In this document: positions 1 through 64,000 of the stretch, in pieces
How the letters are laid out: each line of letters starts with the position of its first letter
Numbering within the stretch: the first letter of the stretch is position 1
From: Azolla caroliniana
Lineage: Eukaryota; Plantae; Polypodiophyta
Direction of reading: 5' to 3'
Assembly: GCA_043228905.1 (NCBI GenBank)
Contig: JBHGNT010000016.1
Coordinates: 4,030,001-4,094,000, forward strand
DNA length: 64,000 nucleotides
The notes under the pieces: generated by a model
What the model was told of the DNA's origin: nothing
The model's database searches: none
The model's input: only the letters and a program-made list of their open reading frames with translations
Made by a program: the position numbers and the translations under genes

Positions 1-319
1 AACCCAAAACACGTACTCCATAACTAAACAAACCCTTGCCAAATCAATTGACATGTTCACCTTCTAATTAAGAGAGGGGCACGAATCCGGAATAAAGAGA
101 TGGGATTACCCAGATTTTAACCAACAACGCAGTTTAGTTCCCCACAACATCATTAAGAGCCCAAACTTGTTTTATGGTTGTATTATTTCTAATATATGTA
201 CACTCCTTGGACACATTTCCTTTTGAAGCAAATTTGGAGCCAAACCAGAATTACAAAAGAACATTGTCCCTGTTTGGAGACCATCATTCAGAAAGCAATG
301 GTGTACATGGCAGGAAGGC

Positions 320-321
<2 letters not shown>

Positions 322-372
<51 letters not shown>
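322..372. repeat. (GA)n microsatellite in the P450 3' UTR region
   Basis: Pure GA run just past the P450 stop codon. Confidence 0.95.
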
Positions 373-375
<3 letters not shown>

Positions 376-384
376 TAGGGCTCG

Positions 385-1772
385 TTAAGGGGTAGGGTTA
401 AGGTGGCTGAACGTAAGTTGTAATCCAAATTGTGGCTGCAATGTGACCACGAGAGATGGGGCGTGCCGGTACGATGGCGACACATGGAAGCTAAAGCTCC
501 TTAGAATGGTGGCCATCACCGTCTTCGCCTCCAACATTGCGAAGCCCTGGCCGATACATACCCTGGGGCCGGTGGAGAAAGGGAGGAATGCCCCGGCCAC
601 CCGGCATGCCTTCGCGACCCCTCCCTCGAACCGATCCGGCCGGAACTCGTCCGCGTCCGGTCCCCAGTACTCGGCCTCGTGATGCCACATGAGCACCGGC
701 AAGAATAGATTTGTCCCCGCTGGTATCACCACATCCCCCATCCCATCATCACCTCCTAGCCTCATCTCATTCTCCGCCGTCCGCAACATCAGTATGATTG
801 GCGGGTACAGCCTCAACGTCTCGTTTAGCACCATAGTCAACTACCATTTTTACACACAATATTGGTTAACTATATATAGCTCAATTAGGTCATGAAAATT
901 ACCCAAATACCACATAAACCATTAAAGTAAAAGCCCTTCTTTATATGTCAGAATTCTATAATATTTAACACACTTACAATCTTCATTTGGTTCACAGCCT
1001 CGATCGTTGGCACAATGTCCCCACTTCTGCCGCATAACGCGACTACCTCGTCCCGAGCTCGATCTTGCCATTCCGTATGTGTCCCGAGCAGAAGACATGC
1101 CCATGTGAGCAGGGTGGATGTCGTCTCGTGGCCAGCGAAGAAGAAAGTCTTGCATTCTCCAATGATTTCAGGGATACCCATTCTGGATAGGTTCTTCTGG
1201 TTGCTCTTCATCTCCCCTTGGTTAGATGCCATCATGAGCCCAAGTAAGTCGGTGCCATATGAATCAGCTCCATGGCCCATCTTGGCTGCCGACCGTAAGC
1301 GGTCTTCAATGAGCTTCCTGAGGGTTCGGTTAATGTTGCGATTCAGCTTCCAACGAGCACGGTTGAATGCATTCGGAATAAATCTGCATCCATTTTTTGT
1401 ATGCATGCATTTAGACAAATCAAGCAAGATGTTAGAAAAAACAAAAAAACATGAAATGGAGAGGCATATGTTGATCTTTAAATTCCAAAAGAACAACATA
1501 TAGGTATGTAACATTCTACCTCATCCCTGGGATGTAGACAGTGGTAAATGTTTTGTTCATCATGACTTGTTGTTGGCGTTGCATTTCGAAGACCTGCTTG
1601 CCCTCCAGATAGCTGCTCCCGAAAGCCGTGCGAGCTATGATGTCCGCAGTTAGGTTTTGGAACTCAGTGTGGACATCTATATCATGGCCTTGGGCTATCT
1701 GCTCCTTCCATTGCTCCATCATTGTGGTTGTACATGATGCAATTGTTGGTATCATGACCTAGTGTCCAATAT

Positions 1773-1803
<31 letters not shown>

Positions 1804-2760
1804 ATGATCTTTGTTATCTTCCAAAATGCATTCAGAACTTGCATCTACCAAATGATAAGTCAATCAAATCCCACACAAGCCAGCTATAATCTATGATAAG
1901 TCAATCAAATCCAATCGAAGCCATCTATAATCTATCTTTATTACCGGTGTCCGAAGTAACAACGAATAATCCCTTTCCGTTTCCACATTCACATGCTATC
2001 TTACTACATTATGGATGCACAAGAAGAAGAAGAAGAAGAATGGAGGGGCGGGCGAACCTTGAGCTTCTCCTGGAAGAAAGCCGGGTTCAAGATGCGGCGA
2101 TGCTGAGCCCATTTCTCGCCCTCCAGTCCTACCAATCCATCTCCAATCAAATCTTTCGCGTCCGGCCTTCCGATAGGCTTTGGGTAGTGCCCGAATTTCG
2201 TGGAGAGAACTTCCTTGGCTTGGTGTGGGTGGCTGAGGACGAAGCGAGATTTAGATCCAATCCAATATACAAATTGCTTCCCTGAACAATTAGCATACAA
2301 TGTAATGCTTATCACAATAATAAGAAAAACTTATATGTAGAAACAGGGAAAAAAAGCAAAAATTCTTAATCCTGTGAAAAGAGAGATTAGATGATAAGAC
2401 ATGAAGGGGCGGCTTAAGCAAATCTGTCATTGATGTTATACCATATCTGCTTTGCCAGGCTTGAAGGTGAGGCATGAGTCTGGGTGAGATGTTGTGGGTG
2501 ATCTCTGGCATGTGAAATTTGCAGGCATCGGCCGCCATCTCGCGAATCTGGAGGAGGTTTCCAAAGAAGAAATGTGCCGGGAGGCAGGGTATACCTTGGG
2601 ATTCAAATGCCCGCCGTAAGTGATGTGGCCTCCACCATATCCACTCGAATGCTCTGCAGATTCCATAGAAGAGCAGAGGGGCCAGCAGAAGCAGCATGGA
2701 AAGCAAGACATCTTTGGACCATGGGAATGATGGGATTGGGGATGGAAGAAGAAGCTCCAT
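385..2760 (-). CDS. Cytochrome P450, CYP72 clan (CYP72/709/734/749-like); exons 2760-2442, 2281-2058, 1758-1520, 1383-978, 840-385
   Basis: GT-AG introns join in frame. N-terminal TM helix, I-helix AGHETT, ExxR (ETLR), PDRF and heme motif FSTGPRVCIG are present. Five-exon layout is typical of the CYP72 clan. Confidence 0.93.
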
Positions 2761-3280
2761 GATTAATGCCTTAAGATATGTTCCGTGGTACTAAACACAC
2801 AAGATTTTCAGGGGGATTGGATGGGATGGGAACCGCTCCCATCTAATCTAATCTTCTGTAAGCCTTCCATTGCATTACCCTTCTCATGTCTAGCTCTGTT
2901 CTTTTGTCTGTTGACAATCTTCTTCTTTTTATTTGCTAAGGTTAAAAAAGTAATAATAAAGAAATTGGGGTTGTGTCCGTGTGACATGATAATAGATATT
3001 GTTGTTTATGAGTTTTACTTACCTTTCTTCAGATCCTTATTTATTGTTGTGAAATAGTGTCTTTTTTCTTTTTCTTTTCCCTTTCCTTTCTATTTCTACA
3101 TTCTTAGAATTGTTGTCGTGAAAGATCCACGTCCCTAGTCCTTGTTATGATCTGAAACATGTGTCGACATTACGTGCTTGCGTTAGTTCCAATCATTCGG
3201 TTTTCATGTCAAGTACCCGGGCTATTCTTTAATCTCCTTGAAATGCCTTTGGTCCACCCTCAACCCGTTCTAGCGAGAAT

Positions 3281-3768
3281 TTCTAGTATTTTGGGCGTTG
3301 ACAAAGCATGCTTACGAGGAGATAGCATGCAAATTCCAAGGGGCATTCAAAGAAAAGGAAAAAAGAACGTCTTTTTTCATTTAATGGCACCTTTGATCTG
3401 TCTTTTTCTCCTGTCTCTTGCTAATCCTTACAACACACATGTGAAGCCTTTTGTCTCACTTTGTTTTGTGAGGAAATTAGTAGTGTACCACGTAACGAAG
3501 CATGCTTACGAGGAGATAGCATACTTTGTTTTGTTTTGTCACTTTGTTTTGTTTTTTCTAGTATTTTGGGCGTTGACAAAGCATGCTTACGAGGAGATAA
3601 CATGCAAATTCCAAGGGGCATTCAAAGAAAAGGAAAAAAGAACGTCTTTTTTCATTTAATGGCACCTTTGATCCGTCTTTTTCTCCTGTCTCTTGCTAAT
3701 CCTTACAACACGCATGTGAAGCCTTTTGTCTCACTTTGTTTTGCGAGGAAATTAGTATTGTACCACGT
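3281..3768. repeat. Tandem duplication, ~275-bp period, upstream of the P450
   Basis: ttctagtattttgggcgttgacaaagcatgc...taccacgtaa occurs at 3281 and ~3556. Confidence 0.85.
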
Positions 3769-4108
3769 AATGACCAAGATGAAAGACGACTATGGGAATT
3801 ACATAAGTCAATCTTCGGTTATGCTTGAGTAGCTGGACTTTGCGCTTTGCAAGCGGGATGCCATCTTCAACAAAGCTCCTCCATGTCTATATTTGAATGC
3901 AGAAAAAGGCTAATAACTTGGAAAGATCTTCTTCAATATCCTCTGGGACAAACGATTCACCAGTGTATAATAAATATGTGGTGCTATTGTTAATGCACTG
4001 CCATGCATAATTCTGAATTGGAGGTAAGGAAATGGAATCTATATTGAGCATCCATAGTTTGACAACACACTAAGCAATTGGAGATAAAGTGTATCAAGAA
4101 GAATCAAT

Positions 4109-4816
4109 TGGAGATGTGGGGTATCATCGGTCCCCATACCTCGAACATGCTAAATGAGCGCTCTACCATTTAAACCACATCCCCTTTGGGAAAGCAAGGG
4201 GAAGTGGTTTCTTGTGCTCCGTTCTTTCACTCCCATTTCATGATGGCAACTTCAATCCATAATTGGGCTTTCACTCCTATTTCATGATGGCAACTTCAAT
4301 CCACAATTGGGCCTTCACTCCTATTTCATGAGGACAACTTCAATCCATAGTTCAACAACATGCTAAGAGATTGGACATGCATACTATCAAGACTCTTGTA
4401 CAATTGGAGATGCAAGGTATCGATCCTTGTACCTCTCGCATGCTAAGCAAGCGCTCTACCATTTGAGCCACATCCCTTTAAGAATTAAGGGTCATCATAG
4501 GACATCAAGACAATTATTTTTTCATGAAACCTATGTGATTTCATCTAAATTTTGGTTCCTTGTGATCATGCATTGTGTGTGCTCTACCATTTGACCTATA
4601 CACCCCCTTTGACAATGGAGAGGGTCATAGAGGATAAGGAGAATTGTTTTGTCGTGACACCTATGTAACTTCAACTAATAATGGTTTCTTGTGCTCCAAC
4701 AATTTCTTATTTATTGATGATGACTTCAGTCCATAGTTTGGCATACTATAAGAGATGCGGGGTATTCATGCATGTGCCTCTCGCATGCTAAGTGAGTGCT
4801 CTGCCATTTGAGCTAC
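4109..4816 (-). pseudogene. Oldest degenerate tRNA-Ala copies (4109-4184, 4405-4477, fragment ~4577-4607, 4751-4816)
   Basis: Recognisable tRNA-Ala body with indels and many substitutions; spacers short and diverged. Confidence 0.8.
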
Positions 4817-4973
4817 TTAAACCTTGAGAATGAAATAATCGTAGAGAAACATACTTTATATTGTCATGGTACCCATACTTCAACTAAATAGTGGTTCGTT
4901 GTGCTTCAATGATTTTAAGGACTCCCTATTGACCGATTGATTGCAATGTATAACACTTGAGCCATGTCTCTTC

Positions 4974-5497
4974 TATTGGGAAACATGTCCCCCGGATGGG
5001 AAGAGAAGAACCGTGTTGGTGAGTATCTCGGCCGAGGCCGAAACTGAAACCGAAATCGTTTCGGAAGACTATAATTGTAATAGTAAAAAATGCCTCCTGG
5101 CGGCTATACTTGTAAATAACCAGAAAGTTGCTTTGATTTATAAGCAACTAGGGCAAACCTTATAGCGAGAGTTAGTGATCATTATTGAAAAGTTAAAACG
5201 AGGTAGTTGCCTCTGTAATCGTGAGTGAGAGAGTGAGAGTGCAACTTTGTGGCCGTCTATCAGACGAAGGAGAAATCAAGGTCGGTGCCTCTGAGTTTCG
5301 TATTTGTACTTCCTCCTGACTTTAGTGATCTGTTTTCTCGGGGTTTGTGGACCCCCGTAGTTTTTCCCATTTCGGGTTTTCCACGCAAAATATCGGTGTC
5401 TCTACGTCTTCACAAATTTTCTTGTCTATGTACTAGTTATTGACTTCTTCACATGAATACGAACGTGAAACCAGTTGTGCCCGGTTGATTCCTAACA
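4974..5497 (+). mobile_element. Solo LTR of a Copia element
   Basis: Ends TATTGGG...CCTAACA (TG..CA decayed); contains GGGTTTTCCACG, shared with the Copia LTR at 28309; near-TSD TCTTC/TTTTC. Confidence 0.75.
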
Positions 5498-5777
5498 TTT
5501 TCTTGGTTTCTGGCTTACTCTTTAATCTTGTGCTCCGATGATTTCAAGGACTCCTTGTTGACCTATTGGTTGGCTTACTCTTTAATCTTGTGCTCCGATG
5601 ATTTCAAGGACTCCTTGTTGACCTATTGGTTGGACTTCTTTCCACTTGAATCATGTCTTCATCACAATCCTACTTCTAGGTTTCTGGCTTACACTTTAAT
5701 TTTGTTGGGTAAACACTCTTCTATTTAAAACGGATGACTTTAATCCATCAAGATGAAGGGTATCAAGATAAACCAAT

Positions 5778-5850
5778 TGGAGATGCAGGGTATCGATCCC
5801 CATACCTCTCGCATGCTAAGCAAGCGCTCTACCATTTGAGCTACATCCCC
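5778..5850 (-). tRNA. tRNA-Ala(AGC), near-intact
   Basis: 73-nt cloverleaf with G3:U70; substitutions give only G-U wobbles. Confidence 0.75.
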
Positions 5851-6297
5851 TTTGACAATGTCAAAATCATACAAATAATTATTTCTTGGTGACACCTATG
5901 TGACTACTAAATAGTGGTTCCTCGTGCACCAATGAATTGAAGGACTCCACATTGTCTTATTGGTTGCAATGCCTTCTACTCGAATGAAGGATTCATAACA
6001 ATCCTACTTCTATGTTTATGGCGTACTCTTTAATCTAGTTTCACATGCATTTCTTGTTTTTAATGATGATGACTTTTATCCTTGATAGTTCGACGACATG
6101 CTAAAAGATTGTGCTCTAATGATTTCAAGGACTCCTTTTGACTTATTGGTTGGAATGCCTTCCACTTGAGCCATGTCTTCATAACAATCTCACTTCTAGG
6201 TTTCTGGCTTACTCTTTAATTTTGTCCTGTAAGCACTCTTCTATTTAAAAAGGATGACTTTAATCCATAAAGATGAAGGGTATCAAGATAAACCAAT

Positions 6298-6370
6298 TGG
6301 AGGTGCAAGGTATCGATCCCCGAAACTCTCGCATGCTAAGCGAGTACTCTACCATTTGAGCTACATCCCC
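6298..6370 (-). pseudogene. tRNA-Ala(AGC), diverged copy
   Basis: 73-nt copy with several stem and variable-loop changes. Confidence 0.7.
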
Positions 6371-6827
6371 TTTGACAATGTCAAAATGATACAAATAATT
6401 ATTTTTTGATGAAACCTATATGACTTTAGTTACTAAATAGTGGTTCCTCGTGCACCAATTAATTCAAGGACTCCACATTGTCCTATTGGTTGCAATGCCT
6501 TCTACTTGAATCAAGGATTCATAACAATCCTACTTCTATGTTTATGGCGTACTCTCTAAGCTAGTTTCACATGCATTTCTTGTTTTTAATGATGATGACT
6601 TTTATCCTTGATAGTTTGACGACATGCTAAAAGATTGTACTCCGATGATTTCAAGGATTCCTTGTTGACCTATTGCTTGGAATGCCTTCCACTTGAGTCA
6701 TGTGTTCATCACAATCCTATTTCTAGGTTTCTGACTCTTTAATTTTGTCCCCTAAGCACTCTCCTATTTAAACATGATGACTTTAATCCATAAAGTCAAA
6801 AGAAGAAGGGTAACAAAATAAACCAAC

Positions 6828-6900
6828 TGGAGATGCGGGGTACCGATCCCTATACATCTCGCAAGCTAAGCGAGGGCTCTACCATTTGAGGTACATCCTC
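6828..6900 (-). pseudogene. tRNA-Ala(AGC), diverged copy
   Basis: 73-nt copy with T-loop, D-stem and acceptor changes. Confidence 0.7.
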
Positions 6901-6957
6901 TTTGACACTATTAAATAGATATAAGTTATTATTTTTTTATGAAACCTATGTGACTAA

Positions 6958-7236
6958 GTTAGAGCCGTAGCTATGAGTGCTACAGATGGTTGAAGGAGAG
7001 GTATGAGTGTTGTTGATACAAGAGCCCCTCTTAGCCTTCCTGTTGGTTAAATTACCCTTGGCCGAATTTTCAATGTCCTTGGCGAACCCGTGGACAATAT
7101 GGATCCTGTGGAAAGTAGTATAAAATTTCTGCTTCACAGGTGCGCTCCAGCTTTTACCCAATTGGATACCAAATTATCTATCTTTGAGACAGGAATTAAG
7201 ATATTAGATCTTTTGGCTCCGTATCACTGAGGCGGA
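6958..7236 (+). pseudogene. atpB: Plastid atpB fragment (NUPT)
   Basis: Translates [45 protein letters not shown]...[33 protein letters not shown], matching chloroplast ATP synthase beta; three stops. Confidence 0.92.
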
Positions 7237-7249
7237 AAAAAAAAAAAAA

Positions 7250-7725
7250 CTTGTTTTCGCTAGATTTATGATGAAGATAATGCATTCATTGGTACATTCG
7301 AGGATGACGAGGACGCATCTTCATTGTATATTAGTTATAGTAGTAATTCTCCGTAAAGAAGTGATCATGAATGTATTTTTGACTATTAAGTATAACTACC
7401 TTCCGCTTGTAACAAATTGAGTAATATAAAAGCATGTGTTTGAAATCTTTTGATTCCTATGAATATCGTTTCTTATAATAAAACATTGATTGTAAAGTTT
7501 GTGATATAAATTAAACCCTAAACTTTTTGAAATTCCTCTTTATTTATTTATTTTAAAATCACGAAAATGGTGGATTTTCAACCTTTTTCATAGTATATTT
7601 GAGAATGTATGATACTGGTATCAATGTGTTTTGTAATATCACTGAAAAAGTACTAAAATCAAACGGAATAATCCTTATCCTTCCATTTATGCGCGATCCT
7701 TCCACTTGTGAACATGAACGTGTTT
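7250..7725 (-). mobile_element. Terminal fragment of the TIR element family seen at 34771-36497
   Basis: Reverse complement of 7670-7725 matches 34771-34825; similarity continues to ~35260. Confidence 0.7.
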
Positions 7726-8938
7726 AGACTATTACAAAGGTTGTTTCATTCCAAATAGTCATGATTCGTGTAGATAGAAATATACTCGAGATTGAGATTC
7801 TTCCTAGGTGTATGACTCAGTCAGCCCCACCAAAGCCGAGCCTTGTAAATCCTCTAAAAAAAAGGATAATTTTTTTGTTTCTATTTGGTAATTCCCCAAA
7901 TTAATTGAAACTTATTCGAATATATGTATATATATATACATTTTTTTCTACATTTCTCTAACTAATCTCTTGTGTATATTAGTGTTCCTTACCATCTACT
8001 TTCGATCTTGAGCGGTCCCTCTAAGAGCTTATATTACGTAACAAACGAGAACACTTCTGGAACAAATGATTAGTCTATCCCTATAACTAATTATAAGAAT
8101 TATTGGATTTTCTGGTAGAGATAACCTGATTCGGGCCTGGCAAAATTGGTTAATGGGGTTCAACACCCAAGGTTGTAGTAGTTGTACTAGTCCCCCCAAT
8201 ACCCAAGATAATATGATTTCCATACCTTCCATAATGAAAAAAAAATTGATTCAGGCAAAAACACATGTTTACCCCATATGATCAGTATTCATGCAAACTA
8301 CTTCGCCCTCCCTTCTAAGTAATGCTATTCCAATCAATTGATCTAAAAGATCTCGATTGTGCTCCATGTATCTAGTTCTTTACGAACAATATTGGTGAAT
8401 CAATCTCAGAGATGTACAAATTCCAAGGTACGCTAGCAATATTGTTTATTCCCTTGTTTCTTGAAAGATAAACTAAATAGTGCTTCCTAATGCAACAATG
8501 AATTCAAGGACTCCACATTGTCCTATTGGTTGCAATGCCTTCTACTCGAATCAAGGATTTCTCATGTACCAATGAATTCACGGACTCCACATTGTCCTAT
8601 TGGTTGCAATGCCTTCTACTCGAATGAAGGATTCATAACAATCCTACTTCTATGTTTATGGCGTACTCTTTAATCTAGTTTCACATGCATTTCTTGTTTT
8701 TAATGATGATGACTTTTATCCTTGATAGTTTGACGACACACGAAAACATTGTGTTACGATGATTTCAAGGACTCCTTGTTGACCTATTGGTTGGAATGCT
8801 TTCCACTTGAGTCATGTCTTCATAAAAATCCTTATTCTAGGTTTTTGGCTTACTTTGAAATTTTGTCCCCTAAACACTTTCCTATTTAAAAATCATGAAT
8901 TTAGTCCATAAAGATGAAGGGTATAAAGATAAACAAAT

Positions 8939-10914
8939 TGCAAATGCGGGGTATCGATCCCCATACCTATCGCATGCTAAGCGAGCGCTCTACCATTCGA
9001 GCAACATCCCCTTTCACAATGATAAAAATTTATTTATTTTTTGAAGAAACCTGTGTGACTTCAGTTACTAAATAGTGGTTCCTCGTGCACCAATGAATTC
9101 AAGGACTCCACATTGTCCTATTTGTTACAATGCCTTCTATTAGATTAAAGGTTTCATAACAATCCTACTTCTATGTTTATGGCATACTCTTTAATCAAGT
9201 TTCACATGCATTTCTTGTTTTTAATAACAATGAATTTTATCCTTGATAGTTTGACGACATGCTAAAACAATGTGTTTCAATGGTTTCAAGGACTCTTTGT
9301 TGACTTATTCGTTGGAATGCCTTCCACTTGAGTCATGTCTTCATAACAATCCTACTTCTACGTTTCTGGCTTACTCTGAAATTTTGTCCCCTAAGCGCTC
9401 TTCTATTTAAAAATAATGACTTTAATCCATAAAGATGAAAGGTATCAAGGTAAACCAATTGGAGATGCGGGGTATCGATCCCCACACCTCTCGCATGCTG
9501 AGCGAGAACTCTACCATTTGAGCTACATCCCCTTTAACAATTCAAAGGCATTGAATACAAATAGTTTTTTGTTGCAGAAACCCATATGACTCCAGATACT
9601 AAATAATGGTGCCTCGTGCATCAATAAATTCAAGGACTCCACATTGTCCTATTGGTTGCAACGCCTTTTACTCAAATCAAGGATTCATAACAATCCTACT
9701 TCTATGTTTATGGAGTACTCTTTAATCTAGTTTCACATGCATTTCTTGTTTTGAATGATGATGGCTTTTATCCTTGATAGTTTGACAACACGCTAAAAAT
9801 TTGTGTTCTGATGATTTCAAGGATTCCTTGTAGACCTATCGCTTGGACTGCCTTCCACTTGAGTCATGTGTTCATCACAATCCTATTTCTAGGTTTCTGT
9901 CCGACTCTTTAATTTTGTCCCCTAAGCACTTTCTTATTTAAAAATGTTGCTTTTAATCCATAGAGATGAAGTGTATCAAGAAAAATGAATTGGAAATGCA
10001 AAGTATCGATCCCCATACCTCTTGCAAGCTAAGCAAGGGCTCTACCATTTGAACTACACCCCCTTTGACAATGTTAAATAGATTGTCAAAACAACCCTAT
10101 GTGACTTCAATTACTAAATAGTGGCTTCCCGTGCAACAATGATTTCAAGGACTCCACATTGTTCTATTGATTGCAATGCCCTCTACTCGAATCAAAGATT
10201 CAAAACAATCCTACTTATATGTTTAAGGCGTACTCTTTAATCTAGTTTCACGGTTATTTCTGATTTTTAATGATGATGACTTTTATTTTTGATAGTTCGA
10301 TGTCATGGTAAAAGATTGTGCTCCGATAATTTCAAGGTCTCCTTGTTGACCTATTGCTTGGAATGCGTTCCATTTAAGTCATGTCTTCATCACAATCCTA
10401 TTTCTAGGTTTTTGACTTACGTTTAATTTTGTCCCCTAAGCTCTCTCCTATTAAAAAATCATGACTTTAATACATAAAGATGCAGTGTATCACGATAAAC
10501 CAATTAGAGATGCAAAGTATCGATCCCTGCACCTCTTGCATGCTAAGCGAATATTCTACCATTTAAGCTACATCCGCTCTAACAATGTTAAAAAGATACA
10601 AATAATTCGCTTCCGCACACGAATACGAACGTGAAACTGGTTGTGGCCAGTCGATTACAAACATTTTCTTGGTTTCTGGTTTACTCTTTAATCTTGTGGT
10701 CCGATGATTTCAAGAACTCCTTGTTGACCTATTGGTTGGAATGCTTTCCACTTGAGTCATGTCTTCATCACAATCCTACTTCTAGGATTCTGGCTTACTC
10801 TTTAATTTAGTCTAGTAAACACTCTTCTATTTAAAAAGGATGACTTTAATCCATGAAGTCAAGATGAAGGGTATCAAGATAAACCAATTGGAGATGCAAG
10901 GTATCAATCCCTGT
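8939..10914 (-). pseudogene. Diverged tRNA-Ala copies at 8939-9011, 9460-9532, 9991-10063, 10505-10577 and truncated 10889-10914
   Basis: Same tRNA body at 384-531 bp spacing, each with private substitutions. Confidence 0.8.
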
Positions 10915-11662
10915 TTGAATGGTGATGGCTTTTTTCTTCGATAGTTCCATGGCACCCTAAAAGATTGTGCTTCGATGTTTTCAAGGAGTCCTTGTTGACC
11001 TATTACTAGGAATGCCTTCCACTTGAGTCATGTGTTCATCACAATCCTACATTTAGGTTTCTCGCTTACTCTTTAATTTTGTCGGCTAAGCACTCTCCTA
11101 TTTAAAAATGATGGCTTAAATCCCTAAAGATGATGGGTATCAAAATAAATGAATTGGAGATGAGGGGTATCGATCCTCGTACCTCACGGATGCTAATCCA
11201 ATGTTTTACCATTTATGTTACATCCGCTTTGAGAGTGTTAAAAAGATACAAGTAATTGGTTTCTGCACTCGAATACGAACGTGAAACCGGTTGTGGCCGG
11301 TCGACTCCTAACATCTTCTTAGTTTCTGGCTTACTCTTTAATCTTGTTCTCTGATGATTTCAAGGACTCCTTGTTGGCCTATTGGTTGGAATGCTTTCCA
11401 CTTGAGTCATGTCTTTATCATAATCCTACATCTAGATTTCTTGCTTACTCTTTAATTTTGTCCTGTAAACACGATGATTTCAAGGACTCCTTGTTGGCCT
11501 ATTGGTTGGAATGCTTTCCACTTGAGTCATGTCTTTATCATAATCCTACATCTAGATTTCTGCCTTACTCTCTAATTTTGTCCTGTAAACACTGTTCTAT
11601 TTAAAAAGGATGACTTTAATCCCTAAAGTCAAGATGAAGGGTATCATCTAAGATAAACCAAT

Positions 11663-11735
11663 TGGAGATGCAAGGTATCGATCCCCGTACCTCTCGCATG
11701 CTAAGCGAGCGCTCTACCATTTGAGCTACATCCCC
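11663..11735 (-). tRNA. tRNA-Ala(AGC), A copy
   Basis: Full cloverleaf, A and B boxes, G3:U70, two G-U pairs in T stem; CAA and AT-rich box upstream. Confidence 0.88.
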
Positions 11736-12696
11736 TTTGAAAATGTCAAAATGATACAAATAATTATTTCCTGTGAAACCTATGTGACTTCAGTTACTAA
11801 ATAGTGGTTTCGTGTGCACCAATGAATTCTAGTACTCCACATTGTCCTCTTGGTTTCCATGCCTTGTACTGAAATGAAGGATTCATAATATTCCGACTTC
11901 TATGTTTATGGCGTAGTCTTTAATCTAGTTTCACATTCATTTCTTGTTTTGAATGGTGATGGCTTTTTTCTTCGATAGTTCCATGGCACCCTAAAAGATT
12001 GTGCTTCGATGTTTTCAAGGAGTCCTTGTTGACCTATTACTAGGAATGCCTTCCACTTGAGTCATGTGTTCATCACAATCCTACATTTAGGTTTCTCGCT
12101 TACTCTTTAATTTTGTCGGCTAAGCACTCTCCTATTTAAAAATGATGGCTTAAATCCCTAAAGATGATGGGTATCAAAATAAATGAATTGGAGATGAGGG
12201 GTATCGATCCTCGTACCTCACGGATGCTAATCCAATGTTTTACCATTTATGTTACATCCGCTTTGAGAGTGTTAAAAAGATACAAGTAATTGGTTTCTGC
12301 ACTCGAATACGAACGTGAAACCGGTTGTGGCCGGTCGACTCCTAACATCTTCTTAGTTTCTGGCTTACTCTTTAATCTTGTTCTCTGATGATTTCAAGGA
12401 CTCCTTGTTGGCCTATTGGTTGGAATGCTTTCCACTTGAGTCATGTCTTTATCATAATCCTACATCTAGATTTCTTGCTTACTCTTTAATTTTGTCCTGT
12501 AAACACGATGATTTCAAGGACTCCTTGTTGGCCTATTGGTTGGAATGCTTTCCACTTGAGTCATGTCTTTATCATAATCCTACATCTAGATTTCTGCCTT
12601 ACTCTCTAATTTTGTCTTGTAAACACTGTTCTATTTAAAAAGGATGACTTTAATCCCTAAAGTCAAGATGAAGGGTATCATCTAAGATAAACCAAT

Positions 12697-12769
12697 TGGA
12701 GATGCAAGGTATCGATCCCCGTACCTCTCGCATGCTAAGCGAGCGCTCTACCATTTGAGCTACATCCCC
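12697..12769 (-). tRNA. tRNA-Ala(AGC), A copy
   Basis: Identical to 11663-11735. Confidence 0.88.
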
Positions 12770-13730
12770 TTTGAAAATGTCAAAATGATACAAATAATTA
12801 TTTCCTGTGAAACCTATGTGACTTCAGTTACTAAATAGTGGTTTCGTGTGCACCAATGAATTCTAGTACTCCACATTGTCCTCTTGGTTTCCATGCCTTG
12901 TACTGAAATGAAGGATTCATAATATTCCGACTTCTATGTTTATGGCGTAGTCTTTAATCTAGTTTCACATTCATTTCTTGTTTTGAATGGTGATGGCTTT
13001 TTTCTTCGATAGTTCCATGGCACCCTAAAAGATTGTGCTTCGATGTTTTCAAGGAGTCCTTGTTGACCTATTACTAGGAATGCCTTCCACTTGAGTCATG
13101 TGTTCATCACAATCCTACATTTAGGTTTCTCGCTTACTCTTTAATTTTGTCGGCTAAGCACTCTCCTATTTAAAAATGATGGCTTAAATCCCTAAAGATG
13201 ATGGGTATCAAAATAAATGAATTGGAGATGAGGGGTATCGATCCTCGTACCTCACGGATGCTAATCCAATGTTTTACCATTTATGTTACATCCGCTTTGA
13301 GAGTGTTAAAAAGATACAAGTAATTGGTTTCTGCACTCGAATACGAACGTGAAACCGGTTGTGGCCGGTCGACTCCTAACATCTTCTTAGTTTCTGGCTT
13401 ACTCTTTAATCTTGTTCTCTGATGATTTCAAGGACTCCTTGTTGGCCTATTGGTTGGAATGCTTTCCACTTGAGTCATGTCTTTATCATAATCCTACATC
13501 TAGATTTCTTGCTTACTCTTTAATTTTGTCCTGTAAACACGATGATTTCAAGGACTCCTTGTTGGCCTATTGGTTGGAATGCTTTCCACTTGAGTCATGT
13601 CTTTATCATAATCCTACATCTAGATTTCTGCCTTACTCTCTAATTTTGTCCTGTAAACACTGTTCTATTTAAAAAGGATGACTTTAATCCCTAAAGTCAA
13701 GATGAAGGGTATCATCTAAGATAAACCAAT

Positions 13731-13803
13731 TGGAGATGCAAGGTATCGATCCCCGTACCTCTCGCATGCTAAGCGAGCGCTCTACCATTTGAGCTACATC
13801 CCC
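13731..13803 (-). tRNA. tRNA-Ala(AGC), A copy
   Basis: Identical to 11663-11735. Confidence 0.88.
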
Positions 13804-14764
13804 TTTGAAAATGTCAAAATGATACAAATAATTATTTCCTGTGAAACCTATGTGACTTCAGTTACTAAATAGTGGTTTCGTGTGCACCAATGAATTCTAG
13901 TACTCCACATTGTCCTCTTGGTTTCCATGCCTTGTACTGAAATGAAGGATTCATAATATTCCGACTTCTATGTTTATGGCGTAGTCTTTAATCTAGTTTC
14001 ACATTCATTTCTTGTTTTGAATGGTGATGGCTTTTTTCTTCGATAGTTCCATGGCACCCTAAAAGATTGTGCTTCGATGTTTTCAAGGAGTCCTTGTTGA
14101 CCTATTACTAGGAATGCCTTCCACTTGAGTCATGTGTTCATCACAATCCTACATTTAGGTTTCTCGCTTACTCTTTAATTTTGTCGGCTAAGCACTCTCC
14201 TATTTAAAAATGATGGCTTAAATCCCTAAAGATGATGGGTATCAAAATAAATGAATTGGAGATGAGGGGTATCGATCCTCGTACCTCACGGATGCTAATC
14301 CAATGTTTTACCATTTATGTTACATCCGCTTTGAGAGTGTTAAAAAGATACAAGTAATTGGTTTCTGCACTCGAATACGAACGTGAAACCGGTTGTGGCC
14401 GGTCGACTCCTAACATCTTCTTAGTTTCTGGCTTACTCTTTAATCTTGTTCTCTGATGATTTCAAGGACTCCTTGTTGGCCTATTGGTTGGAATGCTTTC
14501 CACTTGAGTCATGTCTTTATCATAATCCTACATCTAGATTTCTTGCTTACTCTTTAATTTTGTCCTGTAAACACGATGATTTCAAGGACTCCTTGTTGGC
14601 CTATTGGTTGGAATGCTTTCCACTTGAGTCATGTCTTTATCATAATCCTACATCTAGATTTCTGCCTTACTCTCTAATTTTGTCCTGTAAACACTGTTCT
14701 ATTTAAAAAGGATGACTTTAATCCCTAAAGTCAAGATGAAGGGTATCATCTAAGATAAACCAAT

Positions 14765-14837
14765 TGGAGATGCAAGATATCGATCCCCGTACCTCTCGCA
14801 TGCTAAGCGAGCGCTCTACCATTTGAGCTACATCCCC
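14765..14837 (-). tRNA. tRNA-Ala(AGC), A copy with C61>T B-box variant
   Basis: Plus strand reads gcaagatatcg instead of gcaaggtatcg. Confidence 0.7.
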
Positions 14838-15798
14838 TTTGAAAATGTCAAAATGATACAAATAATTATTTCCTGTGAAACCTATGTGACTTCAGTTACT
14901 AAATAGTGGTTTCGTGTGCACCAATGAATTCTAGTACTCCACATTGTCCTCTTGGTTTCCATGCCTTGTACTGAAATGAAGGATTCATAATATTCCGACT
15001 TCTATGTTTATGGCGTAGTCTTTAATCTAGTTTCACATTCATTTCTTGTTTTGAATGGTGATGGCTTTTTTCTTCGATAGTTCCATGGCACCCTAAAAGA
15101 TTGTGCTTCGATGTTTTCAAGGAGTCCTTGTTGACCTATTACTAGGAATGCCTTCCACTTGAGTCATGTGTTCATCACAATCCTACATTTAGGTTTCTCG
15201 CTTACTCTTTAATTTTGTCGGCTAAGCACTCTCCTATTTAAAAATGATGGCTTAAATCCCTAAAGATGATGGGTATCAAAATAAATGAATTGGAGATGAG
15301 GGGTATCGATCCTCGTACCTCACGGATGCTAATCCAATGTTTTACCATTTATGTTACATCCGCTTTGAGAGTGTTAAAAAGATACAAGTAATTGGTTTCT
15401 GCACTCGAATACGAACGTGAAACCGGTTGTGGCCGGTCGACTCCTAACATCTTCTTAGTTTCTGGCTTACTCTTTAATCTTGTTCTCTGATGATTTCAAG
15501 GACTCCTTGTTGGCCTATTGGTTGGAATGCTTTCCACTTGAGTCATGTCTTTATCATAATCCTACATCTAGATTTCTTGCTTACTCTTTAATTTTGTCCT
15601 GTAAACACGATGATTTCAAGGACTCCTTGTTGGCCTATTGGTTGGAATGCTTTCCACTTGAGTCATGTCTTTATCATAATCCTACATCTAGATTTCTGCC
15701 TTACTCTCTAATTTTGTCCTGTAAACACTGTTCTATTTAAAAAGGATGACTTTAATCCCTAAAGTCAAGATGAAGGGTATCATCTAAGATAAACCAAT

Positions 15799-15871
15799 TG
15801 GAGATGCAAGGTATCGATCCCCGTACCTCTCGCATGCTAAGCGAGCGCTCTACCATTTGAGCTACATCCCC
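15799..15871 (-). tRNA. tRNA-Ala(AGC), A copy
   Basis: Identical to 11663-11735. Confidence 0.88.
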
Positions 15872-16832
15872 TTTGAAAATGTCAAAATGATACAAATAAT
15901 TATTTCCTGTGAAACCTATGTGACTTCAGTTACTAAATAGTGGTTTCGTGTGCACCAATGAATTCTAGTACTCCACATTGTCCTCTTGGTTTCCATGCCT
16001 TGTACTGAAATGAAGGATTCATAATATTCCGACTTCTATGTTTATGGCGTAGTCTTTAATCTAGTTTCACATTCATTTCTTGTTTTGAATGGTGATGGCT
16101 TTTTTCTTCGATAGTTCCATGGCACCCTAAAAGATTGTGCTTCGATGTTTTCAAGGAGTCCTTGTTGACCTATTACTAGGAATGCCTTCCACTTGAGTCA
16201 TGTGTTCATCACAATCCTACATTTAGGTTTCTCGCTTACTCTTTAATTTTGTCGGCTAAGCACTCTCCTATTTAAAAATGATGGCTTAAATCCCTAAAGA
16301 TGATGGGTATCAAAATAAATGAATTGGAGATGAGGGGTATCGATCCTCGTACCTCACGGATGCTAATCCAATGTTTTACCATTTATGTTACATCCGCTTT
16401 GAGAGTGTTAAAAAGATACAAGTAATTGGTTTCTGCACTCGAATACGAACGTGAAACCGGTTGTGGCCGGTCGACTCCTAACATCTTCTTAGTTTCTGGC
16501 TTACTCTTTAATCTTGTTCTCTGATGATTTCAAGGACTCCTTGTTGGCCTATTGGTTGGAATGCTTTCCACTTGAGTCATGTCTTTATCATAATCCTACA
16601 TCTAGATTTCTTGCTTACTCTTTAATTTTGTCCTGTAAACACGATGATTTCAAGGACTCCTTGTTGGCCTATTGGTTGGAATGCTTTCCACTTGAGTCAT
16701 GTCTTTATCATAATCCTACATCTAGATTTCTGCCTTACTCTCTAATTTTGTCCTGTAAACACTGTTCTATTTAAAAAGGATGACTTTAATCCCTAAAGTC
16801 AAGATGAAGGGTATCATCTAAGATAAACCAAT

Positions 16833-16905
16833 TGGAGATGCAAGGTATCGATCCCCGTACCTCTCGCATGCTAAGCGAGCGCTCTACCATTTGAGCTACA
16901 TCCCC
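16833..16905 (-). tRNA. tRNA-Ala(AGC), A copy
   Basis: Identical to 11663-11735. Confidence 0.88.
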
Positions 16906-17866
16906 TTTGAAAATGTCAAAATGATACAAATAATTATTTCCTGTGAAACCTATGTGACTTCAGTTACTAAATAGTGGTTTCGTGTGCACCAATGAATTCT
17001 AGTACTCCACATTGTCCTCTTGGTTTCCATGCCTTGTACTGAAATGAAGGATTCATAATATTCCGACTTCTATGTTTATGGCGTAGTCTTTAATCTAGTT
17101 TCACATTCATTTCTTGTTTTGAATGGTGATGGCTTTTTTCTTCGATAGTTCCATGGCACCCTAAAAGATTGTGCTTCGATGTTTTCAAGGAGTCCTTGTT
17201 GACCTATTACTAGGAATGCCTTCCACTTGACTCATGTGTTCATCACAATCCTACATTTAGGTTTCTCGCTTACTCTTTAATTTTGTCGGCTAAGCACTCT
17301 CCTATTTAAAAATGATGGCTTAAATCCCTAAAGATGATGGGTATCAAAATAAATGAATTGGAGATGAGGGGTATCGATCCTCGTACCTCACGGATGCTAA
17401 TCCAATGTTTTACCATTTATGTTACATCCGCTTTGAGAGTGTTAAAAAGATACAAGTAATTGGTTTCTGCACTCGAATACGAACGTGAAACCGGTTGTGG
17501 CCGGTCGACTCCTAACATCTTCTTAGTTTCTGGCTTACTCTTTAATCTTGTTCTCTGATGATTTCAAGGACTCCTTGTTGGCCTATTGGTTGGAATGCTT
17601 TCCACTTGAGTCATGTCTTTATCATAATCCTACATCTAGATTTCTTGCTTACTCTTTAATTTTGTCCTGTAAACACGATGATTTCAAGGACTCCTTGTTG
17701 GCCTATTGGTTGGAATGCTTTCCACTTGAGTCATGTCTTTATCATAATCCTACATCTAGATTTCTGCCTTACTCTCTAATTTTGTCTTGTAAACACTGTT
17801 CTATTTAAAAAGGATGACTTTAATCCCTAAAGTCAAGATGAAGGGTATCATCTAAGATAAACCAAT

Positions 17867-17939
17867 TGGAGATGCAAGGTATCGATCCCCGTACCTCTCG
17901 CATGCTAAGCGAGCGCTCTACCATTTGAGCTACATCCCC
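17867..17939 (-). tRNA. tRNA-Ala(AGC), A copy
   Basis: Identical to 11663-11735. Confidence 0.88.
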
Positions 17940-18900
17940 TTTGAAAATGTCAAAATGATACAAATAATTATTTCCTGTGAAACCTATGTGACTTCAGTTA
18001 CTAAATAGTGGTTTCGTGTGCACCAATGAATTCTAGTACTCCACATTGTCCTCTTGGTTTCCATGCCTTGTACTGAAATGAAGGATTCATAATATTCCGA
18101 CTTCTATGTTTATGGCGTAGTCTTTAATCTAGTTTCACATTCATTTCTTGTTTTGAATGGTGATGGCTTTTTTCTTCGATAGTTCCATGGCACCCTAAAA
18201 GATTGTGCTTCGATGTTTTCAAGGAGTCCTTGTTGACCTATTACTAGGAATGCCTTCCACTTGAGTCATGTGTTCATCACAATCCTACATTTAGGTTTCT
18301 CGCTTACTCTTTAATTTTGTCGGCTAAGCACTCTCCTATTTAAAAATGATGGCTTAAATCCCTAAAGATGATGGGTATCAAAATAAATGAATTGGAGATG
18401 AGGGGTATCGATCCTCGTACCTCACGGATGCTAATCCAATGTTTTACCATTTATGTTACATCCGCTTTGAGAGTGTTAAAAAGATACAAGTAATTGGTTT
18501 CTGCACTCGAATACGAACGTGAAACCGGTTGTGGCCGGTCGACTCCTAACATCTTCTTAGTTTCTGGCTTACTCTTTAATCTTGTTCTCTGATGATTTCA
18601 AGGACTCCTTGTTGGCCTATTGGTTGGAATGCTTTCCACTTGAGTCATGTCTTTATCATAATCCTACATCTAGATTTCTTGCTTACTCTTTAATTTTGTC
18701 CTGTAAACACGATGATTTCAAGGACTCCTTGTTGGCCTATTGGTTGGAATGCTTTCCACTTGAGTCATGTCTTTATCATAATCCTACATCTAGATTTCTG
18801 CCTTACTCTCTAATTTTGTCCTGTAAACACTGTTCTATTTAAAAAGGATGACTTTAATCCCTAAAGTCAAGATGAAGGGTATCATCTAAGATAAACCAAT

Positions 18901-18973
18901 TGGAGATGCAAGGTATCGATCCCCGTACCTCTCGCATGCTAAGCGAGCGCTCTACCATTTGAGCTACATCCCC
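18901..18973 (-). tRNA. tRNA-Ala(AGC), A copy
   Basis: Identical to 11663-11735. Confidence 0.88.
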
Positions 18974-19934
18974 TTTGAAAATGTCAAAATGATACAAATA
19001 ATTATTTCCTGTGAAACCTATGTGACTTCAGTTACTAAATAGTGGTTTCGTGTGCACCAATGAATTCTAGTACTCCACATTGTCCTCTTGGTTTCCATGC
19101 CTTGTACTGAAATGAAGGATTCATAATATTCCGACTTCTATGTTTATGGCGTAGTCTTTAATCTAGTTTCACATTCATTTCTTGTTTTGAATGGTGATGG
19201 CTTTTTTCTTCGATAGTTCCATGGCACCCTAAAAGATTGTGCTTCGATGTTTTCAAGGAGTCCTTGTTGACCTATTACTAGGAATGCCTTCCACTTGACT
19301 CATGTGTTCATCACAATCCTACATTTAGGTTTCTCGCTTACTCTTTAATTTTGTCGGCTAAGCACTCTCCTATTTAAAAATGATGGCTTAAATCCCTAAA
19401 GATGATGGGTATCAAAATAAATGAATTGGAGATGAGGGGTATCGATCCTCGTACCTCACGGATGCTAATCCAATGTTTTACCATTTATGTTACATCCGCT
19501 TTGAGAGTGTTAAAAAGATACAAGTAATTGGTTTCTGCACTCGAATACGAACGTGAAACCGGTTGTGGCCGGTCGACTCCTAACATCTTCTTAGTTTCTG
19601 GCTTACTCTTTAATCTTGTTCTCTGATGATTTCAAGGACTCCTTGTTGGCCTATTGGTTGGAATGCTTTCCACTTGAGTCATGTCTTTATCATAATCCTA
19701 CATCTAGATTTCTTGCTTACTCTTTAATTTTGTCCTGTAAACACGATGATTTCAAGGACTCCTTGTTGGCCTATTGGTTGGAATGCTTTCCACTTGAGTC
19801 ATGTCTTTATCATAATCCTACATCTAGATTTCTGCCTTACTCTCTAATTTTGTCTTGTAAACACTGTTCTATTTAAAAAGGATGACTTTAATCCCTAAAG
19901 TCAAGATGAAGGGTATCATCTAAGATAAACCAAT

Positions 19935-20007
19935 TGGAGATGCAAGGTATCGATCCCCGTACCTCTCGCATGCTAAGCGAGCGCTCTACCATTTGAGCTA
20001 CATCCCC
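19935..20007 (-). tRNA. tRNA-Ala(AGC), A copy
   Basis: Identical to 11663-11735. Confidence 0.88.
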
Positions 20008-20968
20008 TTTGAAAATGTCAAAATGATACAAATAATTATTTCCTGTGAAACCTATGTGACTTCAGTTACTAAATAGTGGTTTCGTGTGCACCAATGAATT
20101 CTAGTACTCCACATTGTCCTCTTGGTTTCCATGCCTTGTACTGAAATGAAGGATTCATAATATTCCGACTTCTATGTTTATGGCGTAGTCTTTAATCTAG
20201 TTTCACATTCATTTCTTGTTTTGAATGGTGATGGCTTTTTTCTTCGATAGTTCCATGGCACCCTAAAAGATTGTGCTTCGATGTTTTCAAGGAGTCCTTG
20301 TTGACCTATTACTAGGAATGCCTTCCACTTGAGTCATGTGTTCATCACAATCCTACATTTAGGTTTCTCGCTTACTCTTTAATTTTGTCGGCTAAGCACT
20401 CTCCTATTTAAAAATGATGGCTTAAATCCCTAAAGATGATGGGTATCAAAATAAATGAATTGGAGATGAGGGGTATCGATCCTCGTACCTCACGGATGCT
20501 AATCCAATGTTTTACCATTTATGTTACATCCGCTTTGAGAGTGTTAAAAAGATACAAGTAATTGGTTTCTGCACTCGAATACGAACGTGAAACCGGTTGT
20601 GGCCGGTCGACTCCTAACATCTTCTTAGTTTCTGGCTTACTCTTTAATCTTGTTCTCTGATGATTTCAAGGACTCCTTGTTGGCCTATTGGTTGGAATGC
20701 TTTCCACTTGAGTCATGTCTTTATCATAATCCTACATCTAGATTTCTTGCTTACTCTTTAATTTTGTCCTGTAAACACGATGATTTCAAGGACTCCTTGT
20801 TGGCCTATTGGTTGGAATGCTTTCCACTTGAGTCATGTCTTTATCATAATGCTTTCCACTTCTAGGATTCTGGCTTAGTCTTTAAGTTAGTCTGGTAAAC
20901 ACTCTTCTATTTAAAAAGGATGACTTTAATCCATAAAGTCAAGATGAAGGGTATCAAGATAAACCAAT

Positions 20969-21950
20969 TGGAGATGCAAGGTATCGATCCCCGAACCTCT
21001 CGCATGCTAAGCGAACGCTCTACCATTTGAGCTACATACTTTGACAATGTCAAAATGATACAAATAATTATTTCCTGATGAAACCTATGTGACTTCAGTT
21101 ACTAAATAGTGGTTCTGCGTGCACCAATGAATTCAAGGACTCTAGATTGTCCTCTTATTTTCCATGCCTTCTACTAAAATCAAGGATTCATAATAATCCT
21201 AGTTCTATGTTTCTGGTGTACTCTTTAATCTAGTTTCACATTCATTTCTTGTTTTGGATGATGATGGCTTTTTTCTTTTATAGTTCCATGGCACACTAAA
21301 ATATTGGGTTCTGATGTTTTCAAGGTGTCTTTGTTGACCTATTACTAGGAATGCCTTCCACTTGAGTCATGTATTCATCACAATCCTACATTTAGGTTTC
21401 TGTCTTACTCTTTAATTTTGTCCGCTAAGCACTCTCCTATTTAAAAATGATGGCTTTAATCCCTAAAGATGAAGGTTATCAAAATAAACCAATTGGATAT
21501 GAGGGGTATTGATCCTCGTACCTCACGCATGCTAATCTAGTGTTTTACCATTTATGTTACATCCGCTTTGACAGTGTTAAAAAGATACAAATAATTGGCT
21601 TCTACACACGAACACGAACGTCAAACCGGTTGTGGCCAGTCGACTCCTAACATCTTCTTGGTTTCTGGCTTACTCTTTAATCTTGTTCTTTGATGATTTC
21701 AAGTACTCCTTGTTGGCCTATTGGCTGGAATGCTTTCCACTTGAGTCATGTCTTCATCACAATCCTACTTCTAGGATTATGGCTTACTCTTTAATCTCGT
21801 CTGGTAAACACTCTTCTATTTAAAAAAGATGACTTTAATCCATAACGTCAAGATGAAGGGTATCATGATAAACCATTTGGAGATGAAGGGTATCGATTCC
21901 CATACCTCTCGCATGTTAAGTGAGCGCTCTACCATTTGAGCTATATCCCC
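20969..21950 (-). pseudogene. Right-flank diverged tRNA-Ala copies: 20969-21039, 21494-21566, 21878-21950 (last has anticodon AAC)
   Basis: Same body with acceptor deletion, B-type decay and anticodon change respectively. Confidence 0.8.
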
Positions 21951-22793
21951 TTTGACAATGTCAAAATGATACAAATAATTATTTCTTGATGAAACCTATG
22001 TGACTTCAATTAGTAAATAGTGGTTCCGCGTTGTTGCGTTTCTACGCGCGTGCGTGGAGAAACGAGGCGGGACCACCGGGGTCTTGGACCGAAGAACACG
22101 TGATAGGAAGGGAAAGAGAAAGAGAGAGACGACCGGTAACGTATGAGCAAGAAACACAGGGACACGGCCCGTCAATGCAGAAAACACGAATGGACATAGA
22201 GATAGAGAGACACGAATGTTTGTATATTAACAGATGACACCAAAAACAACAGAGCACGCGAGCGGTTACAACCGAACAGGCCGGCGAACAGATACCGATG
22301 CCTGCTCGTCTGCGCACGAAAGAGGATTGGATGGAGGTGCGGTCGGAAGCACACGGGCATTCCTCGAAGCAGCGCGAGCCTCCCGAAATCCTGCAGAGAA
22401 GAGTGACGGAGAATGAACAGAGGAGAAGCGTTCGGTTACAGTCTGACAGCACTTCGTCCTCCTCAATACGCGATACCTTTCTCCCTGCGTCTCCCTCTCC
22501 TTTATAGCGTCAAGAAGGGAGCCGTCTCCCTCATTTACTTCCTACCTACCGAATCTAACTACCCAGGATATGCCTTTGTACTTAATTCCCTATTATATAC
22601 ATTGAAAGGCATGCACATGCGAAGAGCCGGTTCACGCGCGCTATGTACCGTTTGCGGCAAGGGACGGTTTTCTTCACAACATCCGCCCCCACCTAACCGT
22701 GCATCTACCGGTGTGCGCCAAAATTGCACTCTGGTTGGAGAAAACCGTTCCGGGTTCCGGTTCCTCGTTCATCGGTTCGTCCCCCGTCTCGGA

Positions 22794-25700
22794 CTATTCG
22801 TCGTCGTTGTCCAGGCCTCTTAGATCGGGTTTGCTGTCGTGGCGCTTCTTGAACGCTTTGATCCGCTTCCCTGCTACCGGTATCACCATCCTCGTACCGT
22901 CGAGTTCCGCCAGGTGATACGTCCCGTTGTCGTTGGCGCTCGTTACCACGTAAGGCCTGAACCACCGCTTTGCAAACTTCCGTGTTGCCCTATGCTGGTT
23001 GTCGAGGCTGTTGTCGTAAACTAGCACCCAGTCGCCTTCCTCGATTTTCTTTGGTTGGAGCCGGTGGGTTCGGTCGAACCGGGCTTTGTTCTTGATCCTC
23101 GCCGTCCGAAGTCTCTCCACCGCTCGTTCCACGTCCTCTGGCCTCCGCTCGAGCTGCCATATACGCGCGACTAGCAGTTCTTCCCGACTCATCTCGTCTC
23201 TCCAGTCTACTGTCGCCCAAGAGGAGATCGTCCGTTCCATCGGCATGATCGGTTTCTGTCCGAACATGAGCTCTGACGGCATGAACTCGGTTACCGAACT
23301 GTGCGTTGTTCGGTCCGCCCACAAGGCATAAGGTAACAGCCGTGGCCAGTTCCCGAACTGGCCTCTGCATGCTCGGACTAGCGCTTTGACGATCGGTCCG
23401 TGTCCGCGCTCCACCTTCCCGTTCGCCTCCGGATTGTACGCTGTGGTGAGCGAGAGCTTGACCCCTAACCAGTCGAATAGCTCCTCGGCCTCTTCAGCGT
23501 CCAACTCACCGCGGTCAGCCACGATCTTCCCGACGCACCCGTACCGGCATATCACGTCGTCGATCCGGAACCGACACACGGCCGCGGTCGTTTTGTTCTG
23601 CAGGGCTCGGCCTTCCACCTGGTTCGTCAGGTCCTCCCGGGCCAGCACCAGATATCGCATCTGCCCTACGCCCATCGGCATCGTCACCAAATCTACCATC
23701 CATTTGAAATGGATGGCCGGAGGGTAAGTAGGGTGAAGCTCATCCCGATGTCGGACTATGGAGTGCATCTGACAGCTCTCACAAGTTGTCACGAACCGAT
23801 GCACGTCCCGATACAGTCCTGGCCACCAGTACTTCCCCTTCAGTTTCTCGAACGTGGCCCACGTCCCATGGTGTCCAGCCCAGGGGCTGTCGTGGTAGGC
23901 CTTCAGCAACTCCTCCTGCTCCTCCTTCATCGCCACTACTCGGAGCGGGATGCCGCTTCTCTTCTTCGGGTGCTTCCATAAGTATCCGTCCCGGAGAAAG
24001 AATCAGTATGCTTTCTTCCGGATCCGGTTGGCCTCGTTCTTTGTCCATGATGCGTCCGACGTCATCGTCGTCAAGAATCCTACAATCTGCAGCCACTCCC
24101 CATCGTACTTGCTTTCGTTAAAATCGTTAAGCGCCTGAGTGCTTCCCCCCTCGGTTGTTACGTAAGCCGCCTCAAAGAAGTCCACGCCGACTTACTCGTC
24201 CTCCGAAACCATGCCGCCCTCGTCGTCGAATCGCGCCCTCGAAAGCATGTTGGCCATGGCATTGTCTTTCCCAGAAATGTGTCGTATTTCCGGATCCAGA
24301 GACTTGATGTACGCTATCCACCTGAGCATTGCCAGGTCCGGGGTTGCGCATCCGGAAACCATGCCGAGAATCGGCAGGCAGTCCGTCTCGATAATCACCT
24401 CTGTCCCGATCAGATAGTCTTTATCGGCCTTCACCGCCGAAACGATACCCCAGAGTTTGCGTTTAACTTGGGCGTATCCTCGCTGTCGCTCGCTGAGGAC
24501 CTTCGCACCGAACCGGATTGGGAACTGAATGCCATCCTCATCTTCTTGGTTGACGACCCATCCGATCCCGGTCGGACTTGTATCTACCGTTATGTAGATG
24601 GGAGTACCTTTCTCGTAGACAGCCTTTCGGAGTGCCGAAGCTGCAGCAAGAGCCGCCTTCATCTTTCGGACCGACTCCATGTGCTCGTCTCGCCACTCAA
24701 ATTTGCACCCCTTTTTCAGCAACCCGTATAGCGGCTCGGCAACGTGGGCGTAATGCGGGATCCATATGTGGTAGAACGCGCATGCTCCCAAGAACCTCCG
24801 TACCTCCGTGACCGAGTTACAATCGGGCTTCATTGCGGAGATGGCTTCCTCTTTAGCCGGAGACGGTTTCCAGCCATACGGTCCTCATAGATGTCCGACG
24901 ACCATGATCTCTGATTGCCCGAAGGCCGATTTCTCCCCGGAGAAGGTGAGCCTCGCGTCCTCTAGCCTCTGCAGCACCCTCTCGCAGTCGTCAATGTGTG
25001 TCGCCACGAATTTCCGGCATCCGTCCGGTCCGATCGTTTCGTCCTTTTCCTCCACCGGACACCCCTTGATCGGGATGTGGTCCAAGAATGGCATGGTGAT
25101 GTCCGGGATACAGTCCCTCAGTACCTTGTTCATTGCATTCACCATGTGGGCCACCGAGTTCGTCCCTCCTTGTGGCAGGGTACACATCCGAACTAGGTCG
25201 AGAGGAGTCCGCATCGTCATAATGTCTCTGCTCTCTACGACTAGTTGGAACTGATCGTACCCCGAGAACAGAGCCCCGACCGAGTAGATCGACCTTCCGG
25301 CGAAGGCCTCCACGAACTCGTCTATCGTTGGTCTGATTCCTGCGTTCCGAATGGTCACTCTGTTGACCGGTTGCAGGTCTTGAATGAAGCGCAATGTCCC
25401 GTTCTTCTTCGGTACGGTAAACCACTAGTTCGAGTACGGGGCACTCGACAGTTCGAGAATGCCCATATCGACTTTCTGTCTCAATAGCTCCATGAGCTCC
25501 GGGATGTGAGCTCTCGGTACCGGAATTGGTTTGAGATTCCACGGCACATGCGGTACCGTGAATATCACCATCGGCTTCACGACTGTCGGGTCTACGCACC
25601 TGATCTCTCCTGGTGAGAATGCGACGGCTTTCCCGTGCCTTCCGAGCATTCTCCGAAACCGGTCTTCTTCCGCTGGCAGTAGGAAACCGCCCCCACCGAT

Positions 25701-28308
25701 TTTGAGCTCCCGTAGCGTTCTGTCGGTGAAGGTGTGTCCTAAGTAGGCCGGATCTCGTAAACTGGGGTCCGACACGACCCCCTTGATTCGCAACTCGCTG
25801 CCCTCCGGTAAGGGTGCCGCGACTGGCCTTACCTTCCGGTCCACAGTCTTGTACTTCGTGTTAACCCGGGCCGTCCAATCCGACTCGAGCCCTCGACTGA
25901 AGTCCGCGATGACTTCGTACATCTCTTCTGAACAAACCGGTATCGTCCGGTCCTCTTTAAGGCCCTCTCCGACCACCTCTCGCAGTATTCCCAAGGTATC
26001 GTCGAAGGAGACCGCCTCCACGGCTCCGTTGATTTCCTCGTTGGGCCCGAGAACTCCGAACGCCCGAAGTCGCTTTTCTACCCTTGTCTTTTCTCGGCCT
26101 ACGATGCCGACTATCGTACGCCCTCTGTTGTCGGAGAAACAAAACTTCCTACTTATGGTACAAGGTTTCTTCGGTTTCGCTTCTATCGTACATTTGTGGG
26201 GTTTTCCCGGAGTGTCCGGACTGTCGTGGCCCCACGCCTTGGCAGCCCTCTCTAAAAATCCTCTCGGTTCTCGCCACCGAGGGACTCGTGGTTTCGCTCG
26301 TGGTTCGGTCACACCGTCAGGAACTGGACCGAATGACGCCCGTCCTGACTCTTGACCCTCGCGTAAGCCGACCCGTTGTCCAGCACCTTGGTCTCCATTC
26401 GCGCTGCCGTTATGTACGGTTCTCCCAGTATGACCAGGTGCGAGGACGTCTCCTGCACAAAGAAGTGTTGGTCTATCTCGACATCGCCGATCTTGACTCG
26501 CACGTTTGGGCAAGCCCCGTGTAGTTCCTCGGTGGCGCGCGTCGCCGCCCGTATCTTCCACCCGTGCTTAGTGTTGATCGGCCATTTCCCCTTCTTGTAG
26601 AAGTCCATGGACATCAGGTTTATTTCCGAACCGTGGTCCACTAGCGCCACCACCGGTTCCTGAACATCTCCGATCTTCACCGGGGTTTCTGTGGTCGCTC
26701 GGGCCCAGTCTGGCCTCGAATAGTGGCTCTCCGCCCACTCGTCTTCCAGCGCCATGTCCTCTATGTGCGTTGTCCGCACCTCCACCGGCCTTTCCAGTTC
26801 TGCCTTCGTCAACAGCCTCTTCCTCTTCACCAAGTCCACGATGGAGTCGTGGAACTCCTGCTTGGCGATTCCGAGCACCTCCGGCAACGACAGTTCCACT
26901 TTGCTGTCGAGGATTCGTTCTTCCAGGACCTTTCGTAGGTCCGTGGTCCTTTCGATCTCCGTGCCCAAACGGTACCCGCCCTTCTTTTGGTTATCCGGGG
27001 CACTGGACTCACCGGCCTCGTTCCATTTCGGCCCATATCGGGTTTCGTATCTCTGTGAGGGTCCGGCCCCTCCAGTTTTACCTACTCGTTTGTCTTCAAC
27101 CAGAGCCTCGTAGTTCTGGCAAGCTGCTTCGACGAAACCCGTCTTTTCTTCGACCGGGTCACTCCACCCGGTTACCTCCTGGACCCGCTTCTCCGTGCGG
27201 TCCGCCTGGTCTCTCTTTAGTCGGGCACCGGCGAGGCCTTCCAACACCGTCGGCCAGAACCCGGCTTTGCTCTCCTTCCGGGCCTCGCTGCCTCCAACCG
27301 GAATACCGGCTGACACTAGGTAGTGGACGGTCTCCGCGTGCCGGGTTGCCGCCTCTTCCATCAGCCTTTTCATTCCTCCTCGCCCGTCGTTTCAGTTCAG
27401 GGTCCTCCGGGTATCGCTGGCGTGCACCCGACCTTCCCACAGGTACACTACCCGGCTTCTCAAAGCCTCCATAAAGTCCCCGCAGTCTTTCCGGATGTGG
27501 CCGACCTCGTCGCACCACATGCACCTACTTCCTGCCGGCGGCCGTCGGTCACGAGCCTGATCGCCGCCTTCCCTCCGAGCCTGGGCGATCTGGAGATCCT
27601 TTACCGCTCGTCTCAACTCCTCCAAAGCTGTTCCCCCGGATGAGCCTCTGACCACGCCGGTCGAAGCCGAACCGGTTTCGAGCCACTCCCGGGTCTCTTC
27701 CCTTTGCACCTGCAGTATCAGTTCGAGCTTCCTTGTTGCGACAGGTCCCGCCCCGGTCGCCTCTGTATTAGCCCACTCCCACCGTTTGTCAAAACGGCCG
27801 CAGACTCTTTTTACTGCGGCCCAGTCGGCCGTCAGCCCGTCTTCGGTTTCCAGTAAGGAGCCAACTTGCCCCCGATCCCGTGCGTTAACCGATTTGACAA
27901 ACAATAGGACACGACTTGTGTCCAGAATGGTCCGATCGAGCGCTGAAAGGCACGCAAAGTGTTCCTCAAACTCCCAGAGGAGTACCGACGCATTTCTTCC
28001 TTTGTTGGGGGACTCCACCCACTCCATGAAGCCCCACTTCGAAAGTCGAAGCGCGTCATCCAGCCCGTATTTCTCCAGGAGCCGTCCTTCGAACTCCTCC
28101 CAGGTCCGGCTCTCTGCCCGGACTTCGAGCACCTCCGCATGGATGCCGGGCATCGCCACTCGAGGGAATCCGGCAAGACCCCTCTCTTCCGGAATATCCC
28201 TCATCAACATCTCCGCCCGGTAGGATGCCAAATAACTCGTGGCATCCTTTCCACTAAACCGGCCGATCATACCGACGATCGCCTCAATAGCCCTGTCAAG
28301 GGCGTCGG
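22794..28308 (-). pseudogene. Gypsy A gag-pro and pol remnants
   Basis: Fragments 27392-28321 (gag), 26309-27373 (protease), 24885-26561 (RT), 24192-24833 (RNase H), 22794-23936 (integrase). Confidence 0.9.
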
Positions 28309-31300
28309 TGTTGGGAATCAACGCTTCGATTCACCTTCTTCACTCAGCCACAACCGAGTAAGCGCGAATCAATGGAGCAGAAAATAGGAACCACAAAGAG
28401 AAACAAAACGCGAACACACAGGGATTAACGTGGAAAACCCTAGACGGGAAAAACCACGGGAGTACAGGACTCCAAACTAACACTATACAGAGAAGTATAC
28501 AATGGCGAGCTGCAAGGCGACGACCTTGAGCTCGCTGTCCTCGCCACAGGAGGCGGAAATACAAAGAGGCGTCGTCCTCTTCCTCTCTCACGCTCTATCT
28601 CTCTCTCTCTCTCACGGTTGCTCCCTCTTCACTCCTCTTGAGTGGAAAAACAGAAAAAATGATTAGCAACAACAAAGCTGTTTGCCCTAAGTCATATTTA
28701 TACATATATGACTTTGGGGCTATTTACAACTATAGCCTCAGGGGCCCATAGCGAACATATTCACGGATATGTCCCTGCATCCGGATCGCTCTCCGGGTAC
28801 ATTCGTCATCCGGCACCGAAGCCGGGGTCTTCAACATCCGGATCCGAAACCGAAACCGGGCTCGTCGGCTTTCATCTCCGACATCCGACCATCCCATCTG
28901 AAGGGATCATAATCCCAACAAACTCCCCCTTCACTTCGGCATGGGATGTCTTTCCAATCCGATCCTCTTCCGGCATGCTTCCAGCTTGTCGGGTGTGAGG
29001 ACCTTGGTCAGCATATCCGATCCGTTCTCGTCCGTGTGGATCTTTGTCAGCACGAACTCCTTGTCTTCTATCCTTTCCCGGATCCAGTGATATCTTCGCT
29101 GGATGTGCTTCGTCCGGGAGTGATAGGCCGCGTTCTTAGCAAGGTGGATTGCACTCTGACTGTCACAGTAGAGTCGGTACTCCTCCTGCCGGATACCGAG
29201 CTCTCTAATGAAGTCCTTCATCCATATTACTTCCTTGCCGGCTTCAACAGCCGCCATGTACTCTGCCTCCGTAGTTGACAACGCAACCGTCTTCTGCAGT
29301 CTCGACTGCCATGAAACAGCTCCCCCTGCATACGTCATCACATACCCTGATGTGGACCGGCTGGTATCTGCATCAGCCGACATATCCGAATCGGTAAAGC
29401 CGTCGAGTTCGGGCTTACCGGAGCCGAATCGGAGGCACACATTTGTCGTGCCCTTCAGGTATCGGAGTATCCACTTGGCCGCGTTCCAATGCTCTTTGCC
29501 GGGATTGCTCATGTACCGGCTCACCACTCCGACTGCATATCCGATGTCCGGTCTCGTACACACCATGGCGTACATCAAGCTCCCGACAACTGAGGCATAC
29601 GGCACTTTCATCATATCCTCCTTTTCAGTCTTTGTCTTGGGACTTTGCTTGCTGGACAGTTTGCAGTTTTCCGGGAGGGTCGATCCGACCGGTCTTGCTT
29701 CCGACATGTTGAACCGGTGAAGCACCTTCGTCACGTACTTCTCCTGTGACAGCCACAACTGCTTCTTCTTCCGGTCCCGGATGATGTGCATCCCTAGTAT
29801 TTGCCTCGCCGAACCCAAGTCCTTCATTGAGAAGGTTCGGTGAAGAGCCTTCTTCAGCATCCGTATCTTGACCTGGTCCCGTCCGACGATCAACATGTCG
29901 TCCACGTACAGGAGGAGTATTAGGAAGTCTCCTCCTTCGAACTTCTTCACAAACACGCAGTGGTCGGACTGCGTTTTGAGGTACCCTTCGTCGGTCATGA
30001 AGGAGTCGAATTTCCGGTACCATTGCCGGGGAGCCTGCTTCAGTCCGTAAAGGCTCTTCTTCAACCGGCATACCAGGTGCTCCTTCCCTTTCTTCTCGAA
30101 TCCTTCCGGTTGCTGCATGTAGATCTCTTCATCGAGGTCACCGTGAAGGAATGCCGTCTTCACGTCCATCTGTTCTACCTCGAGGTCCATGCTTGCCGCT
30201 ATGCTCAGCACCGTCCGGATGGAGGTCATCTTCACTACCGGGGCAAATATCTCGTCGAAGTCGACGCCCTTCTTCTGCTGAAACCCCTTCACCACGATCC
30301 TGGCTTTGTATCTCGGGGGGTTTCCGGCATCTCCCGGTTTCAGCTTGAACACCCACTTGTTTCGAAGTGCCCGCTTTCCTTTCGGCAACTCCACAAGTTC
30401 ATATGTGTGGTTCTCATGCAGGGAATCCATCTCGTCCTGCATGGCACTCAACCACCTGCGGCTCTGGGTGTCGTGCTTTGCTTCTTCAAAGCTCTCCGGC
30501 TCCCCCTCGTCGGTTAGCAGCATGTGCTCTGGGTCTGGAAATCTCCGGGGGGCCCTCCTCTCTCTTAGAGGATATCTCCGTTCGGGAGCTTCGGTAACCG
30601 GTTCTTCCGATTCTTCTTCTTCATCCGAATCCATTTCGGGATCGGGGCCGGTTCCGGTATCATTTTCATCTTCTTCGGCCGGTTCTGTTTCTTCACCGTC
30701 TTCGGCCGGATCCTCGAGTGCTAACCGGTCCCTTGCCGGTCGGGACTGCTCCTCATAAAGTTGATCCTCACCGGTTGACTTGCAGCTCTTCATCTTCTTC
30801 TCCGACTCCCAGTCGGCGAGTGTCTTGTTCTCCATGAAGATGATATCACGACTCCGGAATATCTTCTTGTCAACCGGGTCCCATACTCGGTAGCCGAACT
30901 CGTCATCGTCGTAACCGAGGAATATGCATGGCCGGGTCTTTGGATCTAGCTTTCCTCTCCGGTCCTTTGCCACATGCACGTATGCGAGACACCCGAACAC
31001 CTTCAGATGCCGGTAGGACACTTCCTTACCGGTCCACACTTTCTGCGGCGTGTCTCCGTCCAAAGGTACTGAGGGTGATCTGTTTATCACGTATGTCGCC
31101 GTCGACATTGCCTCAGCCCAAAACCCCTTGGGTAATTTCGCATGCGCCAGCATACTCCGGACCCTCTCCATTATGGTCCGGTTCATCCTCTCAGCCAGCC
31201 CGTTCAGTTCCGGCGTCTTCGGCACAGTAAACTCGAGTCGGATTCCCTTCGAGCGACAGTACTCCTGGAACTGCCCCCGGTATTCCCCTCCGTTATCCGC

Positions 31301-33649
31301 TCGTATCGCTTTCAGCTTCTTGCCGGATTCCCTTTCCACTCTCGCGTGGAGTTCTTTGAAGACGCACAACACTTGGTCCTTTGTCTTCATCGGTGCCGTC
31401 CACAATTTTCGGCTATGATCATCGATGAATGTTACGAAGTACTGGGCTCCGCCATGTGACTTCGTTTCTACCTGACACACATCAGTGTGCACCAACTCCA
31501 ATGGTGCGCTACGTCTCGTCGGTGGCCTTGAGTGGAAGGAGGTTCGGTTCTGCTTACCGGCCAGGCAATCGGTGCACTTCTCCAGGTGCACATGCTTCAC
31601 TGGGATAAGGTTGTCTTCTGCAAGCCTCTTCATCCCCTTCTCACTCATGTGGCACAGTCTTTTGTGCCACAGCTCACCGGCAGTGTCGGCTGCCACATTC
31701 AGCTCTTCCGGACATAACCGGGCATTCATCAGGTACAGTGTGTTGTCTTTCCGGGCCCGAGCCACTATCAGGCTCCCCTTGCTGAACTTCATTACGCCGT
31801 TCCGGATGCTACCTGTGTAGCCTTCATCGTCTAGCCTCCCGGCCGAAATCAGGTTCAATCGAACCTCCGGAACGTGTCGGACATCCTTCAGCAGCATTTT
31901 GCATCCGGTCGGGGTTGTCAACCACACGTCTCCTATGCCGGCAATCCGGCACGTACCTTCATTTCCCATCCGAACACAGCCATGCTCACCGGCTGTGTAG
32001 GATGAGAAGTATCTTCTCTCCGGGGTCAGGTGGAACGATGCTCCGGAATCGACCACCCAAGTCGTCTCATCGCCGGCAACGTTTAGTTCACCTTCTTCGG
32101 TGATGAGCATGATTTCTTCCTCACTTGCCGCGAGTGCCGTTGTTCCTTTCCGGTCCTGCCCTCGCCGATCCGAACCTCTCCAGTCTGTGGCTCCCCGGTA
32201 TGCACCGTTTCTCTCCGGTGACTTCTTCGAATCGGTGTCGTCGGCTCCGTTGTCTTTTCGGTAATGCCGACAATTCTTTCGGAAGTGCCCCGGTTTCCCA
32301 CAGTGGAAGCATGTGGGCCTTCCTCTTGACTGCGACCGGGTCCCCGACTTCTCCCGTCTTTGCGGACTCCGGTTCCATTGTCTTCCCCGATCCGATTCGG
32401 TAAGCAGCGCCTTCGGGTCGGAGGCCGGTTCTTTATCTCTCCGACGCGCTTCTTCGTTCAAAATACTTGTCTTTACCGTTTGCAAGGACAAGTTATCTTC
32501 TGTGCAGGAGGTGCTGAGAGTCACCACCAAGTTCTCCCAGCTTTCCGGCAATGTACACATCAGGATGATGGCTTGCATTGCATCCTCCAACGGGAACTTG
32601 ATCGCCGCAAGCTGATTCACGAATCCCATGAACGTGCTTACGTGTTCCACCATACTCTCGCCGTCCCGGTACTTGAGATTCACTATCTTCCTCATCAGGG
32701 AGGTCCGGTTCAACGCATTTTTCCTCTCGTAGAGGCCCGACAGCTTCTTCCACATCTCATATGCGTTGGTGTCGTTCGCCACATGTTGTAGGACGCTTAC
32801 ATCGACATATTGTCGGATCGTCGCTACGGCTTTCCGGTTCAGGAGCTTCCACTCCGACTCAAGTACCCCCTTCGGTATTTCCGACCTGTCAATCGGTTCA
32901 TACAGGTCCCGAACAATCAGAAGATCCTCCATCTTGATCTTCCAGTCGGCGTAATTCTGCGCATTCAGCACCATCATCCCCGGCTGCCCGCTGCCGCCGC
33001 CTTCCATTTTCTGCAGCAGTTCGCTCTGATACCAGTTTGTTGGGAATCAACGCTTCGATTCACCTTCTTCACTCAGCCACAATCGAGTAAGCGCGAATCA
33101 ATGGAGCAGAAAATAGGAACCACAAAGAGAAACAAAACGCGAACACACAGGGATTAACGTGGAAAACCCTAGACGGGAAAAACCACGGGAGTACAGGACT
33201 CCAAACCAACACTATACAGAGAAGTATACAATGGCGAGCTGCAAGGCGACGACCTTGAGCTCGCTGTCCTCGCCACAGGAGGCGGAAATACAAAGAGGCG
33301 TCGTCCTCTTCCTCTCTCACGCTCTATCTCTCTCTCTCTCTCACGGTTGCTCCCTCTTCACTCCTCTTGAGTGGAAAAACAGAAAAAATGATTAGCAACA
33401 ACAAAGTTGTTTGCCCTAAGTCATATTTATACATATATGACTTTGGGGCTATTTACAACTATAGCCTCAGGGGCCCATAGCGAACATATTCACGGATATG
33501 TCCCTGCATCCGGATCGCTCTCCGGGTACATTCGTCATCCGGCACCGAAGCCGGGGTCTTCAACATCCGGATCCGAAACCGAAACCGGGCTCGTCGGCTT
33601 TCATCTCCGACATCCGACCATCCCATCTGAAGGGATCATAATCCCAACA
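28309..33649 (-). mobile_element. Intact Copia LTR retrotransposon B (Tnt1/Tork-like); LTRs 28309-28920 and 33038-33649
   Basis: 612-bp LTRs differing at ~3 sites; 5-bp TSD GTCGG; iMet PBS TGGTATCAGAGC (33023-33034); PPT at 28921-28930. Confidence 0.97.
28931..33007 (-). CDS. Copia gag-pol polyprotein, 1358 aa
   Basis: Uninterrupted ORF with CCHC knuckle, DSGAS protease, integrase DDE core, RT YVDD and RNase H. Confidence 0.95.
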   Translation of the reverse strand: MEGGGSGQPGMMVLNAQNYADWKIKMEDLLIVRDLYEPIDRSEIPKGVLESEWKLLNRKAVATIRQYVDVSVLQHVANDTNAYEMWKKLSGLYERKNALNRTSLMRKIVNLKYRDGESMVEHVSTFMGFVNQLAAIKFPLEDAMQAIILMCTLPESWENLVVTLSTSCTEDNLSLQTVKTSILNEEARRRDKEPASDPKALLTESDRGRQWNRSPQRREKSGTRSQSRGRPTCFHCGKPGHFRKNCRHYRKDNGADDTDSKKSPERNGAYRGATDWRGSDRRGQDRKGTTALAASEEEIMLITEEGELNVAGDETTWVVDSGASFHLTPERRYFSSYTAGEHGCVRMGNEGTCRIAGIGDVWLTTPTGCKMLLKDVRHVPEVRLNLISAGRLDDEGYTGSIRNGVMKFSKGSLIVARARKDNTLYLMNARLCPEELNVAADTAGELWHKRLCHMSEKGMKRLAEDNLIPVKHVHLEKCTDCLAGKQNRTSFHSRPPTRRSAPLELVHTDVCQVETKSHGGAQYFVTFIDDHSRKLWTAPMKTKDQVLCVFKELHARVERESGKKLKAIRADNGGEYRGQFQEYCRSKGIRLEFTVPKTPELNGLAERMNRTIMERVRSMLAHAKLPKGFWAEAMSTATYVINRSPSVPLDGDTPQKVWTGKEVSYRHLKVFGCLAYVHVAKDRRGKLDPKTRPCIFLGYDDDEFGYRVWDPVDKKIFRSRDIIFMENKTLADWESEKKMKSCKSTGEDQLYEEQSRPARDRLALEDPAEDGEETEPAEEDENDTGTGPDPEMDSDEEEESEEPVTEAPERRYPLRERRAPRRFPDPEHMLLTDEGEPESFEEAKHDTQSRRWLSAMQDEMDSLHENHTYELVELPKGKRALRNKWVFKLKPGDAGNPPRYKARIVVKGFQQKKGVDFDEIFAPVVKMTSIRTVLSIAASMDLEVEQMDVKTAFLHGDLDEEIYMQQPEGFEKKGKEHLVCRLKKSLYGLKQAPRQWYRKFDSFMTDEGYLKTQSDHCVFVKKFEGGDFLILLLYVDDMLIVGRDQVKIRMLKKALHRTFSMKDLGSARQILGMHIIRDRKKKQLWLSQEKYVTKVLHRFNMSEARPVGSTLPENCKLSSKQSPKTKTEKEDMMKVPYASVVGSLMYAMVCTRPDIGYAVGVVSRYMSNPGKEHWNAAKWILRYLKGTTNVCLRFGSGKPELDGFTDSDMSADADTSRSTSGYVMTYAGGAVSWQSRLQKTVALSTTEAEYMAAVEAGKEVIWMKDFIRELGIRQEEYRLYCDSQSAIHLAKNAAYHSRTKHIQRRYHWIRERIEDKEFVLTKIHTDENGSDMLTKVLTPDKLEACRKRIGLERHPMPK

Positions 33650-34770
33650 GTCGGTGCCCTCGCGCGCGCTCACTATCTGGTCCACGGCCGAAGCCATGGC
33701 CTCTGCAAGATCCGACCCCCTCATCTTCTGCTCCTCTGCCGCCTTGTTCACGTCGGGTTCACCAAATATGTCGTGTTGCTACGCGCGTGCGTGGAGAAAC
33801 GAGGCGGGACCACCGGGGTCTTGGACCGAAGAACACGTGATAGGAAGGGAAAGAGAAAGAGAGAGACGACCGGTAACGTATGAGAAAGAAACACAGGGAC
33901 ACGGCCCGTCAACGCAGAAAACACGAATGGACACAGAGACAGAGAGACACGAATGTTTGTATATTAACAGATGACACCAAAAACAACAGAGCACGCGAGC
34001 GGTTACAACCGAACAGGCTGGCGAACAGATACCAATGCCTGCTCATCTGCGCACGAAAGGGGATAGGATGGAGGTGCTGCCGGAAGCACACGGGCATTCC
34101 TCCAAGCAGCGCGAGCCTCCCGAAATCCTACAGAGAAGAGCGACGGAGAATGAACAGAGGAGAAGCGTTCGGTGAAAGTCCGACAGCACTTCGTCCTCCT
34201 CAATACGTGATACCTTTCTCCCTGCGTCTCCCTCTCCTTTATAGCGTCAAGAAGGGAGCCGTCTCCCTCATTTACTTCCTACCTACCGAATCTAACTACC
34301 CAGGATATGCTTTGTACTTAATTCCCTATTATATACATTGAAGGGCGCGCACGCGCGAAGAGCCGGTTCACGCGCGCTATGCACCGTTTGCGCCAAGGGA
34401 CGGTTTTCTTCACGACAGCGTGCACCAATGAATTCATGGATTCCACATTGTCCTATTGATTGCCATGCCTTCTACTCGAATCAAGGTTTCATAACAATCC
34501 TACTTTTATGTTTATGGTGTACTCTTTAATCTAGTTTCACATGCACTTCTTGTTTTTAATGATGTTGGCTTTTTTCCTTGGTAGTTCGATGACATGCTAA
34601 AAGATTGTGCTCCAAAGGTTTCATGGACTCCTTGTTGGCCTATTGCTTGGAATGCCTTCCGCTTGAGTCATTTCTTCATAACAACCCTATTGCTAGGTTT
34701 CTGGCCTTTACTTTAATTTTGTCCCCTAAGCATTGTCCTATTTGAAAATGATGGGTTTAATCAATAGTGA

Positions 34771-36497
34771 AAACATGTTGTTCACAAGATGAAGGATCGC
34801 GCACAAATGGAAGGATAAGGAATATTCCCTCTGATTCTAGGGCTTTTTTGGGCATGTCAGAAAACACCTTGATACCATTATCACATGTTCTTGAAAACTT
34901 GATGAAAAAGTTCAAAATTTTCACCATTTGGTAAAATTGAAAAATGTTACAATTTGGCGAGAATATGAAAAGTAACTTTGTTTATTTTTAAGGGAAAATG
35001 ACGATTAATAATTATTTAGATCTTAAGGAAATCAAATGCGAAAGATTTTCATAACAATAAAATGTTGAATAAAATCATTGAATAAAATGTTGTCTAAATC
35101 TATTACATATCATTGCACAAAATATACATTCTTGAGTTATTTGCATCATTGTGATCACTCCTTTCATGGGAGTCAGTATTATAGCTAATATACAATTTTG
35201 ACTCTTTCTCCTCATTTTCAAATGTATCAATTAAAGCATTCATTGTCTTCATCTAAAAGTAGATGGTGTCTCCAAATTATGTGTAGTAAATCTTGTTCGC
35301 CTTCAATCTAGGACACCTCCTAAACTTGGTAATTTCTCTTTTATTATGTCTATTGTTGACATCCTTAAACGTCCAACTTTTGTCAGTGTAAAGTCATACA
35401 CAATCATTACCATTGACACCATTATTTTAAAAATAGAGATTTCAGTACAATTTGATACAATGTAATGAATTCAGATTGCAATACAATTCAATACTTAGGT
35501 TCAAAGTGTTTTCATCACAATTCAATTCTTAGTATCGAGTTTAGGTGCAAAAATTTTATTTTAATTTTTTTCGGAGAAAAGAAAACTTAAACATGAATTC
35601 GATACTAAGTAATCACAACTCGAGTTGTGATTAATTAGTATCGAATTCAAGTTTCGAATTGTGATGAAACACTTTGAACCTAAGTATCGAATTGTATGAC
35701 AATCTGAATTCGTTACATTATATTGAATTGTACTGAAATCTTTGTTTTTAAAATAATTGTGTCGATGGTAATCGTTGTGTATGACTTTACACTGACAAGA
35801 GTTGGATGAGCAAGTGAGTTTCATTCACATGAGGATTATAGCCTTACCATTTTCACCAAGCATCACATGAACCAATTCCTCCATTAGTTGGCGAAATTAG
35901 GGAGCTTATTGATTTTGACGGCGAGCTCGTAGAGGACCCTACCATTGCTAGCCTATGTGGAGTAGATATTATTGCACAAATTCTGGAGGAGAGTTCTCAA
36001 AAGGAAGAAGAGGAGAGCAGTGTGGATACCTTGATAACTATGTGATATGTTCCAATGATATATTAATGTTCATGTCTAGGTTTGATAGTTTTGACAGTTC
36101 ATGAATATTGTCTACATTTTTGGAGTTTGGAGTTTATGGATGTTGATGAGCACTAAATTTATAGATGTTGATAACACTTTCAGAACATACATCTCTTCAA
36201 GATGGTGAAACCATTAATCTTTAACTTATGTTTGGACCATTGTGATTATCCTTAAGTTAAATACATTTCATATCTGTAGACCATCAACGTTTAAACATTT
36301 ATCAAAAAACTATTGAATTTTAGAAATTATAATTTTGACACTTGTTAAATCTTATAAAATCAACAAATTTTATATGTTATTTACGACATGTAATACTGGT
36401 GTATCAACTTTCTGAAAATCGCCTAAAATTGCAAGATTATAAAAGGAATCTAATAATGGAATGCACGATCCTTTCACTTTTGAACACGAACATGTTT
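34771..36497. mobile_element. Non-autonomous TIR (DNA transposon-like) element inserted in an array monomer
   Basis: Imperfect ~40-bp TIRs aaacatgtt...gaaggatcgcgca / tgcacgatcctttc...aacatgttt; monomer resumes on both sides with GA or TGA duplicated. Confidence 0.7.
35370..35808. mobile_element. Foldback/MITE-like element with ~155-bp inverted arms
   Basis: 35370-35525 is an imperfect reverse complement of ~35655-35808; AT-rich and noncoding. Confidence 0.75.
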
Positions 36498-36520
36498 GAA
36501 AGGTATCAAGATAAACCAAT

Positions 36521-36593
36521 TGGAGATGTAGGGTATCAATCCTCATACCTTTCGCATGCTAAGCGAGCGCTCTATCATTTGAGCTACATTCCC
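36521..36593 (-). pseudogene. tRNA-Ala(AGC), diverged copy (array continues past Gypsy A)
   Basis: 73-nt body with array flanks; B-box and D-loop mutations. Confidence 0.78.
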
Positions 36594-36677
36594 TTTCACA
36601 ATGTTAAATAGAGTATAGTAAGAATTGTTTTTTCATGAGAGTTCAAGGAAATAGTGGTTCCATGTGCACCAATGAAT

Positions 36678-39600
36678 TGAAGTGGATGGTCGGAGGGTAC
36701 GTAGGGTGAAGCTCGTCCCGATGTCGGACTACGGAGTGCATCTGACAGCTCTCGCAAGTCGTCACGAACCGATGCACATCCCGATACAGTCCCGGCCACC
36801 AGTACTTCCCCTTTATCTTCTCGAACGTGGCCCACGTTCCACGGTGTCCAGCCCAAGGGCTGTCGTGGTAGGCCGTCAGTAGCTCCTCCTGTTCTTCCTT
36901 CATCGCCACCACCCGGAGCGGGACGCCGTTCCTCTTCTTCGGGTGCTTCCATAAGTATCCGTCCCGGAGAAAGAATCGGTAAGCTTTCTTCCGGATCCGG
37001 TTGGCCTCGTCCTTCGTCCATGACGCATCCAGCGTCATTGTCCTCAAAAATCCACCGATCTGGAGCCACTCGCCATCGTACCTGCTCTCGTCGAAGTCGT
37101 TAAGTGCCGGAGTGCTCATCCCATCCCTTGAAGAAGTCCACGCCGACTTCTTCGTCCTCCGAAACCATGCCGCCCTCGTCATCAAACCTCGCCCTCGAAA
37201 GCATGTCGGCCATGGTGTTGTCCTTTCTGGAAATGTGTCGTATTTCCAGGTCCAGGGACTTGATGTACGCTATCCACCGGAGCATCGCCAAGTCCGGTGT
37301 CGCGCACCCGGAAACCATGCCGAGAATCGGCAGGCAATCCGTCTCGATAACCACTTCTGTCCCGATCAGGTAGTCTTTGTCAGCCTTTACTGCCAAAACG
37401 ATACCCCAGAGTTCACGTTTAACCTGGGCGTACCCTCGCTGTCGTTCACTGAGGACCTTCGCGCCGAATCGGATCAGGAACCGAATGCCGTTCTTGTCCT
37501 CTTGGTTGACGACCCATCCGATCCCGGTCGGACTCGTATCCACTGTTATGTATACCGGGGTACCCTTCCCGTAGACAGCCTTCCTGAGCGTCGGTGCTGC
37601 CGCAAGAGCTTCCTTCAGCTTCCGGACCGACTCCGTGTGCTCGTCTCGCCACTCGAATTTTCGCCCTTTCTTCAGCAACCCGTATAGCGGCTCCGCAACG
37701 TGGGCGTAATGCAGGATCCATATGTGGTAGAATGCACATGCCCCCAGGAACCTCCGAACTTCCGTAACCGAGCTACAGTCGGTCTTCATCGCGGAGATGG
37801 CTTCTACCTTTGCCAGAGACGGCTTCCGACCATATGGTCCACATAGGTGTCCGACCACCAGGATTTCCGATTGCCCGAAGGCCGATTTCTCCCCGGAGAA
37901 GGTGAGCCTCACATCCTCTAGCCTTTGTAGCACCTTCTCGCAGTCGTCGATGTGTGTTGCCACGAATCGCCGGCATCTGTCCGGTCCGAGTGTTGCGTCC
38001 CTCTCTTCTACCGGGCACCCCTTGATCGGAATGTCGTCTAGAAATGGCACGGTGATGTCCGGGATGCAATCCCTCAGTACCTTGTTCATTGCATTCACCA
38101 TGTGGGCCACCGAGTTGGTCCCTCCTTGTGGCAGGGTACACATTCGCACTAGGCCGAGGGGAGTTCGCATCGTCGTAATGTCTCTGCTCTCCACGGCTAG
38201 CTGGAACTGGTCGTACCCCGAGTATAGATCACCGACCGAGTAAATCGACCTTCCGGCGAAGGCCTCCGCGAACTCGTCTATGGTCGGTCCGATTCCTACG
38301 TTCCGAATGGTCACTCTGTTGACCGGCTGCAGGTCCTGAATGAAGCGCAATGTTCCGTTTTTCTTTGGTACGGTAAACCATCGGTTCGAGTATGGCGCGC
38401 TCGACGGTTCGAGAATACCCATATCGACTTTCTGCCTCAGTAGCTCCATCAACTCCGGGATGTGAGCTCTTGGTACCGGAATCGGCTTGAGATTCCACGG
38501 CACATGCGGTACCGTGAATATCACCATCGGCTCCACAATTGTCGGGTCTACGCACCCGATCTCTTCCGGCGAGAATGTGAAGGCTTTCTCGTGCCTTCCG
38601 AGCATTCTCCGAAACCGGTCTTCCTCCGCCGGCAGTAGGAACCCGCCCCCACCGATCTTCAGCTCCCAGAGCGTCCCGTCGGTGAAGGTGTATCCTATGC
38701 AGGCCGGATCTCGTAAACTGGGGTCCGACGCCACCCCTCTGATTCGGGACTCGCTGCACTCCGGCAAGGGTGCCGCGACTGGCCTTACCTTCCGGTCCAC
38801 AGTCTTGTACTTCGTGCTAACTTGGGCCGTCCGATCCAACCCGAGCCCCCGACTGAAGTTCGCGATGACTTCGTACATCTCTTCGGAACATACCGGTATC
38901 GTCCGGTCTTCGTTAAGGTCTTCTCCGGCTACCTTCCTCAACATTCCCAAGGTGTCGTCGAAGGAGACCGCCTCCACTCATCTGCCAGCGCCGAGTCGTC
39001 GATGTGGGTCGTCCGCACCTCCACCGGTCTTTCCGGTTCCGTCTCCGTCGACAGCCTCTTCCGTTTCACCAAGTCTACAATGGAGTCGTGGAACTCCTTC
39101 TTGGCGATCCCTAGCACCTCCCGCAATGACAGCTCCACTTTGCTGTCGAGGATCCGTTCTTCTAGGACCTTTCGTAGGTCCGTAGTCCTTTCTATTTCCG
39201 TCCCCAGTCGGTATCCGCCCTTCCTGGGGTTATCTTGCGAGCTGGACCCACCGGCATCGTTCCGTCGCTGCCCGAATCGGGTCTCGTACCGTTGTGAGGG
39301 CCCGGCCGCTCCGGCTTTCCCCGCTCGTTTGTCTTCTACCAGAGCCTCGTAGTTCCGACAGGAGGCTTCTACGAAGCCCGTCTTCTCCTCGACCGGGTCG
39401 CTCCACCCGGTTACTTCCCGGACCCGTCTCTCAGCGCGGTCCGTTTCATCTTTGCTCAGCCGTGCGCCAGCGAGGCCTTCCAGCATTGCCGACCAGAAAC
39501 CTTCTTTGCTCTCCTTTCGGGCCTCGCTGCCCCCGACCCGAATACCAGCCGACGCCGAGTAGTGGATGGCCTCCCCATGTCGGGCCGCTGCCTCTTCCAT

Positions 39601-41287
39601 CAGTCTCTTCATACCTCCTCGCCCGTCGTTTCGGTTCAGGGCCCTCCTGGTGTCGCCGGCGTGCACCCGGCCTTCCCACAGGTACACCACCCAGTTTCTC
39701 AACGCCTCTGCAAAATCGCCGCAGTCCTTCCAAATGTGGCCGACCTCGTCGCACCACATGCACCTGTTCCCCGCTGCCGGCCGTCGGTCACGAGCCGGTT
39801 CGCCGCCTTCCCTTCGAGTCTGGGCGATCTGGAGACCCTTTATCGCCCGCGTCAACTCCTCCAGCGCTGCCCCTCCGGACGAGCCATTGACCATGACGGT
39901 CGAAGCCGGACCGGTTTCGAGCCATTCCCGGGTTTCTTCCCTTCGCACTTGCGGTGCCGGTTCAAGCCTCCTTGCTGTGACAGAGCCCGCACCGGCCGCC
40001 CCGTTGTCAACCCATTCTCGTCGTTTGTCAAAACGGCCACAGACTCTCTTAACCGCAGCCCAGTCGGTTGTCAGCCCGTCTTCGGTTTCCAGCAAGGAGC
40101 CGACTTGATCCCTGTCCCGCTCGTCCACCGACTTGACGAACAATAGGACCCGGCTCGTATCCAGAACGGTTCGGTCAAGCGCCGATAGGCACGCAAAGCG
40201 TTCTTCGAACTCCCGGAGGAGTGCCGACGCGTTTCTTCCCTTGCCAGGGGACTCCACCCATTCCATGAAGTCCCGTTTCGAAAGCCGGAGTGCGTCGTCC
40301 AGGCCGTATTTTTCTAGGAGTCGGCCTTCGAACTCCTCCCAGGTACGGCTCTCCGCCCGCACCTTGAGCACCTCCGCATGGATGCTCGGCATCGCCACTC
40401 GAGGAAACCCGGCAAGACGCCTCTCTTCCGGAATGTCCCGCATCAGCATTTCTGCCCCGTAGGACGCCAAATACTTTGTGGCATCCTTTCCGCTGAACCG
40501 GCCGATCGTACCGACGACCGCCTCAATGGCTCTGTCGAGGGCGCCGGTGCCCTCGCGTGCACTCAATATCCGATCCACGACCGAAGTCATGGCCTCCGCA
40601 AGATCCGACCCTTTCATCTTCTGCTCTTCTGCCGCCTCCTTCACGTCGGGTTCACCAAAGATGTCGAGGTTTTCCTCGCGGATGCGTGGAATGAGGCGGG
40701 ACCTCAGGGGTCCTGTACCGAAGAGCAAGAGAGAAAGGACAAGAGACCCACTACGTGCGAGCGTAGATTCACAGGGACACGGCCCTTCGACACAAAGACG
40801 CGAGTGGGACAGCGACACAGAGAGACACGAATGTATGTATGTATTAACAAAGACAACAACAAGAACATGGAAGCAACAAAAACACGAAGTCGGTTACAAC
40901 CGAACAGGCCAGCGAACAGATGTCGATGCCTGTTCGTAAACGGACAGAAAGAAAGGAGCAGGTTGGAGGTGCTGCCGGAAGCACTCGGGCATTCCTCAGA
41001 GCAGCGCGAGCCTCCCGAAACCTGCACAGAAGGAAGCTATGGAGTTTGCGAACCAGAGAGAGAGAGAAGCCTTCGCACCCAAACCGGCAGCACTTTGTCC
41101 TCGACTCTCCGCGATCCATCCCCCTTCTCGTCTCCCTCCTTTTATAGGCAAGGAAGGAGCAGTTTCCCCTTTACTTCCTACCCACTAAATCTACCTGCCT
41201 AGGATCTTCTATGGACAACATTCGAGAAGAGCCGGTTCCTACGCTCCTATGCACCGATTCCGCTTGTGGACGGTTTTCTTCACGACA
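36678..41287 (-). mobile_element. Gypsy B, same lineage as A, 3'-truncated in integrase, protease deleted; 5' LTR 40662-41287
   Basis: Gag ORF to 38938; RT-RH ORF 37100-38977 (FLDD); tRNA-Trp PBS 40640-40657; TG..CA LTR. Confidence 0.92.
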
Positions 41288-44200
41288 ACGTTGACTCTGG
41301 CGCGTCAAACCACATGACGAGCCATAAGGAGTGGTTCTCATACCTTGAGAAACCGATGCAACCGGGAGTAGTCGCAATAGGAGACAACACTCCACATCCA
41401 ATCGAGAATGTCGGTGAAGTTCCCATGAGCCATGTTAGGCAAAAAGGGAAACTCATGAACGTGTTACACGTCCCGACAATCACAAAGAATTTGGTGTCGA
41501 TCGGGCAGATCGTCGACCAAGGGATGCAAGTTTGGTTCACGCATCTCGGGTGCTTCATCAAGGAGGAAGGCCAAGTTATTGCGCAAGGGCGTAGAGACGG
41601 GAGGATGTTTATCCTCGACACCAATGACGTTGGCACCGCAATGTTCGCAAAAGGACAAAAAGTCGATTCGGATATTGACTTGTGGCACAAGCGGATAGGC
41701 CACATCAACTATCAAAGGCTTCAGGACTTGCAATCGAAACAAGTTGTGTTCGGATTGCCCAAATTTAGTGGCTGGAAGGCCCAAATCTATGAAGCCTGCC
41801 AGCTAGGGAAGCAACACCCACTTCCTTTCCCCAACGAACGTAACCGGAGTAGGTATACGCCGGAGCAAAACGGCGTAGCCGAAAGGAAAAATCGGTCAAT
41901 TGTGGAAGCGGCATGGGCAATGCTGGAAGAAAAGAGCTTGCCCAAGTTCTATTGGGCCGAAGCGGTACGAACCGCGGTCAACATACAGAATTGGATCGGA
42001 GACAAGGTGTCGGCGCATGAGCTGTATTTTGGAAGGAAACCAAATCTACGACACTTGAGAGTTTTTGGTAGCATTGCGTATGTGCATGTGCCGAAGGAGA
42101 AATGGAGGAAGTTGGACACGAAAGCCGAGAAGTGTATCTTGGTCAGCTATTCAGACGAACAGAAGGGTTATAAGTGTTATAACCCCCGAACCAAACAAGC
42201 TCGCGTAAGCCGCAATGTTGTGTTTGACGAGTCTGCGTCCTGGTACTTGCCTCCAACTCCAGACCTCAACTCCAACTCTGGACCTCCAGACTCGAGTTCT
42301 GACGATGAGGTCAACGAGGCTGAAATGATTCCGGATGACCGCGAAATCAAGACCCTCGATGAGAGTCCGATTTCATTTCGGCTAAGTGGACCGAACGAAC
42401 GACTGGGTTGGTTTGACCAGTCCAAAGAAGAGCCAGCGAGTAGTGGAGACTCGGTCGTGCATTCCCCGCGTAGGAAGCCGAGGAGATGGTTTACGCGCAA
42501 GGAAAAAGGGAAGAAGAAGGTGCCGGAGTACGGCACAGATAAGGGCAAGTTGGATCGACGCGAATCTGACTCCAAGAAGAGCGATGACAAGCCTTCGAGA
42601 GTGAAGTCTGCATCGGCCAAGACAGCCTCAACATTGGCTAATGTGCAATTACGCCAATCTACCCACCAGAAGAACCCTGTTGTGTGGTTCGGATACAACG
42701 AGTACATGGCGCATCACTATGCGTACATGACGCGTGTAGCAGAAGTGCGTGAGTCGGAGAGCTACATAGAAGCGGCGAAGCAAGCAAATTGGCGTGCTGG
42801 AATGGAGGAAGAGATGTGTGCATTGGCAGAGAATGAAACCTAGGACCTAGTTGACGCACCGAAGGGTGTGTGAGCCAATTGGATGTAGGTGGGTGTGCAA
42901 GGTCAAGTACAACACTGACGGCTCGGTCAACCGATACAAGGCCCAGTTAGTAGCGAAAGGCTACGCGCAGCAACATGACATTGATTACGATGAGACGTTT
43001 GCGCCGGTCGCAAAGATGATGACCGTTCGTGTTTTGCTTGCGGTAGCTGCGGCGAAGGGGTGGCATTTACATCAGATGGATGTCAAGAATGCATTCCTGC
43101 AAGGTGAGCTTGAGGAATAGGTGTACATGGTAGAGCCCCCCAAATTTCACTCCAGAATGAACACCTCGGCGGTCTGCCATTGAAGAAGTCCCTTTACGGA
43201 TTAAATCAAGCCCCGCGTGCTTGGAACGCGAAAATCACGCAGCGATTGCGTCGGAAGGGATTTGTGTCGTCCAAATCGGACTCTTCACTGTTCATTCGGA
43301 AAGGTCGCCTCGGGCCGGTTAGTATTTTACTTTATGTTGATGACTTGGTCATCACCGGCGCCGACCTAGGTGAAATTGACCGCGTAAAACTCTAGCTCGC
43401 AACATCATTTAACATGAAGGACCTAGGGGACCTTCATTACTTCCTTGGGATCGAAGTGATCCGTACCCCCGATGGCATACTGATCAGCCAACGGCATTAC
43501 GTGTTGTGTATGCTCTTCAAGTTTGGGATGGCAGATTGTAAGTCTGTCTCGACTCCTCTAGATAGAACCGTCAAGCTTCCCCCCGACTCTGGCAAGGTTT
43601 GCGACCCGAAGAGATTCCGACAAATTGTTGGAAGCCTCACTTACTTGACTATCACTCGACCAGACGTCAGTTACCCAGTCGGTGTGATTAGTCAGTTCAT
43701 GGCGCGGCCAACCAAGGAGCACCTTCAGTGCGCACAACGCGTACTCCGGTACGTCAGTGGCACTAAGTACCGGGGGCTACTATATCGGACCGATACTGCC
43801 CCGTAGTTAGTCGGCTACACCGATGCTGATTGGGCCAGAAACGCCGGCGATCACCGATCCACATCTGGATTCGCGTTCTCTCTTGGGAGCACCGCGATCG
43901 TGTGGAGTAGCAAGAAGCAGTCGATAGTTGCACTGTAGAGCACCGAAGCCGAGTATAGAGGAGCGGTTGTCACAACATGCAAAGCCATCTGGCTGAAACG
44001 GCTACTTAAGGATCTGTAGGAGGAGGTGTCCGATCCGACGATGATCTACTACAACAACCTCAGCAGCATCCAGTTAGTGAAGAACCCTTTCATCCAAGCC
44101 CGGACTAAGCCCATTGAGGTGCACTACCACTTTGTTTGCAAGCGTGTCCTCTCTGGTGAAGTCGAACTTCAGTATGTTCCTACGGATCGACAGACCGCCG

Positions 44201-44646
44201 ACATTTTCATCAAGCCTCTTGGTCTCGACAAGATGCGGCAATTCTCGGGTGCGCTTGGGTTGCGACACCTCGATGAGCCGAACTTGAGGGGGAGAGAAGT
44301 CCCGGAAGACCACAGAAGGGTGCACTACCACTTTGTTCGCAAGCGTGTCCTCTCCGGTGAAGTCGAACTTCAGTATGTTCCTACGGATCGGCAAACCGCC
44401 GACATTTTCACCAAGCCTCTTGGTCTCGACAAGTTGCGGCAATTCTCGGGTGCGCTTGGGTTGCGACACCTCGATGTGCCGAACTTGAGGGGGAGAGAAG
44501 TCCCGGAAGACCACGGAAGGGAGCAAGAAAGGAGTGGAAGAAACCGTGACGTCGAGTCGGATGCCGATTTCGATTTCGAGTCGGTTGAAGAAGCCCAGGG
44601 TGGATCCGCGAAAGAGTCTGAAAGCGAACGCGAGGTAAGCAACTAA

Positions 44647-44680
<34 letters not shown>

Positions 44681-47600
44681 TATTAACGTCTTCTAAGGCC
44701 AAATTTGGCCCATGAGACAATTGTTTTACAACAAAAGAGTATTTATCCAGTCATCATAACTAAAATAAAATTAAGTAAAAAATAGAACTTAAACTAAAAG
44801 AGTTCTAGTAGTGTACAATACGTAGTATACTCGAAAGTGACTATACACTAAGCCTAATTTTATTTCCACCCAAGCCTCTCGAAAAGAAGTGGGGGGTCAA
44901 AGGGTCTTGATGTGGGTGTGACCCGTGGTTCCAATGTAGAGAGTGCCCTAGCCATGGCTTCTAGGCGGTATAGCTCACGTACCCTTATTTTCAATATTGC
45001 TTCCACATCACATCGAGTTGCTTTGAAACCCGGCACCTGAGGACGTCTGGTTCTTCTCTGGTTTTCTGCCTCATCAATGGAAAGGTCGAGTGGTGCAAGT
45101 GTGTCGGCATTCGTTGTCTCCTCTTGTTCCTGAAAAACTTCATTTGTTATATGTTCGTGATCATTAGCAACATTATTGTCAACATTTTGTAACTTATTCT
45201 CTCTGTGTTGTTTTAGCTCTAGAATGTATTTGCCTAATTTCTTTATATCTAGAGTATCTAATAGTTTGGGGAGGGTGGGAGACGAACCAAGTATGTCTTG
45301 GTATTTTGCCCTTATCTCGGCATAGGTTGGACACTTGCATGTAAAGTGGTACTCATCCTCTATCTCTATGTGACATAACCTACATATCCTTTCCTCCCTA
45401 GGGACTCCACTAGTACGGCCATTCTCAATCTCAAGTTGGTGAGATGATATTCTAAGTTGTCCAATGGCAACCCTTAGTGCATGTGGTAAGAATACATCTA
45501 GATATTTTGGCCGCGTGATAAAACCTAACTCAGAGAAGTGCATGAAGTGTTTCTTATAGTACAACATTTTAGATGGGAGTGGCTCTAGTGGGGTGATCCA
45601 TTTACACCGAGTGTAAATTTGCCATATTTCTTGGCGTATTACTTTATTGCGGTCCTCATGAGAGATTAAAGTGTTATCACTTGTGTGGTTGTACCTAAGG
45701 GGAGGTAAGTTATTAATGTCTAGACCATTTGCAAGAAGCCAACTCACCATCATGCCATACCATGAGCTAGTATAGCTGGACTCATACAATGATCAAGAGG
45801 CCTTAAAGGCTTGATGAGATATTCTATCATGTGGTTGGCTATGTATCCTGTGAATGAAGACTACAAGTTGAAAAAGTGCCTCTACTAACATTGGGGGTAA
45901 CATGAACTCAGCCCTAATAATGTCATGTGGTACAGTCGATTTGCTTCGGAGTTGGCATGATAGCATCATCACCAATGGTCTCTCTAATTGCGTCCACATG
46001 AAAGACGGTAATCCTAGAGCCCAAACCGCTGATGCATAAATGAGGGAGGGGGTCACTAATGAGTCAAAGAGCCACCCTTTAGTCCATGGCTCTTGAAAGT
46101 GTGCTTGGTGGCATTGTCTCTCTAGGAGTGAGAGGGATGCATGTCCTCTCGTGAGTCTATCCTTCGATGCCTGTGTCATCGAAAATTTACCTGAGCGAGC
46201 ACTACAAGTGACTCTGAGATAGACGTATGATCCAACCACCTCGACTGGGCTATGGGAGATAGTTAGGTGACACTTAGCTCTAACTTGGGCCGATGTGTGG
46301 AAGATAAGGACTTTTGTTTTCCCTAGATTCACTACCAATTCTCATTGTACACAAAAGTCATCTAAGGCATTAAGGTGCCTTTGTAGGTCGTGTTCGGATT
46401 TAGAGAGCAAAACTATGTCATCCGCATAGAGCAAGATACGAACCTGCGTATCCCCAAGGACCACTCCGATGCCTCCCTCACGAGCAATAAAATCTGTGAT
46501 CTCATCAATGTAGATCCCAAAAAGTGTCGGTGATAGGGGGCAACCTTGTTTTACACCAATAGTGCTAGTGAAACGATTAGATAGGCCACTTGGGCATCAG
46601 ACACACCCGGACACTTGTTCATATAGTGCGTAGATGGCCCATACCATATCATCTAGTATCCTCAAGCTTTTAATTCTATCAAACAACCGCTCTCTAGGGA
46701 CTGTGTCAAAGGCTTTGCGGAAGTCCACAAAACAACAATATAATTTCTTCTTGCGAGCCTTAGTTTGGTCAATTAGGCATCTAAGTGTGAAGATATGATC
46801 AATAGTGGAGAAGGCTCGTCTAAAGCCAGCTTGTTCAGGTGCACAAAGGTTTAGGGTCTCCATATAGTCGCTAAGCTCTGCTTCCATTACTGCACCATAT
46901 AACTTAGCAAGGGTATGGCCTATCATAATGGTCCTATATGTATTTGGGTCCATGGGGTCCCCCCCTTCATGTATGGGGGCCACTGTATTCATAGTCCACT
47001 ATGGTGGAAAACCCTCCACAAGGGCACGATTGAAGATTAGAGTTAGCAAGGGAGCTAGGCACTCTCTCGCATATATAATGTGTTCTGCTCGCAATCCTGT
47101 GTGGTCCATGGACTTCCTATGTTGTAATTTCTTTATGAACTTCACGACCCTAGAGGTCGTGAAAAGTGTCCCCGTGGTAGGCCGGGGTGTGGAAGGCATT
47201 GGAATGGGTGGTTGGTTTGGGATTTGGTAAAGTCGCTCTGTATATGTGTGCCAAGTTTCGGGATCTTCAATGGGTGTTTGTGTTCTTGGCTCCCGTAGTC
47301 TCTTCCATGCCGTGGCGCAATCGCTACTCATGATCATATGGTAGAGTTCCCAATATTGGGATGCCTCCCACGCTCGTCTCTTACGACGTGTCATCTTGCG
47401 CATTTCTTTGCGAGCTTGTATGGAGGTAATACTACCATTGAGTTGCGATACTGTAAGTTGTCTATGTAAGTCCCTACAATCCTCGTCATACCATTTATTT
47501 TGTGGCATTGATCCTGATCTACCTTGATTTGAGTGTTTTGTATATGGGAAACTGCTAGCTGCTGCGGAGTGAAGGATGTGTGTGAGTTTTGTACTAAGGC

Positions 47601-49804
47601 TTTCTAACGGTAGGGAGGGATCAAGGGAGGGGAGATGGGCCTGAACATGTTGAGAGTATATGTCAGAGAGCTCATGTGTGAAATGTATTGTGGTGTGATG
47701 GCATGGTTGACTAGACTTGGTGACCTTAGAGATATCACATTTTAGCTCGAAGTATAAGAAACTATGGTCTGCGCCAATAGGGCATGGGGCCACTCGGAAG
47801 GAGTTAATCATGTGGGTAGCTTTAGGGTGCCCTATTAGATAGTCAACTGTGCTTTCCCCTCCTCCATGTGGGAAACATGTGAGCTCTTCCGAGCCCGGCC
47901 ACTTAGCTAAACCATTATATTTGACCATCCAGTGCCGACTGCCAAGTTCGAGCAGATGATGGCCAAAGCTCATGGCGTCCGCACCTTGATCCTTTGATCT
48001 ACGTGTGGTGCCTATGTCTAAAGGATCAACATTTACCATTTCTAGGTTTCTATTCATCTGAAATACTGTGCATTGTCAGGATTGGGTTCTTGCATTGAAG
48101 TCTCCTACAAGAAATACTTCTCCTTGGGAATAATATCGGATTATGTCATCCGATAGGGGTTTGTATGGAGAAGGCCCATGTGGCCTTCCTTCATCGACTA
48201 ATCTCTCCAAGCCACCAATATTATAACGGGATCCTTTTGGGGGAAAGTAACAAATGGTGAAAAATACTGCCTGGTCTTTGCTTGTGGAGACTTTCACCCA
48301 CATAAAACGAGCTTCTAGGTCTATCTTCATTATTTCTATCCTATTATGTAGCTCTCTACGAAACAGTATTGCGACACCTCCAGATCCCCTAGTAGTGTGT
48401 CGACGTGAGGTTTGTCTAAAAGCGGACTCCCAACGGAATCCATCGACCTGTGGGAGTCCTCTATTTGGGCTCTGATGTGTTTCTACCAAGAAAAGTATAT
48501 CAGATACCTTCAGTATCTCCTCTAGGCGGTCGGGGTGTGCCCAGAGTGCGCCGCTACAATTCCATAGGGTCATCCTAAGTGCACTTTCTGTCACATGGGC
48601 CACACACCGTCAATTAGTAGTGTGATCATTTATGATCATTCACTCGTCTCGGTAAAAGGCGCGATGGCCTTCTTTACGAGCTTGCATAACTCGTGGCAAA
48701 CAACTCTTGCGATGCTCAATTTGCATCTTAGTGAGGTCTTCATCGAGATAGATGGGGTCCCCACCCATTCCTCGAAGGATTGGTCTCTTCTTAAAGAAAG
48801 TGATTCTAGAGTCTAAGTCTTTAAATTGAAGAACTAAGGCTCTCTTCCTAGTTGTGTCACGCCCGGCCCTCCATGCTTTGGTGATAGGTAGGGCCTCTGT
48901 GTACCCTAACATTTTCCCAAGTGTTTGTGCGTCCTCATTTGGGGATGCACCTTCCTTGAGCCCAGTGACACGTACATTTTAGCGTTGGGCCTGACGCATT
49001 TTCTCTTCTTCAAGGGTGGTATTAACAACATTTTCATCTTTTATTTCTTTTTTAATGTTTCTTTTAACCACATCTACCCAACCCATTTTAGCTAACTCTA
49101 TGTTATTATTAACTTCCTCTTTAACTTTTTTAATTTCGTCCTTTATATCCTCTATAGAGGATATTTCACCGTCTTCTCGAGATACCTCAATGTCCTTAAG
49201 TTGTTTTTTAAGGTCGGTGTTTTCCACTTTAAGTTGTTCTATTTCGGCCTTGAGGGCGTCTTTTTCCTCTCTATCTTTTTTCTTGTGGGTTTCGGTGTCT
49301 TTCACCCATTTTTTCATATCCATCTCTATTTTTGTTAAACGATTAAACATATCTAAAAAGTCCTCCTTACTTATAGCCTCGTCTTGTATATCCTTATGTT
49401 CCTTAGTTCGTTTAGACGTCATTGTGGTGTCAATAAGAAAAAAAGGTAAAATAAATGGGTTCGAGACTTAGCCGAGTTTGTGTGTATGTCGCAATCACAT
49501 CGGCATTTTGTAGCACGCGATGAGCACACCAAAAGAACCCACCCACGAACTCGTCAAGAAAATGGCACTTCACAACGTCAAGAGAAAACGGAGAAGAAAC
49601 ACCCCGCGACGGCGACGGTGGCGGCGGCTGTCGTCAAACGACAGCAGACGACGGCAGCAGACGGCAGATGACGGTAGCAGACGACGGCTGCACACGGTAG
49701 CAGACGGCAACAGCCGCAAACAGCGGTAGTCGTCAGACGACGACAGCAACAGTCGGTTGCAGACGACGGCGACGGCGACGACACTAAACGGCGACAGCAA
49801 CGGC
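44647..49804 (-). mobile_element. LINE A, apparently full length but decayed (GC-rich 5' UTR, ORF1 49422-48610, ORF2 to 44860, (CTTT)n tail)
   Basis: Coiled-coil ORF1; APE, RT and C-terminal Cys/His motif fragments; AAAGAAAG on both sides; Copia C frame resumes at 49805. Confidence 0.88.
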
Positions 49805-50440
49805 AAAGAAAGAGCCAAAGCCAGCCAAGCATGGGGGAGATGAAGCCAACTCGGACAAGAGTGAAAACCGATCGGAGGAAGCTGATTCGGTTCGGATGTT
49901 TGATTCAGAGACGCCGAATCGACCGAGGGCCAAGCGGAAGAAAGGGCAGCCGAAGAGGCACCAACATCACAACAACAAGGGAGCTGAGAAGGGTCGCACA
50001 AGCACACACGCCGACTGGAAGGGTCGAGGCATGCGGAATCAAACAAGACGAGGAGCGCGAGCGAGGCGTGAAGCCAGAAGAAACCGGAGTGGTGATCTGA
50101 AAGAACCAGAAGAGCCTCAAGTTGAGCTTGAGGGGGAGTATTGAGATACAAGCTCAACATTGGCCGGATCGGCTGTGCAAGCCAAGAACTGGATCGGTTG
50201 GGACCGATCGGTTAGGCCGGACCGGTGCGTAAACCAGGTGTGCAAACCGGTGCGCAACAAGAAGCCATAGCATTGCGTAAACCGGGTGTGCAAACCGGTG
50301 CGCAACAAGAAGTTGTAGCGGTGCGCAAACCGCGAAGCCGTTGGAAAGATATTCCGCGAAGCACATCCTATGTACAGATTGAGTATTATTATTTTGTATA
50401 GAGTTGTGTGTATTGACACTCTCTCTCTCTCTCTCTCTCT

Positions 50441-53400
50441 TTAAAGACTTAGACTCTAGAATCACTTTCTTTAAGAAGAGACCAATTCTTCGAGGATTGG
50501 GTGGGGACCCTATCTATCTCGATGAAGACCTCACCAAGATGCAAATTGAGCATCGCAAGAGTTGTATGCCAAAGGTTATGCAAGCTCGCAAAGACGGGCA
50601 TCGCGCCTTTTATCGAGATGGGCGAGTGATCATAAATGATCGCACTACTAATTGACGGCGTGTGGCCCATGTGACAGAAAACACACTTAGGATGACCTTA
50701 TGGAATTGTAACGGCGCACTCTGGACACACCCCGGCCGCCTAGAGGGGATATTAAAGGAATCAGATATAGTTTGCCTAGTAGAAACACACCAAAGCCCAA
50801 ATAGGGGACTCCCACGAGTCGAAGGATTTCGTTGGGAGTCGGCTTTTAGACAAACCTCACGTCGATGCACTACCAGGGGATCTGGAGGTGTCGCAATATT
50901 GTTTCGGAGGGAGCTACATAATAGGATAGAAATACTGAGCACTGACCCAGAAGCTCGTTTTATGTGGGTGAAAGTCTCCACAAGCAAGGACAAGGCAGTA
51001 ATTTTCGCCATTTGTTACTTCCCCCCAAAAGGCTCTCGTTATAATCTGGCTGGCGAGGCGAGATTAGTTGATGACGGAGTGCCACATGGGCCTTCCCCAT
51101 ATGAACCTCTATCGGATGACATAATCCGATATTCTTCCCAAGGCGAAGTATTCCTTGTAGGAGACTTTAATGCGAGAACCCAATCCCGACAATGCACAAT
51201 ATTTCAAATGAATAGAAACCTAGAAATGGTAAATGTTGATCCTTCAGACATAGACACCACACGTAAATCAAAGGATCAAGGTGCAGACGCCACGAGCTTT
51301 GGCCATCATTTGCTCGAACTCGGTAGTCGGCACCAGATGGTCATATATAATGGTTTAGCCAAGTGGCCAGGTTCGGAAGAGCTCACATGTTTCCCACATG
51401 GAGGAGGGGAAAGCACAGTCGATTATCTAATAGGACGCCCTGAAGCCACCCACATGATTAACTCCTTCCGAGTGGCCCCATGTCCTATTGGCGCGGACCA
51501 TAGTTTCTTATACTTCGAGATAAAATGCGATATCTCTAACGTCACCAACTCTAGTCAACCACGCCATGACATCACAATACATTTCACACATGAGCTCTCT
51601 GACATATATGCTCGACATGTTCAAGCCCATCTGTCCTCCCTTGATCCCTCCCTACCTTTAGAGAGCCTTAATACGAAACTCACACACATCCTTCATTCTG
51701 CAGCGGTTAGCAGCTTCCCATACACGAAACACTCCAATCAAGGTAGAGTAGGATCTATGCCACAAAATAGATGGTATGATGAGGATTGTAGGTGCTTACA
51801 TCGACAACTTACAATATCGCAACTCAGTGGTAGTATTACCTCAGTACAAGCTCGTAAAGAAATGCGCAAGATGACACGTCGTAAGAGACGAGCATGGGAG
51901 GCATCCCAATATTGGGAACTCTACCACATGCTCATGAGTAACGATTGTGCCACTGCATGGAAGAGATTACGGGAACCAAGACCACAAACACCCATCGAAG
52001 ATCCCGAAACTTGGCACACTTATACAGAGAGACTTTACCACATCCCAAACCAACCACCCATTCCAATGCCTTCCACACCCCGACCTACTGTGGGGACACT
52101 CTTCACGACCTCTAGGGTCACGAAGGTCATAAAGAAATTACAACATAGGAAGTCCATGGACCACACAGGGTTGCGAGCAGAACACATCATATACGCGAGA
52201 GAGTGCCTAGCTCCCTTACTAACTCTAATCTTCAATCGTGCCCTTGCAGAGGGTTTTCCATCACAATGGACCATGAACACAGTGGCCCCCATACATAAGG
52301 GGGGGGACCCCATGGACCCAAATACTTATAGGACCATTATGATAGGTCATACCCTTGCTAAATTATATGGTGCAGTAATGGAGGCAGAGCTTAGCGAGTA
52401 TATGGAGACCTTAAATCTTCGTGCACCTGAACAGGCCGGTTTTAGACGAGCCTTCTCCACTATTGACCATATCTTCACACTTAGATGCTTAATTGACCAG
52501 ACTAAGGCTCGCAAGAAGAAACTATATTGTTGTTTTGTGGACTTCCGCAAAGCCTTTGACACGGTCCCTAGAGAGCGGTTGTTTGATAGGCTTAAGAGCT
52601 TGAGGATACCAGATGACATGGTTTGGGCCATCTACGCACTATATGAACAAGTGTCCGGGTGTGTTCGATGCCCAGGCGGCATATCCGATAGTTTCACTAG
52701 CACTATTGGTGTAAAACAAGGTTGCCCCTTATCTCCGACTCTTTTTGGGATCTACATTGATGAGATCACAGATTTTATTGCTCGTAAGGGAGGCAATGGA
52801 GTAGTCCTTGGAGATACGCAGGTGCGTATCTTGCTCTATGCAGATGACATAGTTTTGCTCTCTGAATCCGAACACGACCTACAAAGGCACCTTAATGCCT
52901 TAGATGACTTTTGCACACAACGAGGATTGGTAGTGAATCTAGGGAAAACTAAAGTCCTTATCTTCCACACGTCGGCCCAAGTTAGGGCTAAGTGTCACCT
53001 AACTATCTCCCATAGCCCAGTTGAGGTGGTTGGATCATATGTCTATCTCGGAGTCACTTTCAGTGCCCGCTCAGGTAAATTTTCGATGACACAAGCAGCG
53101 AAGGATAGACTTACAAGAGGACATGCATCCCTCTCACTCCTCGAGAGACAATGCCACCAAGCATACTTCCAAGAGCCACGAACTAAAGGGTGGCTCTTTG
53201 ACTCATTAGTGACTCCCTCTCTCATGTATGCATCAGCGGTTTGGGCCCCAGGACTACCATCTTTCATGTGGACGCAATTAGAGAGACCATTGGTGATGAT
53301 GTTATCACGCCAACTCCGAAGCAAATCGTCGGTCCCACATGACATTATTAGGGCTGAGTTCACTCTACCCCCTATGTTAGTAGAAGCACTTTTTCAACTG

Positions 53401-54586
53401 GTAGTCTTTATACACAGGATACATAACCAACCACTTGATAGAATATCCCACCAAGCCTTTAAGGCTTCTCGAGCATTGTATGAGTCCGGCTATACTAGCT
53501 CATGGTATGGCATGATGGTGAGTTGGCTTCTTGCCAACGGTCTAGACATTACTAACCTCCCCCCCCTTAAGTACGACCACACGAATGATAACACTTTACT
53601 CTCTCATGAGGACCGTAATAAAGTAATACGCCAAGAAATATGGCAAATTTATACCCGGTATAAATGGATCACCCCACTAGAGCCACTCCCATCTAAAATG
53701 TCGTACTATAAAGAACACTTTATGCACTTCTCTGAGTTAGGTTTTATCACGCGCCCAAAATATCTAGATGTATTCTTACCACATGCACTAAGGGTTGCCA
53801 TTGGTCAACTTAGAATATCATCTCACCAACTTGAGATTGAGAATGGACGTACTAATGGAGTCCCTAGGGAGGAAAGGATATGTAGGTTATGCCACATAGA
53901 GATAGAGGATGAGTACCATTTTACATGCAAATGCCCCACCTATGCCGAGATAAGGGCAAAATACCAAGACATACTTGGTTCCTCTCCCACCCTCCCTAAA
54001 CTATTAGATACACTAGATATAAAGAAATTAGGTAGATACATCTTAGAATTGAAACACCACAGAGAGAACAAATTACAAAACGTTGATAATAATGTTGCTA
54101 ATGTTTACCAACATATAACAAATGAAGTTTTTCAGGAACAGGGGGAGACAATGAATGTCGACACACCTGTACCACTCGGACTTCTCCTTGATGAAGCAGA
54201 AAATCAAAGAAGAACCAAACGCCCTCGGATGCCGGGTTTCAAAGCAACTCGACGAGATGTAGAAGCAATAAAGAAAATAAGGGAACGTGAACTACACCGC
54301 CTAGAAGCCATGGCTAGGGCACTCTATGCATCGGGACCATGGGTCACACCCACACCAAAAACTTTTGACCTCCCACTTCTTTTTGAGAGACTTGGGTGGA
54401 AATGAGATTAGGCTTGGTGCAAAGTTTTGTACACTACTAGAACTTTCTTAGCTTAAGCTATTTTCTTTTATTTTTAGTTTTGATGATTGGATAAACACTC
54501 ATCTTTTGTTGTAACCTATTTGTCTCATGGGCCAAATTTGGCCTTAGAAGACGTTAATATATCTTTCTTTCTTTCTTTCTTTCTTT
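50441..54586 (+). mobile_element. LINE B, same family, 5'-truncated within ORF1, inserted in a (CT)n tract
   Basis: End of ORF1, intact ORF2, (CTTT)n tail, CT repeats on both flanks. Confidence 0.93.
50662..54405 (+). CDS. LINE ORF2: AP endonuclease-reverse transcriptase, 1247 aa; true start uncertain
   Basis: WNCNG, GDFNA and DH motifs (APE); QAGFR, GVKQGCPLSP and YADD (RT); C-terminal CRLC..EDEYHF..C. Confidence 0.92.
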   Translation: MAHVTENTLRMTLWNCNGALWTHPGRLEGILKESDIVCLVETHQSPNRGLPRVEGFRWESAFRQTSRRCTTRGSGGVAILFRRELHNRIEILSTDPEARFMWVKVSTSKDKAVIFAICYFPPKGSRYNLAGEARLVDDGVPHGPSPYEPLSDDIIRYSSQGEVFLVGDFNARTQSRQCTIFQMNRNLEMVNVDPSDIDTTRKSKDQGADATSFGHHLLELGSRHQMVIYNGLAKWPGSEELTCFPHGGGESTVDYLIGRPEATHMINSFRVAPCPIGADHSFLYFEIKCDISNVTNSSQPRHDITIHFTHELSDIYARHVQAHLSSLDPSLPLESLNTKLTHILHSAAVSSFPYTKHSNQGRVGSMPQNRWYDEDCRCLHRQLTISQLSGSITSVQARKEMRKMTRRKRRAWEASQYWELYHMLMSNDCATAWKRLREPRPQTPIEDPETWHTYTERLYHIPNQPPIPMPSTPRPTVGTLFTTSRVTKVIKKLQHRKSMDHTGLRAEHIIYARECLAPLLTLIFNRALAEGFPSQWTMNTVAPIHKGGDPMDPNTYRTIMIGHTLAKLYGAVMEAELSEYMETLNLRAPEQAGFRRAFSTIDHIFTLRCLIDQTKARKKKLYCCFVDFRKAFDTVPRERLFDRLKSLRIPDDMVWAIYALYEQVSGCVRCPGGISDSFTSTIGVKQGCPLSPTLFGIYIDEITDFIARKGGNGVVLGDTQVRILLYADDIVLLSESEHDLQRHLNALDDFCTQRGLVVNLGKTKVLIFHTSAQVRAKCHLTISHSPVEVVGSYVYLGVTFSARSGKFSMTQAAKDRLTRGHASLSLLERQCHQAYFQEPRTKGWLFDSLVTPSLMYASAVWAPGLPSFMWTQLERPLVMMLSRQLRSKSSVPHDIIRAEFTLPPMLVEALFQLVVFIHRIHNQPLDRISHQAFKASRALYESGYTSSWYGMMVSWLLANGLDITNLPPLKYDHTNDNTLLSHEDRNKVIRQEIWQIYTRYKWITPLEPLPSKMSYYKEHFMHFSELGFITRPKYLDVFLPHALRVAIGQLRISSHQLEIENGRTNGVPREERICRLCHIEIEDEYHFTCKCPTYAEIRAKYQDILGSSPTLPKLLDTLDIKKLGRYILELKHHRENKLQNVDNNVANVYQHITNEVFQEQGETMNVDTPVPLGLLLDEAENQRRTKRPRMPGFKATRRDVEAIKKIRERELHRLEAMARALYASGPWVTPTPKTFDLPLLFERLGWK

Positions 54587-54686
54587 CTCTCTCTCCCGCG
54601 CACTGTGTGTGTCCAACCTTTCCATTAAACCTGTGTTTTCCTTACGTTCGGTTTTCTGTTGCTTCCGCACATTGTTCCTTTTAACA

Positions 54687-56163
54687 TTCCGGCCACAAGG
54701 AAAAAAGGGACCGGAAAGGCGTGAACAGGCGTGTGCACGGATGTGCGCGAAAACTTTAATAGGAAAAATTAAATAAGGGAATAAATCTAGGCGAATCTCT
54801 ATCCGGGAGGGCATAAGTTAATTACATGGTGTGACAGCTCCTTCCCGCTTTGGCCTATAAAAGGAGGAGGAGAGGGTTGATCATTATCGCGCGTTTAAAG
54901 GGGAACGAAGTGTTGTCCGACTGGGAACCGAGCACCTATTCTCTGCATTTTCTTTTTGTTTCCTCTTAGGTCAGACGCCTCTGCTCGCGTAGGAAGCCCG
55001 TGTGCTCCCGGCAGAGGCTCCACATTATACTTTGGTGATTGGTTTGCGTGGGTTGCTCGCTGAGATCGAAGCTCGACTACCGGTCGAGCCAGTTGTAACT
55101 TCTCTATCTTCTAATCGAGATGTTGGTATGCATTTCTTGTTGATCATCTAACATGTTACCCCGATCCCAGCCAAGCCACTTGGGCCCTCTGCATCTCGAC
55201 ACCTAACATCTTACGCACCCTCCGTCTATCTTATTCCCCTTCTTCTTCTTTAACTCTTCGGTCTGAGGCCCCCATGGTCCCCCGCCTAGCTTCACACACA
55301 CGCGCGTAGTTACGCAACATAATTTGGTGAACCCGACATGAAAAGGCGGTAGAGGAGTCTGAAGAATGAGGGGAAGTGAGCTTGTTGAAGCCATGGCGGT
55401 AGCCATTGGCTGGCTAGTGAGCGCTAGTGAGGGCACGGGTGCCCTTGACAGGGCCATCGAAACAATCGCATGCACAGTAGGCCGATTTGGTGGGAAGAAC
55501 GTGAAAAGTTACCTTGAGGCCTACCAGAACGTCCAGGAACCAGTGGTGGCGCTAATAGACCATGGATCTGAAATCAACCTAATGTCCATGGATTTCTACA
55601 AGAAAGGGAAGTGGCCGATCAACACCAAGCACGGATGGAAAACACACGCAGCTACGTGCGCTATGGAGGAGCTACACGGGGCATGCCCGAATGTACGCGT
55701 GAAGATTGGCGATATCAAGATTGATCAACACTTTTTCATACAGGAGACCTCCTCGCACCCGGTGATTCTTGGAGAACCATACATTATGGTGGCCCGTATG
55801 GAGACCAAAGTGTTGGACAATGGTTCGGCGTACACGCAGGTGAAGAGCCAAGATGAGCGTCACTCCATCCAATTTCTAACTATGCGACTGAATCACAAGC
55901 GTAACCGCGAGTCTCTCGGCAGCGACGACCGAGAGGATGTTTAGAGAGGGCTATCAAGGCGTGGGGCCACGGTAGTCTGAACAACCCGGAGAAACCCCAC
56001 ACATGTACCATAGGTAGGAAATGTTGGTTCTCCGACAACGGAGGTTGTATTATAGCCAGCGTCAGCGGCCAGAAAAAGAAGCAGGTCGAAGAGCGTTTAA
56101 GGGCGTGCGGTGCCCTTGGCTCTGACGATGAGATTAGCGACGCCGTGGAGGTGGTCTCATTTG
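54687..56163 (+). mobile_element. Gypsy D relic (partial 5' LTR to 55319, deleted gag, protease, frameshift region)
   Basis: LTR resembles Gypsy A; PBS TGGTGAACCCGACATGAA at 55325; ORF 55366-55944 with LIDHGS protease. Confidence 0.85.
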
Positions 56164-57645
56164 CTCAAGAGGGACCTCCCATCTTCCTCGTCATCTATGT
56201 GGATGACATGCTACTCTCCAGTTGACATGTCAGAGATCTTGACGAACTTGATCGGCAATTGCGGTTGAAGTTTGCCATGAAGGATCTCGGTCCGACAAGA
56301 CACATTCTCGGGATGAAGATAAGTCGGAATAGGAATCGACAACGGTTATTTCTGTCTCAATCTGACTATATTGGACGTGTCTTAGAACACTTCAACATGC
56401 AATCGGCCAAATCTGCCTCGACCCCGCTCCCAAATAAGTCGTCGGTTGTCTTAGCGAGACTGCCCGACATCCGGTCCAGAGGGGGAAATTATGAAGTCGG
56501 TACCATATGCACCAACAATCGGCTCCTTAATGTACGTGATGGTCGTGACACGACCTGACATTGCTCATGGTGTCGAAGTCATCACCAGATTCATGCACAA
56601 TCCCGGTTTATCGCATTGGAACGTGGTAAACCATGTGTTCTGATATCTGGTGGGCACAAAAGACTATGGCATCCTATTCGACCCGAATGACACTTCAGGC
56701 ATAATCGGATACAATGACTCAGACTTTGTCGGTTGTGTGGACAGTCGAAAATCGACAACCGGTTATTGTTTCAAATTCGTAAATGGAGCAATCTCGTGGA
56801 GGTCGAAACTTTAGGTGTGCACTTCTACATCAACGACCGAGGCCGAATACGTAGCCGTGTCCGACACGGTGAAAGAGGCCTTATAGTTCGAGTTGTCTAT
56901 AGTGACAGTCATGGCGTTGTCGCTCTGTCAAAAAATCCGATCCAACACAATGCCTCGAATCACATCGACATGAGATATCACTTTGTTCGAAACTGTGCCA
57001 TTTCAGGTAAAATCGACCTCGAGAAGATACCTACAGCCGATAATGTCGCAGACGAGATGAACAAGTGTCTTTTGGCGGATCGATTTCGATCCCTTTAGCA
57101 TTACATGGGTGTAACAAATAATAGGTCTGATTCAGAACGGTTTTGGACATTTAGCTTCAACTGTTCGAGACTCGGCTTCAGTCCTTCCGATCCCAGCTGA
57201 CCCGGCCTTCTATTCTCAGATCTTGCCGAACTCGAACAAAGCCTACTTGCTTGTTTACTTTGTATAATATGTAATTCTTGTTTATTCTTTCTATTCTTTT
57301 TTCATATACACCCATAACGGGGGAGTGTCGAATACGGGTCTCTAATGGACGTATTCACATTGTCCTATTGGACATACTAGGTTTATACCATATTTGTAAA
57401 TACTGGGAAGGGCAGTTGCCCTAGGTCAGTGGTATATAAACTAACCCTTGTAACCTAGTCAGTGGTGGTTGCTCATTCTATACATTGAGTTGTTGAGCTT
57501 GAGTAACAAAGTTCATCTTGTGCCCAAGTTTCTATTCTTGAATTCTTGAATTCATGTTTGATCTTGTTAAATGATTCAGTTTTTTGTAATCATTAATCTA
57601 CACGACTTGTACCTGTTAATGATCTTTCACTAGAGGAGTATAACA
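56164..57645 (+). mobile_element. Copia E relic (RT/RNase H, PPT, 3' LTR 57326-57645)
   Basis: IYVDDML, KDLG and HIDMRYHFVR motifs; GGGGGAG PPT; TG..CA LTR abutting a half tRNA. Confidence 0.82.
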
Positions 57646-57647
57646 AG

Positions 57648-58222
57648 CCCTTGTACCTCTTTCATGCTAAGTGAGCTCTACCATTTGAGCCACATCTCCC
57701 ACGACATCGGGAGATGTCATATGGGCATAAAGAGGTATTTTTTCCTGACACTTATTTGACTTCATCACTTGTGCCCCAAGGCCTAATCTTACATCAAATA
57801 GGTGTGACCTAAGTCACATGGAAACAATGGTTAGGATGGTGCAACATATATGTAGTATAACGTCTAAAGTGAGCCTCCACATTTTTCCCATGTCATGATA
57901 CATCGGCATTGCAAAAAGCCTCATTCACAAAGGAATTTATTGATGTATCATGAAGCAAGTATGTGCCTTTTGGATCGTTTTTCTTGTTTCCCATGGGATT
58001 TTAGGAAGTACATGTAATGGATTTTTTTGAACATTAAACATATTGTGGTGTGCATGTGTTCCTTTGTGCCGCCCTTTTAGCACACCCTGTTTAGCTAAGC
58101 CAACCCAAATGGGTACATTTGTATCAACTATAAATTGAGTAAGAAGTAAGAAGCTAAGTAGGTTGGTTTTGATCTCTTATGTGCATTTCACATATTGGTG
58201 GAGATGCAGGGTACCAATCCCC
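57648..58222 (-). pseudogene. tRNA-Ala fragments at 57648-57699 and 58199-58222
   Basis: cccttgtacctct...taccatttgagccacatctcc and tggagatgcagggtaccaatcccc match the array tRNA. Confidence 0.7.
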
Positions 58223-59125
58223 CACGTCCAAGCATCCACCTCTTCCCCCTCACCTTAGGTGTCCACTAACTTCTTGTCCCACAAGTTTCTCTGATCTCCC
58301 TCCTACACGATAGCCCTCCTGTCCACCACCTCAGCCAAGTCCAGGTGGCCCTCAGTCCACAGGAGCAATTGATCTTTCTCCGTCAATTGATCTTTCCCCG
58401 ATCCCCCTCTGACACGATAGCCCTCTTGTCCCCCACTTCAGCCAAGTCCAGGTGGCCCTCAGTCCACATGAGTGATTGATCTCTATCCACCAATTGCTAG
58501 CTTGTTTTCCGTCACTAGCCCCGTCCAACTATTATACGATCAAGGCCGCCAGTTCCACGGGGATGTCCTCAACGTCCTTGCAGCTCAACTAGGTGTTCAG
58601 CATGTGTTTAAGTCCCCATACCATCATTAGACAAATGGCCTCACCAGACGCCTCAACAAGACCCTCAAGAAGGAGATTGCCTCTTACATTGATCCATGCC
58701 ACAAAACGTGGAATCAAATCTTGCCTTTCATCACCCACGCCTACAATACATCCGTATAGGCTTCGACACGGATCAACCCTTCTCGAGCACTCTATTGGCG
58801 TAACCCTCAAGTCCCACCAGAATCGTCCATTGATGTCCATTTGAAACCTGCCAACATGGATAATGTCACTTGGGAGCTCTATCTCCAACAAATGCTCCCC
58901 CTCCTTCGACAAGCCATGACTCAAGTTTTTGTTCCTATTCCTAATCCTCGGTCTCTTGTTTCTCTCATGGGGGAAATGTGGTGTGCATATGTTCCTTTGT
59001 GTCACCCTTTTAGCACACCTTGTTTAGCTAAGCCAACCCAAATGGGTACCTTTGTATCAACTATAAATTGAGTAAGAAGTAAGAAGCTAAGTAGGCTGGT
59101 TTTGATCTCTTATGTGCATTTCACA
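58044..59125 (+). repeat. ~150-bp direct repeats (58044-58192, 58977-59125) flanking a Gypsy-type integrase fragment (~58517-58830)
   Basis: Repeat seen directly; inner frame SPVQLLYDQGRQF...SPYHH*TNGLTRRLNKTLK resembles an rve core. Confidence 0.7.
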
Positions 59126-59199
59126 ATATATTGAAAAAACCCTTCCATTACCACAATCTTAACGAGAATTATCTCGTCTTAAGTGGAAGGGGACATGTG

Positions 59200-59605
59200 T
59201 TTATTGTCTTGGAGAAACGAAAATGCATTTAAACATTTTCAAACTCTTTCCAAGAGGACAAAGGGGTGTTACCACCCTATGCTTCTACCCCATAGAGAAA
59301 CATTGGTGTCACCAAAGTGTTGAAAATGTATTGGTTAAGGATTGAGGACTTAATTTCTCCATGATTACATGTGCTCTCAACTGCATAATATATTCTCTTT
59401 CCCACCTCTAAGCGGTTATAGCATATTCATTCTATCTACAATATGAAGGAACTTCAAGGCCAAGGTATTAAAGTTTTCTATCAATGATTTGCAGATAATG
59501 CATGATTCACCCTTATTTTGGCTCTTCACAAGTATAACCTTTGTTTTAGAGCTATTGACACTCAACTTTGTATACATGCAAAACACTTCCAATGCCCTCA
59601 TTAGA
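59200..59605 (-). mobile_element. Old LINE RT fragment
   Basis: LEVFC..TKLSVNSSKTKVI and IFNTLVTPMFLYGVEA resemble LINE B ORF2. Confidence 0.65.
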
Positions 59606-60791
59606 TAGGTAGATAGATAGATAGATTTTATTATTGTCTTCAAGAGAGAGAAGAGAGAGAGGCTTAGCTTTAGCTCTAAGGAATCAAAAATGAAGAAAAA
59701 CCTTTGCACAAAGGGTTATATTTTGTCCTTCTCTAACATTGTCCCTTTTGCACTTAGAGGTATTAAATGTTTATAAATGTTACCTTTATGCCCTATTAGA
59801 TTGTTTCGCTCATTCTCTCAGTTGCCTTACATCTCCAATGACATGGCTCTCTTGTGAATCCCCATAGGATAGGAGGTAAGATGTTTGAAGGTTGTAAAAA
59901 CTCAATCTCCTCCTTACACTTCCCATTGATACGCTCTAACACCCTTATAAATTTTCTCTCAACGAAAGAGGAGTGTTGGAATGCTTGTCGATAAATCATT
60001 AGATGGCTCCATATTTGCCTAAAATAAACGTCAATATGTACGTGTGATTGTATATTATATGTATGTAGTATGTACAATTGTGTGTATGTGTATATGTATA
60101 TGTATATGTATGTATGACGATAGTATGTTTGTACAATTATGTGTATAGTCATTGTGTGAATATGTATGTATGTGTATGAATATTGTATAATCAAATGTGT
60201 GCGTACGTAATCATGCATGTGTAAAAGGGAATAAAACCATATTCTTTGGTTTTAACAACCCTATGTATTGTAATGTTTACAATTTAGAATAATTGTCGAT
60301 CTGAAAACCAAGCTCATGAGTCATGTTCATGTATTGATGTGTCATTTTGCCATATAAGAGGGACCCAGAGAAACATGTGCAAATGATACGTCTCTCGTTA
60401 TTCAATTTTGATTTACTTTTAGATTTCATATGTGATACAGGGACTATTCTCGATACATGTAACATGGTTACTCTATCATCTTGTATGAATAATTTATTGT
60501 TAAATCATATTACTTTGTACACATGCATAGTTCTAAGCTTACGAGGATTGGACTCAAAGGTATGGTCTCACAATTCTAATGAGTTAAAATGTCAATCAAA
60601 ATCCTCAAATTGGACAAGACCGAGATGGAATTTTCACGAGAAAACATGAATTGTGTCATCGATTTGGATTTGGGTTTGGATTACGTAGCAGGGGTGGGAT
60701 TTCTTCACAAAGATATTGTTGATACGTGAGGCGAATAATCAGCGACAAGGCCAAATCATGGATGGATACACCCGAAAAAGATTTTATGGAC

Positions 60792-60822
<31 letters not shown>

Positions 60823-61118
60823 CATACATTGACATAGGCGACAAGAAGGTAGATTCGTAATGTATTGGAGGTACATGCATGCAATGACAAATCGTCGCAT
60901 TTCATCATCCCATTGATTCCCTGGGGAGACACTTTGTTTGGTTGCGGGGGCCGGCCTCAATGTGAATGAATTTTAGGTTCCTTGTGGAAAATGAACAATT
61001 ATATTAAAAGGGGGAAGGAAGAGGTTTGAGATATTTTTCCCAGATAAATGAAATGAATGGAGGAAGAAAGAAGCAGACCAAGTAAAATAGGGGGGAGAGC
61101 CAGGTCAGCCTGATCGTC

Positions 61119-61203
61119 CACGTGGCATCCGCCACGTCAGCCAGGGATTAGGGAAATATCGCGCTGACGTGGCAGGGCACGTGGGAAGTGAGTGCCACGT
61201 GGA
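61119..61203. promoter_or_regulatory. Cluster of five ACGT-core G-box/ABRE-type elements
   Basis: CACGTG x3 (61119, 61178, 61196), GCCACGTCA and TGACGTGGC within 85 bp upstream of the TPR gene. Confidence 0.7.
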
Positions 61204-61334
61204 ATGCGACATTGAGAGTCCGATTTAGTAGCTATTTTTCAATTTTTATATTTTTACTTTTTTATTAGTTCTGTGTTTGTTTTATTATTTTTGCCTTCTT
61301 TTTTATGTTTGCTTTTTGTTTACGAGTCTTTCTA

Positions 61335-61456
61335 TTTATTTATTTATTTATTTATTTATTCATTCATTCATTCATTCATTCATTCATTCATTCATTTATT
61401 TATTTATTTATTTATTCATTCATTCATTTATTTATTTATTTATTTATTCTTTATTT

Positions 61457-61511
<55 letters not shown>

Positions 61512-61514
61512 TTT
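61335..61514. repeat. (ATTT)n/(ATTC)n compound microsatellite
   Basis: Seen directly. Confidence 0.95.
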
Positions 61515-61658
61515 TCGAGAACCTCTGTTTCTTCTTCTTCTTCTTCATATCTCCTCCTCCTGCTGCTTCTTGATCTTCTTCTTCTCCCGTTTCGCCGGCA
61601 GCTCCTGCCGTTTCTGCAGATCCTCTCCCTCTCCTCCTCCTCCTCCTCCTCCATCGCC

Positions 61659-61763
61659 ATGACTGTCTACCGCAGAAGCTCCCCCTCCTCTGTGTGCAGA
61701 AGCCTCCTCTGCAGAGCCGGACATGGATCCTCTGTTGTAACCATCCCCCCTTGCTTCTTTTGA
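61659..61763 (+). promoter_or_regulatory. Candidate 34-codon uORF in the TPR gene leader
   Basis: gccATG context; stop 84 nt before the main ATG. Confidence 0.5.
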
Positions 61764-61847
61764 ATACCTTCTCCCTGTCCAAAAGTCGAAAGAAACGGAT
61801 CTTTACTGCTTGTAATCGTCGTGGTAGCTTACGCGGTAGGGGGTGGA

Positions 61848-63814
61848 ATGGGTGTGGAGGTGATCCTTTCTCTGCAACCTCTTTCGCCCACAAATAATCC
61901 CTCACGCCGCCATGGATCCTCGTCTTCCTGCACCCTCCGCTTTGCCTTACTCCTCTCCCGTACGCCAAGCCTCAACCTTTTCCATCCTGATCTGCCCCCT
62001 CGATCACCTAGGATGCATGAATTTCGTGAGCTGCAGGCTTCTGCTTCCGCCTCATCCCACGCGTTCTCTAACCCTAATCATAACTCTGGGGGCGACCCTG
62101 ACTCTCAGAAGCTGCTCCAAAACTTCCTTGATCGGGAAGTCCTCCCTCGCGATGAGCAACTATGGCGGAACCGAGATCAATCTGTCATCAATTCTGATTC
62201 TTCAGTGGAAGGTTGCCGAATCGAGGTGCAGAATAGGGATAGCAGATCGAGACCAAGGTCAGGCCAGAGACAGGGAAACATTAATAGAATAAACCTTGAA
62301 CAGGGGAGTTCTGTTGCATATGCCACTTCATCGGGATTGCCCTTCTCTTTGCGGATGCTAAAACGCAAGCAAAAGAGCAGTAGGCATGACCAAGGTGCGT
62401 CAGAATCGCCCAAATCCAGCTTTGTTTCAGGTGTAAATCAGCTCGGAAGCTCGCTCGTCAATGCTTTCTCATCCATGGTTTTCATGGTGAGGACCCTTCA
62501 GAGCCACACACTGCAGATCCACCAACAGTTCTGTCAGCGTGACGTAGAGGGTCTCTTGAATCAGGTGCATCGAGAGATGCATTCCTCTTTCTTATGGCTC
62601 TTTCAGCAGGTCTTCTCGTGCACGCCACAGCTTATGGTGCTAATTATGATCCTGCTTGCCGATTTCACTGTATTCTCTATGTCTAACAATCTTCCCATGT
62701 CCATCTCCATGTCGGAACTTCACAATCCTGGTGTTGTCTGGGCTCAACCTGCTACTCTTACATCATTCGGGAGTGATTTCTATGAGTCCCCACAATCTTC
62801 CCCCTCTTCCTCTTCCTCTTCCTCTTCACCTTCTCTTAATATTGACACTGCATGTCAATATGGAGACAGTGGGTGGATCGGAACGGGAGGTGGAGGTGGG
62901 AGGATTAGTGGGCCAAGAGTTGCAGGAGGGGCAGATGGTGATCCGGATTCTAAATTCCCATTGAATAAGAATACTGTCCCTGCCAGATACACTGCGGATG
63001 ATAAATTCCCCAGGGATCTCACCTCTGCAATGGTAACATCTTCCATCACTCCCAAAGATGCGAGATTCGCATCATCAAACAACCCACAATCCTCATTTGA
63101 AGAGGACATATCATTGTCCGGATCGGACATGTCTGCCAGCATGGCGGCTGCTGCACATGCCTTCGATGAGCTTTGCTCGGTTGAGTTTGACGATTTGGAT
63201 GAGAAAGCTACAGTTCTAGCGCTCAGTAAAGATGTAACATCAAGCTTTTCAAACCATGTGTCCCTAGATCGAGAAACCATGAAAAGATTTGTGGCTCCGT
63301 TTACTGTTCGGACGGAAGATGATAGCTACTCTTGCTATGATCGGACCGATCTGTCTTATCAGTATGCTATTAGCAAGGATTCCACAAACACTATGTTACT
63401 CGCAAATTATGCCCAATTCCTCTTTCTGGTGCGGAAAGACCATGATAGGTTTGTGCTATGTGTCCTCCATCCATGGTTTAGCCCAGGAAGACAGTTTTTT
63501 TCAAGACAAAATGGAATTAACACACTTTATAGTGAATTTTTGATCCCCTGGTAGATCAAATTGTCAGGTGTTTTGAGTTTTTAATGGAAATTTCTTTTTG
63601 TTTTTCTTCCAGAGCGGAGGAACTATTTCGGAGAGCTGTGCAAAGCGATCCAACCGATGGGAATGCCATCACCCGTTTTGCATCGTTTTTATGGTTAGCC
63701 CGGCACAATCTTCAAGGAGCCGAGAAGGCATACCGTGCGGCAATTAGTTCAGACCCAGGGAACTCATATTATGCAGCAAATTATGCTCATTTTCTATGGA
63801 CGTCGAACCACTAG
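61848..63814 (+). CDS. Plant TPR-like superfamily protein; exons 61848-63448 and 63613-63814
   Basis: MGVEV start, LPFSLRMLKRK, AFSSMVFM, C-terminal TPRs (LLANYAQFL, AEELFRRA, YAANYAHFLW); GT-AG intron splits the Arg codon in frame; resembles the Arabidopsis AT1G07280/AT2G29670 family from memory. Confidence 0.88.
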
Positions 63815-64000
63815 CCCTGAGTGTAAAGTTTGAATGTAAATTTGGTTGAAACTGGATTTAAGGGGGCATGTATAGGTGCATTCTGAAAATTTTGTGTGTA
63901 CTGATACAGAATATACCCTCATTGTCCACCTTATATTAATATGTTGTGTGTGTGTATATATTATATATATGTATCAATTTATGAGTGAAAATCAAGAGAT

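What the first reader, a model, noticed from the sequence alone, without database searches (positions are those of the whole stretch)
4109..22031. tRNA-Ala(AGC) gene array organised like a satellite with a higher-order repeat
Seen: over 30 co-oriented tRNA-Ala copies on a ~520-bp monomer, with a core of ~9.6 near-identical 1034-bp dimers. Each dimer pairs one structurally intact gene (A/B boxes, G3:U70, upstream CAA and AT-rich box, downstream T5) with one broken gene. Known: plant tRNA clusters exist (Arabidopsis Pro and Tyr-Tyr-Ser), and Entamoeba uses tRNA arrays structurally. Inference: a gene/pseudogene HOR puts a TFIIIC B box every ~500 bp, so the locus may act as a boundary, heterochromatin or centromere-like domain, or as a tRNA/tRF dosage locus. 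I do not recall such a tRNA-Ala HOR being described.
Basis: partly seen in the sequence, partly recalled or inferred. Interest (0 to 1): 0.85.

Follow-up and report, generated by a model that had tools for sequence, protein, structure and literature searches.

The report
Decaying tRNA-Ala array, recently re-amplified
This is a real but ordinary plant cluster of over 30 alanine tRNA gene copies, mostly decayed and broken up by transposons, in which one 1-kb piece holding one intact-looking and one broken gene was likely copied about ten times very recently by unequal recombination, much like clusters already described in maize and Arabidopsis.

Summary
In detail: 34 co-oriented tRNA-Ala(AGC)-derived copies (32 near full length) lie in 4109-21950, with a core of 9.6 units of 1034 bp that differ at only 3 sites. 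Public contigs show the amplified unit in a second study, at depth ratios of about 15, 7-10 and 3 in three samples, so it is not an assembly artefact and likely varies in copy number. The unit is not two monomers: it is one monomer with the broken gene, a 67-bp tail of an old solo LTR, and a half monomer with the intact-looking gene. Old copies decay as fast as their spacers (9.9% vs 8.4%), with CG/CHG transition bias, and the array is invaded by LTR elements and plastid DNA and continues beyond 22031. Best reading: a probably silenced, largely neutral tRNA cluster turning over by unequal crossing-over. Tandem tRNA-Ala(AGC) arrays are already tabulated in maize, and Arabidopsis SYY has a homogeneous core with decayed flanks. 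Two weak hints (amplified gene unchanged since its clade split; B boxes somewhat spared) leave function open. The scan's earlier notes show no such finding on other DNA.

The parts
4079..4973 (-). Most degenerate left end of the array: tRNA-Ala copies at 4109, 4405, 4750, a partial copy near 4533 and spacer remnants
4974..5497 (+). Old solo LTR, likely Copia-type, inserted into a monomer spacer; its 3' tail is later captured in the 1034-bp unit
   Evidence: termini and 5-bp flanking duplication read from sequence; 38-bp match to the Copia LTRs, E 4.6e-6; high summed depth and loose ends at the tail's end
5498..6956 (-). Half monomer with gene 5778-5850 and two full ~520-bp monomers (genes 6298-6370, 6828-6900)
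6957..8471 (+). Insertion into a monomer that begins with a broken chloroplast-type atpB fragment (about 6960-7230); the rest is AT-rich and unassigned
   Evidence: best PDB match chloroplast ATP synthase beta, E 5.3e-24; monomer positions 1-56 left and 56 onward right of it; no Pfam hit for 5 of 5 short frames
8472..10913 (-). Diverged monomers with genes 8939, 9460, 9991, 10505, then LTR tail and a truncated copy ending at 10913
10914..20850 (-). Core: 9.61 near-identical 1034-bp units (3 variant columns)
   Evidence: contig depth
11155..11227 (-). Gene B, first of 10 copies at 1034-bp pitch: tRNA-Ala pseudogene, 14 changes, 9 of 21 pairs broken, B box intact
11247..11313 (+). 67-bp 3' tail of the solo LTR inside each unit, replacing gene B's upstream flank beyond about -20
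   Evidence: (11 differences in 68 bp to 5431-5498)
11353..11592 (.). 120-bp tandem duplication inside each unit (3 differences in 120 bp)
   Evidence: joint present in 3 of 4 runs laid
11663..11735 (-). Gene A, first of 9 copies at 1034-bp pitch: cloverleaf-compatible tRNA-Ala(AGC) with two extra G-U pairs in the T stem; first T run of 4 or more at +56
20851..22031 (-). Older sister copies of the unit halves (A' 20969, damaged at its 5' end; B' 21494) and gene 21878
   Evidence: 8.7% divergence from the unit
22032..34417 (-). Gypsy LTR retrotransposon inserted into a monomer (4-bp target duplication; LTRs 4.5% diverged), with a nested Copia at 28309-33649 (5-bp target duplication; LTRs 0.5% diverged)
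34418..34793 (-). Array spacer resumes exactly where the Gypsy element cut it
   Evidence: monomer positions 1-75 left and 73-419 right of the element
36497..36682 (-). Further monomer piece with decayed gene 36521-36593, cut by a second Gypsy fragment
57628..57767 (-). Distant decayed tRNA-Ala remnant whose upstream flank resembles that of the 4405 copy

Best explanation
This is an old tandem cluster of one tRNA-Ala(AGC) gene in a land plant, whose copies have mostly decayed and been invaded by transposons and plastid DNA, and in which a 1034-bp patchwork unit was likely amplified very recently by unequal crossing-over, probably under DNA methylation and probably without selection for function. 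Shown: monomer structure, gene decay, insertions, unit anatomy, near-identity of the units, different depth ratios between samples. Inferred order: (1) a gene plus ~450 bp of flank was duplicated head to tail; (2) copies mutated, with CG and CHG transitions enriched; (3) a solo LTR, plastid DNA and later a Gypsy and a Copia element inserted; (4) a deletion joined one gene's upstream flank to the LTR tail and its half monomer, making a two-gene unit that was copied a few times (sisters now 9-13% apart); (5) a 120-bp duplication arose; (6) the unit expanded to about ten copies here and still changes in number. Inferred state: silenced in most tissues, as shown for Arabidopsis clusters; gene A would likely be transcribable if released.
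For: Gene vs spacer divergence from consensus 72/730 vs 308/3649, Fisher p=0.22 (10 segments); private changes 26/899 vs 115/2915 (13 segments). Transition rates in spacers: CG 0.206, CHG 0.156, CHH 0.065, A/T 0.023. Only 4 of 13 independent copies audited besides their core sisters have no broken stem pair and are not partial (5778, 9460, 9991, A), and all 13 carry at least 2 changes. The unit contains an LTR tail and a half monomer. Variants are shared between non-adjacent units (one column in units 2, 7, 9; another in 7, 9), as expected of stepwise duplication; 0 of 200,000 random placements did this. Depth of matching contigs, unit over neighbouring single monomer: 1067-1100/71.9 in X1, 26.7-32.3/3.1-4.0 in X5, 36.8-40.9/13.1 in X3 (table 8). 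One of the three core variants hits B-box position 61 of a gene A copy. Published parallels: unequal crossing-over and likely neutral drift for the Arabidopsis triplet array (PMC2886086); methylation and silencing of clusters despite intact cis-elements (PMC7544208); copy-number variation of the Cys cluster (PMC10701932 abstract).
Against: Gene A has 0 of 73 changes against its clade majority while its flanks have 14 of 244 (one-sided Fisher p=0.023, post hoc, uncorrected; the private-change version gives p=0.15), and it is the least changed of 13 copies. B-box positions show 6 changes against 13.2 expected from spacer rates (Poisson p=0.022, one of three regions tested, copies not independent). 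The Arabidopsis SYY cluster, earlier read as neutral, is switched on in root cap cells and its deletion has an effect on a transgenic glycoprotein (PMC12308677 abstract), so decay at the edges does not prove lack of function. Methylation and silencing are inferred from mutation bias only. Contig depth is a rough measure, X5 is shallow, and X1 may be the assembly's own sample.
Confidence: 0.72

Rival explanations
1. Gene A is a live, selected gene, and the amplification raises the dose of a marked tRNA-Ala(AGC) variant (or its fragments), perhaps in one tissue, as with the Arabidopsis SYY cluster; gene B and the LTR tail ride along.
For: Gene A keeps all 21 stem pairs, both boxes, anticodon, G3:U70, upstream CAA and A+T box; no change since its clade split against 14/244 in flanks; it is the gene inside the amplified unit; SYY precedent (PMC12308677).
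Against: T arm is weakened (-2.4 vs -5.9 kcal/mol in copies with the ancestral stem); terminator 56 nt away; the statistic is post hoc, and copy 5778 is nearly as clean without being amplified; 1 of 9 copies already has a B-box change; depth ratios vary from about 3 to 15.
Confidence: 0.17
2. The array is kept as a row of TFIIIC-binding B boxes that acts as a chromatin boundary or nuclear anchor, whether or not tRNA is made.
For: 18 of 19 core copies and 9 of 13 independent copies keep the B box, including broken gene B; B-box changes are fewer than expected (p=0.022); a human tRNA VNTR has been proposed as a boundary (PMC4041453 abstract).
Against: Other AT-rich loop windows are as little changed (9-nt sums of 3-7 in the D and anticodon loops against 6); both sides of the array are transposon-rich with no host gene recognised in 18 long frames scanned, so no boundary is apparent; the array tolerates a 12-kb insertion; the human case rests on CTCF.
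Confidence: 0.06
3. The unit is a nascent centromeric satellite with an alpha-satellite-like higher-order repeat.
For: Homogeneous core, diverged edges and retrotransposon neighbours.
Against: About 10 kb here and at most about 15 kb by depth; the unit is a deletion patchwork; tRNA genes are depleted from plant centromeres (PMC13437025, PMC13578239, passages).
Confidence: 0.02
4. The near-identical core is an assembly over-expansion of one or two units.
For: Units are 99.9% identical; no long reads were seen.
Against: Exact-match contigs over the unit are 15-fold (X1) and 7-10-fold (X5, another study) deeper than the neighbouring monomer, and both runs hold the head-to-tail junction; variants are shared between units in a pattern.
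Confidence: 0.02

Closest known systems
Maize chr4 tRNA-Ala(AGC) homoclusters (PMC13437025, section 10 and supplement 5 rows)
   Same: Same anticodon, co-oriented tandem copies: 10, 19 and 9 genes in 4.16, 9.29 and 3.42 kb, uniform flanks.
   Different: Pitch about 372 bp; the table lists only high-confidence genes, so pseudogenes are not shown (gaps of about 2 and 4 pitches occur); unrelated lineage and presumably independent origin; sequences were not compared.
Arabidopsis Ser-Tyr-Tyr (SYY) array (PMC2886086 abstract, Results part 1, Conclusion; PMC12308677 abstract, section 7; PMC7544208 abstract, Discussion part 1)
   Same: Multi-gene unit repeated in tandem, expansion in steps of one or more units, homogeneous core with more variants and pseudogenes at the flanks, variant classes biased by position in the unit, heterochromatic.
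   Different: Two isotypes, mostly intact genes, 27 units, kept in two species, shown expression in root cap; here one isotype, strict intact/broken alternation, an LTR tail in the unit, far heavier decay.
Arabidopsis tRNA-Cys cluster, chr5 (PMC10701932, abstract)
   Same: About 0.4-kb units, pseudogene present, transposon sequence within, unit number varies between accessions.
   Different: Only about four genes; Helitron rather than LTR; no higher-order unit.
Phytophthora infestans tRNA tandem arrays (PMC9584435, passages)
   Same: Satellite-like arrays with 513-nt monomers and 850-nt dimers, read-depth validated, ascribed to unequal crossing-over.
   Different: Oomycete; hundreds of copies; dimers join different tRNAs; genome-wide habit.
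Human 1q23.3 tRNA VNTR (PMC4041453, abstract)
   Same: tRNA-bearing unit with variable copy number; proposed boundary.
   Different: 7.3-kb GC-rich unit, CTCF site, tRNA genes conserved to mouse while the spacer is not; here genes decay as fast as spacers.
Alpha-satellite higher-order repeats (recalled, not read)
   Same: Diverged sub-units inside a near-identical larger unit; diverged monomers at the edges.
   Different: Kilobases instead of megabases; unit is not an integer number of monomers; no evidence of centromere function.

Membership tests
Plant tRNA gene homocluster (>=5 genes within 5 kb, one isotype; PMC13437025) | At least 5 genes within 5 kb | tested here: met
   Five ARAGORN-called genes span 11663-15871 (4.2 kb); 13 called in all
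Plant tRNA gene homocluster | Single isotype, co-oriented | tested here: met
   All 37 hits on the - strand; 13 of 13 ARAGORN calls are Ala(AGC)
Plant tRNA gene homocluster | Flanks duplicated with the gene (tandem, not retroposed copies) | tested here: met
   Whole ~520-bp monomers align at 83-88%; no poly(A) tail or added CCA after position 73
Silenced heterochromatic tRNA cluster (PMC7544208) | High DNA methylation and H3K9me2 | tested here: inconclusive
   Only indirect: CG and CHG transitions 3- and 2.4-fold above CHH in spacers; no methylome or ChIP
Silenced heterochromatic tRNA cluster | No mature tRNA from clustered copies | not testable with these tools
   No tRNA-seq data could be examined
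Functional tRNA-Ala gene (gene A) | Cloverleaf, A and B boxes, anticodon, G3:U70 | tested here: met
   21 of 21 pairs, 3 of them G-U; Rfam 55.3 bits
Functional tRNA-Ala gene (gene A) | T run of 4 or more within +1..+25 | tested here: not met
   First such run at +56; PMC13437025 section 7 notes that non-angiosperm land plants often lack one in that window
Functional tRNA-Ala gene (gene A) | Purifying selection relative to flanks | tested here: inconclusive
   0/73 vs 14/244, p=0.023 post hoc; 0/73 vs 7/239, p=0.15
Satellite higher-order repeat (definition recalled) | Units far more alike than their sub-units | tested here: met
   Units 99.9% alike; genes A and B differ at 16 of 73 positions
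Satellite higher-order repeat (definition recalled) | Unit made of whole monomers | tested here: not met
   One whole monomer + LTR tail + half monomer with 120-bp duplication
Centromeric satellite | CENH3 binding and very long array | not testable with these tools
   No ChIP; length about 10-15 kb argues against
tRNA-derived SINE | Dispersed copies with A-rich or simple-repeat tail and target duplication | tested here: not met
   Copies share upstream as well as downstream flanks and lie head to tail; dispersal in the genome not testable, no genome held

The most novel reading that the evidence does not exclude
The array is a birth-and-death system caught in the act: one surviving, selected tRNA-Ala gene was re-amplified inside a unit built from a pseudogene and an LTR tail, and unit number (about 3 to 15 between samples) sets the dose of a sequence-marked tRNA variant or of TFIIIC sites. 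That would give a natural copy-number series for testing whether plant tRNA clusters are adaptive hubs or by-products, which PMC13578239 (passage) names as unresolved.
Probability: 0.15. Interest if true: 0.6.

Novelty: new member of a known kind. Interest (0 to 1): 0.27.

Why it matters
As it stands it extends a known class, tandem tRNA-Ala(AGC) clusters, to another plant lineage and gives an unusually clear record of how such clusters age: insertions with intact target duplications, deletion junctions and a fresh expansion can all be ordered. It also shows how pseudogene filtering hides higher-order structure in tRNA surveys. If gene A proves to be expressed, the T-stem variant and the natural spread of copy number would make the locus a ready test of tRNA dosage in plants. 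I found no paper describing a strict intact/broken same-anticodon dimer with an LTR tail in eight searches, but this is a detail of local history rather than a new kind of system.

Tried and rejected
No whole genome is held, so the genome-wide spacer search and the count of dispersed tRNA-Ala genes could not be done. No RNA holder was listed among 14 runs; this says nothing on expression. Contigs were laid only on 10090-11470 (4 of the 14 runs); there is no read or contig evidence over gene A itself, so whether other samples share its sequence is open. No listed contig bridged the left junction at 10913/10914, but the listing was cut. A 24-nt spacer motif found 0 matches in metagenome contigs. 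The Copia protein search gave plant relatives at about 50-56% among the best named ones and did not fix the lineage; earlier AI notes disagree between fern and moss, left unresolved. The monomer tree had 1 well-supported fork of 11 (B with B'), so the clade used for the gene A test is only weakly supported (80/89). Minimum-free-energy folds matched the cloverleaf for 0 of 9 copies, so folding was used only for the T-arm energy. Pfam found nothing for 5 of 5 short frames in the plastid-like insert. PMC7290008 held nothing relevant. SINE origin and assembly artefact were considered and rejected (see above). tRNAscan-SE was not available.
Full report
1. Observation. A core gene used as nhmmer query finds 37 hits in the window, all on the - strand; 34 lie in 4109-21950 (32 near full length, 2 partial), and the others are at 36521, 57628 and a weak 24-nt match at 58199. 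ARAGORN accepts 13 as tRNA-Ala(AGC) and Rfam 18. Sequence repeats at lag 1034 from 10914 to 20850, 9.61 units, with 6 variant calls at 3 columns.

2. Anatomy of the unit. Aligning a plain monomer (5851-6370) to the window shows that each unit is one whole 525-bp monomer carrying gene B (83% identity), then about 20 bp of B's upstream flank, a 67-bp foreign piece, and the 3' half of a monomer with a 120-bp duplication, carrying gene A. The foreign piece matches the end of a 524-bp insert at 4974-5497 that has LTR-like ends, a 5-bp flanking duplication and a short match to the Copia LTRs in the window. In public contigs this piece has summed depth 15,082 against about 1,100 beside it, and many contigs leave the stretch exactly at its end, some into a sequence resembling a Copia primer-binding site (motif recalled). 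So it is the tail of a common LTR family. The same tail-plus-half-monomer junction occurs at 10597 and 21586, 12% and 8% diverged from the unit over about 200 bp. The two-gene layout is therefore older than the present amplification and was likely made by a deletion that joined one gene's upstream flank to the LTR tail. The monomer spacer itself holds an older ~187-bp internal repeat at about 75% identity.

3. Surroundings. The array is interrupted by a 1.5-kb insert beginning with a broken chloroplast-type atpB fragment (6957-8471) and by a Gypsy element (22032-34417) with a 4-bp target duplication and LTRs 4.5% apart, itself holding a Copia element with LTRs 0.5% apart. The spacer resumes at 34418 at the matching monomer position, another monomer piece follows at 36497-36682, and a remnant lies at 57628. 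Of 18 long frames scanned, 11 hit retrotransposon Pfam families and 7 hit nothing. The host is a land plant; its lineage was not fixed.

4. State of the genes. Against a pairing-based ancestor, gene A differs at 2 positions (63, 64), turning two T-stem pairs to G-U; these changes are shared with several older copies. Gene B differs at 14, with 9 of 21 pairs broken. The other 11 independent copies differ at 3 to 15 positions. Pooled over 10 segments, genes diverge 9.9% and spacers 8.4% from consensus (p=0.22); transitions in spacers run at 0.206 in CG, 0.156 in CHG, 0.065 in CHH and 0.023 at A/T. This is the pattern of methylated DNA decaying without selection (inference). Two results point the other way. 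Gene A has 0 of 73 changes against its clade majority while its flanks have 14 of 244 (p=0.023, post hoc; p=0.15 by private changes; clade support only 80/89). B-box positions show 6 changes against 13.2 expected (p=0.022; A box 10 vs 13.1; rest 90 vs 84.8), although other loop windows are as quiet. Gene A's T arm is predicted at -2.4 kcal/mol against -5.9 for the ancestral stem, its first T run is at +56, and one of its nine copies has a change at B-box position 61.

5. Is the core real? Nine of 14 listed runs from 4 studies hold part of 9050-12400, eight of organism A and one of organism B. Four were laid on 10090-11470. Taking single contigs from table 8: in X1 exact-match contigs have depth 71.9 on the single monomer and 1067-1100 on the unit (about 15-fold); in X5, another study, 3.1-4.0 and 26.7-32.3 (7- to 10-fold, shallow data); in X3, 13.1 and 36.8-40.9 with 1-5 differences (about 3-fold). 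X1 and X5 show the head-to-tail junction at 10914; X1, X3 and X5 show the 120-bp duplication, X9 does not list it. X9 (organism B) has contigs 90-99% alike to the monomers and one with 1 difference in 106 bp beside the LTR tail, so the family is shared with that organism. The tool warns that contig depth is no copy number, and X1 may be the assembly's own sample; the ratios are rough. They still exclude over-expansion and suggest copy-number variation. Within the window one variant is in units 2, 7 and 9 and another in 7 and 9, which fits duplication of two units at once; random placement never gave this in 200,000 trials. At 0.06% variation the expansion looks younger than the Copia insertion, if rates are equal and conversion is slight.

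6. Mechanism. Most likely (0.72): an old tRNA-Ala cluster, methylated and mostly silent, that turns over by unequal crossing-over, with the 1034-bp unit its latest wave. Rivals: selected dosage of gene A (0.17), TFIIIC boundary (0.06), nascent centromere (0.02), artefact (0.02). Expression, methylation and chromatin are untested.

7. Known systems. PMC13437025 (passages, sections 7 and 10, supplement 5 rows) lists maize chr4 tRNA-Ala(AGC) homoclusters of 10, 19 and 9 genes at about 372-bp pitch and reports depletion of tRNA genes from centromeres; PMC13578239 (passages) agrees and calls the function of clusters unresolved. PMC2886086 (abstract, Results part 1, Conclusion) explains the Arabidopsis triplet array by unequal crossing-over, with multi-unit steps, non-functional genes at the ends and likely neutral drift. 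PMC7544208 (abstract, Discussion part 1) shows clusters silent and methylated despite intact cis-elements. PMC12308677 (abstract, section 7) describes a homogeneous core, pseudogene-rich flanks, position-biased variants and root-cap expression. PMC10701932 (abstract), PMC9584435 (passages) and PMC4041453 (abstract) give copy-number-variable, dimeric and boundary-type tRNA arrays. PMC11700998 and PMC12652284 (passages) added no Ala(AGC) array. Entamoeba arrays were seen only in a search listing. Eight searches found no strict intact/broken same-anticodon dimer; subscription papers and bioRxiv supplements were not searchable, and published tables drop pseudogenes, so such cases may be hidden. 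The scan's own notes show nothing similar near this place, by sequence or by words.

8. Verdict. Interest 0.27; about 0.6 if gene A proves to be an expressed, dose-variable gene (probability about 0.15).

Noticed in passing
window 22682-22700: The Gypsy element that cuts the array has a G-rich purine tract next to its 3' LTR on the - strand (read by eye), so it does not look like the tract-less Gypsy family that other notes on this genome describe.
   Followed up: no
window 28309-33649: Young Copia element: one open 1371-aa frame, LTRs with 3 differences in 612 bp, 5-bp target duplication; best database relative 68%.
   Followed up: partly
window 35372-35806: AT-rich 435-bp inverted repeat (76% self-complementary), MITE-like, inside a 1.7-kb insert that separates two array pieces.
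   Followed up: no
window 36683-41291: Second, truncated Gypsy copy 83-87% alike to the first, joined directly to an array monomer without an LTR.
   Followed up: no
window 44648-48825 and 50440-54592: Two LINE-like copies in inverted orientation, 90% alike over 4.2 kb; the right one has an open 1249-aa endonuclease and reverse transcriptase frame.
   Followed up: no
window 61764-63554: 596-aa open frame on the + strand with no Pfam hit, next to a 180-bp (TATT)n run.
   Followed up: no
window 7231-8471: AT-rich remainder of the plastid-like insert is unassigned; no Pfam hit for its short frames.
   Followed up: partly
PMC13437025 supplement 5, cluster Zma_chr4_2: The maize tRNA-Ala(AGC) coordinates show a 1,464-bp gap twice, 2,582 bp apart, which may mark a higher-order duplication with filtered-out pseudogenes (my inference from coordinates only).
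   Followed up: no
window 3280-3773: 219-bp direct duplication at 97% identity just left of the array.
   Followed up: no

Follow-up and report, generated by a model that had tools for sequence, protein, structure and literature searches.

The slippery heptamer in RCNMV, the red clover necrotic mosaic virus, is exactly GGAUUUU, and the gag/pol shift of animal and fungal Gypsy elements and of PEG10 is located before the protease. GGAUUUU is also a tested site of PEMV that works on plant ribosomes, and in RCNMV the stop codon follows the slip site directly (PMC4737148); a stop at or near the slip site was reported to raise efficiency in these plant viruses (PMC4737148, PMC5009743). The G_GA triplet is described as an exception to the X XXY YYZ heptamer rule (PMC5009743). 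Among plant retrotransposons, REXdb lists Tcn1 and Selgy with GAG overlapping PROT-RT, i.e. with the break before the protease, and gives breaks after the protease solely as a spacer or a stop (Ogre, Retand); its lineage table contains no plant lineage in which GAG-PROT overlaps RT (PMC6317226 Additional file 5). For the non-chromovirus lineage Phygy the same file records a 4-bp duplication of the NCGN type and a tRNA-Trp primer, with the ORF organisation not determined. Most plant LTR elements are described as single-ORF or splicing-dependent (PMC5580714, PMC12786077), and a 2003 survey, as summarised in PMC5009743, reported no plant cases other than +1 ones. The excess of Gag over RT in plant LTR elements still calls for an explanation. 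A -1 shift after the protease of a plant retrotransposon was not found in the accessible parts of the literature searched; subscription papers, Repbase and the tables of fungal Ylt1-like elements (supplements of PMC2864245) could mention one.

The Gypsy element and its junction in the window

The window analysed here is a stretch of 64,000 nucleotides from Azolla caroliniana (contig JBHGNT010000016.1, positions 4,030,001 to 4,094,000 of the forward strand). It contains on its minus strand an LTR retrotransposon with the following features.

33769 to 34417, minus strand: 5' LTR of 649 bp, identity to the 3' LTR about 95%
22032 to 22681, minus strand: 3' LTR, 650 bp, partner of the 5' LTR
33747 to 33764, minus strand: 18-nt primer binding site that pairs with the 3' end of the host tRNA-Trp, CCA included
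34418 to 34421 and 22031 to 22028, minus strand: target site duplication ACGC, 4 bp, NCGN type, from one element only
26252 to 33724, minus strand: ORF1, gag (CCHC knuckle, DUF4100) and protease, interrupted by stops and an inserted Copia element
28309 to 33649, minus strand: nested Copia element in gag, with a 5-bp duplication and LTRs 99.5% alike
26330 to 26680, minus strand: ORF1-terminal aspartic protease domain of the retropepsin type, with D-H-G at 26638-26630, from profile and Pfam
22794 to 26261, minus strand: ORF2 in the -1 frame, a spacer of about 130 residues followed by RT, RNase H and integrase, with four internal stops

The LTRs, the primer site and the domain order GAG-PR-RT-RH-IN are those of Ty3/Gypsy. 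The ACGC duplication of the NCGN type on both sides, observed in one element, and the tRNA-Trp primer site are marks of Phygy. The length is 7,040 bp without the Copia element, below the 7.7-10.0 kb given for Phygy in REXdb, a range that derives from one moss species and is therefore a weak guide. Because of this size the element is called only Phygy-like, on the strength of its duplication and primer marks. Homologues exist in Physcomitrium and carry no lineage label. In the Pfam scan a chromodomain was absent, and apart from a weak RVT_3 match there was no second RNase H; no env was seen in the element. The tRNA-Trp 3'-end motif that corresponds to the primer has 64 matches genome-wide, many of them about 0.9-1.2 kb apart, with dense clusters at G000:C8:17.80-17.82 Mb, C16:4.99-5.11 Mb and C5:10.11 Mb; four other loci that were checked are tRNA-Trp genes.

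In-frame stops of ORF1 are found at 27394-27392 and 26311-26309. With stops in both ORFs and the Copia insertion in gag, this copy is dead and just keeps the signal of its family. The nested Copia has a fully open frame of 1,371 codons and is a young element. A profile of 26 family members matches the domain before the heptamer to DDI1, ASPRV1 and the Ty3 Gag-Pol protease; Pfam aspartyl-protease families were matched by 13 of the 26 members, while the first member scanned matched none. As the active-site triplet of the protease, the plant clade has D-H-G and distant members have D-S/D/N/G/P/Q/E/T-G, in place of the usual D-T/S-G.

Several other features were observed in the window. A second Gypsy copy of the same family (36596-41205, minus strand) is missing about 0.7 kb, comprising the whole protease and the junction cassette, and its deletion junction shows a short GTGG microhomology. 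A tandem array at approximately 10500-22000 consists of about ten near-identical units with a period of 1,034 bp; the units are built from shorter, related AT-rich repeats, which reach towards 4 kb and recur beyond the 5' LTR of the Gypsy element. Two diverging LINE copies are located at 50656-54405 (plus strand) and 44860-48609 (minus strand), one with an open endonuclease-RT frame of 1,249 codons and the other broken by stops. The multi-exon host gene at 385-2790 (minus strand) has a heme motif in its translation and is presumably cytochrome P450-like.

The junction between the two ORFs, together with a second copy elsewhere in the window, is composed as follows.

26255 to 26261, minus strand: slippery heptamer G GAU UUU (GGATTTT), in phase with ORF1, read from the sequence
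26252 to 26254, minus strand: UAG stop of ORF1 (Gag-protease), directly 3' of the heptamer, read from the sequence
26241 to 26248, minus strand: 5' arm of pseudoknot stem 1, starting 6 nt past the heptamer
26230 to 26235, minus strand: 5' arm of pseudoknot stem 2, GTGGGG, inside the stem-1 loop, from the own-versus-cross pairing test and per-locus folds
26218 to 26225, minus strand: 3' arm of pseudoknot stem 1, from the alignment and genome copies
26196 to 26201, minus strand: 3' arm of pseudoknot stem 2, CCCCAC, beyond a variable linker (16 nt here) after stem 1
55935 to 56000, plus strand: second, decayed cassette of the A-U subfamily, GGATGTT, inside a deleted Gypsy remnant

An earlier note, made from the letters alone, had proposed a -1 frameshift site with an H-type pseudoknot at this junction. 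All the letters it gave for the heptamer, the UAG, the stem arms and the loop are present on the minus strand within the interval it named. The RT-RH-IN frame lies at -1 relative to the protease frame and is open across the site, where it reads GFLERAAK as the note had translated it. The second copy, which is on the plus strand, carries GGATGTT and GGGCTATC/GGTAGTCT with stem 2 unchanged, in agreement with the note. Stem 1 stands where it was placed and is longer than described, 8 bp in the family; its pair 7 is a C-A mismatch in the window copy. Between the two copies, the reported change from G-C to A-U is real and proved to be a fixed subfamily difference instead of a single-copy feature: over 90 genome loci, pair 6 is G-C in 42, A-U in 39, G-U in 7, and unpaired or other in 2. 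The mismatch at pair 7 is shared by 31 of these 90 loci, the window copy among them. A search of Rfam over 26000-26500 returned no family at E up to 10, and no relative was found in the viral contigs searched. Judged by eye, the remnant at 55363-56700 (plus strand) has gag fused to the protease by a deletion and continues into an apparent RT fragment of the Copia type.

Frame break and heptamer in genome copies and relatives

The cassette motif has 1,925 matches in the Azolla genome and its reversed control pattern has none, so the cassette is more than chance. The -1 offset is kept in all 30 of the nearest genome copies; chance decay of a single ORF was considered and rejected because the offset is conserved, both in these copies and in the relatives described below. 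The heptamer is intact in 30 of 30 nearest copies and in 22 of 30 older ones, the latter found with the 55935-56000 copy as query; a further 30 loci from the motif search were preselected on the heptamer and are excluded from the heptamer counts. The CCCCAC arm is conserved in 56 of 60 genome copies, and the linker is variable.

A metagenome scan yielded 80 loci, 48 of them with both protease and RT; the 32 others, for the most part contigs that are short or truncated, have no protease match. In 43 of the 48, at RT identities of 37-94%, the two frames overlap cleanly at -1 past the protease. Two are single ORFs, which sit among the distant rows of the tree described below, and three are broken or joined differently, with the heptamer still visible in two of these three. 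One continuous ORF in intact members, the outcome that the earlier note had named as fatal to its proposal, is thus not what the relatives with long open frames show. The family alignment that it had suggested as a check agrees with it as well: an in-phase heptamer occurs in 43 of the 43 relatives with a clean overlap, and both stems covary in the 22 close ones. The distance from heptamer to ORF1 stop is 0-18 nt, with the stop at 0 nt in 22 of the 43; at the heptamer rate found elsewhere in ORF1, 2.9 such loci would be expected. Nine heptamer types, all of a valid slippery kind, were counted, namely GGATTTT (23), GGTTTTT (6), AAATTTT (3), GGGAAAA (3), GGATTTC (2), GGGTTTT (2), TTTAAAA (2), GAATTTT (1), and CCCAAAA (1), with G_GA and G_GU accepted as first triplets, plus G_AA for one locus, added after inspection. 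In several metagenome loci the ORFs overlap by only 10-16 nt, so that a shift would be confined to the heptamer, with little room elsewhere.

Slippage of RNA polymerase or RT on the T-run, adding a base in some transcripts, is hardly credible as the source of the second frame. Five T in a row do stand at the site, and one old copy (L045) has a lengthened run. However, the run is short, relatives swap in A-runs, the downstream RNA knot is conserved at ribosome spacing, and no indels at the slip site were listed in three low-depth polyA RNA runs. These runs belong to one study and were read against two subfamily references, with about 10-20 reads per run; the reads derive from copies 85-99% similar and from both strands.

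The ends of Gag-protease proteins agree with a break at the heptamer. Among 119 Gag-protease homologues, some of them proteins of a moss, a liverwort and a fern (Physcomitrium, Riccia and Adiantum by name), D/G/N-F stands at the very end in 71 and 5-6 residues from the end in 26 more (97 of 119 in all, against a background of 0.6% per position). One of the 119 is identical to the query, and most of the 20 misfits are annotated gene models. The counts among relatives do not represent independent events, since the loci are related and some form near-identical pairs (L095/L096, L105/L106, L160/L166).

Several annotated Riccia proteins have Gag and RT joined in one gene model, as they would be if an intron between protease and RT were spliced from some transcripts, fusing the frames as in Ogre. 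These models look like gene-prediction bridges; P0016 gives this impression because its protease tail is absent. In 43 of 48 loci the -1 frame runs without a stop from the heptamer into RT; with an intron there would be no need for this, and splicing would leave the in-phase heptamer unexplained. No splice joints across the junction were seen in the three polyA runs, which at their low depth is weak evidence. Splicing is considered very unlikely. An equally small probability is given to separate translation of ORF2 by reinitiation, internal entry or a subgenomic RNA, with the structured RNA serving that purpose. Close relatives do have an in-frame ATG upstream of the RT core, and Tyl3 is described as having separated ORFs without a frameshift (PMC5014426). 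The first in-frame ATG of ORF2 is, however, unconserved among relatives (codon 3 to 228), whereas the heptamer is fixed in phase and distance, and no clustered RNA starts were seen in the three low-depth runs.

The predicted pseudoknot

The pseudoknot finder used here is simple and was designed after the sequences had been viewed. In close loci, defined by an RT identity of 56% or more, it returned the same H-type geometry with a score of at least 31 in 22 of 22, as compared with 3.9% of random positions. Ten of 21 distant loci pass the finder by a shuffle test, 8 of 21 reach the same score, and 7 score zero. The seven that score zero (L141, L142, L143, L146, L157, L159, L163) keep the heptamer and the -1 overlap, and their branch may use another stimulator.

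Covariation was determined on a structure-blind alignment of the 22 sequences, with relatedness ignored. Stem 1 is paired in 89.8% of cells, with changes in both partners at 6 of its 8 pairs. Over the structure as a whole, not one of 500 shuffles attained the paired fraction, the count of two-sided cells or the covariation score; the number of pairs with two-sided changes was attained by 43 of 500. When the partner arms were slid, pairing fell from 78% to 32-52%. At fixed alignment columns 62.9% of stem 2 is paired; as linkers differ in length this figure is too low, and stem 2 was therefore tested without regard to register. In that test the loops paired better with their own downstream arms (score 349) than with permuted partners (298 +/- 11; p 5e-5), and the comparison gave p 0.0016 on 11 distinct loop types, relatedness being ignored. 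Compensated examples of stem 2 are GCAGGA/TCCTGC, GCGGGA/TCTCGC, and TGCGGGG/CCCCGCA. The protein in the -1 frame is highly variable over the stems among relatives; amino-acid constraint therefore does not explain the stems and was rejected as the source of their conservation.

The nested fold of the window copy is no more stable than shuffles (z -0.31) and includes local hairpins that would compete with stem 2. That nested folding yields no sign of unusual stability (z -0.31 and 0.17) is what a pseudoknot would lead one to expect. The inner GGC/GCC helix and the GGG-AAAA-CCC hairpin that nested folding proposes were rejected as the conserved fold, as they are not kept in relatives. The pseudoknot draws its support from conservation and covariation, the nested fold by itself being unremarkable. 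The predicted structure begins 6 nt past the heptamer, inside the 5-9 nt typical of a frameshift cassette, and is supported by covariation. It could also be that frameshifting is real and the pseudoknot serves mainly in RNA dimerisation or packaging, or that stem 1 alone stimulates; the SARS pseudoknot also mediates dimerisation (PMC5009743), and the distant subgroup that keeps the heptamer fails the finder in 11 of 21 loci. Against this stand a spacer kept near 6 nt and covariation of both stems, seen in 22 of 22 close loci as well as in a distinct distant branch; the reading is rated slightly less probable still than splicing or separate translation of ORF2, and above slippage on the T-run.

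The RT-RH tree has 59 rows, is midpoint-rooted and gives no order of events. The window family falls in a clade of 25 rows (support 100/100) together with Riccia and Adiantum proteins, and all clean loci of this clade that the tree contains carry both heptamer and knot. The knot is also carried by a distant branch with A-run heptamers. In the branch near an Acaulospora protein the heptamer is kept and the knot is mostly absent. The named distant homologues are fungal (Acaulospora, Podosphaera, Smittium; approximately 38-44% identity), and a fungal origin of the distant loci is therefore likely. The comparisons at sequence level demonstrate for the family a two-ORF layout with the break after the protease, a -1 offset, an in-phase heptamer, an adjacent stop, and covarying stems.

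Proposed mechanism and comparison with known systems

From this layout we infer programmed -1 ribosomal frameshifting, and the junction very probably works in this way, yielding a minor Gag-PR-Pol fusion with RT, RNase H, and integrase. The steps follow the established model of -1 frameshifting. The majority of ribosomes would terminate at the UAG, setting Gag-protease free. A smaller share, held up by the pseudoknot that starts 6 nt downstream, would slip with tRNA-Asp and tRNA-Phe from GAU UUU to GGA UUU and go on reading as ...EDF-LERA... Inside the spacer of about 130 residues, or close to it, the protease would afterwards release RT and integrase by cleavage. With most ribosomes stopping at the UAG, the protease would be as abundant as Gag, and the element would face the same control problem as the avian retroviruses.

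We lean, with moderate confidence, towards the broader view that a lineage of mosses, liverworts, ferns, and fungi reached the split into Gag-protease and RT-IN under a -1 frameshift pseudoknot independently of the alpharetroviruses. If this view is right, no pseudoknot-driven -1 frameshift would have been described earlier for nuclear retrotransposons of plants, and the gene layout of Phygy, listed as undetermined, would be settled. The cassette is short and testable, with dozens of natural compensatory variants; one genome holds about two thousand copies, and protein ends point to its presence in the model moss as well. The findings further suggest that gene predictors may span the site by inventing introns, and that intact members of this lineage would escape scans in which a frameshift counts as damage.

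The -1 frameshift mechanism is textbook; the new part, within the literature searched, is its position after the protease in a plant retrotransposon. The element resembles Phygy in its duplication, its primer, a coding region that fills the interior, and homologues in Physcomitrium, as far as Phygy is described in PMC6317226; it differs in its length of 7.0 kb, against 7.7-10.0 kb, and in having homologues also in Riccia and Adiantum. In Ogre and Retand (Tat) the break is a spacer or intron or an in-frame stop, and these elements carry aRH and extra ORFs (PMC6317226), whereas the break described here is an overlap in the -1 frame, with no joints in the low-depth RNA reads, and so not of the GAG-PROT type of Ogre/Retand. 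Animal and fungal Gypsy elements and PEG10 are described with a heptamer and an H-type pseudoknot as well, but with the shift between gag and pol (PMC5009743). PEMV2, RCNMV and BYDV share a heptamer of the GGAUUUU type, a stop 0-3 nt after it and a spacer of 5-6 nt (PMC4737148). The likeness to RCNMV drawn in the earlier note holds for the heptamer and fails for the stimulator: as described, theirs is a bulged hairpin whose pairing spans kilobases, whereas the H-type knot predicted here is local and complete within about 60 nt. The same note's comparison with the alpharetroviruses is borne out, since the protease lies in ORF1 as in RSV/ASLV (PMC12789967). Those viruses are described with the protease alongside Gag, one -1 shift into RT-IN, and a pseudoknot as stimulator (PMC12789967, PMC5009743). 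The present element is a plant Gypsy with no env seen and a heptamer that is mostly G GAU UUU. Its knot is a compact one of two stems, where that of RSV has a third stem, and a long spacer precedes RT. The likeness to alpharetroviruses is likely convergent.

Follow-up and report, generated by a model that had tools for sequence, protein, structure and literature searches.

A possible tombusvirus-like switch in a LINE clade of ferns and more distant eukaryotes: a 3'-terminal hairpin that may open and pair behind the ORF1 stop codon

The window analysed here, a stretch of 64,000 nt from the fern Azolla caroliniana (contig JBHGNT010000016.1), contains two related LINE copies arranged head to head, LINE A on the minus and LINE B on the plus strand. 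LINE B is 5'-truncated at 50440, right after a (TC)n run, and only the last 71 codons of its ORF1 are left (50440..50652), ending in DGRVIINDRTTN and standing in the same frame as the TGA at 50653-50655 and the downstream ORF2. This single in-frame UGA at the ORF1/ORF2 boundary, which is found family-wide, is followed by an 8-nt spacer beginning with CGG, a type II readthrough context (50656..50663), within an open ORF2 frame of 1249 codons (50656..54405) that encodes an APE endonuclease (EN; 16-272; PF03372, E 8e-12) and a reverse transcriptase (546-795; PF00078, E 1.6e-33); the copy ends in a (TCTT)n tail merging into a (TC)n run (54562..54595). LINE A, a decayed copy on the minus strand, consists of an ORF1 of 270 codons with two internal stops (48613..49422), a junction UGA followed by CGG (48610..48612) and an ORF2 interrupted by several stops (44860..48609). 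The junctions given in a previous, sequence-only reading, ACT AAT TGA CGG CGT GTG GCC for LINE B and ACT AAT TGA CGG TGT GTG GCC for LINE A, were confirmed to the letter, the TGA of LINE B being in frame with both ORFs and the stop of LINE A lying at 48612-48610. Neither copy is able to make a fusion protein itself, since LINE B is 5'-truncated and LINE A carries stops in both ORFs, and at 90% identity the two are no independent witnesses; the case for readthrough therefore depends on evidence from the family.

The combination of an ORF2 with APE endonuclease and reverse transcriptase, the lack of LTRs, 5' truncation, a simple-repeat 3' tail and dispersed copies identifies the element as an APE-type non-LTR retrotransposon (LINE). 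The best solved-structure match to the ORF2 endonuclease was the L1 endonuclease, while a single-sequence search of the PDB returned 0 matches. The ORF1 pieces gave no Pfam match above the cut-off and no esterase match; the ORF1 homologs are unnamed fern proteins, with Adiantum and Ceratopteris as the named sources, and share one fixed end position after a DGRVIIxG motif. Rfam returned 0 matches over 44400-54800. The element may belong to the RTE-X (RTEX) clade. RTE-X elements end in a simple-repeat tail and have an APE-RT ORF2 with a Cys/His motif at its C-terminus, and the LINE described here resembles them in these features, whereas the RTE-X ORF1 esterase has no match in it; this comparison is with the general features of the clade.

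Several further features surround the two copies. The runs of (TC)n at 50419-50439 and 54595, as well as those seen at other loci (L258-L266), show that copies often adjoin (TC)n and end in (TCTT)n, which suggests that the LINE prefers TC/GA microsatellites for insertion. The segment between the two LINEs (49570-50400) comprises the GC-rich 5' UTR of LINE A and a 48-bp repeat at 50223-50332. Other retroelement fragments, by eye gag/protease-like and copia-like pol, lie at 38938-40893 (minus strand), 41203-44646 (plus strand) and 55363-57098 (plus strand), and the tail of LINE A sits inside a copia-like element. From about 11250 to 21850 extends a tandem array with a period of 1034 bp, composed of about ten near-identical units made of 120-bp subrepeats; decayed relatives occur between about 4000 and 11000 as well as at 36500.

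Within the own genome, the 301-nt junction yielded 546 candidates, of which 40 were scored and 11 of these were identical, and in many copies the TGA is flanked by a complete ORF1 of 268 residues and by an ORF2 that is open at its start. When the stop was left free, the junction pattern had 140 matches, with TGA in 98 of the 100 listed; as this pattern demanded CGG, it bears on the stop and not on the context after it. For the family alignment, 289 own-genome loci were reduced to 221 rows passing an anchor (the arm motif within two mismatches, the ORF1-end motif and the WN motif) and to 149 distinct junctions; the loci counted are the top-scoring ones, so that the sample leans towards young copies and the choice of loci partly accounts for how little the arm varies in it. 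TGA was found in 144 and an intact frame in 147 of these 149 junctions. The B-group (n = 120) has TGA in 116 copies, TAA in three and GGA in one, followed by CGG (108), CGA (5), TGG (3), CAG (3) or CGT (1), with 118 junctions in frame. Family E (n = 29) has TGA in 28 copies and is in frame in all 29, its next codon being CGA in 20 of 29 and mostly a CpG-decay form in the remainder. J-like and other divergent queries against the own genome detected no families besides the B-group and E. As judged from the aligned junctions, the in-frame stop is an ancestral trait of the family.

Both window copies are defective, and a predicted protein (P0190) joins an ORF1-like end to the middle of the endonuclease, which might indicate that the stop is a decay mutation or an assembly artefact in a single-ORF element, or that it is spliced or edited out. 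We regard this as extremely improbable: the stop is present in all young identical copies with both frames open, and because copies are made by reverse transcription of RNA, they would lack it had their template been edited or spliced. Strand 1 of the endonuclease is missing from P0190, which seems to be a gene-model splice. No GT..AG joint across the stop was listed in contigs of four runs each, although contigs cannot show expression, strand or editing. Natural ORF1-ORF2 fusions were also looked for, and the best 150 of 2005 profile matches contained no convincing case; the five proteins inspected were rejected as chimeric gene models, a separate ORF2 or P0190.

A scan of metagenomes gave 46 loci, 34 of which show, by eye, both the ORF1 end and strand 1 of the endonuclease. 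The junction is in frame in 32 of these 34, the exceptions (L196 and L201) being decayed; the remaining 12 loci are truncated, junction-deleted or without endonuclease after ORF1, and one metagenome locus (L226) is in frame yet has three stops. Overall, the frame is kept in ten lineages with endonuclease identities of 19-71%, the identity to B being 42-53% for E, J, K and M and 24% for N and P. Before the conserved Trp, the linker varies in length by whole codons (12, 13 or 15), and that a minimum of two linker indels stay in frame has, taken alone, a chance probability of about 1 in 9. The junction reads TGA CGG CGT GTG in B, A2, C and D, TGA CGG CGT ATG in F, TGA CGG TGC GCG in G, TGA CGG TGT GTG in H, TGA CGG TTA GCC in K and TGA CGG TGC ACA in M; in E, TGA is followed by CGA or CGG and then TAT ATG, while I, which is decayed, has TAA CGG TGC GCG. 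A different stop is used in J (TAG GGA TTT GCG) and P (TAG GGG CTT TCC) as well as in N (TAG GAA) and O (TAG AGA), both decayed; the UAG-GAA of N and UAG-AGA of O each lie one G-to-A step from GGA, which we take as decay. Selenocysteine insertion or a variant code was rejected, as the stop is UAG in sister lineages and TGA also terminates ORF2; selenocysteine is not known from land plants. A conserved in-frame stop in the context UGA-CGR or UAG-G(G), as expected of a readthrough site, is thus found across the lineages, and the lineage tree requires two context changes, with one not excluded and the placement of P unsure. The sequence-only reading had considered UGA-CGG a leaky-stop context, and it indeed belongs to a known readthrough class: in the classification of viral sites consulted here, UGA-CGG is the type II and UAG-G the type III context, and Virgaviridae share the motif stop-CGx-xxx-xxG, with a stem following after 8 nt (PMC3159437). 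A scan of viral contigs gave one chance locus (L247). A distant GC-rich open element (L223:779-781) reads CAA-UAG-GGG at its junction and lacks a Met over 96 codons.

It had furthermore been claimed that ORF2 has no AUG before the first endonuclease strand. This is true of LINE B, whose first in-frame ATG is codon 13 (50692..50694), located inside strand 1 and aligned with I10 of the human L1 endonuclease; strand 1 was modelled at residues 11-20 with a mean pLDDT of 73, residues 1-7 being disordered. It is likewise true of D, J, K, M, N and P, which have no in-frame ATG before the Trp and their first Met at codons 33-103. The claim fails for E (29 of 29 copies) and F, where codon +3 is an in-frame ATG. 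The codon-13 ATG is replaced by ATC in subfamily D and is absent in five other families, and distant homologs (P0011-P0015) are annotated with a Met start of their own. These start codons bear on whether ribosomes might terminate at the UGA and restart a few codons on, at AUG or GUG at +3 or at any codon, thereby releasing a free ORF2p; the long-range duplex described below would then position or hold the 40S subunit. In line with this, codon +3 is ATG in E and F and GTG in B, A2, C, D and H, in each case followed by GC, and a start at the ATG would give an ORF2p N-terminus as long as that of human L1 and may provide E and F with a second route. Reinitiation is used by L1 and by SART1, in the latter with downstream structure (PMC5972666), and in the part of the literature on rat L1 consulted here no fusion was found, the ORFs of mammalian L1 being likewise in frame (PMC2241872). 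By contrast, codon +3 varies between GTG, ATG, GCG, GCC, ACA, TGG and TCC and is not start-like in eight lineages (G, I, J, K, M, N, O and P), and M has neither ATG nor a near-cognate codon before the Trp. Moreover, an AUG-independent restart predicts neither a fixed frame nor a single stop nor a swap between two readthrough contexts of known type. The G at +9 is explained both by the duplex and by the xxG motif of viruses, and neither a conserved ORF2 AUG nor the multi-stop spacer or stop-start overlap of L1/SART1-type reinitiation was found. We therefore consider reinitiation an unlikely source of ORF2p. An out-of-frame AUG lies in the arm sequence downstream of the stop, as AUG-UGA at 50669-50674 in the B-group and with a 5-codon frame in E; it could be a trap for rescanning ribosomes or a by-product of the arm sequence.

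Regarding RNA structure, the sequence-only reading had proposed that 50656-50669 pairs with 50722-50734. This local stem can be drawn and is part of the minimum free energy fold of +1..+105, but this region folds no better than its shuffles (z of +1.15 for LINE B and -0.41 for LINE A). Across 13 sequences, 81.5% of the cells are paired and four pairs show double changes, values reached by 1/500 (pairing) and 19/500 (double changes) of the shuffles, counts which occur in 5-25% of structure-free alignments. Its duplex energy speaks in its favour, being equalled or exceeded at 14 of 1000 ORF2 positions; RNAalifold, on the other hand, did not recover the stem, and a second local register was discarded as poorly paired (63%). 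In codons +1..+9, synonymous changes are half as frequent as expected (9 seen versus 19.6 expected, z of -3.2, 11 sequence pairs), the lowest among 29 non-overlapping windows, although codons 139-147 and 153-161 of ORF2 are equally conserved; codons +19..+27 on the 3' side of the local stem have no such excess of conservation (36 seen versus 28.9 expected). Taken together, the alignments lend the local stem modest support. A conserved 5' segment with no conserved local partner suggests a partner elsewhere.

In both window copies, the best partner of the post-stop 24-mer is a site in the 3' UTR about 30 nt upstream of the (TCTT)n tail, with pairing energies of -30.6 and -27.3 kcal/mol. The predicted duplex joins positions +9..+21 after the stop to the 3' UTR: in LINE B, the 5' arm lies at 50664..50676 and the 3' arm 3869 nt away at 54521..54533, and in LINE A, on the minus strand, the arms lie at 48589..48601 and, 3894 nt away, at 44707..44719. 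Among 19 correctly oriented full-length elements, the 3' UTR site was the top match to the post-stop 24-mer in 18 and the second in L251, whose arm is mutated. Conversely, when about 4000 16-mers were each paired with the last 60 nt, the strongest duplex in B, A2, C, D and E was that of a 16-mer starting at +7 to +9 (-24 to -27 kcal/mol as compared to -18 to -20 elsewhere), and 0-1 of 1000 shuffles matched it. The duplex comprises 13-15 pairs with one U-U mismatch in the B-group and is paired at 13 of 13 positions in E. Between B and E, which are about 48% identical, two double changes were found, C-G to U-A and A-U to C-G, along with a change of G-C to G-U and one mismatch that is repaired in E. 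One of the two double changes also fits a local 3' hairpin; the second breaks a possible pair of that hairpin, which in our reading makes it specific to the long-range helix. The 3' ends were compared in B, A2, C, D and E, and as four of these families are 85-92% alike, the covariation comes from a single deep comparison, that of the B-group with E.

The 3' arm is predicted to be otherwise buried in a terminal hairpin in five of five families (54522..54552 in LINE B), so that duplex and hairpin would exclude each other, and cofolding favours the duplex over the hairpin by 10-18 kcal/mol. Outside these elements, the 3' UTR is rich in indels. No variant was listed in contigs over 54521-54554 while neighbouring positions varied, an outcome biased by short high-depth contigs and by the 80% filter. 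Computation thus finds both properties of a PRTE-DRTE-like system, namely a complementarity between post-stop sequence and 3' end with covariation, and a mutually exclusive 3' fold, and of the two candidate structures the pairing of +9..+21 with the 3' UTR is the better-supported one. Quite probably, this duplex also forms in cells. Readthrough might nevertheless be driven by the local context and the local stem, with the long-range complementarity serving another step such as RNA compaction, packaging or handling of the 3' end for reverse transcription; the pairing and double changes of the local stem are compatible with this, and the conservation of the 3' arm is partly due to the hairpin. 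The lack of excess synonymous conservation in codons 19-27, the failure of RNAalifold to recover the stem, folding no better than shuffles, and a 5' arm that begins exactly after the 8-nt spacer all argue in the other direction, and we judge this division of roles rather improbable.

The terminal hairpin has 3370 pattern matches genome-wide, with E copies counted twice, and in four runs (X1-X4) contig depth over the last 45 nt is far above that at the junction; this abundance may reflect numerous insertions of very short length or a SINE with the same tail. A third, old LINE family (L313, L314, L317 and L328), about 30% identical in ORF2, carries the terminal hairpin as well, with a variant form of the 3' arm. 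Its junction was absent from the 20 stretches fetched, and a pattern for the predicted junction gave four matches, namely three decayed E copies and one chance match; the family therefore contributes no further covariation.

Following this, we propose that ORF2 is probably made by programmed readthrough, as an ORF1-ORF2 fusion stimulated by the predicted pairing of +9..+21 with the 3' UTR. That a fusion is made by readthrough had been suggested before, and the conservation of stop, frame and context in distant lineages without a conserved start argues for it at the level of sequence. Most ribosomes would terminate at the stop and release ORF1p, while a few would insert a residue at the UGA, or the UAG of some lineages, and continue into ORF2, yielding in the B family a fusion of 1518 residues (268+1+1249); this partition of the ribosomes is the part of the proposal that we hold to be likely. 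While the stop occupies the A site, a helix that begins at +9 would be located at the mRNA entry of the ribosome and could favour a near-cognate tRNA; mRNA positions +9 to +11 are described as lying near uS3/uS5/eS30 (PMC13517186). That the duplex occupies the entry during stop decoding and thereby raises readthrough seems plausible, with the balance leaning slightly in its favour. Elongation would then unwind the helix, and the freed 3' arm could refold as the terminal hairpin, a likely template signal for reverse transcription. Stem-loops at the 3' end are known to play this role in LINEs. The 3' arm may accordingly switch between the duplex during translation and the hairpin during template recognition, such that the enzyme would be made only from RNAs with an intact 3' end; we advance this last step tentatively, at somewhat less than an even chance. 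Equally tentative, and drawn by analogy, is the description of the whole as a tombusvirus-like switch in a LINE clade of ferns and more distant eukaryotes, in which the hairpin opens and pairs behind the ORF1 stop.

It has long been asked how LINEs translate ORF2 from a bicistronic RNA and what makes the product act on its own encoding RNA, and this clade offers a short, testable signal: one stop, an 8-nt spacer, a 13-nt duplex and natural compensatory variants. If the proposal holds, a chromosomal retroelement would have a long-range readthrough switch of a type demonstrated to date in plant RNA viruses, LINE ORF2 could act as a Gag-Pol-like fusion, and ORF2 annotations in this clade that begin at the first Met would be wrong. 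It would moreover supply an RNA-structural mechanism for the cis preference of LINEs and for the timing of translation against reverse transcription. Among the titles and abstracts that our literature search returned, none dealt with readthrough in plant LINEs or with pairing of this kind in any LINE, most subscription journals and Repbase reports being outside its scope.

The sequence-only reading knew of no readthrough in LINEs, but it was already inferred for Group 3 non-LTR retrotransposons of Paramecium tetraurelia (Guerin et al. 2017; PMC5405496). These belong to a ciliate clade, the inference is based on consensus sequences, and the text consulted mentions neither a stop context nor an RNA element or a pairing over long range. 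Mammalian L1 and SART1 are similar in having a bicistronic LINE RNA, in-frame ORFs in the case of L1, and low ORF2 levels; L1, however, has a spacer of 60-63 nt with two stops and an ORF2 AUG, SART1 of the silkworm has an overlapping stop and start, and both reinitiate and produce a free ORF2p according to the accounts consulted (PMC5972666, PMC2241872, PMC5009743). With the type II sites of alphaviruses and Virgaviridae, the LINE shares UGA-CGG, the motif stop-CGx-xxx-xxG, a helix (predicted in the LINE) after an 8-nt spacer and synonymous conservation just 3' of the stop, and its sister lineages have UAG-G, the type III context (Firth et al. 2011; PMC3159437). The adenine at -1 of viral sites is present in E, J, M and P and absent in B. 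In the viruses, the stem is closed within 100-200 nt and there are two peaks of conservation (PMC3159437), whereas the LINE has one local peak and a partner 3.9 kb away. In this respect it resembles the tombusvirus CIRV, whose polymerase is made by readthrough with PRTE-DRTE pairing over about 3.5 kb and a mutually exclusive 3' structure; roles in quality control and cis preference were proposed for this system (Cimino et al. 2011; PMC3234231). CIRV is an RNA virus in which the PRTE, as reported there, resides in a large local stem-loop and was tested experimentally (PMC3234231), whereas the LINE is known from sequence, has modest support for a local stem and would use a duplex of 13-16 bp beginning at +9. 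The LINE is no virus, and the likeness is one of working principle: in both, an element behind the stop pairs, or is predicted to pair, with the 3' end of the same RNA, in competition with an exclusive 3' fold.
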